From: Nemertoderma westbladi
Lineage: Eukaryota; Animalia; Xenacoelomorpha
Reading direction: 5' to 3'
DNA: 64,000 nucleotides
NCBI GenBank assembly: GCA_032718475.1
Contig: JAUCBJ010007366.1
Span: forward strand, 47,340 to 111,339
Shown here: one piece after another, positions 1-64,000 of the stretch
Layout of the letters: each line of letters begins with the position of its first letter
How positions within the stretch are numbered: position 1 is the first letter of the stretch
The notes under the pieces: generated by a model
What the model was told of the DNA's origin: nothing
Seen by the model: the letters and a program-made list of their open reading frames with translations, nothing else
Database searches by the model: none
Program-made: the position numbers and the translations under genes

Positions 1-2
1 CA

Positions 3-527
3 TCGAGTCCCGATTCCCTGGAAGCGCTAACACCCGCGCACTTCCTACTGAAGAAACCTGTAGCCATGCTCCCACGATCGGAGATTGCCGACGGAGACGA
101 ATACTGCCGTCGAACTTGGCAACTTATGCAGTTGCTATCCCGTCGTTTCGCTGACCATTTCGAGAAACATTATCTGCCCACGCTACAACTTCGAACTAAG
201 TGGTTTGCGCAGCAAGAAAACGTCAGCGCCGGAGATATGGTGCTTATTGTAGATCCAGACCTCCCACGTAAACGGTGGCAGACAGGTCGTATCATCGAGA
301 CCCACATCTCAGATGATGGTTTAGTACGCTCGGTAGAACTCATCGTCATGCGGCGTAACTTCAAGAAGCCAGGCATAATCTTTGAGACGCAACAACTCAA
401 TCGCCCAGTTGGTCGTTTATGTTTACTGGAAAGAGACAGAGAACTCTCCGGGAACTATGGAAGGCAAGACACTCTTCCCATGACCACCTCCCTAATTCCT
501 CAAACATCTAGGGACTCCCCAACGTAA
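3..527 (+). CDS. C-terminal end of BEL/Pao retrotransposon Pol (integrase C-terminus, DUF5641-like); 5'-truncated by the window edge
   Basis: Frame is open from the window start: EALTPAHFLL...RRTWQLMQ...KHYLPTLQLRTKW...GDMVLIVD...W.TGRII...DGLVRSV...RPVGRLCLL, the characteristic BEL/Pao integrase tail. Confidence 0.9.
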   Translation, partial: SSPDSLEALTPAHFLLKKPVAMLPRSEIADGDEYCRRTWQLMQLLSRRFADHFEKHYLPTLQLRTKWFAQQENVSAGDMVLIVDPDLPRKRWQTGRIIETHISDDGLVRSVELIVMRRNFKKPGIIFETQQLNRPVGRLCLLERDRELSGNYGRQDTLPMTTSLIPQTSRDSPT

Positions 528-1075
528 CAGCGTCTGGAGTGGGTGTATGACTATATTATTTTATCTATTTGTTATATTTTTATATGCGAACTTTATTATG
601 TACTTTATTATAATCGTTTTTATTCAATTTTATTTAGTAGAATGTTATTTTAGTGATTATTTAGTAGATTAGTGCAATATATTAGTGTTTATTACATACG
701 TAATTACTTATAATATATATTTAGTGCGACGGCGAGAAAATAATTATTTTTCTCTATCCTTACTGTCCGTATCATATTATAAATACGTGACTACAGTAAG
801 ATGAAATGTCCGTACTTCTTAAAGTACAATAAAGCCACTACTATATTCAAGTATTATTGGTAGGCAGAGTATTAGGAATGCAAAGTTCAGATCCTCGTGT
901 CTCGGCTAAGCCAAGCTCTGGGTAGACCTTGGAAACGACTTGCCTCTTCACACTGACATTGCTTCGTGCGATATTGCTCTTCTACCTTATATTAAATAAT
1001 ACATATAGTAGCGTGATGTCCATATAACAGTAGCGTAAAACGCAAATAAATCTGTTAAACCTTTTGACCATCTGT

Positions 1076-1350
1076 AATTCTAGTCGATTAAGATATTGCG
1101 GCACCCACCGATATACTTGAAAGACCAATTCTAGAATCAGTGGTTAACGTCCCCAGACAAGTTCTGGAATAAATCGGTGCCCATCTTAAATATTAATTTA
1201 ATATTTATTAAAATCTGTAAAATTCAGATCCGTTAACAATTCTAGTCGATTAAGATGTCGTAGCACTTACCGATACTCTTAAAAGACAAATTTCATAGAA
1301 TTAAGGATCCTATGTCCCCAGACCTGCTCTGGAATCAAATTGTGTCAATT
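1076..1350. repeat. Two diverged direct repeats, period ~163 bp, in the BEL internal region
   Basis: AATTCTAGTCGATTAAGAT...CCGATA...AAAGAC...GTCCCCAGAC...CTGGAAT occurs at ~1076 and ~1239. Confidence 0.85.
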
Positions 1351-2154
1351 TTAACATCAAATAATAAAATTCACGGGAATAAATTCAAATTCATATTTTA
1401 AATGAATTTCATAAATTGTCATTTTGTACAATTTATAACATTCCCAAAATTCCATTAATTAATAGATCATGGGAGCGGAGATTCATCCTATTGAGTGTAT
1501 TAGAGTGCGAGAATCTCCAACATATAGTCAATAGCCGATAAAATTAATAAAATCATGCATAAAGAGGATATTGACAATTAAAGAATTATTATTAAATAGC
1601 ATCCCAGATCTGTATGCATGAGAATTACCCTAATTCTACCGCTAGCATTCCATAATGTCACCATAGCAACACCCACGCTAGAATTAGAAGCAAGTTAAAA
1701 GAACAATAGAAAGCTTGTCCCATTGCATAGCATAGAGAATATAGCACACTGTTAGTATCCAAGGATACACAGTAATAACGTGACATTCTGGAAGGCACTG
1801 ACTAACGGACAAATGGCCTGTATGTGTGCAGTTGGTGACAGTTGTGTGGAATTTGTGCGTTTATAGGTGAATGTTACTGCTAAAGTATGTTTACAGTAGC
1901 TAGTCGCAATTGTAAAAATAGCCCAACTCTCCTATAGAAAGAACCTAAGTGGATCCAAGCCTTTGGGACGGACAGTGGAGTGACTTGTGCCGGTTATCGT
2001 TGTCGTGCTGTTGCTACATGTTGGCGTAAACACCGCGACGACGGTACATCGGCGCTGAGAATCCCACTGTCCGGGGGCAAAGAGAAGTAGGCAGCGACGC
2101 CCGCTCGCCTAAAATATAAACTTATTTGGATATTAATAAACTCAGATAGCAGAT

Positions 2155-3423
2155 ATGACGGAGTTGATAGAAGATGATCTTGGTATTAGGGAGCGATATA
2201 CTCTACCTTTACAAGCATTTGTGGATAGCTTAATACGCGGTGAAGCCGATCCAACCATTACGGAGGACGATGGTCGTTATATCGAACCGCCGATGTCCCA
2301 AGAGCAACTTGCACGTGAATTGGACTATCGAAAATTCACCACTCGCTATACGAATCGTAATGGTACGTATATGGACTTCTTAACTACCGGCCATCCTATC
2401 GATTTGCATGATACGGACGATGTAGATACAGAGAGGGAAATGGTTCTATTTAAATATCATACCCAGCGGAGTCGTAACGATAAACCGAGAATAGATCACG
2501 AAAATTCTATTCGTAATCGACTGGAAAGAGAAAACGTTGAAGAACCGGATAAACGCATCGACTTCAACGAATACCTAGAATTTTTGAGAGAAACCTATCT
2601 CAACATCGCCAGTCAGCAGAACTTAGAGACTCGATATCCTCAAGGTATACATCACGACCCTGTGGTAGAACTCAAACGGCTCTATTTCACTATGATGTAT
2701 CTTACCGCCGATCGTCCACTACCTGTTATCCCGGATAGTTTTGAACAAATGGAAGAATACTGCAAAACTGGAGAACGATCACCCGCGTTTCCTCTACAGG
2801 ACGTACGTCTTTGGTATTATTGTGACGAATGCCCTAGACCCAACCAACAAACTGAAAGACATAAACATCCGCGGAGACGTTGCGCTAAACACAGCTTTAC
2901 GCGTTACACTTACGGGAGTTTCGAGCGAAACCTGTTCGACATACCACCTACGATCGCTCGTCTTAAACGATCACTGAATAAACCCATGATCAGAGTTCCG
3001 GAATACTCGGTCAGGCCTCCTCATTCCCTAGTGAGACCTCAAACTCTTGATCCTAACAGTATCACTGATCCTCCCGAACTATATTCCCTGTTCAAAGACT
3101 TAGTGTTACCCGAACAATTAATCGGTGGTGCTCCGGTAGTGGGTTCGTTAGACATCCGCCCATCCTACTTAGCCGGATTGGGACGCGGGCAGCTAATATC
3201 GCCCTTTGATCCTTACAATCGTCCAGGATTAAACCCGATGCAACCCGCCACAGAAGTCGAGGAGAGCGTTATAAGAAACGCTTTAGACGCCATTCGACAG
3301 AAAATCGGAAAGGGAACACAAGATTGTTTAGAGAAACGGAAATTACAACAACAAGTCCATTATTTGAAGAAGAGAAAATACAAAGATATGGAAATGTGGA
3401 GACGTATACCACTCGGCACATGA
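2155..3423 (+). CDS. Accessory ORF-A, 422 aa, function unknown; one possible Zn-binding cluster (CDEC...H.H...C..H)
   Basis: Long intronless ORF with an ATG start; no family recognised; no transmembrane segment visible. Confidence 0.7.
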   Translation: MTELIEDDLGIRERYTLPLQAFVDSLIRGEADPTITEDDGRYIEPPMSQEQLARELDYRKFTTRYTNRNGTYMDFLTTGHPIDLHDTDDVDTEREMVLFKYHTQRSRNDKPRIDHENSIRNRLERENVEEPDKRIDFNEYLEFLRETYLNIASQQNLETRYPQGIHHDPVVELKRLYFTMMYLTADRPLPVIPDSFEQMEEYCKTGERSPAFPLQDVRLWYYCDECPRPNQQTERHKHPRRRCAKHSFTRYTYGSFERNLFDIPPTIARLKRSLNKPMIRVPEYSVRPPHSLVRPQTLDPNSITDPPELYSLFKDLVLPEQLIGGAPVVGSLDIRPSYLAGLGRGQLISPFDPYNRPGLNPMQPATEVEESVIRNALDAIRQKIGKGTQDCLEKRKLQQQVHYLKKRKYKDMEMWRRIPLGT

Positions 3424-5657
3424 AGTATAGTGATCTCCCTGACGCTAACCAATGCGCCACCTTGTGGCATCCAGTAGGGATGACCCTAGAGAACGCCACC
3501 AAGGAGTGGAATGAAACCCTTAATGTTATTGAGATGTATGGAGTTGTCACCTACGATAATGAAGGTAGCGTTCCGGTCGGAGAACTAGGAACTACGCGCA
3601 TGATCCACATACGCGGATTAGCGGGTTCTACCCACTTGTTTACTCGAGCGTGTTCCGACGTGATTGATTATTCTTTTGAAACTCTCACCGAAACACAAAA
3701 GAATCTCCGACATGGACAATTCGAACTCGCGCAGCGTTACGTCATTGACACCGAACGCAAACCGGCCATGGGCATCGATGGATCGATGTTACCCCAGCCC
3801 GTACTCGAGATGTTATTCAACGAAAGAATCCTTAAAATCGGCTCAGCTGTTTATGGAGATCTCCAAAACGACTTTCGGAATATGGAGAACATTCCATACC
3901 CTTTCGTTGATACTCAGTTGATTGCTCCCTGGGCAGAAGGTCGAGGTTTCTTCCACACCATGTATGCTAATACGTCTAGCAACATTACAAAGGTGCAACG
4001 AACTTCCATCGGACATCTTGCCTTTCAGGAATACGGATGGAATTTCAAAGTCGGAAATCCCATTAACTATCAACAAGTATACGGAGACCATTATTCTCGA
4101 TTATACTTTGATGGACCATTGACCGCACCTGGCGCCGTGTATAGCTTCATGAGTGTTCCACTCCGTCCCTCTTTAGCTATATACACGATCTTTGAAAACA
4201 CCGCACTTGCCGGTTGGCTAGCCGATGTGTGCAGTCGTACTATACGCGCCCATCCATTAATACTTGGGACCAAACTCGCTAAGCTAGATGAACATAATAA
4301 ATTCATCCATTTCGAATGTTTCCGGCGATTTTTAACCCCGTTCCGCAACATGGATAGCCAATTTAAAGACCGCGCTTTGACCAAACTCAGCCTAAGAAAC
4401 TCAGCTGCAGAGAAGTTGGATAGCGCTGGATTCGCCATTTTCAAAGAGATTTGTATATCGAACTTGCACTCCTCTGTTATACAAAGACCTCGAATCCCCA
4501 CAGGTTATTCTGTCGTGGAAATTCAGACAATAGGTCCCCCTGAAGAGACAGACGCACCCACTTCAGCTATGCACTTGGAAGACGAACCAATATGTCTAGA
4601 ATCTGAAGAGATTCAGCCTATCGCGCCCCGGAACAGCGACAACGATTACATCATAGAATGGTATCAAGGTCCACAGTGTCTCACTGCGTACGATTATCGA
4701 CATGCCAACTATGTTTCTAGGCAACGTTGTCGGTTATGCGCATCGAGAGACCACGATACGCCCATGGACACCAACGTCCGCTGTTCCTATTTCCAAGAAC
4801 AACCGACTATGGAAATTTATTGCGCATATTGCAGACTCAATAACTTGCATATCTTTGCGGTTTGCCCTCAATTTATGACTCAATGTCACCATTGTCAACT
4901 AAAGGGACATGCTAGTTTCGACTGCCCTTTTAATCACGATTTGGAAAGCGTAGATGAAATGATCACACTACGTTACATCAGAGCTTGGGAAGCGAACGCT
5001 GATTTACATTGTGATTCGCGCCATCGCTATTATCCCGGACGCGCTTACGAAGGAGTTTATGCGTTCCATCCTTATCTATTCGCTTCGGTTGAACAGAAAT
5101 CACGCATATCAAGTTACGAGCTACTGAAGCGCGTTGGAGAATGTATTTCAACCAAATTCGTACGCAAATTTCTCAGGAGTGTTAATCCTAGCGACCTTCA
5201 TTCCTATAACTTAATCAATTATATCCGTCAGGATCCGGACTATGGAGACTTGTTTGTTAACTCACACCCCGAGTTACAGGAAGTATATCGACGGCCTTAC
5301 GAATACCGAGCCCGCGAACGCGAGTTGGAAAGGACCATTAAACCCCGGAGGTTTCTAACTGCCTATGGTCCACCCACGGCCCTCGTTCAGACCACTCGTA
5401 AAGGACCCGTAAGAGCAGCTGTCTTGAAACGAGCTCTCAAAGCCGTTAGACCCCTCTCCCCGGACGTTGATGTCAATCAACCCGGTACTTCGACTGGCGG
5501 ATACACCGACCATAATCCTACACCCTCTGATGCAATCATATTGCACCCTTCACCCAGGAGTTATAGCCCTCCTTGTAAAGTGGCTCGCCCCAAAGAGAAA
5601 AGGACTCTGGCTAGCTTTAAGAAACTGCGTAAACGCCGTCCGCGCAAGAAAGACTAA
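3420..5657 (+). CDS. Accessory ORF-B: DEDDy-like (WRN/EXD/RNase D-type) 3'-5' exonuclease domain, three CCHC-type zinc knuckles and a basic C-terminus
   Basis: ExoI-like VVTYDNEG; ExoII-like LEMLFNERILKIGSAVYGDL; FVDTQ and SIGHLA; ExoIII-like IYTIFE; knuckles CRLCASRDH, CAYC..H..C and CHHCQLKGHASFDC; tail KKLRKRRPRKKD. First ATG at 3420 overlaps the ORF-A stop. Confidence 0.7.
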   Translation: MKYSDLPDANQCATLWHPVGMTLENATKEWNETLNVIEMYGVVTYDNEGSVPVGELGTTRMIHIRGLAGSTHLFTRACSDVIDYSFETLTETQKNLRHGQFELAQRYVIDTERKPAMGIDGSMLPQPVLEMLFNERILKIGSAVYGDLQNDFRNMENIPYPFVDTQLIAPWAEGRGFFHTMYANTSSNITKVQRTSIGHLAFQEYGWNFKVGNPINYQQVYGDHYSRLYFDGPLTAPGAVYSFMSVPLRPSLAIYTIFENTALAGWLADVCSRTIRAHPLILGTKLAKLDEHNKFIHFECFRRFLTPFRNMDSQFKDRALTKLSLRNSAAEKLDSAGFAIFKEICISNLHSSVIQRPRIPTGYSVVEIQTIGPPEETDAPTSAMHLEDEPICLESEEIQPIAPRNSDNDYIIEWYQGPQCLTAYDYRHANYVSRQRCRLCASRDHDTPMDTNVRCSYFQEQPTMEIYCAYCRLNNLHIFAVCPQFMTQCHHCQLKGHASFDCPFNHDLESVDEMITLRYIRAWEANADLHCDSRHRYYPGRAYEGVYAFHPYLFASVEQKSRISSYELLKRVGECISTKFVRKFLRSVNPSDLHSYNLINYIRQDPDYGDLFVNSHPELQEVYRRPYEYRARERELERTIKPRRFLTAYGPPTALVQTTRKGPVRAAVLKRALKAVRPLSPDVDVNQPGTSTGGYTDHNPTPSDAIILHPSPRSYSPPCKVARPKEKRTLASFKKLRKRRPRKKD

Positions 5658-5735
5658 CTGTTTAGAGTATTTACGTATATTAGAAACTGTGATTTTGTAT
5701 ATTTTATAGACTCAAATCCCATTTTCTGGGAGCGG

Positions 5736-6400
5736 TGTAAAAGCTTCTGTGGGATATAACTGGCCCTTTTGCTTCGCAATCCAGTTTCCCCCCTAGGCGC
5801 TGGAATACTCTAAAAGGCTCTATAACTATATATATATTCCCCTCGCCCGCAAGGTACCGTTATAGGTGTTTTAACGGACATAAAAGTCATTCTGCTATAT
5901 ACGTGTTTTGGCGGACATGGTAAGGCAAAAAACCTGCAATGCACCAAATACCTTTCACAGCTTAGCCGTGATGATTCATATTACGACATCTAACAGCTGG
6001 TTGCTGACATGGAAACAGCCATTGGCCACATGGTTCTTTGTTTAGCTTAAGCCAATCAGAGCGATTTTTTCTGTCGATGTGGAGCTTTTCGGCCGATCAT
6101 ACTAGGAGTGTTCAGTCTTACTGTTTTTTGTGATACTTTGTGTTGTTGCTTTCTAGGCCAGGAACACCGGCTCTAGAGTCAATTCGTTTCATACTTTAGA
6201 AGAAACATTAGTAGGCTTAAATTATAGAGCGTATAACTGTTATCACATCATATATCAATTTATATCAACTTGTTTCTATTCTTGCATTATCGGTTCAACA
6301 TACATTATTATACTGCTATTTACTGTTGTGTTTTGGTTGAATATTATTTGGAGAACATATATAAAGAACCCAAATTTCCCAATTTTCTTGATACACTACA
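5736..6400 (+). repeat. Putative 3' LTR (TGTA...TACA, ~665 bp) preceded by a PPT-like tract
   Basis: TTTTCTGGGAGCGG|TGTAAAAG at 5736 and ...GATACACTACA at 6400; no second copy in the window to confirm the ends. Confidence 0.5.
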
Positions 6401-6499
6401 GGTTAGAGAGGCGGGTTATATATAGCGATTGCGACTTATATTGTTGTGGTTTGTAGTGAATTTAATGCTATTTGGTAAGCCCTACATGAGTCAATTGCT

Positions 6500-6985
6500 G
6501 TTCGCTTTATATATGATAAAATTCATTGACGGTCGGCAAATTAGTGAGCAGTATTGTGTGTTACCGGTAGTGTGCCTGATAGTGATTGATAACTAAGCAT
6601 TTCCTAAAGAATGCGCCTCATACGTGAATCATAAGCCTTACCGACTTACCGTTGTGATTAGTATAAGTCATATCTCTGTTTACTTAGATAGAGCGCCACG
6701 TCCTAAAGGAACTGTTAATATTTCCCGAAAGTGAATAATATTAGTCAGAAATTATTTATTAACGATCAATCGAATAATACAGTAAGCTTACACTGCAATA
6801 ATAATCTAAGCCCTCAGAATCCAGTCTCCCGGGTATATCCAGCGGGTGAATGGACGCGCACTAGGCTGGCTTCTGCTAATGTTGTGTTTATTGGTATTAA
6901 ATATTTGTCATCTTCTAAAGTCTATTTATAAACCAAAAGACATATAAATTTTGGCAGGTTAAACTGCTAAAGGTCTTCAAAAGCG
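6500..6985. repeat. Dispersed repeat with a diverged reverse-complement copy at ~33940-34390
   Basis: Shared blocks such as GACGGTCGGCAAATTAG, AGCGCCACGTCC.AAAGGAACTGTTAATATTTCCC and TTGGCAGGTTAAACTGCTAAAGGTCT. Confidence 0.8.
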
Positions 6986-7850
6986 CGTACAAATAGTACA
7001 AATGAGTACAAACGAGTGAGAAACGCATACAAAACGTGTATACCAGTGTAGCTGTGTATAGTAAGTATACACTACACTTACACTACACTTGTATACAAAT
7101 ATAATTATTTGTAAGCAAATGCAACGGCACCTGGAATATGCGCCGCTACAGTGTCAATCACTAGCGGCCATGGTCTGATGGTTCTGTGGTCAGTATGAAA
7201 TGATTGACAGAACTTTGATTCATGTAGATTTTGACTGGCATACAGTACAAGTATAAATAGGCTACAGTTCGTATAATACAATATAATGCAATAGGCCTAC
7301 ATATTATGTAGTGGGTCAGTGGGTAGATAAAACTCCTATACTGTAACTGTGATTCAAAATTTAGGTCATAGTCTTAAAGTAGCCCATATACTGCAGTACT
7401 GAAGGATAGACTGTATGCTACGTTATGTGGGCTATGTATGTCTGTATGTACGCCTCTATCTGCAACTTTATTGAGTTCTCCCTCTGTAATTTTGCGGGCT
7501 TGGGACCGTTTTTTGTGTTTTTTGAAAACAAAAAGCTGCAATAAAACTCATAAGATTGTATTGTAATACTCTCTGACTGTCTGACTGCTAGATCAGCCCC
7601 CGCTCAATGCATGGCTCGCCCCACAATCAGAAAATGCTTTGTTTTATTTTGCACATCATGTGCGCCACTCTAAACGATTTGAACTACACTTGGATACACG
7701 TTTTGCAAGCGTTTCTCACTCGTATGTACTCTTTTGTACTATTTTTGCACTCTTTTGTACTATTTTTGCACTTTATTGTACTCTTTTGTATTCTTTTGTA
7801 CTACTATATTGTACTATTTTGTATTTTTTTGTACAAATTCGTCGGTACAA
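6980..7850. repeat. Inverted-repeat (foldback-like) pair with TTTTGTAC subrepeats
   Basis: GAGTACAAACGAGTGAGAAACGCATACAAAACGTGTAT (~7004-7041) is approximately the reverse complement of ~7694-7731. Confidence 0.65.
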
Positions 7851-8902
7851 CTTGTACTACCGGTAACTTACTGACATAAGGAAATCTCTGTATTAAAGCT
7901 TAAGAAAATCTGGCCCCCAATCACCGCCACCAGTTAACCCGATGGCATGGCCTTTGTTTATAGTACGCCTTGAACACGTCGCTCTGGGATGGACAGCGAC
8001 ACGTCAGGCTGTCAGGGTATCCTGTACATCGTGTCGTTCTGTGTGTGGCCAAAAACAAAATTACAAACACATACTGTACTGATGTAACATCATTATTTAC
8101 TAACAGTATATCTAACACCAAAAAGGCGGGAAATTCAAATATGAAATAGAAATTAACAATACAGCTGCTGAGCTGTACAGGCATAAGACTGATAGATTCA
8201 TAGTGCATGCATAACACAGATCAGCAGACAGCAGATACCGGTACGTGCTGATCAGCTGATGGGTCAAGTGTTAGCGTACCCAGGTACCGGTACTGCAGTA
8301 CTGCTGTACTTGTAACTTACTGTACTTTAGTTCCAGAGTTTGCCATCCAAGTCCAAGTCACAAGTGGACTGTAAACGAATAGGGCCTAACTGTACAAGCA
8401 ACTAGCAGACTAGTAGGACAGTAGGAGTGCATGAGTGGTAGCCTGGTAGGGCTGTAGGGTTAGGGTACAGGGTAGGCAGGTCAGCAGGTAGGCGCCTACT
8501 ACCTGACTACAGTCTGACAGTACTACTGTACTACTGCCTGACTGCATACGGTCAGACGGTAGGCCTAAATTAATACTGTAAATACCTTAGCTTAATATTG
8601 TCTGATTGTAATACAGTAATAGGAATATGCCTACCTTCCTGAGTTCCACCTTACACAGAACACAGGCAGGGCAGACAGGTCAGCCACCAGCAGCACTCTG
8701 GCACTCAGCCAGCAGGTAGGCCTATCTGCCTATACGCTATACCGTACTGCACTGCACTGCCGTGGGCAGGTACAGAGGTAGGTCAGTAGGTACCGGTACG
8801 CGGTAGGGCGTAGGGGCGGTCGCGGTACCTACAGTGCTACAGACCTACGTCAGTATGTCGTGCAGTCAATATATAGGCCTAGCACCTAGCCATTCTGCTA
8901 AG

Positions 8903-9648
8903 TAGGGCATGTACGCCGAACGCGTTCGGCGCACAATTTTATCCAGAATTTGGAGCAGGCGCAGAAAATTGAGAGCGCAGCGCAGCGCCACGCAGCGCCG
9001 CGCAGCGCCACGCAGCGCCGCGCAGAGAAAATTTAGAGCGCGGCGCGACAGGCGCAGGCGCAGAAAATTGATAGCACGGCTCAGACTTGCACTACAGCAC
9101 TAAGTCAGTACCGGTAAGTAGACCTACCCCTGGCAGTCTGCCGACTACCGGTAACAGGGTAATGACAATACAGATAAGACGCATTTCTGTAAGAAATACT
9201 GAAATAATAAGCCTCCTACTTGCTACTTGGCTGCTTGGTGTGCTTTAGGCCAGTACAGCAGTAGGCAGGCAGGTACGTGGTAGGAGATTTCGCGCAGTAT
9301 TTCTGCTGTGCGCGCCAATGTGTAATGTCAATGCTGTAATGTCAATAATATAATAAAGCGTCCTACTTCTGTACTTGGTGTGCTTAGGGCTTGCTTAGGC
9401 CAGTAGAGTAGGCAGGCGGGTAGGTGGTACGGTACAGTACCGGTACTACAGAGGTAGGAGATTTCGCGCAGTATTTCTGCTGTGCGCGCCAATCTCGCGC
9501 AGAATTTCTGCTGCGCGCGCCAATCTCGCGCAGTTTTTCTGCTGCGCACGCGGATTTTGCACTGTTTTCGACTGCGCAGGCGCACATTTTTTTCTGCGCC
9601 GCGTCGCGTTCGGCGCACAAAAAAGTCACTTAGCATACGGGGCACCTA
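8903..9648. mobile_element. GC-rich non-autonomous element (TAGG...CCTA) with GCGCAG subterminal repeats
   Basis: GCGCAGAAAA repeats on the left, TTTCTGCGC repeats on the right, CGCGTTCGGCGCACAA at both ends; TSD not resolved. Confidence 0.55.
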
Positions 9649-10595
9649 GCAGCCTAGTGTCATGCTGTGGCCTCCCCACTCACAGTAATTTGCACTCACA
9701 CAGTCACAGTCACAAATTCACATTCATGCGCATGTCTCAGGCAGCAGGCAGGTCAGGTCTCACCATTTTGCCAATACCGGTAGGCCTACTATAAACTGCA
9801 ATAATCTGATACTGCCTCGCTCAGGCCTGCAGGCAGGCAGGCTGCGGCTGGCCATGCCGCCATGCGTCCTTCGTAAAGCAGTAAAGTACTGCGTATATCA
9901 GGTTACAGGGTTATTAATTCAGTCAGTCAGTAATTGTTTCTGAATATATTGCTATTGCGGCATTATTGGCCAGTCTTCCTGCCAGTTGGAAATCAGGCAA
10001 TGCAGCAATGCAATGCTGCAATGTTATGATTGTGGATTGATTCAAATCATCTCACATAATTCATAATAAACAATAGACTCATTCGAACGGCAATGGCAGA
10101 ATGGCACCGTCAACGGCTGCACGGCCACCGACTGACTGACTGACCGAATGTGCAGGAATTACAAGTTCGCCACCTTCAAAACATTTACATATCTTCAGTA
10201 CGTAAAGCAGCTCAACAGCAGTACAGCATTGTAGAATGTATGTAGCATAGACCTATCAATATATATACCGGTCAGCCGGTAGTAAAAACCGCGAAATGGC
10301 GAAAAGGAAGCATTTTATGTCCCCCTGTATCAATACTGGTAGATGTGGTCTCTATAATACAGTAATATTCACCGGTAGTTGCGGTATATACGGTACAGCA
10401 CGGCACAGAAATATATGCAGATACACCAGGCAGTCCTAATCTCAGACGGACTAAATTATTGGTATGTGTGACATAACATTATTATTAGTGACATAATCAT
10501 TTTAACCTAAGTGCCATTGGTGGCTTGGTTCTGACGAATACGTCTACCAGTCTACTGGCATTAATATTTTCTAGAAAGAAGGACCCGCCTGCAGG

Positions 10596-10674
10596 ATGTT
10601 TGAATTCTCCAAATTGCGGTTCCGGTTCATCTTCTCATACATTATGCTGCTGAGCTGTGGAATTTTTCATTCAG
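10596..10674 (+). CDS. PRADC1: PRADC1 coding exon 1 (signal peptide MFEFSKLRFRFIFSYIMLLSCGIFHS)
   Basis: ATG, hydrophobic stretch, CAG|GTAAGT donor; phase 1 matches the next exon. Confidence 0.75.
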
Positions 10675-10969
10675 GTAAGTCTTATATACCTCATTAACTC
10701 ATTACAATTTATGTACCGGTAACGTACCCACACCACACTACAGTTAACTATGAACTAAAGTAATCTCCTCAATTTATGGGTGGGGTTAGAAAAAAATAGA
10801 TTAAACTATCCTGGTATCATCTCCTTGTGGTTGCTTCCAGCTGTCCAGATAAACAACAAAATTGTTCTATAGAATTAGACCTCACATATAGAGAAACAGC
10901 TGTGTAAAAGCCTAAATTGTATTTTGACCAAATAGATAAACAATAGGTCAGATGCTTGCGCTACGGAGA

Positions 10970-11700
10970 ATGGGTGAATGAATTACGTCGAAGACCCTTC
11001 CTGCAGTTCTGACATTGTGGACGTCAAGAAAGCATTTGACTCTATCCATATAGCTAAACTACTGGAAATCCTAAGAGATATGGAATACCAGAAGTACCGG
11101 TAATCTTTAATAGCTCAGGTAATCTCATAATTTGAGTTATCAATCCTGGCTGGTGTCATGCAAGTTGGCACACTGGTTCCAATACCGGTACTATTTATTT
11201 GTAATTGTATTGGATTACGCAATGAGGACGGCCACAAATGGAGAAGATCTGGGATTCACACTACAAGAACGAAGAAGTATCACATATCCGGCAACTACAG
11301 TCACAGACACCGAACTAATCTCTAATACGCTAGTAGATGCACAGCTTCAGCTGAACAAAGTGAAAATGGCTGCTAAGGAGTTTGGATTGCAAATAAATGC
11401 TACGAAGACCGAATACATACCGTATCTTTTGATGTTAATGGAAACTTGTCCACTATTTGTTTTTAGTTTTTGGTATTTTTATCATTTTAGTTGTATTATT
11501 TATTTGTTTGTTATATTTGCCTAAGGTTTTTATGTTTAAAATGCTGGTAAATATGTGTGCTGGAATATGTAATTGTCTGGAATATGTAATGATCGGCTAT
11601 GACATATAGACCAACTTGGACGGGATACTGGACTTGAAAGCTGGAAGGATCTAATTTCCACTGTCCGAGCTCGCTCGACCTTGTAGTAGTCTTAGTAGTA
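10970..11700 (+). pseudogene. Degraded RTE-like non-LTR retrotransposon fragment in PRADC1 intron 1
   Basis: Remnants such as D.KKAFDS and YLFVIVLDYAMR...GLQINATKTEY; (TAG)n tail near 11685; a related 3' piece lies at ~12640-12915. Confidence 0.65.
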
Positions 11701-11943
11701 TGTAATTGTAGAAATAATGCATAAAATAATTCATAGCCTCATGTGACGGGGTACTCGCGCCCCAGGGAAACATAAGGGGCGTCCTTACAGAGTAGTCATC
11801 TGCTGGGTACTCAGTACGCACACGCGTTCAGTTTGCTCTTATCCGGGGTGCCCCCCATTTCGTTCGCGCGTTGCGTATTAAATGGATGGGCCCGGGGTGG
11901 AAGATGGTACTGGCTGCCGCTCTAGGCCAGTAGTAGGCTAATT

Positions 11944-12161
11944 GGTTATCGTTCATATGCGTACCGACCTGACCGATGGTGTTACAGTGGTGGTGTTTTC
12001 TAACCAAAACAATAAACTAATCTCCATTACTTAATTAACGGAAAGGAGCAGGTTACAGTGGTGGGCTTTTCTAACCAAAACAATAAACATTATCTCAATA
12101 ACATAGGGTATTTCATACTTATATCATATCGGTCAGGTCGGTACGGATATGAACTATAACT
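11944..12161. mobile_element. MITE with ~35-bp TIRs and 8-bp TSD GGCTAATT
   Basis: GGTTATCGTTCATATGCGTACCGACCTGACCGAT / ATCGGTCAGGTCGGTACGGATATGAACTATAACT; TSD at 11936-11943 and 12162-12169. Confidence 0.8.
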
Positions 12162-12213
12162 GGCTAATTAAAGGTCGTACGTGACATCCTGACTAACAGG
12201 GGCTTGTTATATA

Positions 12214-12376
12214 TATATATATATAAAAAATAAATAAACAGGTAAGCAATAGAGTCTTACAGCCCACAAAACAATAAAAAAACGTTTAATCAGGACATTA
12301 CGCCCAAAATAGTACTCGGCCCTCGGGCCATCGACAAACCCCTCTCTTGCTTACCTGTTTATTTATTTTTTATATA
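12214..12376. mobile_element. Small palindromic element in a (TA)n context
   Basis: TATATAAAAAATAAATAAACAGGTAAGCAA / TTGCTTACCTGTTTATTTATTTTTTATATA. Confidence 0.7.
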
Positions 12377-12999
12377 GTAGTAGGCTAGGCAGACAACATG
12401 TTTCCTGCTTCGGTTTATAAATTTCCCTCCATGCCACCAAAATTAAAAGTATTTAATCAACTGGTAGTGGGTAAACTTACTGTTATAGTTCCAATTATAG
12501 TATATAGCAGTAAAACTATTGTTCCATGTCAAATGTTTGTATTCGAATCTTTAAAAAATTATTGTATTGCGTAAGTTCATGTCTAGCCATTAAATTTGGT
12601 AGTTTTGCAAGTCGTAGTATAGTAGTTCTGTACCAGTCGCATACATAAAATGCGTCCTAAACATCAGCTCGAGACAACACATGACAGCTTTATGGTCCAA
12701 TACCACCTCTATCAACCACCCTCCGTGAACGCAGATTAAGATTCAGTAGACACTGCTGAGGTAGTAAAGACGAGGTAATACCAGGTCTAGTTTTCTGGCA
12801 ACCAACACAAGGAAAGCGTAGCCGTGGACGATCGGCTATAACATATATACAACCTTGGAAGATATACTGGACTTGGACTTGAGAGAAACAAAATGGCGTA
12901 GTTTAGTAGTAGTCGTCCGTGAATTTCACGCTCAATATGCAAAATATTGTTCTATTGCTATTCTCTTAAATTACACTATATAATTATATTATTATTTAG

Positions 13000-13213
13000 T
13001 CTCTCACAGCATCAATGAGGAATTCTTAATGGAAGTTCTGTACCCCGAGGAAGTGGCATACATCTACAGACTGAGGCCATCTAGGAGTTTCGGTGGATAT
13101 TTTAATTCTACTCTGGAGGGAGTAGAACTTATACCGGTTGAACCGGCTCACGGCTGCAGCTCATATATTAACAATGTTGACGTTAATGGACATGTGGCGC
13201 TTATAGACAGAGG
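13000..13213 (+). CDS. PRADC1: PRADC1 coding exon 2 (protease-associated domain)
   Basis: TTTAG acceptor; EVLYPEEVAYIYRLRPSRSFGGYF...LIPVEPAHGC...VALIDRG; GG|GTGAGT donor. Confidence 0.9.
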
Positions 13214-14006
13214 GTGAGTGGACATGTGGCGCTTATAGACAGGGTGAGTGGACATGTGGCGCTTATAGACAGAGGATGAATAGACATTGGCGCTTCTAGA
13301 CAGAGGGTGAGTGGACATGTGGCGCTTATAGACAGAGGGTGAGTGGACATGTGGCGCTTATACACAGAGGGTGAGTGGACATGTGGCGCTTATGGACAGA
13401 GGGTGAGTGGGCATGTGGTGCTTATAGACAGAGGGTGAGTGGACATGTGGCGCTTATAGACAGAGGGTGAGTGGACATTGGCGCTTTATATTGACAGAGG
13501 GTGAGTGGACAGGGCATGTGGCGCTTATAGACAGATGGTGAGTGGACATGTGGCGCTTAAAGACATAGGGTGAGTGGACATGTGGCGCTTATAGACAGAG
13601 GGTGAGTGGACATGTGGCGCTTATAGACAGAGGGTGAGTGGGCATATGGCGCTTATAGACAGAGGGTGAGTGGATTGGTGGCGCTTATAGGCAGAGGGGG
13701 AATGGACATGTGGCGCTTATAGACAGGGTAAGTGGACATGTGGCGCTTATACACAGAGGGTGAGTGGACATATGGCGCTTATACAGAGGGTGAGTGGACA
13801 TGGCGCTTATAGGCAGAGGGTGGATGGACATGTGGCGCTTATAGACAGAGGGTGAATGGACATGTGGCGCTTATAGACAGAGGGTGAGTGGACTGGTGGA
13901 GCTTATAGATAGAGGGTGAGTGGACTGGTGGCGCTTATAGACATGAGGGTGAGTGGACTGGTGGTGGCGCTTATAGTTAGAGGGTGAGTGGACTGGTGGC
14001 GCTTAT
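13188..14006 (+). repeat. 32-bp minisatellite (~25 copies) built from the end of PRADC1 exon 2 plus its splice donor
   Basis: Unit GGACATGTGGCGCTTATAGACAGAGGGTGAGT. Confidence 0.95.
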
Positions 14007-14246
14007 ATACATACAGAGGAGCGAATTAGTTCAGTAGCTGTGTACTACAGGTTATAAAACATGAATAAGCGCTATAAAACACTTAATAAGGAAAAATTAA
14101 AAAATACAAATTCTTTATAAAATTCCAATAAAATTTTGACTGAAAATTAAAAACTTGGTATTTTCACATCGGTGGTATTTCCAATTTCTTTATTATTTAA
14201 TTTCAAGTAGGCCTAATCCAATATCCAAATTAACCATTTTTTGCAG

Positions 14247-14414
14247 TGAGTGCTCGTTTCTCAGTAAAGCAATGATAGCAGAGCGCAGTGGTGCCGTGGC
14301 GGCGATTATTTGCGATAACAACGTCAATAACGATAGAACAATGATTGATATGGTTGAAGATGGTACAGAAAGACACACCAACATACCGGCTCTATTCCTA
14401 TTGGGGAAAGATGG
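14247..14414 (+). CDS. PRADC1: PRADC1 coding exon 3
   Basis: TTGCAG acceptor; ECSFLSKAMIAERSGAVAAIICDN...IPALFLLGKDG; GG|GTTAGT donor. Confidence 0.92.
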
Positions 14415-15301
14415 GTTAGTTCAAACATTGGGATATGTAGGGAGGGATACACGTCTTTTTAATCAGGGTACATGCTTAGAATTCATCATGGCGGTAATAA
14501 AACCTCGGACTCTCCTCGGTTATTTTATTCGACAGCTTTTTTAAATATCTTTTAAGATGTACAATTTTATGGTGATTCTGAAGCTGAAAGCAGTTTTTCA
14601 ATATGTTGTTTCGTTCACGAGTTATGGCAACATTTGTAATTTTCACTCAAAATTTGTAATTTTGACCACATTATTGACACCGAAATAAACCATCAAACAC
14701 CCAACAATTTCAAAGTATTTTGCTATTTTCGGAATCAGCGCCGAAAATTACCCAATTAGATATTAAAACAATAAAGTAAGTTGATCATATTTGAAAAAAC
14801 TGGAAAGGTTTTTACTTTTGGTTAATGTTTGGTCTGTTTTAATAAAAGGGAAAGTTTAAATGTCATTTTTGTCGCTTTGCCTTTTTTGGACACTTTCTCT
14901 ATCCACTTTTTATCCACTCAACCGATTTTCGTTCTGTTTGCAGAATTATGTAGATAAATATTGCGCTAAAAAATTGTGGTGAAAGAATTTTGAAATTTTG
15001 TTTAAAAAAAAAAATATTTTTTGTGTAAAATTTTCGAATTTGTTCGATTTTTTGGTACTTTTGATACGTCAAAAAAAATGCCATAACTATTTTTCACCAA
15101 AATTCAAAATTCTTTGCGCGCAATGTTTATCTACATAATTCTGCAAACAAAACGAAACTCGGGTGAGTAGTTGAAACGTATACGGATAAAGTGTCCCATA
15201 AAAAAGCAACGCTAGAAAATGTTAATACTAAATACTGCTATATTATACCACAACGCTTATTTATTACCAACAAACACTTTCACGCAATACAATCCAGAAT
15301 A

Positions 15302-16924
15302 TGTGACCCAACACATAGAAAGGGGTCAATTGACAAAAAAATGGTTTTTAACTTTTTGTTGGTTTAATATAGATAATTTAACGGAGAATTTCCCATTGAA
15401 AACCATTTGTTAATATCTCTTTTCGTTTTTGAGTTATTGTAGATTTAGTAAGACAAGGTTCTGAGATAATTTCATAGCAACATTCTGAGAAAATTCGATT
15501 TAAAATTTTCAAACCTTCCCGCCATTTTCAGAAACCGCTGTGATTTTTCAAACATCATTTGAACATTTCTGAATGGAATGGATTGGGTATTCAATAACAT
15601 CAACATAATTATAGCATTGGAAGTTTCCATGGACAGTTATTTAATATATTTTGTCAGTTTTAAGGTTTGACAGATTATTTACATGTATGTTTGTCTGTCT
15701 GTATGCATACCCTTATCTTATTTTGTCTATGAAATAATAAAGAAATTGCAATTACCTAGTCAAAATATTTGCTACCAGGGGATTTCTTGGTCGGTAATCT
15801 TTTTATGGTGTCAATTTTAATGTTTGTCAGAATCTACACGGTCAGTATGTTTGTATGTCATTCTGTTTGTCTGTCTGTATGTATGTATGTCTGACTTACA
15901 GACATACATATAAACAGACAGTAAAGATGATGGTAAACGTAAAAACTGATATCGGAAATGTCTTCGCCGACATATAAAACCCCCATAGCCATATTTTGGT
16001 TAGGGTTAAATACTATTCTTAATTTTTTGACGGACATACATACAGACAAACAGACTGACTGACTTACAGACCTACATAGAGACAGACAGTCAAGATTTCG
16101 TAAACATGAAAAACTGACATCGAAAATGGATTCACTGACCTGGAAAACCCCCCAGAGCCATATTTTTGTAAAGTTACATTATTTTTTCAATTTTTTAACT
16201 GACATACATACAGTTAAATAGTCTGACAGACAGACAAACAGACATACACAGAAACATACAGTTAAGATGATGTTAAACGTAAAAACTGATATCGGAAATG
16301 AATTCGCCGACCTAGAAAACCCCCATAACCATATTTTAGTAAGGTTAAATGATTTTCTTAATTTTTTGACGGACATACATACAGACAAACAGACTGACTG
16401 ACATACAGACATACATAGAGACAGACAGTCAAGATATCGTAAACATGAAAAACTGGCATCGAAAATGGATTCACCGACCTGGAAAACCCCCCAGAGCCAT
16501 ATTTTTGTAAAGTTAAATTATTTTTTCAATTTTTTCACTCACATACATACAGACAAACAGACTGACAGACAAATAGACAGACATACATAGAAAAAGACAA
16601 TTAAGATGCTCTCAAACGTAAAAACTGATATCGGAAATGAGTTCGCCAACCTAGAAAACCCCCATAGCCATATTTTGGTGAGGTTATATGATTTTCTTTA
16701 TTTTTTGACTGACAAACAGACAGACAAACAGACAGACAGACATTTTCTGTAAGTACTGTAACCTTAGAAGTTATTTTTTTGGATTCTACGTTAAATTTCG
16801 ATCTTAAATCAATAAAAAAATGAAATTTAAATTTTTTTTTGTTTTCTATGATTTTTTCATATATTTGAAATTTCTGGAAAATGATATTATTTGAAATTGA
16901 CCCCTTTCTATGTGTTGGGTCACA
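15302..16924. mobile_element. Non-autonomous TIR element inserted in the copia 3' LTR; internal ~170/340-bp tandem repeats with ACAG/ACAT microsatellites
   Basis: 30-bp perfect TIR TGTGACCCAACACATAGAAAGGGGTCAATT; empty site GAATATATTAAAA is visible in the other LTR, so the TSD is TA (or ATAT if the TIR starts GTG). Confidence 0.92.
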
Positions 16925-17179
16925 TATATTAAAACTAACTATTCTAGAACTTGTTCGTTGCACACGTTACTACAATTATACATTTTACACATATCATAGA
17001 TATTAACATTAATACAAATACTTTTTTTTTTAGTCCTTCTTTATCCTAAATATATGCATCCTAGAGATTCAATCATAGATTAGTATAAATTATGTTTTTT
17101 TTGTTGTTGTTCTAAATATCAATCACATGTGAGTTATACTCCAATGGTTTATAACATAGTCTACTGACGAATCGTTACA

Positions 17180-20100
17180 TTATCGTAGAAAGTCAATTCG
17201 ACCATGTTGTATACTCTCCAGGAGATGAAATCCGGATGCTCCTTTTTTAGTCAAACAATCTGCTATTTGCATGGAACCTGGGCACCAACGCACATATTCA
17301 ATTTCACCCTTCTCTAGGGATTGTTTTATAGCCCCAATATCGATTCGTAGTCGCTTGTCATCAACCAATTTCGTTGAGTGAATGGCTTCAACGACACTCT
17401 TGTTGTCGACATACGCGCGGATGGGTATCTTTAAAGAATCACCATCACCAATTATTTCTCTAATGACACCTCTTGTGTATATCGATTGCTCTAGACCTTC
17501 TTGAAGACTTAACGCCTCTGCAGCTATCGTAGACCGGACAACGCGTTTAATCTTGCAAACATTCCAAGAAAGAGGACAGGAGCGATTATCTATGCCAACT
17601 AGATACAGAACAAATGCCATAGTACTGCTCATTCCGTCTGCTAGATTAGCTAATGAAGCATCAGTAAATAAAATTAGATACCAATTGATTGGGTTACCTA
17701 AGTTTGGGAACACAATGAAAGCATTTCTATCTTTGACATTTAGCAAAATTTTTCTGATTCGCAATAAGTGTTCCATTCGAGCATCCCTGAAGTGTGTGCT
17801 AAGATCTATTAGCTCAAAGGACCAGTCTGGGCGAGACCCTTGCACGAGCCAATTAAGTTTACCAACTAGAGACCGGTACATGGTAAGGTCAGATGGGCCT
17901 AAATTTTCATTTTTTGTGGACTTGCTCAAGGATAATGGTATGTCTTTTATCTCAATATTCTTTAAGTATGATTCCTGGTTTAAAATTATCTCATTAGGAA
18001 GCTGACATAATTCAAAACCAACGTAAGTAAATTTATGAGCTGCTTCCTTTCCCGCAAGAAATATATTGGTGAGATTCTGTATAACTTTTAACTCGAAGTT
18101 TTGATTTCCTGCATGCAGGAAATCGTCAATGTGTGAGACTAGAATACCGCAAAGATTGCCATCCTCTCTAAAATAAAATAGAGCAGGGTCTAATGGAGAT
18201 TGGCTGCAACCGAGGGTCAACATCTCTTCTACCACACTATTGTAGAACTGACGAGCTGCGTCATTCAAACTATACAAGCACTTATTTAATCGCCAAATAT
18301 ATCCCAACGGCGCATCAGCCTCCTGGGGTGGATTGAGGAAGACATCACGTACTAGGGATTCACCTTGGAGAAAGGCAGATTTTATGTCAGTTGTTTTTAG
18401 AACCCATTTTTTACTGGAAACGATAGCCAAAAATGTGCGAAGTGTACATTTTGCAACTGTAGGAGAGTCTGTAGCTACCTCAATTTGCTCTTCAAATCCT
18501 CTGGCAACTAGACGAGCACGAATCTCTGTTCCCTTATGCCATAGAACCCACCGCGTCGATATGCATGGTTGTCCGTTGAAAGGTAGCTCTTGATAGACTT
18601 CAAAATCTCTCAATTTTTGTAGCTCCACTAATTTTGCTTGTTGGCACTCAGGAGAAGACTGCTCTTTTCTGGGAATGAGAACTAAATTTACTTCATTAGT
18701 CGCATCACCTTGGATCCAAGGGTTAGAACCAAAGTCGATGCACCTCTGAACTCCATTAGACTCCTCCACGTTAAACCAATCCCTATACTTTCCTGATGCT
18801 TTACCAGCACGACCCATAACAGTCGCTGTAAGCCATTGCTGTGTGTCATGATCAAGAAATTTAATACATTGTGCTGAATGTGGCAAGGAGTTCACGTTAT
18901 TTGTGGATTTTTGTTTGGACTTTAGATTGTTTGAGTTATTGTCTACATTTGTGTCTTTGTTAGATGGCACAATTGTCGAGATCATTTCCTGAAGACCGCA
19001 ATTGTTGATTCCAGTTGAACTGGTTGGTACAGTATGCTTTAATACTGGTGTCAGAGCTGCTGTATTTCTTATTGTGCCACAATTGTTATCCACAAGTTTG
19101 GAAACTGCCTCTGGCTTGAACTCATCAGGAACTTGAACTGCGGGAATTTGTTCAAGTGAATTGATAGCAATGAGACGATTAGGAGAAAGACGAATGAATA
19201 CACCTCCGTGACGCACGAACACCACCTTGCCATCCTGAAAAACCACTTTGGCAGGGCCCAGCCATCTATTTTTACTATCATGTTTATAATAAACAAGATC
19301 GCCATTCTGAAAAGTCTGTTCTGATGCTCGTACTTTATGTCTCAAAGCTCTACGAATACGCTCATCAGCTTCAGATTGTACAAAAGCTTCTCTAGTTGCA
19401 TGAAGGGCGTTCAAATGGTTAGCAAATGCTTTACTTGTGGTTGAACCTTCCAGTGCTGGGGGATTGGAAGTCATAGTACATGGTAATTTAGGATTTTTGC
19501 CGAACACAAGTTGATGACTGCTGAAACCGTTCCACATCTGGAGAGAGTTTTTAGCCATATTTGCCCAAGGCAATAAGATATGTTCTGAGATCTGAGGATT
19601 ATCCTCTTTAAGTTTACTGAGCATACGGTCTGTAATAGAATGATTTCGCTCACATAACCCATTTTGATAAGGTGCTCGAGCAGCTGTGGTATGTAAATTT
19701 ACATTTAATATTGAAGCTACTTCCCGTATTTCATCTGAGTTGAATTCCCCACCATTATCACTCATTATACCGCCCATAATACCGAAAATAGAAAGCCAGT
19801 TAGTCATCATTTTATCAACAATGACACAAGGTAATTTACTTGAAACGAAGACGGATACAGTATAGCGAGACCATACGTCTACCATATGGAGTATCCACTG
19901 TTTTTCCCAAACCTTAAGATCGATAGCCACAACTTGATTAAATTCACTTGCCATTGGTAGTCCAACAATGGGAATCGGTGGAGATTTTTTGAATCGCTTA
20001 CAAACTTCACAATGTTCTACAATATCGTCAACTATAGGTTTACAACTATCTTGCCATACCTTAGCATCTTTTAGGAGATTTATCAGTTTTTTGGGTGATG

Positions 20101-20719
20101 GATGAGCAAATTGACGGTGTAATTTCAGAATAGTTTGATGAAGGTGCTTGTCATCCATTGCAGTAAAGTTAACTGCACGGACGTAATTTTCTGGTATATC
20201 TTTCATAATTGGAATACAGTAATGTCCAGTTGATGTAGTATTTAAAGATATGCGTCTGCCAAAAACTGTGGCTTCATCAGAATTCAAGTCCAAAGTCATT
20301 TGTGCGCGCTTCATAGATTCCCTGGAAAGGAGTAGTGGAATATCGGATTCTACAACATCTGTTCGAATTTGAACATCCCGCCCGGCTATAAAAGCTGGAA
20401 TTAAACATTCAGAAATTGACCTCAGCTTGGTGCCACCACCAAATTTGAATATTTTGTGACCCTCATTCAATTGAATTTTGGATCTGTAAGTATCGCATAA
20501 ACTGGAAATGTAGTTGTTGATCCAATCCTTTCCACATACAGTGCTGGTACAGGCGCTATCCAATACAGCACAATTGGAAGCTTCAACGCCAAGTTGATAA
20601 ATCTCAGTGGATGATGAGGTCGTAGTGAACACACTTAGCAGAACATCTTCACAATCATACTCCTCCAATATTTCCGATGGGGTCGTCTTTTCAGACAGGT
20701 TTAGTTCTGCAGGCATCAT
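17180..20719 (-). CDS. Copia Pol (protease, integrase, RT, RNase H)
   Basis: AVLDSAC (PR); LHRQFAH..CEVC and IDLK/SDNGGEF/NGLCER (IN); ARLVARGF, DIKSAFLQG, SHIDDFL (RT); FTDAS/AAEAL/YVDNK/IADCL (RH). Confidence 0.95.
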   Translation of the reverse strand: MMPAELNLSEKTTPSEILEEYDCEDVLLSVFTTTSSSTEIYQLGVEASNCAVLDSACTSTVCGKDWINNYISSLCDTYRSKIQLNEGHKIFKFGGGTKLRSISECLIPAFIAGRDVQIRTDVVESDIPLLLSRESMKRAQMTLDLNSDEATVFGRRISLNTTSTGHYCIPIMKDIPENYVRAVNFTAMDDKHLHQTILKLHRQFAHPSPKKLINLLKDAKVWQDSCKPIVDDIVEHCEVCKRFKKSPPIPIVGLPMASEFNQVVAIDLKVWEKQWILHMVDVWSRYTVSVFVSSKLPCVIVDKMMTNWLSIFGIMGGIMSDNGGEFNSDEIREVASILNVNLHTTAARAPYQNGLCERNHSITDRMLSKLKEDNPQISEHILLPWANMAKNSLQMWNGFSSHQLVFGKNPKLPCTMTSNPPALEGSTTSKAFANHLNALHATREAFVQSEADERIRRALRHKVRASEQTFQNGDLVYYKHDSKNRWLGPAKVVFQDGKVVFVRHGGVFIRLSPNRLIAINSLEQIPAVQVPDEFKPEAVSKLVDNNCGTIRNTAALTPVLKHTVPTSSTGINNCGLQEMISTIVPSNKDTNVDNNSNNLKSKQKSTNNVNSLPHSAQCIKFLDHDTQQWLTATVMGRAGKASGKYRDWFNVEESNGVQRCIDFGSNPWIQGDATNEVNLVLIPRKEQSSPECQQAKLVELQKLRDFEVYQELPFNGQPCISTRWVLWHKGTEIRARLVARGFEEQIEVATDSPTVAKCTLRTFLAIVSSKKWVLKTTDIKSAFLQGESLVRDVFLNPPQEADAPLGYIWRLNKCLYSLNDAARQFYNSVVEEMLTLGCSQSPLDPALFYFREDGNLCGILVSHIDDFLHAGNQNFELKVIQNLTNIFLAGKEAAHKFTYVGFELCQLPNEIILNQESYLKNIEIKDIPLSLSKSTKNENLGPSDLTMYRSLVGKLNWLVQGSRPDWSFELIDLSTHFRDARMEHLLRIRKILLNVKDRNAFIVFPNLGNPINWYLILFTDASLANLADGMSSTMAFVLYLVGIDNRSCPLSWNVCKIKRVVRSTIAAEALSLQEGLEQSIYTRGVIREIIGDGDSLKIPIRAYVDNKSVVEAIHSTKLVDDKRLRIDIGAIKQSLEKGEIEYVRWCPGSMQIADCLTKKGASGFHLLESIQHGRIDFLR

Positions 20720-20744
20720 AGAATCGTGAAATTTGTGATCATTA

Positions 20745-21677
20745 TTAGTGTAGTCTGTAGTGGACTTTCTCCAGATTTTCCCAACTATCAGGACAATCTC
20801 TTAAAAGATGTCGAAATGAACCACAGCAGCGACAAGTAAGAGGTTTTCCATCAGTACCAGCGGGATTCACTTTCCTGTCTTGGGCTCGAACTGCACTAAT
20901 TCGGTGACCTGAACAGCCCAAATTACCAGCATCTTTCTTATAACTGGGAGGAACATACCGCCTTGTGGATTCAAAATGTCCAACGTCCCTCCGAACTCTA
21001 CCACCACCACCACCACGTTGCCAATTAGGGTTACTCCTAGAGGAATGATAGTAACCAGCAGCCGCTAGTGCCTCTTCATTTTGGGCAAGAAAGGTTGGTT
21101 CAAGTTTAATGGCCGCACTTTGTAATCCGGATATTCCCTTGCTAATGAATTTTTTTAAAGACTTTTGTGCTTGATCATATAATGTCACCTTCTGAGAATA
21201 ATCCATTCTGGTGAGTACTAACATTTTTTCTTCTTTAGAAATGGCAGATCTCCTTAATAATTTAAAGGCCAAAATTTCTGGAGGGAGACTCATACCAAGT
21301 CTCTTTATTCGCTGATATTTCTGATCAAACATTGAAACATATTCTGATATATTGCAAATCTTGTCTCGATGGAAATCTTCGAAGTCCTCAAACTTTTCGA
21401 GACAATCTTCTAAATCGTCTTTACCTAACTTCTCATCTAGGTACTTTATAAGTTCACCTAGTCCATCCTCGCCCTTTAAATCTTCAATGGAAATCTCATC
21501 GAATACTTTCTCTCTAATCTTAGAATCCCCTTCCTCTGGAAGGGATAATGCAATAGCTATACCCTGTTTAGATTTAGGAAGATCAGTTATTTCTCGCCAA
21601 GCTAATAGTTCTCGTTTATAACGCTCATAACTCTTTGAGTCTTTCTTAAACTCAGGTGGATTCAATCTTAACGCCAT
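20745..21677 (-). CDS. Copia Gag with CCHC knuckle
   Basis: NPPEF..KSYERYKRELLAW...KQGIAIALSLPE; CRCCGSFRHLLRDC. Confidence 0.92.
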   Translation of the reverse strand: MALRLNPPEFKKDSKSYERYKRELLAWREITDLPKSKQGIAIALSLPEEGDSKIREKVFDEISIEDLKGEDGLGELIKYLDEKLGKDDLEDCLEKFEDFEDFHRDKICNISEYVSMFDQKYQRIKRLGMSLPPEILAFKLLRRSAISKEEKMLVLTRMDYSQKVTLYDQAQKSLKKFISKGISGLQSAAIKLEPTFLAQNEEALAAAGYYHSSRSNPNWQRGGGGGRVRRDVGHFESTRRYVPPSYKKDAGNLGCSGHRISAVRAQDRKVNPAGTDGKPLTCRCCGSFRHLLRDCPDSWENLEKVHYRLH

Positions 21678-21818
21678 CTCAACATGTATTTTTTTTTACA
21701 TACCAACACGATAGTAAATTTCGCAATGCCTCCACGCTACGCAATACTGAGTGTAAATTTACGCAATACACTATCTTTTTTTTTAACGCTAAAAAGAAGG
21801 ATTAAGATTGGTCGGTAC

Positions 21819-21830
21819 GCTCTGCTACCA
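21819..21830 (-). promoter_or_regulatory. Primer-binding site (tRNA-Met type) of the copia element
   Basis: TGGTAGCAGAGC lies 1 nt inside the 5' LTR boundary. Confidence 0.85.
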
Positions 21831-22438
21831 TTGTTAATACTAAATACTGCTATATTATACCACAACGCTTATTTATTACCAACAAACACTTTCACGCAAT
21901 ACAATCCAGAATATATTAAAACTAACTATTCTAGAACTTGTTCGTTGCACATGTTACTACAATTATACATTTTACACATATCATAGATATTAACAGAAAA
22001 AACATTAGACTCCTCCTGATTACAACTCACCGAACTTGCACCTAAAGTGAACTCTTACATTTTTTTTAAAAATCTTATTTTTTTGGTTTTTTATACCTAA
22101 TAGGGTAATTTTTAGCGCTGATTACTGAATTGTTGCAAAGGTGGAGTCACTATATCCCAGATATTTGTAATGTATGACCCCGTCAGCTGATAGCTCTTCC
22201 CTAGGTGACCCTAGTGAAACCTAGGGTTCCTATGGGAATATCAACAAGGTTAACTCACTGTGCTATTTTAGGTGGGAGGCCAGCTGAATGAATTTTAGGT
22301 ATACAGAGTAGTTCTGTTGACTATCGGTTACTAACTAGTATTTATTAAAAGCTGCTATTAATAATATATAATGTAAATAGGACAATATGATAATGTTGTC
22401 CATATCGAAAAATATCAACCGGCCCTATTGGGGCTCGA

Positions 22439-22482
22439 ACCCGGTACCTAGGTTTCAAACTTCTGGTTATCATCAGCCGGGT
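22439..22482 (-). ncRNA. Minimal type I hammerhead ribozyme inside a tRNA-like Pol III element (~22365-22620)
   Basis: ACCCGG CTGATGA TAACCAGAAGTTT GAAA CCTAGG TA CCGGGT; box A-like GGTAGCTCAGT upstream, box B GGTTCGAGCCC overlapping stem I; stem II is weak. Confidence 0.75.
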
Positions 22483-22919
22483 GTGTGTACTGAGCTACCA
22501 GGACGGATGAATATTTCGATATGGAGTGGGAGATCATATTTAGGCCAACTAATCACTCAAAGGAAAGTACAACTTTCGTTATGTTCTTCCTTCATATTGC
22601 CCTATTTACATTATATATTTAATTCACCGCGTCACTCACCCCACAACAATTCACTTGCTATTAATAATAATAATCTATTGACACCTCGACTCCCTCCGAC
22701 TACTCTATCCGGCAGAACAAAAGAATCATTTCGCTAATCGCTCTATCTTCTATAATCACAACAGCTGTTATAATTCATTCATTAGCTGATTACAACAGAA
22801 TAATTAATAGTTTGAAGCTGTTTTTATAAAATAGCTCGTACACCGGGACTATACTCAGACAAATTTATCGGACGCACAAAAGGCTTTCACTGACTCGTAC
22901 TGTCTATAGTGTCTATTAC

Positions 22920-22953
22920 GACTTGCTTCACGGGCCACAAGGCCCGTCTCTAG
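22920..22953 (+). mobile_element. Helitron-like 3' terminus
   Basis: Hairpin ACGGGCC-ACAA-GGCCCGT followed by CTCTAG; 5' end not identified. Confidence 0.5.
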
Positions 22954-24564
22954 TAGGGATGTCCCGGAATTCCGTTCCGGCCGGAATTCCGGCGGTTTTT
23001 GCCCGATTCCGGTTCCGGCCGGAATTGCCGGAATGGGGTCAATTCCGGCCGGAATTTTACCGGAATTACAAGGTTCATATCTAGATTAATAGTTACAATT
23101 AGTTTGTTAAATTATTATCAACATTTATATTTTTTTTAAACATTATTACCAATTAGTTTAAGATACTTTTCAACACTTGTAAAAAAGTATAGAAATATAG
23201 TTTTCTTCGACCGTTAGAGCTAACATTTAAGGATGCAAGGCATAGATGCCCCCTGGTTAGCCCCTTCAAACCATTCGTGCCGAATCGAAAACTGCCTTGG
23301 CCCACATACAGGGATCGAACCCACGACCTCCAGATAGATTGGAAATCAATGCAACCAGTACAGCAAGGTGGAACCTAACTAACCTACAGTATGTATCGAG
23401 GAAAAATTCACAGCCACCCTTTTTAGTTTATTAATGACAGTAACCAATCACAGGCCTCTTGCCGGATATAACACATTAGTCATGTCCATGTGTCAACAGA
23501 TGGAACATGGGACATAATCACTTTCGACTCATAGGTCGTAACTTACGATTTACCAGTGGAGACGCTCCCATTGAAACCAATGTGTTCCATAATTTATTCT
23601 GACTAAGACTACATAAGACTTACCAGTGGAGCACGGGCCTTAGCGGGTGGTTTTTCCAACTTGCTTATAAAATGGCGTTTTTCAGATTGATTTTACATTA
23701 TTTTACATTGAGTATAAATTATTTTACATTGATTTTATATTATTTTACTTTGATTTCATTATTAAATAATATGATAATTACAGGAGGCTAAATAAATTGC
23801 TAACCTTCTAAAGTTAGCAATGAAACTCGATTAACGATTAACACAATTACAATTACTACTTTAACCTAAAACTAATATAAATATAAAACGTTATTACAAT
23901 ACGTACAGGTCCAGCAAGTGGTCGTTAGTTCAGTCCTGCGACGTAGGTGCTGCATAATATAGTAGTTTTGTTTCTATTTACAGCAAATCCATTTCTTACC
24001 ATGAATCTATTTATTCCCAGCAATAATTAACTGTAACATGTACTATTTGCCTCGTTTATTGTTTTGATTCGAATAACAACATGTCACTGTAACATGCTCC
24101 TTTTCCTTAAAGACACCAGTATATTGCACCAAAGGACCTAATGACGCGAAACCATAGGTTTTGGGTTAACTTAGTGTAGGTTTTTAGGTATGAGTCTAAA
24201 TGCTAAAAACCTAACTTTTGGCCAAGGTTGTTGATTTTAGAAAAAAAATTATATTGAATAATGCCGAAGTACCACCCAGTCCCCATAATAGGCCATAACG
24301 GGCCATGCCATTCTCCACTCCACTCACCTTAATTGTAATTCCCCCCAAGGTTGTGATTCATCTCATTATCAAACTTGGCTTTAGAGATTAAAAAATTCAT
24401 TTGTTTTACAAAAAATTATAATATTTCCTGGGTATTTCTCTAATTATAGAAAATTCCGGTTCCGGCCGGAATTCCGGCCGGAATTCCGGCCGGAATATTC
24501 CGACATGTTGAATTCCGGTTCCGGTTCCGGCCGGAATCAAAATATCGATTCCGGGACATCCCTA
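22954..24564. mobile_element. Non-autonomous hAT-type element
   Basis: TIR TAGGGATGTCCCGGAAT; 8-bp TSD GTCTCTAG (22946-22953, 24565-24572); CCGGAATT subterminal repeats. Confidence 0.9.
23290..23385 (-). mobile_element. tRNA-derived SINE head
   Basis: GGAGGTCGTGGGTTCGATCCC T-arm/box B; no complete cloverleaf seen. Confidence 0.45.
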
Positions 24565-24657
24565 GTCTCTAGTAATAATTAGTAATTTGTAAATTGACCA
24601 GTGTCAATTTAAACTGTCCTGCCTTTAATCTTGTTTTTGTTATTTTTTCTGTTTAAG

Positions 24658-24787
24658 GTTGATGATTAAGAAAGCTATCCGGGAAGCCAATCTAGCATCG
24701 GCCATGGTGTCGCTGCCCATTAATGTTACCTTCAGTTACGTAGCTAAAGTAGCCAGTAGAAGACTCCCCCCTTGGAGTTTCTGGTGA
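24658..24787 (+). CDS. PRADC1: PRADC1 last coding exon
   Basis: Polypyrimidine tract and TAAG acceptor; LMIKKAIREANLASAMVSLPINVTF...PPWSFW-stop matches the PRADC1 PPWxFW terminus; phase is consistent. Confidence 0.9.
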
Positions 24788-25470
24788 ATTAATCCGACAC
24801 GGTTCACATTCACGGGTTTACAGGGGACTATCAGGGCATTTTTACAACTTTATTGGTCAGAATTAATTATTGACATGGTTCTGTCCTAAACTGAAAAATG
24901 GTTCTAGTGATTATTATTAAATAATATTTATTTTTAGATACTTACTTATTAAATAGCTACTTTATTTTTATATGTAAATCTCCAAGAGCTGCCTTTATAT
25001 TGATTTTATTATTATTTTACGATAACATTTGTATCGTTGATTGGACATACTTTTTTTACTCCAAACCAAATACTTTATCATTATCTTAATGCATCTATTT
25101 GGATTATGTAGCGAACTGCAGTATTATTATGCATTTTATATGTTAAAATAATTACAAATGAGGGGGGGGGGGGGGTGTGGGAATTTTTACGCAATCAAAA
25201 TTCATTCCTCCAGGGAAAAATCGACGCAAATAACAGCTGATTACTCCCAAAAATAAAACCTGTTCTATTGACTTCAGTTTGATGTTTTGGTTAGAAATTA
25301 TAATAACGCGCCACAAACTGTAATCTGCTCATTTACCTTATTTATATTTTTAACATTAAGACGAGATATTAATTCGCCGCGGTTTTGGGGTCAAGTTTTA
25401 AAACCCCCTCCCCCTCTGACAGTGTCTCCATAATTAACTCTATAAAATATACTTGTCAACCGGTTTTATC

Positions 25471-28400
25471 CTATCACCTCGCCAGCTATCCCCTAGGTAA
25501 CCCCACCAGCTATTGCTATCCCCTAGGTAACCCCTCCAGCTACCCACTAGGTAACCCCTCCAGCTATCCCCTAGGTAACCCCTCCAGCTATCCGCTAGGC
25601 AACCCCTCCAGCTATCCGCTAGGTAACCCCTCCAGCTATCCCCTAGGTAACCCAGCCAGCTATCCCCTAGGTAACCCCTCCAGCTACCCACTAGGTAACC
25701 CCTCCAGCTATCCCCTAGGTAACCCCTCCAGCTATCCGCTAGGCAACCCCTCCAGCTATCCGCTAGGCAACCCCTCCAGCTATCCCCTAGGTAACCCCTC
25801 CAGCTATCCCCTAGGTAACCCCTCCAGCTATCCGCTAGGCAACCCCTCCAGCTATCCGCTAGGCAACCCCTCCAGCTATCCGCTAGGCAACCCCTCCAGC
25901 TATCCCCTAGGTAACCCATCCAGCTATCCGCTAGGCAACCCCTCCAGCTATCCCCTATGTAACCCAGCCAGCTATCCCCTATGTAACCCAGCCAGCTACC
26001 CCCTAGGTAACCCAGCCAGCTATCCCCTAGGTAACCTAGCCATCTACCCCCTATGTAACCCAGCCAGCTATCCCCTAGGTAACCCAGCCAGCTATCCCCT
26101 AGGTAACCCAGCCATCTATCCGCTAGGCAACCCCTCCAGCTATCCGCTAGGCAACCCCTCTAGCTATCCGCTAGGCAACCCCTCCAGCTATCCCCTATGT
26201 AACCCAGCCAGCTACCCCCTAGGTAACCCAGCCAGCTATCCCCTAGGTAACCTAGCCATCTACCCCCTATGTAACCCAGCCAGCTATCCCCTAGGTAACC
26301 CAGCCATCTATCCGCTAGGCAACCCCTCCAGCTATCCGCTAGGCAACCCCTCCAGCTATCCGCTAGGCAACCCCTCCAGCTATCCGCTAGGCAACCCCTC
26401 CAGCTATCCCCTATGTAACCCAGCCAGCTACCCCCTAGGTAACCTAGCCATCTACCCCCTATGTAACCCAGCCAGCTATCCCCTAGGTAACCCAGCCAGC
26501 TATCCCCTAGGTAACCCAGCCATCTATCCCCTATGTAACCCAGCCAGCTATCCCCTAGGTAACCCAGCCATCTATCTCCTAGGTAACCCAGCCAGCTACC
26601 CCCTAGGTAACCCAGCCATCTATCCCCTAGGTAACCCAGACAGCTATCACCTAGGTAACCCAGCCATCTATCCCCTAGGTAACCCAGCCCTCTATCCCCT
26701 AGGTAACCCAGCCAGCTATCACCTAGGTAACCCAGCCATCTATCCCCTAGGTAACCCAGGCAGCTATCACCTAGGTAACCCAGCCATCTATCCCCTAGGT
26801 AACCCAGCCAGCTATCACCTAGGTAACCCAGCCATAGCTATCACCTAGGTAACCCAGCCAGCTACCCCCTACGTAACCCCTCCAGCTATCCCCTAGGCAA
26901 CCCAGCCAGCTATCCCCTATGCAACCCAGCCAGCTACCCCCTAGGTAACCCAGCCAGCTATCCCCTAGCCCTAGGTAACCTAGCCAGATATCCCCTAGGT
27001 AACCCAGCCACTGAGCCAACTATCCCCTAGGTAACCCAGCCAGCTATCCCCTAGATAACCTAGCCAGCTATCCCCTAGGTAACCCAGCCACTGAGCTAGC
27101 TATCCCCTAGGTAACCCAGCCAGTTATCCCATAGGTAACCCGGCCAGTTATCCCCTAGGTATCCTAGCCAGCTATCACCTAGGTAACCCAGCCACTGAGC
27201 CAGCTATCCCCTAGATAACCCAGCCACTGAGCCAGCTATCCCCTAGGTAACCCAGCCAGCTATCCCCTAGGTAACCCAGCCATCTATCCGCTAGGCAACC
27301 CCTCCAGCTATCCGCTAGGCAACCCCTCCAGCTATCCGCTAGGCAACCCCTCCAGCTATCCGCTAGGCAACCCCTCCAGCTATCCCCTATGTAACCCAGC
27401 CAGCTACCCCCTAGGTAACCTAGCCATCTACCCCCTATGTAACCCAGCCAGCTATCCCCTAGGTAACCCAGCCAGCTATCCCCTAGGTAACCCAGCCATC
27501 TATCCCCTATGTAACCCAGCCAGCTATCCCCTAGGTAACCCAGCCATCTATCTCCTAGGTAACCCAGCCATCTATCCCCTAGGTAACCCAGCCATCTATC
27601 CCCTAGGTAACCCAGCCAGCTATCACCTAGGTAACCCAGCCATCTATCCCCTAGGTAACCCAGGCAGCTATCACCTAGGTAACCCAGCCATCTATCCCCT
27701 AGGTAACCCAGCCAGCTATCACCTAGGTAACCCAGCCATAGCTATCACCTAGGTAACCCAGCCAGCTACCCCCTACGTAACCCCTCCAGCTATCCCCTAG
27801 GCAACCCAGCCAGCTATCCCCTAGGTAACCCAGCCAGCTACCCCCTAGGTAACCCAGCCAGCTATCCCCTATGCAACCCAGCCAGCTACCCCCTAGGTAA
27901 CCCAGCCAGCTATCCCCTAGCCCTAGGTAACCTAGCCAGATATCCCCTAGGTAACCCAGCCACTGAGCCAACTATCCCCTAGGTAACCCAGCCAGCTATC
28001 CCCTAGATAACCTAGCCAGCTATCCCCTAGGTAACCCAGCCTCTGAGCTAGCTATCCCCTAGGTAACCCAGCCAGTTATCCCATAGGTAACCCGGCCAGT
28101 TATCCCCTAGGTAACCTAGCCAGCTATCACCTAGGTAACCCAGCCACTGAGCCAGCTATCCCCTAGATAACCCAGCCACTGAGCCAGCTATCCCCTAGGT
28201 AACCCAGCCAGCTATCCCTTAGGTAACCCAGCCAGCTATCCCCCAGGCAACCCAGCCATCTATCCGCTAGGTAACCCAGCCAGCTATCCCCTAGGTAACC
28301 CAGCCAGCTATCCCCAATGCAACCCAGCCAACTATCCGCTAGGTAACCCAGCCAGCTATCCCCAATGCAACCCAGCAACTATCCGCTAGGTGCCCAGCCA

Positions 28401-28619
28401 GCTATCCCCTAGGTAACCCAGCCAGCTATCCCCTAGGTAACCCAGCCAGCTATCCCCAATGCAACCCAGCCAACTATCCGCTAGGTAACCCAGCCAGCTA
28501 TCCCCTAGGTAACCCAGCCAGCTATCCCCAATGCAACCCAGCCAACTATCCGCTAGGTAACCCAGCCAGCTATCCCCAATGCAACCCAGCAACTATCCGC
28601 TAGGTAACCCAGCCAGCCA
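25471..28619. repeat. 21-bp tandem satellite (~150 units) with higher-order duplication
   Basis: Unit CAGCTATCCCCTAGGTAACCC(CT/AG)C-type; the same variant order recurs at ~26.8-27.2 kb and ~27.7-28.2 kb. Confidence 0.97.
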
Positions 28620-29285
28620 TATCATGTTTTATACCAGGTTCTGAGTTATTAATGGTTATTCATTTAATAATCGAATTAATAAACGTTTAATAAGATGGTT
28701 TTGGTGCTTTTATTTAATTATTGCTGTTATTATTATAATAAATATCGATAAGTTCAGTATCAATAATTACATTTTTACGCAAAATAAAATGCTCAAGTTA
28801 CGACAATATCTATATTGCGTAGCTAATCATACATAAACAAATTGTTCCAGAACATTGTGTATTTATTAAATAGAATAAATGGTCTGCAGAGAACAATAAT
28901 TCTTGCAATCTTTGAACGCCTATATCTCAGTTGTTTCACAACGAAAGTGAGATATTGTTACATATTTGGAGTCCTTGTAACGAAAGCTTTCTAATGATAG
29001 CTATAAAGCGATGTTAATCATAGGCTGAACTATGGCGATAATAGGAGATGTGTAATTTCGCAAAAGACACTTTTTTAAAACGCTTATAAAAAAAATTTAA
29101 AGGCAAAATAGAAAATTCCGGCTTCATGGTAACAACCACGGTGAGTTGAACTAGTTGTGTTTTAAATGTCAAGCAATATAATAAAGATCTGTAGAACATC
29201 TTTTTTTTTTGGGGGGGGGGGGGGGGGGGGATCTGATGTCCGTGTCATCAGAAAATGACACTATATTACGGGTCATGGTGTAATA

Positions 29286-30455
29286 TTAGTAATTAAAGAA
29301 ATCTCTCTTAACACCGACACTGAGGTTGGAAAGTCGGTAGGTAGACTGATTACCAAATAAATTCATTAAAATAATATTCAATAAACTACCATCGTATCTA
29401 TGACAACAGCTGAACTCCTTAACAACGCGATTTTCTGGGGCGGCCCAGTGGCACTGTATGATGGATCCCGGGGGTGCCAGACAGTCCTCCTCCAGGGCAC
29501 AGAGCACTGCCCACTTCAGCACAGGTTTTATGAGGTCTCTATTCCGCAGTATTATAAGGCCCCCCGCAATCAATACGTTATCCTTCATTGTTCTAATATC
29601 GGTGGGGAAGTATGAGTACATGAGTGGATTGGTGGTCGCGTATATACTGTGTGCGGGGTTCAGTGACAGAACGACAGGACTCTCGCACGAGGCACAATCA
29701 ATAGAGAGCTTGATATGTTCTAAAGTCGATTCCTTAAATACAATGGAAGAGTCTAGCCACACTAGGTAGTCAAACTGAGATGCTAATTCTGCTAATATTA
29801 ACAGTTTCCACCGGTATTCCAATAGATTTCCGACATATCTCGGGTATTTATCGAATGGGAACGGAACTGCAATGACCCATGAACCGAATCGCGATTCTAT
29901 ATCGGCTATTTGTCGGCGGGATAAACCCAAACTGTATAATCTTAGATGCTGGTACTGGTGGGGTAGCAGGATGTGTAGGTTGGAAAGTAAACGTGTTACT
30001 TCGTGGAGGTGGTCTGGCGAAGCGGCGGTTACGAACGTTAAGTCGGAAGAGCTTGTAGAAAACCGAGAGTTTCCCAACAAACCTAAACGATTAACAGTTG
30101 AAAGATGACGACAGCTGAACGGTTTACCGGTAACGCTCATGTTGGCGTTCCTATAACATACTGATTCCGCATTTAATATACGGCCTTCGCCTAAGTTACA
30201 GTAACATATTCCTCTTTCTGAATTGCGTGTCCAACTTTTGTTATAACCAAAGTCACTAAGATGACATGCAGCGTTGTAGACTACAAACCTCTTAATAACT
30301 TCAGATAGGCCTATATGATAGGCCCTATAGTACACCGTTGTTAGCAACAACGGTGTACTCAGGATAGCTGATGCCAATATTATCCTGAACAATATCTTCC
30401 GATATCTCATTGGGATTACCTTTTGTATCAGAAAACAAAGTCTTAAAGCACCCAT
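29286..30455 (-). CDS. DUF1647-like type II membrane protein (putative glycosyltransferase-like)
   Basis: N-terminal hydrophobic anchor; TFVTAAS..H, Y.LGL, FPFDKYPRYV..L.EYRWK, VWLDSS, HSIYATT..MYSYFP, LCALEEDCLAP.GS, CHRYD.S..N. Confidence 0.8.
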   Translation of the reverse strand: MGALRLCFLIQKVIPMRYRKILFRIILASAILSTPLLLTTVYYRAYHIGLSEVIKRFVVYNAACHLSDFGYNKSWTRNSERGICYCNLGEGRILNAESVCYRNANMSVTGKPFSCRHLSTVNRLGLLGNSRFSTSSSDLTFVTAASPDHLHEVTRLLSNLHILLPHQYQHLRLYSLGLSRRQIADIESRFGSWVIAVPFPFDKYPRYVGNLLEYRWKLLILAELASQFDYLVWLDSSIVFKESTLEHIKLSIDCASCESPVVLSLNPAHSIYATTNPLMYSYFPTDIRTMKDNVLIAGGLIILRNRDLIKPVLKWAVLCALEEDCLAPPGSIIQCHWAAPENRVVKEFSCCHRYDGSLLNIILMNLFGNQSTYRLSNLSVGVKRDFFNY

Positions 30456-30543
30456 TATTACCTTTTTTCAGCTCAGCTGTTATGTTTAATTATAAAAGGT
30501 CAACAGGTAGCTGGTATCTATCTACTTGCCTATCATTGTATCC

Positions 30544-30600
30544 GGCACAGCATTCTTAAAAATGCAGCTGCAATGCAGCATGCCGATCCTAGTAGTAGTA
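30544..30600 (+). repeat. Short 3'-tail fragment of the RTE-like family with a (TAG)n end; other copies at ~38562-38615 (+), ~44755-44812 (-), ~47810-47885 (-)
   Basis: GGCACAGCATTCTTAAAAATGCAGCTGCAATGCAGCATGCCGAT. Confidence 0.8.
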
Positions 30601-31363
30601 TCATTGTCAGATTGTAGTGATATGTATTTATTTTACTTTGGAAACCGCTACTAAACAAGTTCAAGTTCAGTTCTATTACCGCAGCCCAGTCCGTTCAGTC
30701 AGGCAGTACCGATATGTACAGATGTAAGCCTATTGACGGGTGCTTAGATCATGGCTTTTCCAGTTAACATTATTCCATTTTGTCTGTTTGTATAAACAAG
30801 TGATGTGGTTGGAGAAACCTGCTAGGCTGTAGGGGCTGCTACTACAGTATTAAGCAGCAACCAATCACGTTAATCCTGTTTAACACAGAGTCAATGAGAA
30901 TGGAATATTGCTAACTTCAAAAAGTTCAGGTTACCATTATTCCAAAGTAATCAGATATTACAGCAATTGAGCTGCTACCTGCAGTGTTAGTCAGTTAGTA
31001 ATCGAGTAAGCCATAGGGGCCTATAATATTATATGGTCTGATGGTACAATACCAGGCATAATACTGTATATGCACAGATGAAAAAAAACCGTATGTAGTT
31101 TAAGTGGATTAGTTTAATTACAATGATGTAAACTGTAGGCTAAATGAAATATTTATAGTTAGGTCAGGTTTAGTAATAAACATAATGTAGGCCTACTTAT
31201 ACAATACAGCAATATTTCATTGAAGTAGCCTACTTGCCACGTAGTACGTAGTAATATGCAATGTGGGCAAAATACAGGTCTCGCATATCCAGTTCATCAC
31301 CCCGAAACTCGTAATGCGTTTTATTCACACAACTTTTATGATACCAACCACTTCGTGCAAACG

Positions 31364-31661
31364 GGGCGTAAATGCTATGCCCTGATGCCGCAACGCCGAC
31401 AACCGACAGCCAACGCCGACAACCATTATTAAAGCTAATTAATGTTATTTATTAATTGAGAGAAAGGAACAGGTTACAGTGGAAGGTAGTCTAACCAAAA
31501 CAATATCTTGGTGACTCTGCCCCCCCCCCCCCGCCCCCTTGTGAGGAAGATTTTTTAAATTCCATTCGCAAACGAGAGTACGAACTCAGGTTACATTTTC
31601 ATATTTGCTGTTGTCGGCAGTGGTTGCCGGTTGTCGGCGTAGTTAGTGTTTACTTACACCC
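31364..31661. mobile_element. MULE-type MITE with a 9-bp TSD
   Basis: Termini GGGCGTAA...TTACACCC; TSD GTGCAAACG (31355-31363, 31662-31670); CGCCGACAAC subterminal repeats. Confidence 0.8.
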
Positions 31662-32099
31662 GTGCAAACGCTACATCCTACCCATTCAATTGGTCCAAGG
31701 TCTGTCTGTAGCATTCCCGACACGCGACTGCGCGAGCAGCAAAAAGAACAGTGCTGGCAGGCTGGACTACGTGGAAATGGTTTAGTTTCGCTGTTAGTTC
31801 TCTTTATCAATTTTTTGTTTGTGTCTCGATAACACAGACAGACAGAGGTTGTTGTGTAGCCTACTTCTCATCACATTAATTATATTCCACTACTTTTTTA
31901 ATCGTCTCATTACTGCTCACATGCAGCCATTTAACTATGAGAAAGAAAAAGGCCCCTTACTGCCTTAAGGCTTAAAGTATATATTGAATTAAAAAAACCT
32001 GCTATTTATTACAGTATTAGGTATTGGCTACTAGATTACAGTAAATACTGCCTGTACTGTTGCTTCAATTCTTAATAATTTGCTTTGCTGTACACGCAA

Positions 32100-33410
32100 A
32101 TGAACAAATTCATGTATTGAAGTTCGCAATGTTTTTAAAAAATAATGAGTCAGCTCCATTTTGGGTTAAGAAAATGGTGTTTGAAGCGGCTGCAGCCGCT
32201 GCAGTTTTCTACGGTTGTGAGGCATGGATCGGTAAATTTACACAAGCCGAGAGCGTTTATAATTACATGGTAAAACGGCTGTTGGGTGTGAGAACTTCAA
32301 CATGTAACGACACAGTATATATTGAATCCGGGATTCCAACCGCGGCAGCCTATATTCGATGCAGACAATTACATTTCATTAAATCAATATTAAAACGCCC
32401 ACATCGTACAGATCCAGTTCACATATGTATGGATATCGCAAAGGATATCGGCGCGAGTGGTTCAAAATACATAACGGAACTCCTGAAAAATTCTAACAAT
32501 ATAAAACGAGATAATACAGAGATGTTACGTAAAAGGATTATGGATAGTAGCAGCAGTAAACGGGTTACATACAAGCAACTGAACACGACATTACAAACAC
32601 ATGATATTTATACCACTCGATCGTCGAAAATCCCGGAGCATATGCGAATCGCATGGTCGCGTTTTCGCTTGTCGTCTCATAACTTACGAATAGAAAGAGA
32701 TCGTTGGACACGACTACCTAGAGAACAAAGGGTCTGTAGTTGCGATGGGCTGTCGGTGCAGGACGAAGAGCATATACTAAGTAGCTGCGAGCATACAAAG
32801 GAAATTATAGGCTTCTACAATGTTTCATATATGTTAGACTTTAACGGCCTACCGAGTTACGAAGCCGCAGAGCTGGCTTATAAGATCAGCAAAGTGTTCC
32901 CGTAATAGTTATATATAGTCTATAACCAACGACTGACAGTATTTAATTTACGACAGTGGTTTATTGACTTGCAGTACTTAATTAACCGTAATTACATAAC
33001 ATTGTATATTAACTATTTAATTATCTGACCATATTTAATACTTCAGAATTTGACTTTATATTGGCAATTTATGAGTAACCAAATACCTTATATTTGTTTG
33101 ACATAATGGTTAACCGTAATTACATAATATTGTATATTGAATGTTGATTATTTGACCATATATTAATACAACCTAATTTGGCTTTATATTGACTATTTAT
33201 TAGTGATCGAATGACCGATATTTTGTTTATATTAACCTTATATTTATTTGACATACTGTTTATAACAATTATGACTTACCCAGTGTTTATTTGACCATAT
33301 ATAATTTACTTACTTATTGATCAATTGTATTTATGTAGACCTGTTAATAATATAATAATGTAGTGCTGATGGTAATGTTGATCTGGTCTATAATAATAAT
33401 AATAATAATA
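32100..33410 (+). mobile_element. 5'-truncated non-LTR retrotransposon (ORF2 C-terminus with CCHC motif), repeat-containing 3' UTR, (TAA)n tail
   Basis: FYGCEAW...KRLLGVRTST...ESG...RFRLSSHNLRIE..RW...RVCSC...VQDEEHILSSC; stop at 32905; (TAA)7 at ~33389-33410. Confidence 0.85.
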
Positions 33411-34915
33411 CTTACTGTTCTTCTGCTTGACGCCTGAATGCTTTCGGTATAACTTATATAATGAAACAGACAAGGCAGGTCTCAAGGGTAGGTGTAGGGC
33501 CTAATAGAATAGTGAATACAGATACTGAGATATTGAATAATGTTAACCTGAACTTTTTCATGTAAGCAATATTCCATTCTCATTGACTCTGTGTTACACA
33601 GGATTACGTGATTATGGTTGCTGCTTAGTAGCAGCTTTCTCCAACCACATTTACTTGTTTTATACAAAATGGAATAATGTTAACTGGAAAAGCCACGATC
33701 TAAGCACCCGTAGCCTATGGCTGTATTGTAAATACAGAACAGCAGAATACCGGTGCCCGACAGCCCATTACAAGGCCATCTAAAACAACAGGCCATGACA
33801 AGGACCTAACAGCCTAATCTTCAAAATTATCGTAGGCTGACGCTGACTGTCAGACTGGCTGATTATGGTACCTACCTACTGTAAGCTCAAGGACTACTGA
33901 AGAACTAGTACTACTGACTGACTACGATTGTCAACGAGTGTTCGCGCTTTTAGACCTTTAGCAGTTTAACCTGCCAATTTTAAATGTCCATTTGATTATG
34001 AATCGACTTTGCCCGTACCAATTACCTGGTGTACTGAATTTACATCTGCCGAAGCCAGTCCGTGCGCGGCGTATGACCCACGGTGTGGGAGACTGCATTC
34101 GGGTTCCAGAGGAAGTTATTGCGGTGTAGGCTACTTTGTATTATTCGATTGATCGCTACTATATAATCTCTGACAACTATATTTACTTTCGGGGAAATAT
34201 TAACAGTTCCTTTGGGACGTGGCGCTTTAAGTATAAAAACAGAGTTATGACTTACAGTAATCACAACTAGATGGCCACAGAGTTTCGTAAATAACGCATT
34301 CTTTAGGAGATGCTTTATTAACCTTCACACGACTTCACACTAATTCATAACTAATTTGCCGACCGTCACTGATTTTGATCATATATAAGGAGGATTGCAA
34401 CAAAAATTATTTAGCACCAAATATATTTTTTGTAGCACCAATTTACATCCCCCAATTTTGAATATCTCCTCACCAAAAGCAATTAAAAATTCATCCCTCA
34501 AAAACAATTATTCATCCTCCAAAAACTATTATTCATCCCCCAAAAAAATAATTCATCCACCAAAAACAATTATTCTTCCCCCAAAAACAATTATTCATAC
34601 CCCAAAAACAATTTTGCATTTATTTTGGGGATTATGTATTTATTTTGGGGGAAAATGTATTTATTTTGGGAGGATAGTTCTTTTTACAGAACACAGTAGA
34701 ACACAGCAGAACACAATAGAATAAAGGCGGAACATAGGCGAACACAGCTGTAATTAAAATCTACAGCAAAAAGTAACACACTTGGGAAAGTACCGGACTT
34801 ATCATACAACTGTAAGATGTCAATTACATATTTAATTAAATGGCGGTTTTCCATATCCTCCAAAATAAATTACCTGATCAGAGTTGCACGATCAGCTGTT
34901 CGGTTAGGCCTGTAC

Positions 34916-36160
34916 CAAGGACTACTATACTACTATATGTAGTATAGGGGTAAATCTTTTCGACCTACGCGTAGGCCTACGCGTAGCTACGCGTAGCTAC
35001 GCGTAGCTACGCGTAGTTCGCAACATTGGGTCATATATCACCAGTTTCAGAGTTTTAACAATAACTACGCGTAGGTGCTACGCGTAGCTACGCGTAGGTG
35101 CTACGCGTAGCTACGCGTAGGTCCTACGCGACCTACGCATAGGTGCTACCCATAACTATGCCTATACGTCAGTACGTCGTTTATCATTAGTAGGCTTACG
35201 TATTCCAAGCGAGTCAGTACTAAAATAAGACACAATACGGTATGTTCAATAAACAACCCACAACCATCAAATGCTTTCAACAGTAATGTATCCTATACCT
35301 GTATACTCTATATAGAGGAATACGCGAAAACTACATATTCTTCACTTCATGCGTTGCGGGCGGTAAAATGTGTTAATAATTAATGTTTAGAGTTCAAAAA
35401 TAGTTTACAAAGGAAATAGGCCGATGGTTCTTATCGATTCTCTATGCTTTTTATTGCCTTTGTTCACGATAGGGCAAGGATATACTGTATTTAATATGTT
35501 AACCCCTTGACAAGGGAAGGGGGAGACTAAATTGTCTACCATGATTGGTTGCACTTGTCATTTGACCAAACAATTTGATTATATGCAGTATTTATCAGCT
35601 TTCGCTTAACCTCTTCACCGGTAGACTGGTCGCTTTATTTACTACTGTTCAATATTTAAATAATCCAATGGAAACAAAGATACTTGAATCATGAGACGTG
35701 AATTTCAAGTTTACTTTTTATTCATCCTCTGTGTTTGTATGTGAAAGAGCCGAATATTATTTATTACCAGTGCTGTATGTAGAGATATGAGTTTCCGATT
35801 CTGTTATTACATTTGTCTGATAATCAGATACCTGACATATACCGATACTTGCCTAACAACTCAACCCTACCGGACCTGAAATGAAAAATCATTGTTATCA
35901 GGACTGCTACGCGTAGCACCTACGCGTAGCTACGCGTAGCACCTACGCGTAGTTTCAAAATACCTACGCGTAGTTCCAAAATAACTACGCGTAGTTTTAA
36001 AACACCTACGCGTAGTTGTTAAAAAGGCAGTAAGTCTGGCCCTACCGGTAAATGACAGGAATGGAAGTTACAAACTACGCGTAGCTACGCGTAGCTACGC
36101 GTAGCTACGCGTAGGCCTACGCGTAGGTCGAAAAGATTTACCCTAGTATAGTAGTCCTTG
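34916..36160. mobile_element. Tiny P-like palindromic element (8-bp TSD GCCTGTAC) hosting a nested MITE
   Basis: CAAGGACTACTATAC...GTATAGTAGTCCTTG; TSD at 34908-34915 and 36161-36168. Confidence 0.75.
34948..36143. mobile_element. MITE with long TIRs made of CTACGCGTAG palindromic repeats; 8-bp TSD TAGTATAG
   Basis: TIR GGGTAAATCTTTTCGACCTACGCGTAGGCC; TSD at 34940-34947 and 36144-36151. Confidence 0.88.
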
Positions 36161-37779
36161 GCCTGTACCTGTTACTAGTCCAGCAGTCTGCCTGTCAGCC
36201 TGTTCCAATACTGCAGTAGGCCTAGTGCTGTAGAGACATGTACAGACTGGCAGACTGTACATTGTACAGACATTTACCGGCAATTACCGGGCACAGTGTA
36301 GAGTATATTACCAATGTACTGATATAGGCCTACTCAGCTACCGGTACTGTACTGCTGTAGAACTAACCAACTCTCCATGGTTACAGGATAGTGAGAAGTA
36401 ATTTATTTTGGAGGATATGGAAAACCGCCATTTAATTTAAATATGTAATTGACATCTTACAGTTGTATGATTAAATCCGGTACTTTCCCAAGTGTGTTAT
36501 TTTTTGGTGTAGATTTTAATTACAGTTGTGTTCGCCTATGTTCCGCCTGTATTCTATTGTGTTCTTCTGTGTTCTACTGTGTTCTGCTGTGTTCTGTAAA
36601 AAAGATATATCCATTTTGGGAAAATTTGTATTTATTTTGGGAAAATTTGTATTTATTTTGGGAAAATTTGTATTTATTATGGGAAAATTTGTATTTATTT
36701 TGGGGGTTTTGTCATTTATTTTGGTGTAAATAATTGGTTTTGGGGAGCATTTATTTATTTTGGTGTTGAATAATTGTTTTTGGTGTTGAACAATTTTTAT
36801 TTTGGTGTTTGAATAATTATATTTTGGGTGACATTATTTTATTTAGTTATGAATAATTTTTTTTGGGGTCACATTATTTAAATTGGTTTAATATATTTTT
36901 TTTTGTGAAATTATCATCGATTTTGGTATGACTTTAATTGGTAGCAATTGTAATATTATAGTTAATTATATAATAATATTATTATAATTAGCACTCCTTC
37001 CAAATTGAGGAGGGTAATTTTATGCCCGAATATGGGCATTGCTTCATCTTCACCTAAATGAAAATGTGAAATAACGAAGGAAGGTCTGCCCCATGTCAGC
37101 AAACGAGTCAATGTGCGCCACTATCTGGGTATTTTTGTAAACTGCATGATCCGGACTCTACCTGTATGGTATTGCGAATCGGAAAACGCTTCTTACATTA
37201 TGGACGACCTCTCCGACCCCTGAAAAATTAGATTAAAGATATGCTTAACATTTTTTCTTGGAAATCATCATTAAAACTAACTACAGTCATACAGTATATG
37301 TATAATTCCAATGCAGAGAATGCATTCAAACAAAACACCTTTTTACCAAAAACGAAAGGGGATGGGGAGATCACCAAAAGGTGACATCCCCTTTAATTTA
37401 CTAATTTAATTAAATATACTTTTATAATACCTTCAGCAAATAAATATATTGTATAATTTCAATGCATATATAGTAGGCCTATACAAGTAAAACTCTTTTA
37501 TACCGGTACTTAAATTGTTCCCTTTTCACTCGAATATACCCCAAAGTCACGAGAAAAAGGAGTAGGCTAGGCCTACAAGTTGGGAAAATAATAAAACATT
37601 CTTTCACATTTTCTCAATATTCTCTCGACCCATTATTATACTACATTATGACGCTCGGTAAATAAAATACCTCGAAAATAGTGAAATATGCTATATTTTT
37701 TTCCCCAAGTAATACAGTATAAAATTATCATTACTTTGTTGACTATCGTTTCGTTGACTATGTTCTACGCATGTCCTTA

Positions 37780-38615
37780 GATCATCATAATGATGATGGG
37801 GTGATGATAACTCCACCTAATGGCTCCAGAAGTCGAGGAAATCCTGCCAAGTACCTAACTGATCTAGACTTTGCGGATATGCTGCATCTAGTGTTGGTCT
37901 TTTTATTAACTCCAGGAAGACCAAAATTTTGACAGTTATTAACTTCGAAAGTCCTCAGCAAGTCTCTGATCGGATGAGCATAAGCTCAAAGGATGGTATG
38001 CTTGAGCATGTGGACGACTTCTGTTACCTGGGATCAAGGATCCGGAAGTCAGGTGAGGACCTTCGAATACGTAAGGGAAAGGCATGAGCAGCCTTGAATA
38101 GGCTTTCCAGGATTTGGAAGTCACCGATAATTAATCGGAAACTTAAGGTCCGATTATTTAGAGCAGCAGTAGTTCCAGTACTCCTATATGGGAGTCCATG
38201 CTGGGCTCTATCTGCTGAGGACACCAAATCTTTGGATGGCACATTCACAAGAATGCTACGCCGGGTTCATTGTGTCAAGTACAATGCACACATCTCCAAC
38301 GAGACACTATATAACATTGGAGGTGTCTCATTGGTTCCCCCAAGCTTGACACTAGAACAAAATCGCCTCCGCTTTGCAGGACATTGCTTTCGCCGTGAGG
38401 ACCAGCCAGTGCATAATCTTGTACTTTGGCAGCCTCATGGAGTGAATAACCATGACTTTCTTGAGACGCATCTTAAAGGACACTGGCCTTGAAGATGCAA
38501 ATGATCTAGAAAATGTCATGGGTGATAGGGAGTTGTGGCGGCGCAATTTTGTCGACAAGCCGGCACAGCATTCTTAAAAGTGCAGCTGCAATGCAGCATG
38601 CCGATGCTAGTAGTA
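37780..38615 (+). pseudogene. Degraded RTE-like non-LTR element, 3' part
   Basis: LTDLDFAD, LSRIWKS..NRKLKVRLFRAAVVPVLLYGS..W...RLRFAGHC.R; frameshifts; TAG tail. A second copy lies on the minus strand in pieces at ~47880-47960, 48365-48518 and 48725-48810. Confidence 0.85.
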
Positions 38616-39162
38616 ATATAATTATTAATCGTTCAGGTGGAGGTGCCTCCAAATACATTAGTGACCCCTCCCCTATTTCAGATGTAATAGGAACAGGTTT
38701 AATGAAAATTACATTTATGCTTTAATAATGCATTCAGTATCTCAACATCAACTTTAAACAAAATTACATTTTATTTGTATATAAACAGATTTACAAAATA
38801 AGAAAACATTACGAACAATAAAATAAAATACTCTGAGGTTGAAATTAAAAAAAAAACTGTATAAAACCAATAACTCCAAATTAAATTGTGTCTAATAAAA
38901 TATGTAAAAACTTTCAAAATATAGAATTAATTAATTCCTGAATTAATTAAGAGTAAGACGTACACTGAATTAATAAAGTACGTATTTATTATACTGTAGT
39001 ATTTATTTCATATACAGTATATTTTCAATTATATTGTGATAGCCGAAATTATTATTTATCAGAAATCCCGTTTACAGTTGTAGGGAGTGCAATACAAGGA
39101 GATTTTTTTTTATTGAAGCACATTCCAACATTCCTGTAGCCAGTGCTAAACGGTTTTCGGAC

Positions 39163-40920
39163 TTATTCACTCTCTGAGTCTAACACCATTTCAGCAAATG
39201 AATATCCTTTAGAATGTCCGACAGCAGACACCCGTTTAGGATATCCGACGGCAGACACCCGGTTAGAATGTCCGACAGCAGACACCCGTTTAGGATATCC
39301 GACGGCAGACACCCGGTTAGAATGTCCGACAGCAGGCACTTGTTTATATCGTCCGACATGTCCACAAAATCTCGCATCACTCGATTCCAATGCAGACACC
39401 CAATTGTCTAAATTCCTGCCAGAAACCTCAGATTGCCACGTTGAACTCGGTGTTACATTGCGGTCAATGAATTGACAATCGCGTAGCAACTGGGTACCAA
39501 TGGAAACGCCTCTTGTAGGAAGAATAACACGACGGTTAACACCATCCCGACTCATTTCACGCGTCTCTTTCCAAATAAACGCGTTATCACCACTTCCCTT
39601 TAGTTGCTTTCTAGAATCCCCACATACGTTTCTAATCTTCATATTCTCTGTCTTCAGTAAATGTTCTTGAAGGAAATCTCTACTCATTCTCCCATGGATA
39701 TTAACATCTGCCTCCGCCTCATTATCTCTGGCATAAACTCTGTGACTCGAATAATCACCCAATTCGAGGATATTATTTTCCTGAAAGTGCTCTCCTTCAT
39801 TAGCATAAACAATCTCTTTAAGGAGGTTGTTACCTTCCCTATCATATTCTTGCTCATCAACAATGTTTTCATTGATATCATCTACTTGATCAACATTGCT
39901 TATCTCAGTTACATTCCTGTCATCATCACTTCGAAGCCAATATTCCCCACTCCTACTGACATTTATTTCAGTATTAATTCCCGAACTGATGGGAGTCGAT
40001 GTATTAAACGGCTGGACTACCACTAGTGGTATACGTTCTGAGCTGGACGAATTTCCAAACATTGGATGCTCCGCTTGCTCCGATTGTTCACGACTCGAAT
40101 TAGCTTCTTGAAATAAAGACGGTAGAGTAATAGGTGTCTTTGTTGGTGCATAAAAAGTTCCAGTGAAATCGCACGTGCTAGTACTGGGAACAACTGATCT
40201 TCCGATCACATCTGATAATTTGAGATGGCAGGAACTTGTATTCGATAACGATTTCTCACAATTTGAACAAGCAAAAGGCAATGATGTTTGGACTCCAACA
40301 TCATTGGTCTTGCAACATATACTGCTATCGCCAATGTTCTCGATGATACAGTCGACTTTGTCAACAATAGATTCCTCACATTCCTGCAAAGCCACAAGCA
40401 TTGATTCTTGAACTTCCACGATTACATTATTCCGAAATTGTTTAACCTGTTCGGTTAGATCATGTAACATATGCTGGATGTATCTGTTATTGTCAACCTT
40501 CCCCTTCTCCAGTGCATCCATGAAACTTGATATCTCTCCCATCAGATAATCCTCGGTCACACACTTTTCTGAATTACCAATAATGGCATCCATAGTAGTG
40601 GTGATTCCATTCAGCCTTTCATCTAGATTCCGTTTAACTTTCACCCAATCGAGTTCCTTATTGTTTCTTTCGACACACAACTCCTTCATATTCTGCACTA
40701 GGGCTTCCACATCCACCATCGACTTGCTACCAACATCGCCCAACTTAGCGACATAATTATCCAAAGTACATAGGTTGTTGATGACATCTATATAGTCATC
40801 ATTGGAACTTAGGAGCATTTTTTGTAACTCAAAAACGCGAATTTTAGCATCATTGGTGGACGTTAATATGGAATTTGCATTGTTGTTAATGAGTTGTTCT
40901 ATGACATCTTTTAACTCTCC
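39163..40920 (-). CDS. Large probable terminal exon of an unknown protein (N-terminal heptad-like region, disordered middle, 14-aa tandem repeat near the C-terminus)
   Basis: 551-aa ORF that appears to remain open toward an acceptor-like AG near 40920; no family recognised. Confidence 0.5.
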   Translation of the reverse strand, partial: GELKDVIEQLINNNANSILTSTNDAKIRVFELQKMLLSSNDDYIDVINNLCTLDNYVAKLGDVGSKSMVDVEALVQNMKELCVERNNKELDWVKVKRNLDERLNGITTTMDAIIGNSEKCVTEDYLMGEISSFMDALEKGKVDNNRYIQHMLHDLTEQVKQFRNNVIVEVQESMLVALQECEESIVDKVDCIIENIGDSSICCKTNDVGVQTSLPFACSNCEKSLSNTSSCHLKLSDVIGRSVVPSTSTCDFTGTFYAPTKTPITLPSLFQEANSSREQSEQAEHPMFGNSSSSERIPLVVVQPFNTSTPISSGINTEINVSRSGEYWLRSDDDRNVTEISNVDQVDDINENIVDEQEYDREGNNLLKEIVYANEGEHFQENNILELGDYSSHRVYARDNEAEADVNIHGRMSRDFLQEHLLKTENMKIRNVCGDSRKQLKGSGDNAFIWKETREMSRDGVNRRVILPTRGVSIGTQLLRDCQFIDRNVTPSSTWQSEVSGRNLDNWVSALESSDARFCGHVGRYKQVPAVGHSNRVSAVGYPKRVSAVGHSNRVSAVGYPKRVSAVGHSKGYSFAEMVLDSESE

Positions 40921-41339
40921 TTTAGTTAAGAAACAAAATATTAGTATTTAATTATGTTATATAAGGGCACCTTTTAAGGGCAGTAAGGGCGCACTTGTTT
41001 GCGATAAAAATTGAAAAAAAATTAAAATATTTTTTACTGATTCTGGATTACAATTCAATGGCGATTTTAAAACAGAAAACGGCATAACGAGTTCTTAGTT
41101 CTCTATAGCTGTTTGTCTGCCTATCATCAGTACAGCATACGCATTGTACTGTACTGTAGGCCTACATTTTTCTCTATAGGACATTTCTTGTTTTGTGATC
41201 AGATCACATTTCTAATGTCAGTTTTAATAGATTCTAGAATGTCTGTCTTTCTGCCTGCCTGCATGTCTATATTATTAAATATTTATTTTAAAACATTGAT
41301 TATTAAATATATTATGGATCATCAGAGTTTGACAGTGTT

Positions 41340-42620
41340 TGACAGGGCATCCTGACACCTCATCTGGGGAAACTCACGATGCTCGGGGTACACCAATCGG
41401 GGACTGCGCCACCACCTGTCTCCGTGACAAAGTCGCTGACCGCGCAGCCCTTGCTGCTCGCCTTCCCCTCCACGACGCCCATTTACCCCGGTTGACGTAC
41501 TTCTTCCTCTGGACAGTGCAGTGTTTCCAGCACGGTGACCTCATGGAGGAGTATGATTCGACCCTTCGGAGGCACACCAGAAGAACCTCGCGAATGTCCG
41601 CATTAATGATACCGCTTGGGCTCAGTCCTGTCTCCCGGCCCGGATGGGCGGCCTCGGGTTGAGTTCCGCAGTATGCTGCTCGCACCATCCTCATTCCTTG
41701 CTTCAGCCAGTCAGCGGCAGCCTGCGCTACTCTTACGGGACGCCTCTTCCCGGCCTGCTGTCCCTCCTATATTTCCTCTGACACCCTAACATCCTGCCGT
41801 TCCGCATTCCCTGCCAACACCCCTGTTCCTTCCCTGGTGACCCAGAAAGCGTGGATGGAGCCAGTCCACACCGCATCCCTGGTGGCTCTACAGGATGGTG
41901 CATCAATTTTGGACATTGCCCGCCTCACTTCCATCGAGGATCCGGTATCCGGTTGCTGGCTAGATACCATCCCAGTCAGCTCGCTGGGCCTTAAGTTAAC
42001 TGACGCCCAGTTCCGAATATCCATCACCACCCGCCTTGGCTGTAAGGTCAGTGAGCCCCACAGCTGCAGACGGGCTTCATGGCCTGTCTTGCATGAGATG
42101 CGGCGACCACCATCCACGTCACTCGATGGTCAATGACATCGGCACTCGAACCACCAGAGATGTGCTAGGGAGACGTGAAGCGCATTGACGGAGTAACGCT
42201 CGTCCCGTGGACCCATGGACGCACACTGTTCTGGGATGCAACCATCGTGGACCCGCTCGCGCCCAGCCACCTCGCCCAGACTGCGTTGGCTGGATGGCGT
42301 GTCGTTGCGGAGGCAGAATCCCTAGAGACTCGGAAGTGCCAGGAACTGATTGACCGAGGGTACTCCTTCTACCCTGTTGCATTCGAGACCCGCGGTCGCC
42401 CTGGCCCTGAGACGACAGCATTCATTAAGGAGATTGGAACTCGTCTCCACTCAGGAGCCACGATCCCAACAGTTCCTCCTACAACGCCTCCTAATAGCCA
42501 TTCTCATCGGCAACACGGCCTCCATCCTTGGGACCATGGACCCTGCCCTGTCTGAAGGTCTCTACGAGGTTCTCTCTCTAACTCCCTCAACAGATCGATA
42601 GAGCCTTTTTTATTTTATTT
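41340..42620 (+). pseudogene. Degenerate CRE-like non-LTR retrotransposon 3' part (restriction-like endonuclease)
   Basis: SGCWLDTIPVSSLGLKL..AQFRISITTRLG; [25 protein letters not shown]...[10 protein letters not shown]; several frameshifts; T-rich tail. Confidence 0.8.
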
Positions 42621-43138
42621 TATTTATTTTTAGTTACTCTTTTAACTTTTAAGACCTTTCACGAACTCAAGTGTTTTTATCGTCTTTTTATTTCATTTCA
42701 CTGCCTTTTTTTTACATCGTGTCCGACCTTTTAAACTCTTTTTTTATTATCTCATACCCGGAATTTGCGTTCTTTTTTTTAGACATTCAACGATTCCCTA
42801 GTTCCAGTACAGTAGGTTGATAACCAAACCGTTGGGGTGCTGATATTTATTAATTTAGTACAAACAAATACTAATATTGTATTAACTGATTGTTTCATGT
42901 TGAACGCATTTTAATATTTAATTAATACAACTGTAATACTGTTATAAATATGTTATTATTAAATATTTACGAATCATTAAATAATGTGCCAGTAAATAAA
43001 AAATATTGCATTTAGAAATTTTGAGCTTTTCCTTCAAAAATGCGGATGTTCGTTCATCTAAAACAAGTTTATTACGATATTCCCTCACCTCAACAGGTTG
43101 AAATCATCGCGATATTCCTACACTACATACACCAACCT

Positions 43139-43363
43139 AATCGATTGGATATCATGGCGATATTCCCATCAGTAATTTCTTTATCTTCCCTCTCTCGGAT
43201 TTGTTGTAACTGCGAACCAATCATTGGATCGGCAGAGAAAGAATCCATCGATTGGCTAATACCAGGTGTTTGGGCTCTGAAATACGACTGTCTACCATCG
43301 CTATTGGCTACGGATAATCCTTCGCTCCCACCTACTGATCCACCACTCGCCTGAAGCTGGGTC
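43139..43363 (-). CDS. Candidate internal exon of the unknown minus-strand gene
   Basis: TTTTTTTACAG acceptor; open frame TQLQASGGSVGGSEG...ISNRL; possible AG|GTTGGT donor, 3' boundary uncertain. Confidence 0.3.
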
Positions 43364-44344
43364 TGTAAAAAAATGACTTATATAAACGGGCATTAGGCGA
43401 GCAAACAAACAGTAGGTCTCTACATTAGAACAGATACTGATGGGTGTACTACTACTGTACTGTATATCAATAAGTAGGCTCAGGTGACACGATATCTTTG
43501 CAGGTGTGTGTGTAATTTTACAAAGTAGAATATTATGTAGAAATATTGAATTTTACCGAGAAAATTTCTACCGTAGAAATTTAGGTCAGGCTTGATTGAT
43601 ACTGTATTACCATACTGTATTTTTTTAAAATTTGAAAGAATATTAATTTAATTAATATTCTTTCAAATGTAGTGAAAGCGATATTTCAATGTGCTAATTG
43701 AAAATTTTGAAACGAAAAATGCCATAACTTTTTTGAAATAAAATTTCAAAATTCTGTCAACACAATTTTTGCAATTTGTACGAAAATCGGTTGATTATTT
43801 AAAAAGTGGATAGAGAAAGTGTCCAAAAAAGCTAACACGAGAAAAATGACATAAATTTCCTCCTGATTACAACATGCACCAAAAGTGAAAAATTTTTAAA
43901 TTTTTTAAAAAATGATCTTCTTTTGTGGTTTTGATACCTAGGCTAATTTTCGGCGCTGATTCTGAAAATGGCAAAATATTTCGAAATTTTTGTGTGTTTG
44001 ATAGTCTTTTCGGTGTCAAATGTGGTGCTGCACCAAAATTACACATTTTCAAATTTTGGGTGAACATTACAAAAGTTGCCAGAACTCGAGAGCAAAAAAG
44101 TTGCCAGAACTCGAGAACAAAACAATTTGTTGAAAAACTGATTTCAGATTCGGAATCACCATAAAAATGAACATCGGAAAACACTATTATGAAACCCAGA
44201 AAGCTGGCTGTGAATTTGCCTTTGGATGAAATTCACAATAGTATATTAAACAGTACGTATAGAAATAAAGGATAATTCTAAATTAGGAAAAACACTAGGA
44301 AAACATATGAAAAACACTGTAAAAACACTCGCAAAACAGTGAAA

Positions 44345-45415
44345 TATTGATCAGTAGGAAATTTAACACATGAACTACTCTAAATTGGTAATCCTACATG
44401 TACTCCTCGCACAGCACACCTTAAGTAATCTCCGTAAACATAGGGAAAACACTATAAACCCCTCGGAAAACAGTGAAAAATGATCAGCTTTGAATTTTTC
44501 CTATATGCTGGTAATACTAAGCAGAAAGCATTGTTGCCAGGCAACCAAGGAACAGTAACCAATCACCACGCAGTTCAGCGCAGTTCAGCACTATTCCTGT
44601 TTTACCGGTCAGCCTGTAGAGGTACAGTACCAGTATTGCTGCAATACTATTGTTAGTGTTTTGAAACCTGTCATCTGCGAAATTGTTGAACAGTTGAAGT
44701 GCAGAAGATGCGGTATTTAGTATTAAGAATACCATTAATACCAGAAAACTGTAGTACTACAGTACTAGGATCGGCATGCTGCAATGCAGCTGCATTTTTA
44801 AGAATGCTGTACCGGTTTGAGTACTGACTAGAACATCATGTGTGACGGGTTCTAGATCTTGCATCTGCACTGCCAGCATCACACCAGTATTCCATATACG
44901 CCGTAGATCTTGCATCTGCACTGCCAGCATCACACCAGTATTCCATACGCCGGTACGCGGTATCTATGTAGGACCTAACCGGCCCTCTTGCTGTCTTAAT
45001 ATTAAATACCGCAACTTCTGCACTTTAACTGTTCAACATTTAGCAAATGACAGGATCCAACACTAACAATACTTGGATACTGGTATACTCTAATACCAGA
45101 ATACAGCAATACCATTATTGTGCCTCTATCGGCGTACTGGTAAAACAAGGATAGTGTTGAACTGCATGCTGATTGGTTACTGTTCCTTGGTTGCCTGGCA
45201 ACAATGATTTCTGTGTAGTATTAGACTCTTTCAAATTATTTTTCAGCAACATAGTTAAAATTTAATGCTGAACATTTTTTCACTGTTTCAGGAGGGTTTA
45301 TAGTGTTTTCCATGTTTTACGGTGATCACATAAAGGCGGGCTGTGCAAGGAGTAGGCCTACATTTATAAGATTACCAATTCAGAGTAGTAGTTTCCAACC
45401 TATTTTACATTACAT
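44345..45415. repeat. Diverged long inverted repeat (foldback-like)
   Basis: CATTGTTGCCAGGCAACCAAGGAACAGTAACCAATCA (~44529) is the reverse complement of ~45169-45206; the GGAAAACACTATAAACCC block likewise. Confidence 0.75.
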
Positions 45416-47219
45416 ATTTGCATCTTCCTCAACTTCTATTAAAAATACAAAATATCTGGGATTTTCAAAAATGGAATTGCCTTCCCAAATGTTCAAAAAT
45501 TTCCCTAATTTTCCCGACCGTATTTTTACTGACTTTCCCAACCCGACCGTGATATTTCGACTTGAAACAAAACATATGTAGGGGGGTGGGGATGGGGGAG
45601 GAATGGAGTTGGCTGTCATAGACCATATGAATTGGCCCCTAAGAGGCGGGTCAGTGGTCGCCGTAGTTTTGACCCTGCTGGTCATCAATGCAGCCAAATA
45701 TAATATTAGTGGTTTCAGTTGGATTGATTGAGTAGAATACGTAGGTTGTTAGAGTTCAAAGTATCGCAAAGTGCCTAAAGGAGGAAAAGCACAATGGTGA
45801 TTCAGATTCCCTACTTAAACTGCAGTAACTTGTAAGAACAGTGGCTATTGGGAGTAATGTAATGCACTTTTAGACACTATGAGAAAATATCAAATGACAG
45901 ATGATCTATGAGCCACCCACGACTGTAGTGTACGTATGTTCAGTAGCCTATAGCAAGATTTAGATTTACAGTATGAATATTCATTGGCGTATAACCCACA
46001 AACCTCGCTGTATGAGGGTGCGGTACAGCTTAAAGGCTCCACTCTCAGTCTGTTGTTATTCCCCAACCTACTATAACTTTGCAGTAGATTTCTATTAAAT
46101 GAGTTTTTTCCATCGCTTTGGCCTCTGGTACCCATTATATCTTGACTCTCAGACTCTCATTAACAAAAAAGAAAACAATGCAATTCCAATGAAATAATGG
46201 TGACCTGCTACGTCAAGGACAGGCCTAGGCTTCTGGAAATAAGAAAAAACTGATTAGATAGGCCTAAACCTACGGTAACGGCTATAGGCCTACATTTCTT
46301 TGATAGGTGCAGTTGCCATTGTTTACAGTAGGCCTACCTAGACATATTGTAGAAACATAATGCCAATAACAGTAAACACATAATAAAATAATACATAATA
46401 CTACTACTGTATTATCACTGTACCCGTACAGGTATCCTAATCGTTCTGCAGTTGAAGAAAAGGGTGGTACGCTTGGTAGGCAATGAGCTACAGTATATCC
46501 ACGGTACCTATCTTTTTCCGCTTGCTTCAAAGCAAACTGAAACAAATTCAAGTGACATAATCTGAACTGGTAGCAAACAAGTATCCCACTGATTGATCGG
46601 CAAAATAGCCACCAATAAATCTATAATTATAGTGCTTCAATTAGCTGCTTTTAATGACAATTATGCCATTAGACTAAGTACGCCTCTATCTGATGTTTCT
46701 ATCTGATACTGGCAGACTGATTGCTACCTACAGTATTAATTAAAGAACGACAAAAATGCTTGAATGGAGGGGGCAGCTGGGATTGGCCAGTAGGACTATC
46801 CTTCTTGCCTTGTCTAGAGAGCTGCTTTACAAGGTGGCAAGCCATATACAGTAAGTACGATAGATAGCCATACTAATACTGTACTTAAGTCTCTGACAGT
46901 ACTGTTAGTAGGCCTACAGTAGAAGAAATGAAATTGTTTCATTTTCTATCATTGCCAGCACAGTTGACTGGCTACATTGCACTAATGCACATAGTATGTA
47001 CAGTAGGTCGAGGCCTAGTTTTTAATAATTAAAGTATGTATTTAATGTTGGCCAAACATTAATCAACTTCCCTTTTGTATTTTTAAAAATATGCAACAGT
47101 TAATAATTATTAGTTAAATAAATTGGAGGTGAGCTGTTGCAACTGTAATTATTGATGTAATGTAATGGTTTTGTTCAGAAGTGGAAAAAATGAGAAAGCG
47201 CGTCACCGGGGGTTGAACC

Positions 47220-47265
47220 AGCGCTATACGTACGTTTCAGCCTATCAGGCCTCATCAGTAGCGCT
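47220..47265 (-). ncRNA. Type I hammerhead ribozyme (left arm)
   Basis: AGCGCTA CTGATGA GGCCT-GAT-AGGCT GAAA CGTACG TA TAGCGCT. Confidence 0.88.
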
Positions 47266-47495
47266 AACCAGTTCAGCCACTTGTCCCTGGCATTCACTAT
47301 CCCTCTAATCCACTTCTATTGAACAGGCAGTCTTAAGTTGCATATCCTATGCAACTTAAGACTGCCTGTTCAATAGAAGTGGATTAGGTGGGATATAGTG
47401 AATGTCAGGGATATCTATGCAACTTAAGACTGCCTGGTCAATAGAAGTGGATTAGGTGGGAGAGTGAATGTCAGGGGCAAGTGGCTGAACTGGTT

Positions 47496-47541
47496 AGCGC
47501 TACTGATGAGGCCTGTTAGGCCGAAACGTACGTATAGCGCT
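47496..47541 (+). ncRNA. Type I hammerhead ribozyme (right arm), between Pol III box A and box B
   Basis: AGCGCTA CTGATGA GGCCT-GTT-AGGCC GAAA CGTACG TA TAGCGCT; box A TGGCTGAACTGG (47482-47493), box B GGTTCAACCCC (47542-47552), T6 at 47571-47576. Confidence 0.92.
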
Positions 47542-48518
47542 GGTTCAACCCCCGGTGACGCGCTTTCTCATTTTTTCCACTTCTGAACAAAACCATTTAC
47601 ATTACATCATTAATTACAGTTGCAACAGCTCACCTCCAATGCCGATCATGCCAGGGACCTTAGAATCGGGACTGTCTAAAACCCGGGCCTGTCCCGGGTT
47701 TTGCAACCCGTTTCAAATTGCAACCCGTTGAAATAGTAGAACCAGCTAATGAAACTCAGATATTGTTTCATATTTGGAATCCTGGCAACATAAGCTTTCT
47801 AATGATATAATACTACTACTACTACAGCTGCTATCGGCATGCGTACATTGCATCTGCATTATTTATATTAAGAATGCTGTGTCGGCTTGTCTACAAAATT
47901 GCGCCGCTATAACCCCCTATCACCCATGATATTTTGTTAGATCTTCCGCATCTTCAAGGCCACGTAGAAAAGAGTTCAGATTTTTGTTAATACAGTCAGT
48001 GGAGCAATATACAAAAAAGTGACCAAAACATACAAAAATGTGAGACCATGATGTAATTCCATTTCCACTGAATGAAATTTCATGAAATATACTGTTACAG
48101 GTAGAAATTTTCATCAGGAATCTGGGAAACCATGTTTGCTAAACGCTACTGTAAATAAATAGCATTAAATTTTGCTTGATATAGTCAAAAACCACGGAAA
48201 ACGTGATGTGTTGACAAAAAAAAAGTGATTAAAGCAGTTAAATAAGGAGGTCTAGTTTCTATCTGATGTCAATAAAAGTGAATATGTTATATACCAAATG
48301 AAAGCTCGAAAATTTGTCTATAAATTTTAAGAAACATCATAGCCTGTAGATGTATACAGAAGTTAGCATATTGGAGATGTGTGCATTGTACTTGACACAG
48401 TGAACACGGCGTAGCATTCTTGTGAATGTGCCAACCATAGATTTGGTGTCCTCAGCAGTTAGAGCCCAGCATGGACTCCCATATAAGATTATGGTACTAC
48501 TGCTTCCATAAATAATCG

Positions 48519-48724
48519 TACGGTGGCCCACAACGGACAACACAAACCACAAAACGAATGCATAGTGTTCTATGGGGCATAAGTTGCTGTTGAATGCGCC
48601 GTGAAAGCCACGGCACTTTACGAAATGTGCCGTGGCTTTCACGGCGCATTCAACAGCAACTTATGCCCCATAGAACACTATGCATTCGTTTTGTGGTTTG
48701 TGTTGTCCGTTGTGGGCCACCGTA
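48519..48724. mobile_element. Palindromic MITE with a 6-bp TSD (IS3EU-like signature) inserted in an RTE fragment
   Basis: ~99-bp perfect arms TACGGTGGCCCACAACGG...; TSD TAATCG (48513-48518, 48725-48730). Confidence 0.85.
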
Positions 48725-48989
48725 TAATCGGACCTTAACGTTCCCTTTTAATCTATGAGACTTCCAAATCAGGGACAAACTACTGTATTTAATGCTGCCC
48801 ATGGTGGCGTATAAAGAGCAGATAGTGAACTGCGGACTGCCAATCAATACAAAGAAATCCAGGCGGTAAATTTGAATTATCACTTTCTAATCGTGTAGTC
48901 TATTTCTGTATTTGTATTTACTTACAAACGGTGGACTGGGGCTGGAACATTGTGTTCCCATTGGCTTAATCGCGTTTACCTGGTACAAT

Positions 48990-49982
48990 AGTCGAGTCAA
49001 TCTAGCAGAAAACCCATAAGTATTTCGCAATCAATCCGAACCACACATTTTGAATTGTATATTACCTTATTAATGACCAAAAAAAAGTCTATAAGATTTT
49101 ATTTTGCGGATCATAAGTTTATTCATGGAATTTCTGCGTAAATTTGCATAACACAAACCAAACAAAAGGAACAGTAGGGAAAAGTAAGTAGCAAATTGGT
49201 GATGTTCCAGAATAATTTAATTAATTTCACAATAAGCTGTGATTCAATGGGAAATTAGTAATATTTACACTGGCGTGTTACACATTAATTGCTATATCTC
49301 GGAAACTAGAAGTCGCATCAAATTTTTAAATATATCAAAACCTTCACGATATATTAAGGTAACCGTTGTAAAAAAATTATACAATTCCACTGCAAGGAAA
49401 TTTGATAATTTCCATTAATGTTAGTGAAGATTTTTCACATAATTAAATTGTGATTGCTCTATTGATTTTATGTGTAATTTATTTATTTGTTTTAGTTTGA
49501 AAACCACAATAGTTTATCCTATAACAAATACATTTTTTGGGGATAAGGGTTTTTGAGGTCGATAAATCCGATGGGCGAGGTTACATCCACCCATTTAGTA
49601 GAGAAGTTGTGTAAATAAGGTCCCTGTATTGTACCAGCAAAATTGGTATTAAAAATGGTTAAATGATTAAACAAATTTCCGTTGCTCTGGAAACTAAATT
49701 GGTAACTATATAGAAGTGCATACTTCAGTCAATCGATAGTCATTAGAGTAAAGTTTGTCTGTACCAAATTTGGAGAAAATCCCACCAATAGATCCCTTGT
49801 TGCTATGTAAAATCCATGTTGCTAAGGAAAGTAACAGGAAATTGAAGGTGATCCGCATAATATATTTTTATATACTTTTTTGGGGGTGTTAACAAGGTAA
49901 TGCAGAATAAAAAATAATTGGTTTGGATGAATTGCGAATTTGTTATGGGTTGACCCCCTTTTTCGGCTAGATTGACTCGCCT
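48990..49982. mobile_element. Non-autonomous TIR element
   Basis: AGTCGAGTCAATCTAGC / GCTAGATTGACTCGCCT; TSD unclear. Confidence 0.6.
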
Positions 49983-52900
49983 ACAAAGGGAGGAAGGCTG
50001 TTCAGCTATTAGTAATCCTCTAATTGGCTAATTTCTCAGTCCGCTGTTTGTTGTTACTCACAAAACATAGACTGTGGCTTGTGCCCTCCCATATATAATA
50101 TCATATATAATATATATATCATGATATATTATCATATATTGTCTTCCTAATAGTGAAAACGGTTTTTAAAAATATTGGGAAGTTTTCGAGTTCTTGCACC
50201 ATATTTTAACCCCACTTTTGGCACTTTTTGAAAATTGCATTTTCATGAAATTTGATTTGTAACATCTCTATTTTTGATTTGCACCTGATTTTTAGTGTTC
50301 GCAATTACGTGGAATTCATAGAAAATAAGATAGAATTCAAACTTGTTTTTTTCGGCGGCAGCCAAATTTGGGTACGGCAGCACCAAATTTTGAAATATGT
50401 CAATTTTGTAAATTTGATTGTTTGAACCTGTTTTTTGAGCAATAGGGGTTTTTTGGGGTTCTGGTTTTGTTGCTGCAGTTATAAATCCTGCCTTTAAAAT
50501 TACTTATTTTACCAATTTACCCAAAAGACTGTATATTTATTGATAAAGGACCAGTTACGGTGCCATATTGATTTGTTTCTTACAAATTATTCTTTAGTAA
50601 AGGTTCTTACGCCATCTAGTGCTATTACACCTATATTCGATCTAATATTGTTCGAACGCCTACTAAGCCTCAAAATGGAATACGTGATGCTTATTGGCTA
50701 TGCTCCTTGCTGATAATAGCTAGTATATAAGTGCGGTTGTGCTGTGATTGATTTTACACTCTTTTTGTTATTGTTTGACAGAAGAAGTCGCACTGCCCAT
50801 GCAGAGGCTTTGATCCCCGGTCAAGTTTAATTGACTGGTGGTTATTACAGGCCTAATGTCTAAACTTAAAGAGTTAATAATTGAATTATAATTATTCATC
50901 GCTACAATGTATATTCTACTGGTTTATTCAATTTATCTTTCTTTTTTGCTTAATATATCGCCGATATTACGTAATCGAGGAGGTTTTACACGCGCCACAA
51001 CAGGTGGGTTGCTGTAACTAAGTATGAGTGATAATCTGGACAATTGTATCAGATTTGTGTGTTGTCATATCTCTGACTTACTAAATAATTAATATATGAC
51101 GATATTTCAGACCATTAATATAAGCAAAGCTCTTATTATTAATTACATCACGATTGAGAGTTGTCACAAATTGAATACTGTAGTGATATCAATATAATTA
51201 GACCCAAAGACTTGTCACTATACGTTTCCTCTAAAGGGAAACACAATCACCAGACTTGAGTTCTTACAGAATTAATTAGTCAGTCATTTACTTGTTATAC
51301 TTTGTTGTCACACCCTCCCGGTATCGTATCTCAGTTAAATACAATAGATAATCAAATACCGTATTGAACTAAGTGAAATATAGAGCAAATCAATGCATCG
51401 AAGGGAAAAAGGGCAAATAAACAGATACAGTGAGCGGCCCTTGTTGACAGGTACACTAGCGCAATCTCGTTTATTGTATCAGACCGGACATCTTGCCTTC
51501 ATTTTTGCATGGTTTATTAAGTAACAGAAAAGAGTCAAAATATATAGAAATTGAGAGTGAAAGAACATAATTTACTAAAAGCGCTAACAGTAATAACCAA
51601 CTCTCAGCCCCCCTCGAGTGTTTTGATTTGCTTATTTGTTCTGTTAATGTGCTTATTTTCTCTAATTTCGATCGGGCATCGATCGTAATTGGTAGGAATT
51701 GGTGCATAAATATTTATCGATTTATATTATAGACCTGGCCCGTTTATTGTATTTTTGGTAAGTATTCTGCAAGTATTTGATAAACTTATTTACTGGTGTA
51801 TAACCGGAGAGTGTAAAGGAGTACTTTATATATCGTTATTTATAATTGGTGTATTTGTTGTTTTTTGCTTTCACGTATTGTTGAGTTTTGAACATTAACT
51901 GACAGCGCCCTATGTTTCATTGGACCTAAGGCGTAGATGTTCGTTTTCTACTGTAAGCCGGGTACAATAGGTAAATTCCCGCTGCAATAATTCTAGATTG
52001 GTCGGGTCAGATAATAGACGGAATCTCATATTTACCGTAAAACATCTTACTGCAGGTCTGCCTACTGTGAATTACCGGTATCTGATTGCTTGGCTTCATA
52101 GTGTATTAAGTAAATGCGTAATCATTCTGTAGGCATGATTTTATCCCCTATTTCATTCCTATTTCCATTATTGGAACATATAAAGTTTTTATCTCCTTGT
52201 GGGAGGAAATATAACTTTATTCCCGACGAATTACCTTTCATACTTGGTTTTATGAAATTGAGGTGCAGAAGTAAGACTGGCCCATCAACAATATCCAAAA
52301 CATAGTCTCTGGATGAATCGTGGGGCACCTTCGTTTCTTTAATCAAGTATCGAACTGTTATTTATCGTCTTACCCCCAGTACAGACTTATTAGTTCGAAT
52401 TTTTCAGTCGATCGGAACCATTTTCTGCGATCTTAGCCCGTCAACAGTTCGTTATACCCGACGTTAGGCGAAGTAACTAAGAGCCCTAATTAGCGTATGC
52501 GGCAATTGCGGGGACGCATTCTACTAACCGTATCTATTGTTTTTATTTGTGCTATTAACATTTGTCTCTTGTCTGGTTTCGGCGTCCTAAACGCTCGAAA
52601 CGTTTACTAACCCCCTGGTAAATTCCCACCATCTTACTGCCCTATTAATTTGTTTTATTTGCGTACTACACTGAAGTAAACTCAAAGTTTACACCACCAT
52701 TTGTATCGTAGGTACTTTAGGTATAAGTAACGTTTTTGTATTATTTTTATAATTGTGCGGTTTTTTATTTCGATATTATTATCCCATAATAAATATAAAA
52801 GGAACATTTAACCGATATACATACATATTATCGAGCTACTTAACATTTCAGCTCATTATTCCCCCCTCAGCTCCATTATTTACAACTTGGACCTCTGTCA

Positions 52901-53254
52901 GCGTAATATTCCAAAAAACCGATATATTTCTTGGGTGGAATTATTTGTTGTTTTACAAGCAATATCAGTCACATGACCAGTACTCTCACCGAGTAACCCT
53001 GACAACCCGATAGGCTTGCATTCTCTGCCTTAGTAGCTGCAGCTAGGTAGGCTACGTTGCAGTGATAGCTATTGTACCTCAGCTTGCCCGCTACAGCTTA
53101 TACAATTGATTGGTGATTGGCCATGTTATACCAAAGCATAGGTTTTGGATTAACCGGAACGACGTTTTACGTGGCGTATTCATAATTACAGGATTAATAA
53201 AGGCAAGGAAGGGTCTTTCACCACGTGGATATATAAAAAATGAAGTTAATTATT

Positions 53255-53296
53255 TACCGTATGGCCATTTCACCCTCGCGGGCGTCTTCAGCGGTA
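53255..53296 (-). ncRNA. Minimal type I hammerhead ribozyme in the Penelope pseudo-LTR (terminal copy)
   Basis: TACCG CTGAAGA C GCCC-GCGA-GGGT GAAA TGGCCA TA CGGTA; palindromic stem III. Confidence 0.85.
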
Positions 53297-53927
53297 TATT
53301 CAATTAAAATAGCGTTAACATATAATTTAATTTAAAAATTAGTTCACAATTTAAAAGTTTAGGGTACCTACCAAGCAGCATTTACAGTAAATAATGGGAA
53401 ATTTTACATTGAAATATTTAGGGGCCTAATTAAAACAGTGAAACGTTGTGAGTACCGGTAGTGCAGTTGCATAGTTGTGGTGGGGCTACGGCGCTACAGC
53501 CTAAGCACTGACTGCCTGTCATCAGGCTGCATACGTGTACCGTGTGTACGGTATGTTGCACCTTTACAGTAGTTGCTAAAAGATAACCAAGTAAACATAA
53601 TTTATACAGTAGGTAGTTAATTGCGGGTGAGTGGCTTGAGAAACTTAATAATATATGTGTTATTTTGCACCAAATAGTTAAACATTAGAAAAATTAATAA
53701 TATATGTGTTATTTTGCACCAAACATTTGAACAGTAGAAAATTAAAAATAATATCAAAGATTAAAACTAAGCAAATGTATTACTGGAAATAAGTTAAGTT
53801 AAGTGCATATTTATACAGTAGTTATTGCACTTAATAAATTTATCAAATTATTAATAAATAAGTCTACATACAGTAGATAGTTAGTATCGGGTGGGTGGCA
53901 GGATTAACATGATTAAATTATTTTGCA

Positions 53928-56900
53928 TTACATAGAAGGTATAACTTTATTAAGAGTTGGGTGGATCATATTAATGTAACAGGACTCTGCATGAACTCGT
54001 CGCTGGTGGTTGCGGAACTGTTTAAAGCAGGTTACGGTCAGTTGGTCTATTTCACAGTTAGTGAAATGTTGTAGGAGAAGGATTTCGGGGCTAGTTGGGT
54101 CGCAGCCTTTACGGGCTTCCCTAATACTATGTCTGTGCTTATTAAGCCGGTCGTGGAGGAATTGTTCCGTCTGGCCGATGTAGAAATCACTCGGATGAGT
54201 TCTACAGGAGATAATGTAGAGCACATTGTGGGATTTGCAGTTAAAGCGGCCGTGAATGGATTCATTCCAGTGTGTTTTACGAAGGTTTGTAATGGCTAGA
54301 CAACATAAGCAACGGGGAGCGCGACATTGGTGATTACCTACCGGGATAAGTGGGTCTAGTCTACGTATAAGCATTTGTCCAAGGTTTGGGAGGTTGCGTG
54401 GGACGGGTTTAATGGCAATACCTATGTTACTAAGGTGGTTTTGATGCCGGGCGATGGTTTTGGACATAGATGTTAAAAAATAAGGAGTTGTGGGTATGTA
54501 GATGGGGGGAGGGTGAGTATGCTGTATAGTGGTGTAGGTGGCGGGTAACTGTTTGGCTGGTTTCCATAGATACATTGATAGTAAGAAGTTTAGTGGGTAT
54601 CCTCTAAGTTTGCATAGTTCCAAGTAATTATGGCGGGTGACATTAAAAAGGTTATCTGAGTCAGTAAGTCTGCGGTAACGGAGGATTTCAGCTTTAACAA
54701 CTGCGAGTAGGGTGGGTTTATGGTGAAAACTAGCGTATAGGATGGGTAATTTATTGGACGTGGGCTTCTTATATAGGTGGGTAAGTAATTTGTCATCCTG
54801 GCGGTATATTGTGAGGTCAAGGTAGTTTAAGGTGGAGTAGGAGTGTTCTATGGTGAATTGTATTGAGTTCGTATTGTATAGTTCGAGGCAGGCTTGGTTG
54901 AGTGACGTTTTCAAACCACTTAACTCATTGGTGTTGAGTTCCCTATCGAATTCAACAATACTATCGTCAACGAGTGTTTTAAAATACTGGGCTGAGTAAA
55001 GGGTGGTATTTAGGGCTCGCTTGAGGACTCTGCATGAGGCTATAACGGCATAATCACCGCTATGTGAGCCTCCCATGGGCGCACCAGAGATTTGGAGGTA
55101 AAATTTGTCACTATACCTAAAAAAGTTATGGTAAAGTAGAAACCTTAGTATAAGACATAACTGATATGGCGTGAAAATAGACCGGTGTGGCAGGGATGGG
55201 TCTTCGGTAAGTGTTTGCATAGTGGCTTGTAACCCGAGCTCGTGTGGAATACTAGTAAACATATCGACTACATCTACTGCGATGAGAGTACATGATGAGT
55301 TATTGAGGTGGGTAGGCATTGTGTGTTTTAAATGTAATGAACTAGAAAGATAATTGGACGAGTTAGTGACTAGAGGGTGTAAGTAGAAATGCATCAATTT
55401 AGAAAGTGGTGAGAAAAAGGCGTCAGTATTGGATATAATTGGTCGGCCTTTAGGGATTAGTTTACCGTTTGGGTGTTGGATCCATTCCTCTTTGGGTTTG
55501 TGATCTTTGAGGGAGATAAAAATGTGGCCTGTGGTAAAAGTATTGGGAAATAGGTGCGTTTGGAGTTCGGGGTTGCGTAACGACAGTTCACGTAGGAGGG
55601 CTCGACATTTGACACGGAAGCGGGCGGTTGGATCTTTAGTTAGTTGTTCGTAGGTTGTAGTGTCACTGAGGATCCTTAGGATTTCAAAGTGTTTATCGGC
55701 AGTATCTAGTAGAATAATGTTACCGGTTTTATCTCCTTTGAGGAAGGAGACATCTTTAATTTTCTTAAGAGATTGGAGAGCAGTGAGTTGAGATTTATTT
55801 AAGTTAGGGGGGTGTTGGTTGTTGTATCGCTGTAGATTAATTGAGTTGGTTGTTTTGTGTAGGTCGTATATAAGTGATTCTATGCCAGGGTCTTCGGCGC
55901 GGGGGGCAACGTATCTCGCGTGGCGGTAGAATGGGGGGTCGGGTGGTTCCGGGTCGATATTGGGTTGTTCGGTAATCGTATTTAGCTTCGTCACTCGTGG
56001 TAGGGTGCGCGTTGTCGGTGTTCGCGTTTTCGAACGTGTTCGCGATGATGGCGTGTCTAGGGGTGTGCATGGGCCTCGCGACGGTGGTGGGTGGGACGGC
56101 AGGTTGTGGGGGTCATCGAGTGGGGTAGTTGGTATGTATGTGTGTGTTGGGGCAATCGGCGGTGCTGGCTCAACATCGGATGTTTGTTCGGTGTTTAGTG
56201 CCGGGAACAAACAGCGTTGTGCCGACTTACGGGTGCTCGGTTTATTTATGGCGGAAATTGGTGGTTGCCCTGGCAACGCGGCGGCAAACGTATCCGTTGG
56301 CGGGAGGATCGGCCGGTGGGTGGGAGTTAGAATGGTCGGGTTCGATCCGTGGTTGCCGTTGGTGGGTGGGGGATTGTGGTCCGCTAATCTCCGACACCGA
56401 TTGCGGAGTTTGGTCGCTGCGATGGCCATGTCGACGTGGCTATCGAAACGGTCGGTGTTCGTTATACCTCTGTTGGGAATAAAGGTAAAACCGAGGCCTA
56501 GTAAGTCGTGCTGGTCTTTGTCTAATGTGATACTCGAAAGATTGGTGACTGGTGCTTGCGCTTGGGGAAAGGGGTTAGTAGCTTGGGCGTCTTCGGGAGC
56601 GATATCTTTAACATTGAACCGTCGATTGGTATCCGGGTGGCTTGGAGGGCGCAGGATGTTGTCCATTGTCTCGTAGCCGCAGTCGAAACTGTATTTGTAA
56701 TCTAGACGGTAACACGTTACGTCGATTTCTCTGTCCTCTACTACCGGTAGCCAGTAATTTAAGAAGTTGATGCTATCAGTGTTGTACCGTGCTCTCGCTT
56801 GTACTCTGTTAAGGTGGTATTTGAATTCGCGTTTCAGTTTGCGTAGTCTACTAAATCTATCGCTGATCTCAGTTCTAAATACTCGTGCGAGTAGACCGTT

Positions 56901-57119
56901 GTAGAGCGAAGGGTAGAACTTCAGGATCTGGCTGATTCTAGGAACAATGAACGAAGGCGGGAAGTTGGATTCCCTGGCGGATTTAAAGTATTGGATTTGG
57001 TATTTAGTGCGTGCTTGGTGGATCCTAATTTTAAGACACATCCGAACGTCGTTTGCTGCCCTTGGTGTTAAACTTAGGTTTTGGATTAACCGGAACGACG
57101 TTTTACGTGGCGTATTCAT
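53928..57119 (-). CDS. Penelope-like RT + GIY-YIG endonuclease, 1063 aa (copy 1)
   Basis: KGDKTG, KDHK, GRPIIS, AVDVVDMFTSIP, QISGAPMG, TLVDD, LNYLDL, LYKKPT; linker C.APRCLCC; NVLYIISC..H...YIGQT...R...H...E....N. Confidence 0.95.
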   Translation of the reverse strand: MNTPRKTSFRLIQNLSLTPRAANDVRMCLKIRIHQARTKYQIQYFKSARESNFPPSFIVPRISQILKFYPSLYNGLLARVFRTEISDRFSRLRKLKREFKYHLNRVQARARYNTDSINFLNYWLPVVEDREIDVTCYRLDYKYSFDCGYETMDNILRPPSHPDTNRRFNVKDIAPEDAQATNPFPQAQAPVTNLSSITLDKDQHDLLGLGFTFIPNRGITNTDRFDSHVDMAIAATKLRNRCRRLADHNPPPTNGNHGSNPTILTPTHRPILPPTDTFAAALPGQPPISAINKPSTRKSAQRCLFPALNTEQTSDVEPAPPIAPTHTYIPTTPLDDPHNLPSHPPPSRGPCTPLDTPSSRTRSKTRTPTTRTLPRVTKLNTITEQPNIDPEPPDPPFYRHARYVAPRAEDPGIESLIYDLHKTTNSINLQRYNNQHPPNLNKSQLTALQSLKKIKDVSFLKGDKTGNIILLDTADKHFEILRILSDTTTYEQLTKDPTARFRVKCRALLRELSLRNPELQTHLFPNTFTTGHIFISLKDHKPKEEWIQHPNGKLIPKGRPIISNTDAFFSPLSKLMHFYLHPLVTNSSNYLSSSLHLKHTMPTHLNNSSCTLIAVDVVDMFTSIPHELGLQATMQTLTEDPSLPHRSIFTPYQLCLILRFLLYHNFFRYSDKFYLQISGAPMGGSHSGDYAVIASCRVLKRALNTTLYSAQYFKTLVDDSIVEFDRELNTNELSGLKTSLNQACLELYNTNSIQFTIEHSYSTLNYLDLTIYRQDDKLLTHLYKKPTSNKLPILYASFHHKPTLLAVVKAEILRYRRLTDSDNLFNVTRHNYLELCKLRGYPLNFLLSMYLWKPAKQLPATYTTIQHTHPPPIYIPTTPYFLTSMSKTIARHQNHLSNIGIAIKPVPRNLPNLGQMLIRRLDPLIPVGNHQCRAPRCLCCLAITNLRKTHWNESIHGRFNCKSHNVLYIISCRTHPSDFYIGQTEQFLHDRLNKHRHSIREARKGCDPTSPEILLLQHFTNCEIDQLTVTCFKQFRNHQRRVHAESCYINMIHPTLNKVIPSM

Positions 57120-57190
57120 AATTACAGGATTAATAAAGGCAAGGAAGGGTCTTTCACCACGTGGATATATAAAAAATGAAGTTAATTATT

Positions 57191-57232
57191 TACCGTATGG
57201 CCATTTCACCCTCGCGGGCGTCTTCAGCGGTA
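57191..57232 (-). ncRNA. Minimal type I hammerhead ribozyme, 72 nt upstream of the copy-1 ATG
   Basis: Identical to 53255-53296. Confidence 0.85.
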
Positions 57233-57863
57233 TATTCAATTAAAATAGCGTTAACATATAATTTAATTTAAAAATTAGTTCACAATTTAAAAGTTTAGGG
57301 TACCTACCAAGCAGCATTTACAGTAAATAATGGGAAATTTTACATTGAAATATTTAGGGGCCTAATTAAAACAGTGAAACGTTGTGAGTACCGGTAGTGC
57401 AGTTGCATAGTTGTGGTGGGGCTACGGCGCTACAGCCTAAGCACTGACTGCCTGTCATCAGGCTGCATACGTGTACCGTGTGTACGGTATGTTGCACCTT
57501 TACAGTAGTTGCTAAAAGATAACCAAGTAAACATAATTTATACAGTAGGTAGTTAATTGCGGGTGAGTGGCTTGAGAAACTTAATAATATATGTGTTATT
57601 TTGCACCAAATAGTTAAACATTAGAAAAATTAATAATATATGTGTTATTTTGCACCAAACATTTGAACAGTAGAAAATTAAAAATAATATCAAAGATTAA
57701 AACTAAGCAAATGTATTACTGGAAATAAGTTAAGTTAAGTGCATATTTATACAGTAGTTATTGCACTTAATAAATTTATCAAATTATTAATAAATAAGTC
57801 TACATACAGTAGATAGTTAGTATCGGGTGGGTGGCAGGATTAACATGATTAAATTATTTTGCA

Positions 57864-60800
57864 TTACATAGAAGGTATAACTTTATTAAGAGTTGGGTGG
57901 ATCATATTAATGTAACAGGACTCTGCATGAACTCGTCGCTGGTGGTTGCGGAACTGTTTAAAGCAGGTTACGGTCAGTTGGTCTATTTCACAGTTAGTGA
58001 AATGTTGTAGGAGAAGGATTTCGGGGCTAGTTGGGTCGCAGCCTTTACGGGCTTCCCTAATACTATGTCTGTGCTTATTAAGCCGGTCGTGGAGGAATTG
58101 TTCCGTCTGGCCGATGTAGAAATCACTCGGATGAGTTCTACAGGAGATAATGTAGAGCACATTGTGGGATTTGCAGTTAAAGCGGCCGTGAATGGATTCA
58201 TTCCAGTGTGTTTTACGAAGGTTTGTAATGGCTAGACAACATAAGCAACGGGGAGCGCGACATTGGTGATTACCTACCGGGATAAGTGGGTCTAGTCTAC
58301 GTATAAGCATTTGTCCAAGGTTTGGGAGGTTGCGTGGGACGGGTTTAATGGCAATACCTATGTTACTAAGGTGGTTTTGATGCCGGGCGATGGTTTTGGA
58401 CATAGATGTTAAAAAATAAGGAGTTGTGGGTATGTAGATGGGGGGAGGGTGAGTATGCTGTATAGTGGTGTAGGTGGCGGGTAACTGTTTGGCTGGTTTC
58501 CATAGATACATTGATAGTAAGAAGTTTAGTGGGTATCCTCTAAGTTTGCATAGTTCCAAGTAATTATGGCGGGTGACATTAAAAAGGTTATCTGAGTCAG
58601 TAAGTCTGCGGTAACGGAGGATTTCAGCTTTAACAACTGCGAGTAGGGTGGGTTTATGGTGAAAACTAGCGTATAGGATGGGTAATTTATTGGACGTGGG
58701 CTTCTTATATAGGTGGGTAAGTAATTTGTCATCCTGGCGGTATATTGTGAGGTCAAGGTAGTTTAAGGTGGAGTAGGAGTGTTCTATGGTGAATTGTATT
58801 GAGTTCGTATTGTATAGTTCGAGGCAGGCTTGGTTGAGTGACGTTTTCAAACCACTTAACTCATTGGTGTTGAGTTCCCTATCGAATTCAACAATACTAT
58901 CGTCAACGAGTGTTTTAAAATACTGGGCTGAGTAAAGGGTGGTATTTAGGGCTCGCTTGAGGACTCTGCATGAGGCTATAACGGCATAATCACCGCTATG
59001 TGAGCCTCCCATGGGCGCACCAGAGATTTGGAGGTAAAATTTGTCACTATACCTAAAAAAGTTATGGTAAAGTAGAAACCTTAGTATAAGACATAACTGA
59101 TATGGCGTGAAAATAGACCGGTGTGGCAGGGATGGGTCTTCGGTAAGTGTTTGCATAGTGGCTTGTAACCCGAGCTCGTGTGGAATACTAGTAAACATAT
59201 CGACTACATCTACTGCGATGAGAGTACATGATGAGTTATTGAGGTGGGTAGGCATTGTGTGTTTTAAATGTAATGAACTAGAAAGATAATTGGACGAGTT
59301 AGTGACTAGAGGGTGTAAGTAGAAATGCATCAATTTAGAAAGTGGTGAGAAAAAGGCGTCAGTATTGGATATAATTGGTCGGCCTTTAGGGATTAGTTTA
59401 CCGTTTGGGTGTTGGATCCATTCCTCTTTGGGTTTGTGATCTTTGAGGGAGATAAAAATGTGGCCTGTGGTAAAAGTATTGGGAAATAGGTGCGTTTGGA
59501 GTTCGGGGTTGCGTAACGACAGTTCACGTAGGAGGGCTCGACATTTGACACGGAAGCGGGCGGTTGGATCTTTAGTTAGTTGTTCGTAGGTTGTAGTGTC
59601 ACTGAGGATCCTTAGGATTTCAAAGTGTTTATCGGCAGTATCTAGTAGAATAATGTTACCGGTTTTATCTCCTTTGAGGAAGGAGACATCTTTAATTTTC
59701 TTAAGAGATTGGAGAGCAGTGAGTTGAGATTTATTTAAGTTAGGGGGGTGTTGGTTGTTGTATCGCTGTAGATTAATTGAGTTGGTTGTTTTGTGTAGGT
59801 CGTATATAAGTGATTCTATGCCAGGGTCTTCGGCGCGGGGGGCAACGTATCTCGCGTGGCGGTAGAATGGGGGGTCGGGTGGTTCCGGGTCGATATTGGG
59901 TTGTTCGGTAATCGTATTTAGCTTCGTCACTCGTGGTAGGGTGCGCGTTGTCGGTGTTCGCGTTTTCGAACGTGTTCGCGATGATGGCGTGTCTAGGGGT
60001 GTGCATGGGCCTCGCGACGGTGGTGGGTGGGACGGCAGGTTGTGGGGGTCATCGAGTGGGGTAGTTGGTATGTATGTGTGTGTTGGGGCAATCGGCGGTG
60101 CTGGCTCAACATCGGATGTTTGTTCGGTGTTTAGTGCCGGGAACAAACAGCATTGTGCCGACTTACGGGTGCTCGGTTTATTTATGGCGGAAATTGGTGG
60201 TTGCCCTGGCAACGCGGCGGCAAACGTATCCGTTGGCGGGAGGATCGGCCGGTGGGTGGGAGTTAGAATGGTCGGGTTCGATCCGTGGTTGCCGTTGGTG
60301 GGTGGGGGATTGTGGTCCGCTAATCTCCGACACCGATTGCGGAGTTTGGTCGCTGCGATGGCCATGTCGACGTGGCTATCGAAACGGTCGGTGTTCGTTA
60401 TACCTCTGTTGGGAATAAAGGTAAAACCGAGGCCTAGTAAGTCGTGCTGGTCTTTGTCTAATGTGATACTCGAAAGATTGGTGACTGGTGCTTGCGCTTG
60501 GGGAAAGGGGTTAGTAGCTTGGGCGTCTTCGGGAGCGATATCTTTAACATTGAACCGTCGATTGGTATCCGGGTGGCTTGGAGGGCGCAGGATGTTGTCC
60601 ATTGTCTCGTAGCCGCAGTCGAAACTGTATTTGTAATCTAGACGGTAACACGTTACGTCGATTTCTCTGTCCTCTACTACCGGTAGCCAGTAATTTAAGA
60701 AGTTGATGCTATCAGTGTTGTACCGTGCTCTCGCTTGTACTCTGTTAAGGTGGTATTTGAATTCGCGTTTCAGTTTGCGTAGTCTACTAAATCTATCGCT

Positions 60801-61055
60801 GATCTCAGTTCTAAATACTCGTGCGAGTAGACCGTTGTAGAGCGAAGGGTAGAACTTCAGGATCTGGCTGATTCTAGGAACAATGAACGAAGGCGGGAAG
60901 TTGGATTCCCTGGCGGATTTAAAGTATTGGATTTGGTATTTAGTGCGTGCTTGGTGGATCCTAATTTTAAGACACATCCGAACGTCGTTTGCTGCCCTTG
61001 GTGTTAAACTTAGGTTTTGGATTAACCGGAACGACGTTTTACGTGGCGTATTCAT
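57864..61055 (-). CDS. Penelope-like RT + GIY-YIG endonuclease, 1063 aa (copy 2)
   Basis: Same as copy 1 except one visible R-to-C change (AQRCL versus AQCCL). Confidence 0.95.
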   Translation of the reverse strand: MNTPRKTSFRLIQNLSLTPRAANDVRMCLKIRIHQARTKYQIQYFKSARESNFPPSFIVPRISQILKFYPSLYNGLLARVFRTEISDRFSRLRKLKREFKYHLNRVQARARYNTDSINFLNYWLPVVEDREIDVTCYRLDYKYSFDCGYETMDNILRPPSHPDTNRRFNVKDIAPEDAQATNPFPQAQAPVTNLSSITLDKDQHDLLGLGFTFIPNRGITNTDRFDSHVDMAIAATKLRNRCRRLADHNPPPTNGNHGSNPTILTPTHRPILPPTDTFAAALPGQPPISAINKPSTRKSAQCCLFPALNTEQTSDVEPAPPIAPTHTYIPTTPLDDPHNLPSHPPPSRGPCTPLDTPSSRTRSKTRTPTTRTLPRVTKLNTITEQPNIDPEPPDPPFYRHARYVAPRAEDPGIESLIYDLHKTTNSINLQRYNNQHPPNLNKSQLTALQSLKKIKDVSFLKGDKTGNIILLDTADKHFEILRILSDTTTYEQLTKDPTARFRVKCRALLRELSLRNPELQTHLFPNTFTTGHIFISLKDHKPKEEWIQHPNGKLIPKGRPIISNTDAFFSPLSKLMHFYLHPLVTNSSNYLSSSLHLKHTMPTHLNNSSCTLIAVDVVDMFTSIPHELGLQATMQTLTEDPSLPHRSIFTPYQLCLILRFLLYHNFFRYSDKFYLQISGAPMGGSHSGDYAVIASCRVLKRALNTTLYSAQYFKTLVDDSIVEFDRELNTNELSGLKTSLNQACLELYNTNSIQFTIEHSYSTLNYLDLTIYRQDDKLLTHLYKKPTSNKLPILYASFHHKPTLLAVVKAEILRYRRLTDSDNLFNVTRHNYLELCKLRGYPLNFLLSMYLWKPAKQLPATYTTIQHTHPPPIYIPTTPYFLTSMSKTIARHQNHLSNIGIAIKPVPRNLPNLGQMLIRRLDPLIPVGNHQCRAPRCLCCLAITNLRKTHWNESIHGRFNCKSHNVLYIISCRTHPSDFYIGQTEQFLHDRLNKHRHSIREARKGCDPTSPEILLLQHFTNCEIDQLTVTCFKQFRNHQRRVHAESCYINMIHPTLNKVIPSM

Positions 61056-61126
61056 AATTACAGGATTAATAAAGGCAAGGAAGGGTCTTTCACCACGTGG
61101 ATATATAAAAAATGAAGTTAATTATT

Positions 61127-61168
61127 TACCGTATGGCCATTTCACCCTCGCGGGCGTCTTCAGCGGTA
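61127..61168 (-). ncRNA. Minimal type I hammerhead ribozyme, 72 nt upstream of the copy-2 ATG
   Basis: Identical to 53255-53296. Confidence 0.85.
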
Positions 61169-61799
61169 TATTCAATTAAAATAGCGTTAACATATAATTT
61201 AATTTAAAAATTAGTTCACAATTTAAAAGTTTAGGGTACCTACCAAGCAGCATTTACAGTAAATAATGGGAAATTTTACATTGAAATATTTAGGGGCCTA
61301 ATTAAAACAGTGAAACGTTGTGAGTACCGGTAGTGCAGTTGCATAGTTGTGGTGGGGCTACGGCGCTACAGCCTAAGCACTGACTGCCTGTCATCAGGCT
61401 GCATACGTGTACCGTGTGTACGGTATGTTGCACCTTTACAGTAGTTGCTAAAAGATAACCAAGTAAACATAATTTATACAGTAGGTAGTTAATTGCGGGT
61501 GAGTGGCTTGAGAAACTTAATAATATATGTGTTATTTTGCACCAAATAGTTAAACATTAGAAAAATTAATAATATATGTGTTATTTTGCACCAAACATTT
61601 GAACAGTAGAAAATTAAAAATAATATCAAAGATTAAAACTAAGCAAATGTATTACTGGAAATAAGTTAAGTTAAGTGCATATTTATACAGTAGTTATTGC
61701 ACTTAATAAATTTATCAAATTATTAATAAATAAGTCTACATACAGTAGATAGTTAGTATCGGGTGGGTGGCAGGATTAACATGATTAAATTATTTTGCA

Positions 61800-64000
61800 T
61801 TACATAGAAGGTATAACTTTATTAAGAGTTGGGTGGATCATATTAATGTAACAGGACTCTGCATGAACTCGTCGCTGGTGGTTGCGGAACTGTTTAAAGC
61901 AGGTTACGGTCAGTTGGTCTATTTCACAGTTAGTGAAATGTTGTAGGAGAAGGATTTCGGGGCTAGTTGGGTCGCAGCCTTTACGGGCTTCCCTAATACT
62001 ATGTCTGTGCTTATTAAGCCGGTCGTGGAGGAATTGTTCCGTCTGGCCGATGTAGAAATCACTCGGATGAGTTCTACAGGAGATAATGTAGAGCACATTG
62101 TGGGATTTGCAGTTAAAGCGGCCGTGAATGGATTCATTCCAGTGTGTTTTACGAAGGTTTGTAATGGCTAGACAACATAAGCAACGGGGAGCGCGACATT
62201 GGTGATTACCTACCGGGATAAGTGGGTCTAGTCTACGTATAAGCATTTGTCCAAGGTTTGGGAGGTTGCGTGGGACGGGTTTAATGGCAATACCTATGTT
62301 ACTAAGGTGGTTTTGATGCCGGGCGATGGTTTTGGACATAGATGTTAAAAAATAAGGAGTTGTGGGTATGTAGATGGGGGGAGGGTGAGTATGCTGTATA
62401 GTGGTGTAGGTGGCGGGTAACTGTTTGGCTGGTTTCCATAGATACATTGATAGTAAGAAGTTTAGTGGGTATCCTCTAAGTTTGCATAGTTCCAAGTAAT
62501 TATGGCGGGTGACATTAAAAAGGTTATCTGAGTCAGTAAGTCTGCGGTAACGGAGGATTTCAGCTTTAACAACTGCGAGTAGGGTGGGTTTATGGTGAAA
62601 ACTAGCGTATAGGATGGGTAATTTATTGGACGTGGGCTTCTTATATAGGTGGGTAAGTAATTTGTCATCCTGGCGGTATATTGTGAGGTCAAGGTAGTTT
62701 AAGGTGGAGTAGGAGTGTTCTATGGTGAATTGTATTGAGTTCGTATTGTATAGTTCGAGGCAGGCTTGGTTGAGTGACGTTTTCAAACCACTTAACTCAT
62801 TGGTGTTGAGTTCCCTATCGAATTCAACAATACTATCGTCAACGAGTGTTTTAAAATACTGGGCTGAGTAAAGGGTGGTATTTAGGGCTCGCTTGAGGAC
62901 TCTGCATGAGGCTATAACGGCATAATCACCGCTATGTGAGCCTCCCATGGGCGCACCAGAGATTTGGAGGTAAAATTTGTCACTATACCTAAAAAAGTTA
63001 TGGTAAAGTAGAAACCTTAGTATAAGACATAACTGATATGGCGTGAAAATAGACCGGTGTGGCAGGGATGGGTCTTCGGTAAGTGTTTGCATAGTGGCTT
63101 GTAACCCGAGCTCGTGTGGAATACTAGTAAACATATCGACTACATCTACTGCGATGAGAGTACATGATGAGTTATTGAGGTGGGTAGGCATTGTGTGTTT
63201 TAAATGTAATGAACTAGAAAGATAATTGGACGAGTTAGTGACTAGAGGGTGTAAGTAGAAATGCATCAATTTAGAAAGTGGTGAGAAAAAGGCGTCAGTA
63301 TTGGATATAATTGGTCGGCCTTTAGGGATTAGTTTACCGTTTGGGTGTTGGATCCATTCCTCTTTGGGTTTGTGATCTTTGAGGGAGATAAAAATGTGGC
63401 CTGTGGTAAAAGTATTGGGAAATAGGTGCGTTTGGAGTTCGGGGTTGCGTAACGACAGTTCACGTAGGAGGGCTCGACATTTGACACGGAAGCGGGCGGT
63501 TGGATCTTTAGTTAGTTGTTCGTAGGTTGTAGTGTCACTGAGGATCCTTAGGATTTCAAAGTGTTTATCGGCAGTATCTAGTAGAATAATGTTACCGGTT
63601 TTATCTCCTTTGAGGAAGGAGACATCTTTAATTTTCTTAAGAGATTGGAGAGCAGTGAGTTGAGATTTATTTAAGTTAGGGGGGTGTTGGTTGTTGTATC
63701 GCTGTAGATTAATTGAGTTGGTTGTTTTGTGTAGGTCGTATATAAGTGATTCTATGCCAGGGTCTTCGGCGCGGGGGGCAACGTATCTCGCGTGGCGGTA
63801 GAATGGGGGGTCGGGTGGTTCCGGGTCGATATTGGGTTGTTCGGTAATCGTATTTAGCTTCGTCACTCGTGGTAGGGTGCGCGTTGTCGGTGTTCGCGTT
63901 TTCGAACGTGTTCGCGATGATGGCGTGTCTAGGGGTGTGCATGGGCCTCGCGACGGTGGTGGGTGGGACGGCAGGTTGTGGGGGTCATCGAGTGGGGTAG
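61800..64000 (-). CDS. Penelope-like RT + GIY-YIG (copy 3; N-terminus beyond the window)
   Basis: Same translation as copies 1 and 2 over the visible part. Confidence 0.93.
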   Translation of the reverse strand, partial: TPLDDPHNLPSHPPPSRGPCTPLDTPSSRTRSKTRTPTTRTLPRVTKLNTITEQPNIDPEPPDPPFYRHARYVAPRAEDPGIESLIYDLHKTTNSINLQRYNNQHPPNLNKSQLTALQSLKKIKDVSFLKGDKTGNIILLDTADKHFEILRILSDTTTYEQLTKDPTARFRVKCRALLRELSLRNPELQTHLFPNTFTTGHIFISLKDHKPKEEWIQHPNGKLIPKGRPIISNTDAFFSPLSKLMHFYLHPLVTNSSNYLSSSLHLKHTMPTHLNNSSCTLIAVDVVDMFTSIPHELGLQATMQTLTEDPSLPHRSIFTPYQLCLILRFLLYHNFFRYSDKFYLQISGAPMGGSHSGDYAVIASCRVLKRALNTTLYSAQYFKTLVDDSIVEFDRELNTNELSGLKTSLNQACLELYNTNSIQFTIEHSYSTLNYLDLTIYRQDDKLLTHLYKKPTSNKLPILYASFHHKPTLLAVVKAEILRYRRLTDSDNLFNVTRHNYLELCKLRGYPLNFLLSMYLWKPAKQLPATYTTIQHTHPPPIYIPTTPYFLTSMSKTIARHQNHLSNIGIAIKPVPRNLPNLGQMLIRRLDPLIPVGNHQCRAPRCLCCLAITNLRKTHWNESIHGRFNCKSHNVLYIISCRTHPSDFYIGQTEQFLHDRLNKHRHSIREARKGCDPTSPEILLLQHFTNCEIDQLTVTCFKQFRNHQRRVHAESCYINMIHPTLNKVIPSM

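Follow-up and report, generated by a model that had tools for sequence, protein, structure and literature searches.

A many-copy LTR element of Nemertoderma westbladi carries, upstream of an LTR that starts at position 5736, a selected cassette of two genes, ORF-A and ORF-B. ORF-B appears to join a DEDDy-type exonuclease domain to CCHC-type knuckles, an identity that holds on weak but convergent results, and the element that hosts the cassette probably belongs to BEL/Pao. The window considered here is the whole stretch of 64,000 nucleotides that was analysed (contig JAUCBJ010007366.1); all features described below lie on its forward (+) strand.

Two overlapping genes without membrane anchors

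ORF-A (2155..3423; 422 aa) begins at the first ATG, 2155, of a stop-free frame spanning 2140-3423, and ORF-B (3420..5657; 745 aa) at the first ATG, 3420, of a frame spanning 3210-5657. In 200 shuffled versions of 2155-5657, stop-free runs reached at most 206 aa (mean 117); both ORFs are confirmed as real and intact genes. The initial annotation had described 3.5 kb of intact coding sequence free of transmembrane segments, and this description stands, both frames being in the place it gave and the top 19-residue hydropathy windows (1.2 in ORF-A, 1.1 in ORF-B) lying below the level of a transmembrane segment. Judged from hydropathy alone, neither protein thus has the transmembrane anchor of an env-like ORF3. 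ORF-A consists of an acidic N-terminal part, a Cys/His cluster (aa 223-246), a Pro-rich part and a basic C-terminus. It had no match in Pfam, NCBIfam or PHROGs, and AlphaFold gave no usable fold for residues 1-265 (pLDDT 32.9); an assignment as zf-MYND from Atlas matches (0.82-0.83) was rejected, as these scores are at chance level. Neither ORF was present in the protein collection by exact-sequence lookup, and no related loci were found among viral contigs and JGI metagenomes.

The cassette is part of a many-copy LTR element

ORF-B is followed by a polypurine tract (5728..5735; 7/8 purines), in keeping with a PPT of ~10 nt, and by a 3' LTR (5736..6991; 1,256 nt), the TGTA...TACA ends of which agree with the TG...CA of BEL/Pao LTRs. 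In two X5 contigs the match breaks off precisely at 5736, with flanks that differ from each other (agreement 0.68, median 255 nt), this flank evidence coming from X5 alone, among 18 loose ends listed of 136; a third X5 contig has the LTR start without the PPT. At the other end, depth drops past 7000, and the likeness to a 71% homologue at 33939-34388 stops at the same ACA as the LTR itself. Of the LTR proposed previously, the start at 5736 is thereby retained, whereas its end at 6400 is rejected, since the repeat runs on to ~6991. X3, X4 and X5 contigs that bridge 6376-6403 to 6522-6540 speak against 6495-6991 being a DNA transposon of its own, and that reading was abandoned. The sole AATAAA/ATTAAA hexamer of the LTR, ATTAAA at 6896..6901, is a candidate polyadenylation signal; a TATA-like box at 6358 is not conserved among variant copies.

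The stretch 1-6991 is a many-copy repeat in sequencing runs of four studies (X1, X3, X4 and X5), in which 54,043, 14,251, 295 and 659 contigs, respectively, match 1-7500, every bin up to 7000 being covered; summed depth in X1 falls from 798,262 to 6,898 across 7000. The ORFs are therefore not single-copy. In X1, X3 and X4, ORF-B has a lower summed depth (not equivalent to copy number) than pol, and a derivative lacking 2524-4576 occurs in X1, X4 and X5, being deep in X5.

Probable linkage to pol and a splice-like junction

The window opens within the 3' end of pol (3..527, open at the window edge), of which it covers, out of the PR-RT-RH-IN order of BEL/Pao pol, the last 174 aa only. This integrase C-terminal region matches DUF5641 (PF18701; E 2.4e-21), which we take to mark BEL/Pao integrases; the pol end had no match in a PDB sequence search and no relative among viral contigs. 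The PPT, the TG...CA LTR, the many copies in an animal-like genome and, probably, the DUF5641 region are features shared with BEL/Pao elements (PMC8742986; PMC3118150 and PMC554778, both available in part). A BEL/Pao gag with its triple Cys-His box, a PBS for tRNA-Arg or tRNA-Gly and a target site duplication would lie outside the window. No LTR copy of the 5736 type was found in the window between pol and ORF-A, which, short of a chimeric locus, places the 5' LTR upstream of pol. Pol and the cassette likely belong to one element, and we think it probable that the cassette resides inside this pol-bearing element and is expressed by splicing.

Between pol and ORF-A lies a 1.6-kb non-coding spacer with an imperfect direct repeat (1076..1354; two ~115-nt copies, 73.5% alike) and deletion joints at 1173-1340 and 1189-1359. 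At its start, a second purine tract (536-543) followed by TGTA (together 536..547) resembles a 3' PPT/LTR junction and may represent a central PPT or a relic LTR start. Alternatively, the BEL element might close here with an LTR from 544, and ORF-A and ORF-B might constitute a separate non-autonomous unit (LTR 5736-6991) that was fused to it at this locus or in one subfamily. This would fit with the position of the tract directly past the pol stop, as at a BEL 3' end, with a depth over 751-2000 that exceeds that of pol in X1, X3 and X4, and with an LTR-to-cassette junction without pol in X5. However, a 5736-type LTR ought then to precede ORF-A, which it does not, and neither an end at 544 nor any end of such an LTR is found among 24 loose ends listed of 1,460. 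Moreover, contigs bridge 849-1186 and 1598-1946, joints span 1173-1630, one X3 contig (depth 4,429) skips 521-592, and the junction without pol sits on splice-like sites. We consider the fusion improbable.

That junction is contained in an X5 DNA contig (depth 493), which joins 6401 to letters matching 1938 onward at GT..AG. It coincides on one side with a predicted splice donor, CAG/GTTAGA (6399..6407), which lies in the LTR and would act from its 5' copy, and on the other with a predicted acceptor, a pyrimidine tract plus a TAG that ends at 1937 (1924..1937). The donor is one of four sites with at least 7/9 consensus matches among the 79 GT in the LTR, and the pyrimidine share of the acceptor is joint highest, with four others, among 58 YAG sites in 528-2155. 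GT..AG is expected at 0.4-1.1% of random joins and was seen at 0/8 of the other deletion joints tested. Although it comes from a single contig of a single DNA run, with no orientation given, the junction suggests a spliced accessory mRNA; the AG shared at the junction could also be microhomology.

ORF-B resembles RNase D-like exonucleases

ORF-B (3420..5657) is organised into an exonuclease domain, a linker, three knuckles, a helical part and a basic tail; the tail, already noted in the initial annotation, has 24% K+R across residues 641-745. The predicted RNase D-like DEDDy domain (3507..4235; D46, E48, D147, Y255, E259) contains the motifs YDNEG (aa 45), LKIGS (138), GDLQ (146), VDTQ (163) and SIGHLA (196). 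The single relative found for ORF-B is an environmental protein, P0001, which sits on a 9,449-nt contig, is 28% identical and shares its domain order. The D-x-E of ExoI and the Asp of ExoII are present (D46, E48, D147) and line up with their counterparts in P0001 and RNase D. ExoIII, in contrast, reads Y255-x3-E259 rather than Y-x3-D, the Tyr being kept and the Asp replaced by Glu, in P0001 too. We file the domain as a putative DEDDy-like variant in which E259 replaces the final catalytic Asp; its activity may be weak or absent because of this replacement.

Several comparisons point in the same direction. In the Atlas, 25 of 30 ORF-B matches carry PF01612 (best named score 0.92), the NCBIfam RNase D model matches ORF-B with E 0.0024, and tblastn of ORF-B against 72,556 plasmid records gave one match, an rnd gene (E 2). 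Against this plasmid RNase D, a target picked as ORF-B's own best match, a profile built from ORF-B and P0001 reaches 18.2 bits versus at most 1.1 for 999 shuffles; the exonuclease part of P0001 did not match RNase D among the plasmids. ExoI, ExoII and ExoIII line up in register across ORF-B, P0001 and bacterial RNase D, the register of ExoI being that of motif matching, as two of three automatic alignments misplaced it owing to an insertion. On its own, ORF-B gave no match to DEDDy families above a curated cut-off; PDB sequence searches yielded no exonuclease, and AlphaFold run on residues 1-347 alone did not obtain a fold (pLDDT 30.5). A word search of near lengths with ORF-A, ORF-B and the two-sequence alignment yielded no relatives, the alignment query missing even P0001. 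Taken together, the DEDDy motifs that had been aligned by eye find weak but concordant support in residues in register with RNase D and in the PF01612 matches. What ORF-B shares with RNase D and PF01612 exonucleases is the ExoI DxE, the ExoII Asp, a subsequent DTQ motif and a PL-x6-Y-x3-acid ExoIII; it differs in its ExoIII Glu, in ~35 extra residues past the third strand and in its knuckles, and no HRDC domain was detected. Exonucleases of the PF01612 type have a DnaQ/RNase H-like fold and act 3'-5' in a metal-dependent way; eukaryotic ones include WRN, EXD2 and MUT-7/Nibbler.

Given the ExoIII Glu of ORF-B and P0001, ORF-B might be a weak or dead RNA-binding adaptor that, together with ORF-A, exports or transports unspliced genomic RNA. 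RNA binding without catalysis is known from the DEDD derivatives EXD1 and Maelstrom (PMC5408684, available in part), and the basic tail would suit such a role. A precedent is CERV of the C. elegans element Cer1, an LTR-retrotransposon accessory protein made from a spliced mRNA and required for genomic-RNA export; the available part of the source (PMC10309623) does not present it as a nuclease, which ORF-B is predicted to be. Yet, at 28% identity, ORF-B and P0001 both have Asp, Glu or Tyr at each of the five catalytic positions, as would be more typical of a working site, and we regard a mere adaptor as quite unlikely.

Zinc knuckles and selection

The claim of three CCHC-like knuckles is upheld by Cys/His spacings at aa 437, 468 and 489 (4728..4925), namely C-x2-C-x4-H-x9-C, C-x2-C-x5-H-x4-C and C-x2-C-x4-H-x4-C. 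They match zf-CCHC_3 with E 0.01, and a two-sequence knuckle profile best matches retroviral nucleocapsid chains (E 0.0015). The Cys-His boxes of BEL/Pao gag read CX2CX3-4HX4C, CX2CX2-4HX4-5C and CX2-4CX3HX4H (PMC554778, available in part); ORF-B as a nested BEL/Pao gag was rejected, given its different spacings and the Cys that closes its third knuckle.

The nucleocapsid likeness raises the possibility that ORF-B acts inside the virus-like particle, into which the knuckles would carry it along with genomic RNA, and where it might trim the primer, RNA ends or cDNA 3' ends, or excise mismatches made by reverse transcriptase, thereby aiding the copying of a long genome. The inferred element length of 13-14 kb indeed compares with a BEL/Pao family range of 4.2-10 kb (PMC8742986). 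Both structured RNA and single-stranded DNA are substrates of DEDDy enzymes, and for the rotifer ORFs discussed below the first suggestion was a role in 3'-end processing (PMC5408684, in part). A benefit in cis would also readily account for purifying selection. On the other hand, a separate spliced mRNA offers no direct way into the particle, and the derivative without 2524-4576 is found in X1, X4 and X5, although helper particles could provide the protein. We deem a role in the particle rather unlikely; if ORF-B did proofread, this would bear on the limits to retroelement length.

Knuckles in tandem also typify LINE ORF1 and AIR2-like host proteins, and AIR2 chains appear in the PDB sequence searches (E 0.06-0.95). 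ORF-A and ORF-B might conceivably be captured host or LINE-derived cargo without any role for the element, much as rotifer env and GDSL ORF3s did not depart from neutrality (PMC5408684, in part). Variation among copies argues against this. Synonymous changes make up 15 of the 21 variants listed in both ORFs (8/10 in ORF-A, 7/11 in ORF-B) versus ~29% expected (p 6.5e-5), and one of 12 listed indels falls in coding sequence (p 6e-4). These counts do not amount to a dN/dS because they represent the best-supported subset, that is 40 of 1,276 variants and 12 of 141 indels. With the intact 3.5 kb, the stop-start coupling and the splice-like signals likewise opposed to it, passive cargo is extremely unlikely. 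The initial annotation had asked for copies evolving at dN/dS<1 with pol and both ORFs linked; many copies and a synonymous excess were found, and linkage to pol is inferred.

Relation to known accessory genes

DEDDy accessory genes have precedents in the ORF3s of the bdelloid rotifer LTR retrotransposons Juno and Vesta and of Athena/Terminon retroelements, which were reported in 2017 and are described as expressed from spliced messages; their role, in the available part of the source, was left open by the authors (PMC5408684). As here, these elements have, between pol and the 3' LTR, a gene other than env that encodes an RNase D-like DEDDy protein without a transmembrane segment, with a spliced message expected and the catalytic residues kept save one Asp-to-Glu change (PMC5408684, in part). 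By description, on which the comparison is based, the rotifer hosts are gypsy-like or Penelope-like rather than, as is likely here, BEL/Pao; the Glu occupies the fourth acidic position in ORF-B (DEDE) but yields DEED in rotifers; and ORF-B adds three CCHC knuckles, a basic tail, its place as second of a stop-start pair and the synonymous excess (PMC5408684, in part). What this case adds is the likely BEL/Pao host, the predicted RNA-binding module and the signs of selection. The literature covered, without most subscription journals, Repbase and GyDB, yielded no exonuclease-bearing BEL/Pao element. The initial annotation refers to extra DEDDy ORFs in nematode retroelements, of which the sources consulted make no mention. 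Nematode Cer elements may include ones reported to carry an RNase D-like domain, in which case the BEL/Pao aspect would be less new.

How might ORF-B be produced and act?

How animal LTR retrotransposons remain active under piRNA control is an open question, and ORF-B offers one defined, assayable protein with named catalytic residues. Our preferred explanation, put forward tentatively, is that the cassette belongs to the 3' half of a many-copy LTR element, likely BEL/Pao, that expresses it from a spliced two-gene mRNA, and that ORF-B is a knuckle-guided 3'-5' RNA exonuclease aiding escape from small-RNA silencing. We envision that transcription starts in the 5' LTR and that splicing then joins the donor at LTR position 6401 to the acceptor at 1937, whereby gag-pol is removed. 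ORF-A would then be translated, and part of the ribosomes would reinitiate at the ATGA, yielding less ORF-B than ORF-A. Through its basic tail, ORF-B might reach the nucleus or RNA granules, where the knuckles are predicted to bind single-stranded RNA and the exonuclease could trim unprotected 3' ends, be it of small-RNA precursors or of element-RNA cleavage fragments. ORF-B would act in trans, because derivatives without the domain still multiplied. An anti-silencing function as such, with or without that architecture, is conceivable, and we advance it with still more reserve; if true, it would amount to an enzyme-type retrotransposon counter-defence. A bolder version appears doubtful to us: in a complex BEL/Pao element whose accessory mRNA is spliced and contains both genes, ORF-B would found a new exonuclease family that includes P0001 (DEDE-y site, three nucleocapsid-like knuckles) and be an active piRNA/siRNA suppressor or a proofreading partner of reverse transcriptase, the spliced RNA having been retro-copied into a non-autonomous LTR family.

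The ATGA at 3420..3423, in which the ORF-B start overlaps the ORF-A stop, is a predicted termination-reinitiation site. Caliciviruses, influenza B and the SART1 retrotransposon use overlapping stop and start codons for reinitiation, AUGA being among the forms named (PMC10275272, available in part). The initial annotation had made no mention of the overlap, of the ExoIII motif or of the splice-like junction. The sole ATG between the acceptor and ORF-A opens a three-codon upstream ORF (2018..2029). The 140 nt before the overlap contain no UGGGA (TURBS-like) motif, and folding near it is modest (z -1.99), eight of 200 shuffles being equally good.

Gene Layout and Boundaries of the Element

At its left edge the window cuts into a pol gene, whose final 174 codons (3-527, +) match DUF5641 (E 2.4e-21), a domain that presumably marks BEL/Pao integrases. 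After 1.6 kb of non-coding DNA follow two plus-strand frames, ORF-A (2155-3423, 422 aa) and ORF-B (3420-5657, 745 aa), the start of the second overlapping the stop of the first as ATGA. In 200 shuffles of this region the longest stop-free run never exceeded 206 codons, and hydropathy windows gave no TM-like segment in either protein, which bears out the initial annotation of two intact frames after pol that lack such a segment. ORF-A yielded no relative by word search, no family and no fold.

Part of 1-6500 is present in six of the seven sequencing runs listed, which come from four studies and of which none is recorded as RNA; the window may derive from one of these runs. In four runs (X1, X3, X4 and X5), many variant contigs cover every bin of 1-7500 up to 7000, past which summed depth drops 50- to more than 100-fold (798,262 to 6,898 in X1, 428,082 to 3,527 in X3, 2,514 to 44 in X5 and 39 to 0 in X4). 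In the interval 5600-6540, a pair of X5 contigs that differ in their flanks both break off at precisely 5736, and another has the LTR start and lacks the PPT; the 18 listed of 136 loose ends included none at 5736 from X3 or X4. Contigs of X3, X4 and X5 continue past 6400 to 6522-6540, and a 450-nt fragment at 33939-34388 (-), a remnant of a related, older LTR, is 71% like the 3' part 6507-6991 and shares its terminal ACA. Because X5 contigs end at 5736, contigs cross 6400 and the homologue ends at the ACA of 6991, we place the LTR at 5736-6991. Thus, the start proposed earlier stands, whereas the proposed end at 6400 does not. The right end is uncertain by a few bases, since a GTACA-rich inverted-repeat element starts there. 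The arms of this MITE-like element (6960-7051 and 7684-7775) are 82% complementary, and the LTR element may have inserted into its left arm. The same inverted-repeat element contains a Twister-P1 ribozyme-like match at 7476-7547 (-; 42.8 bits, E 5.3e-7, under the gathering score of 67.2).

Does pol belong to the same element? Since 528-2154 holds no copy of the 5736-6991 LTR, the element owning that LTR extends upstream past pol, barring a chimeric locus. Such a chimera, with ORF-A and ORF-B in a separate non-autonomous unit and pol closed by an LTR at 544, we consider unlikely. It would fit the purine tract and TGTA that follow the pol stop at 536-547 with the typical look of a 3' end, and also the depth of X1, X3 and X4, which relative to pol is higher over 751-2000 and lower over ORF-B, although depth is, by the tool's own warning, no copy number. 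Besides the missing LTR copy, it is opposed by the lack of a loose end at 544 among the 24 listed of 1,460 in 1-7500, by contigs bridging 849-1186 and 1598-1946, and by a contig in X3 (depth 4,429) that omits 521-592 (the letters between are not known). We take the 544 site to be either a central PPT or a relic; central PPTs are known from Ty1, HIV and EVADE (PMC7197481, in the excerpt consulted).

ORF-B as a Predicted Exonuclease

Judged by its sequence, ORF-B very probably carries a DEDDy-like domain with predicted exonuclease activity. Word searches returned zero relatives, and of 1.84 billion representatives scanned in full only P0001 matched, a 648-aa environmental protein from one 9,449-nt ENA contig (28% identity across 170 aa, E 1.1e-6), which has the same order of exonuclease-like domain, linker, three knuckles and basic end. 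For ORF-B residues 1-300, PF01612 accounts for 25 of 30 Atlas hits (best named 0.92, 169 shared features), at thresholds not calibrated for protein parts; the remaining five are clusters without a name and of chiefly fungal origin, scoring up to 0.94. The top three (0.93-0.94) hold unnamed proteins of 213-214 aa, which come mainly from Basidiomycota where the source is known and may form a further DEDDy group that lacks annotation.

In Pfam the ORF-B domain had no match, and P0001 matched PF01612 at E 0.2; NCBIfam matched ORF-B to RNase D at E 0.0024, far under the family cut-off, and the sole match in a plasmid search was an rnd gene (E 2). Against a profile built from ORF-B and P0001, the RNase D of this gene, which had been chosen as ORF-B's best hit, reached 18.2 bits, compared with no more than 1.1 in 999 shuffles. 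In register across ORF-B, P0001 and RNase D stand ExoI (D46/E48, D62, D31), ExoII (D147, D130, D88), a DTQ motif and PL-x6-Y-x3-acid (Y255/E259, Y229/E233, Y154/D158). The last catalytic acid is thus Glu in ORF-B and P0001, because E259 and E233 stand where RNase D has D158. This placement of ExoI was returned by one of three automatic alignments, the other two slipping there because ORF-B carries about 35 extra residues. AlphaFold without an alignment gave no usable fold for ORF-B. Together, the Atlas hits, profile score and registered motifs support the DEDDy assignment first made by eye, and the three CCHC-like knuckles noted with it were recovered at residues 437-502 (zf-CCHC_3, E 0.01; nucleocapsid chains, E 0.0015). 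They are unlike the triple box of BEL gag as it appears in the excerpt of PMC554778.

That the frames are passive cargo is highly improbable. Among the best 40 of 1,276 variant rows, 21 lie in the ORFs (the count omits 3 rows in pol and 16 in non-coding sequence). ORF-A has 10 of them, 8 being synonymous, and ORF-B has 11, of which 7 are synonymous, against about 29% expected (p 0.001 and 0.018; joint 6.5e-5). None of the 21 makes a stop, and the 12 listed of 141 indels include one in coding sequence. With rows that were picked out of a larger set, the counts indicate selection and do not amount to a dN/dS. Deletion derivatives also occur, such as 2523-4577 in X1, X4 and X5, which removes the exonuclease domain. 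X5 shows joints 6401-1956, 2523-4577, 5110-5271 and 5893-6186 and high depth over 1938-2523, 4577-5110, 5271-5735 and the LTR, which suggests that a non-autonomous derivative has been amplified, at a depth far above that of the intact ORF-B region, the joints not being tied to one molecule.

Expression and Possible Function

How might the gene pair be expressed? In one contig from X5 (depth 493, orientation not given), 6401 is joined to a stretch of 19 letters that agrees by eye with 1938-1955, apart from a few differences, and from there to 1956. The LTR end of the joint reads CAG/GTTAGA; the other end has a pyrimidine tract and a TAG at 1937. The candidate donor is one of four sites with 7/9 consensus matches among 79 GT in the LTR, and the candidate acceptor ties with four others for first of 58 YAG sites. 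GT..AG would arise at a random join with a chance of 0.4-1.1% and was seen at none of eight internal deletion joints tested; a diverged X4 contig keeps a donor-like AG/GT at the same place (by eye). Most simply, the 6401-1938 joint would go back to an accessory mRNA that was spliced, copied by reverse transcriptase and inserted again; a deletion of DNA between the copies of a 2-nt AG repeat is another possible origin. Between acceptor and ORF-A lies a single three-codon uORF. In RNA viruses, AUGA overlaps are employed for reinitiation, and a related overlap is found in use in SART1 (PMC10275272, consulted excerpt); no TURBS-like UGGGA occurs within the 140 nt preceding the ATGA overlap.

We envision that ORF-B, as a predicted RNA-binding 3'-5' exonuclease, would be produced in small amounts from the spliced mRNA of both genes and would act in trans, blunting host small-RNA or RNA-surveillance pathways aimed at the element. 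An anti-silencing role is suggested by the knuckles and basic tail of ORF-B and by what DEDDy proteins are known to do in small-RNA pathways (PMC5408684, in part). Alternatively, though with rather low probability, ORF-B might work on primers or cDNA within the particle, perhaps in proofreading; less probable still is a non-cutting export adaptor like CERV (as excerpted from PMC10309623).

A DEDDy gene in a retroelement is a known, recurrent theme, with DEDDy ORF3s described from the rotifer elements Juno, Vesta and Athena (PMC5408684; repeated in PMC5718144, PMC6431247 and PMC6338049; excerpts of each). For BEL/Pao, the ICTV profile lists gag, pol and env alone (PMC8742986), and the word 'exonuclease' is absent from the main text of PMC3118150, PMC9094657, PMC8556966 and PMC2774666, whose supplements could carry such elements unannotated. 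Within the literature searched, several features seem to be new: the BEL/Pao context, the joining of knuckles to a domain with a DEDE site, the pairing of two genes by a stop-start overlap, and the splice form that was retro-copied.

Remainder of the Window

Outside this element, the window resembles animal DNA rich in repeats, with element names given by eye. Satellite arrays of 32-nt and 24-nt units lie at 13182-14026 and 25366-28450, and a copia-like gag-pol at 17180-21695 (-) has two overlapping frames (316 and 1,206 aa) with integrase before RT. Between repeats, an intronless 393-aa frame at 29286-30467 (-) has an N-terminal hydrophobic segment and resembles a glycosyltransferase-like DUF1647 protein. 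A 594-aa frame at 39163-40947 (-), assigned to no kind, has a coiled-coil-like first part and ends in a 27-nt tandem repeat. Three head-to-tail, Penelope-like units of 3,936 nt, 99% alike, lie at 53134-64000 (-), each with a 1,085-aa RT and GIY-YIG-like frame.
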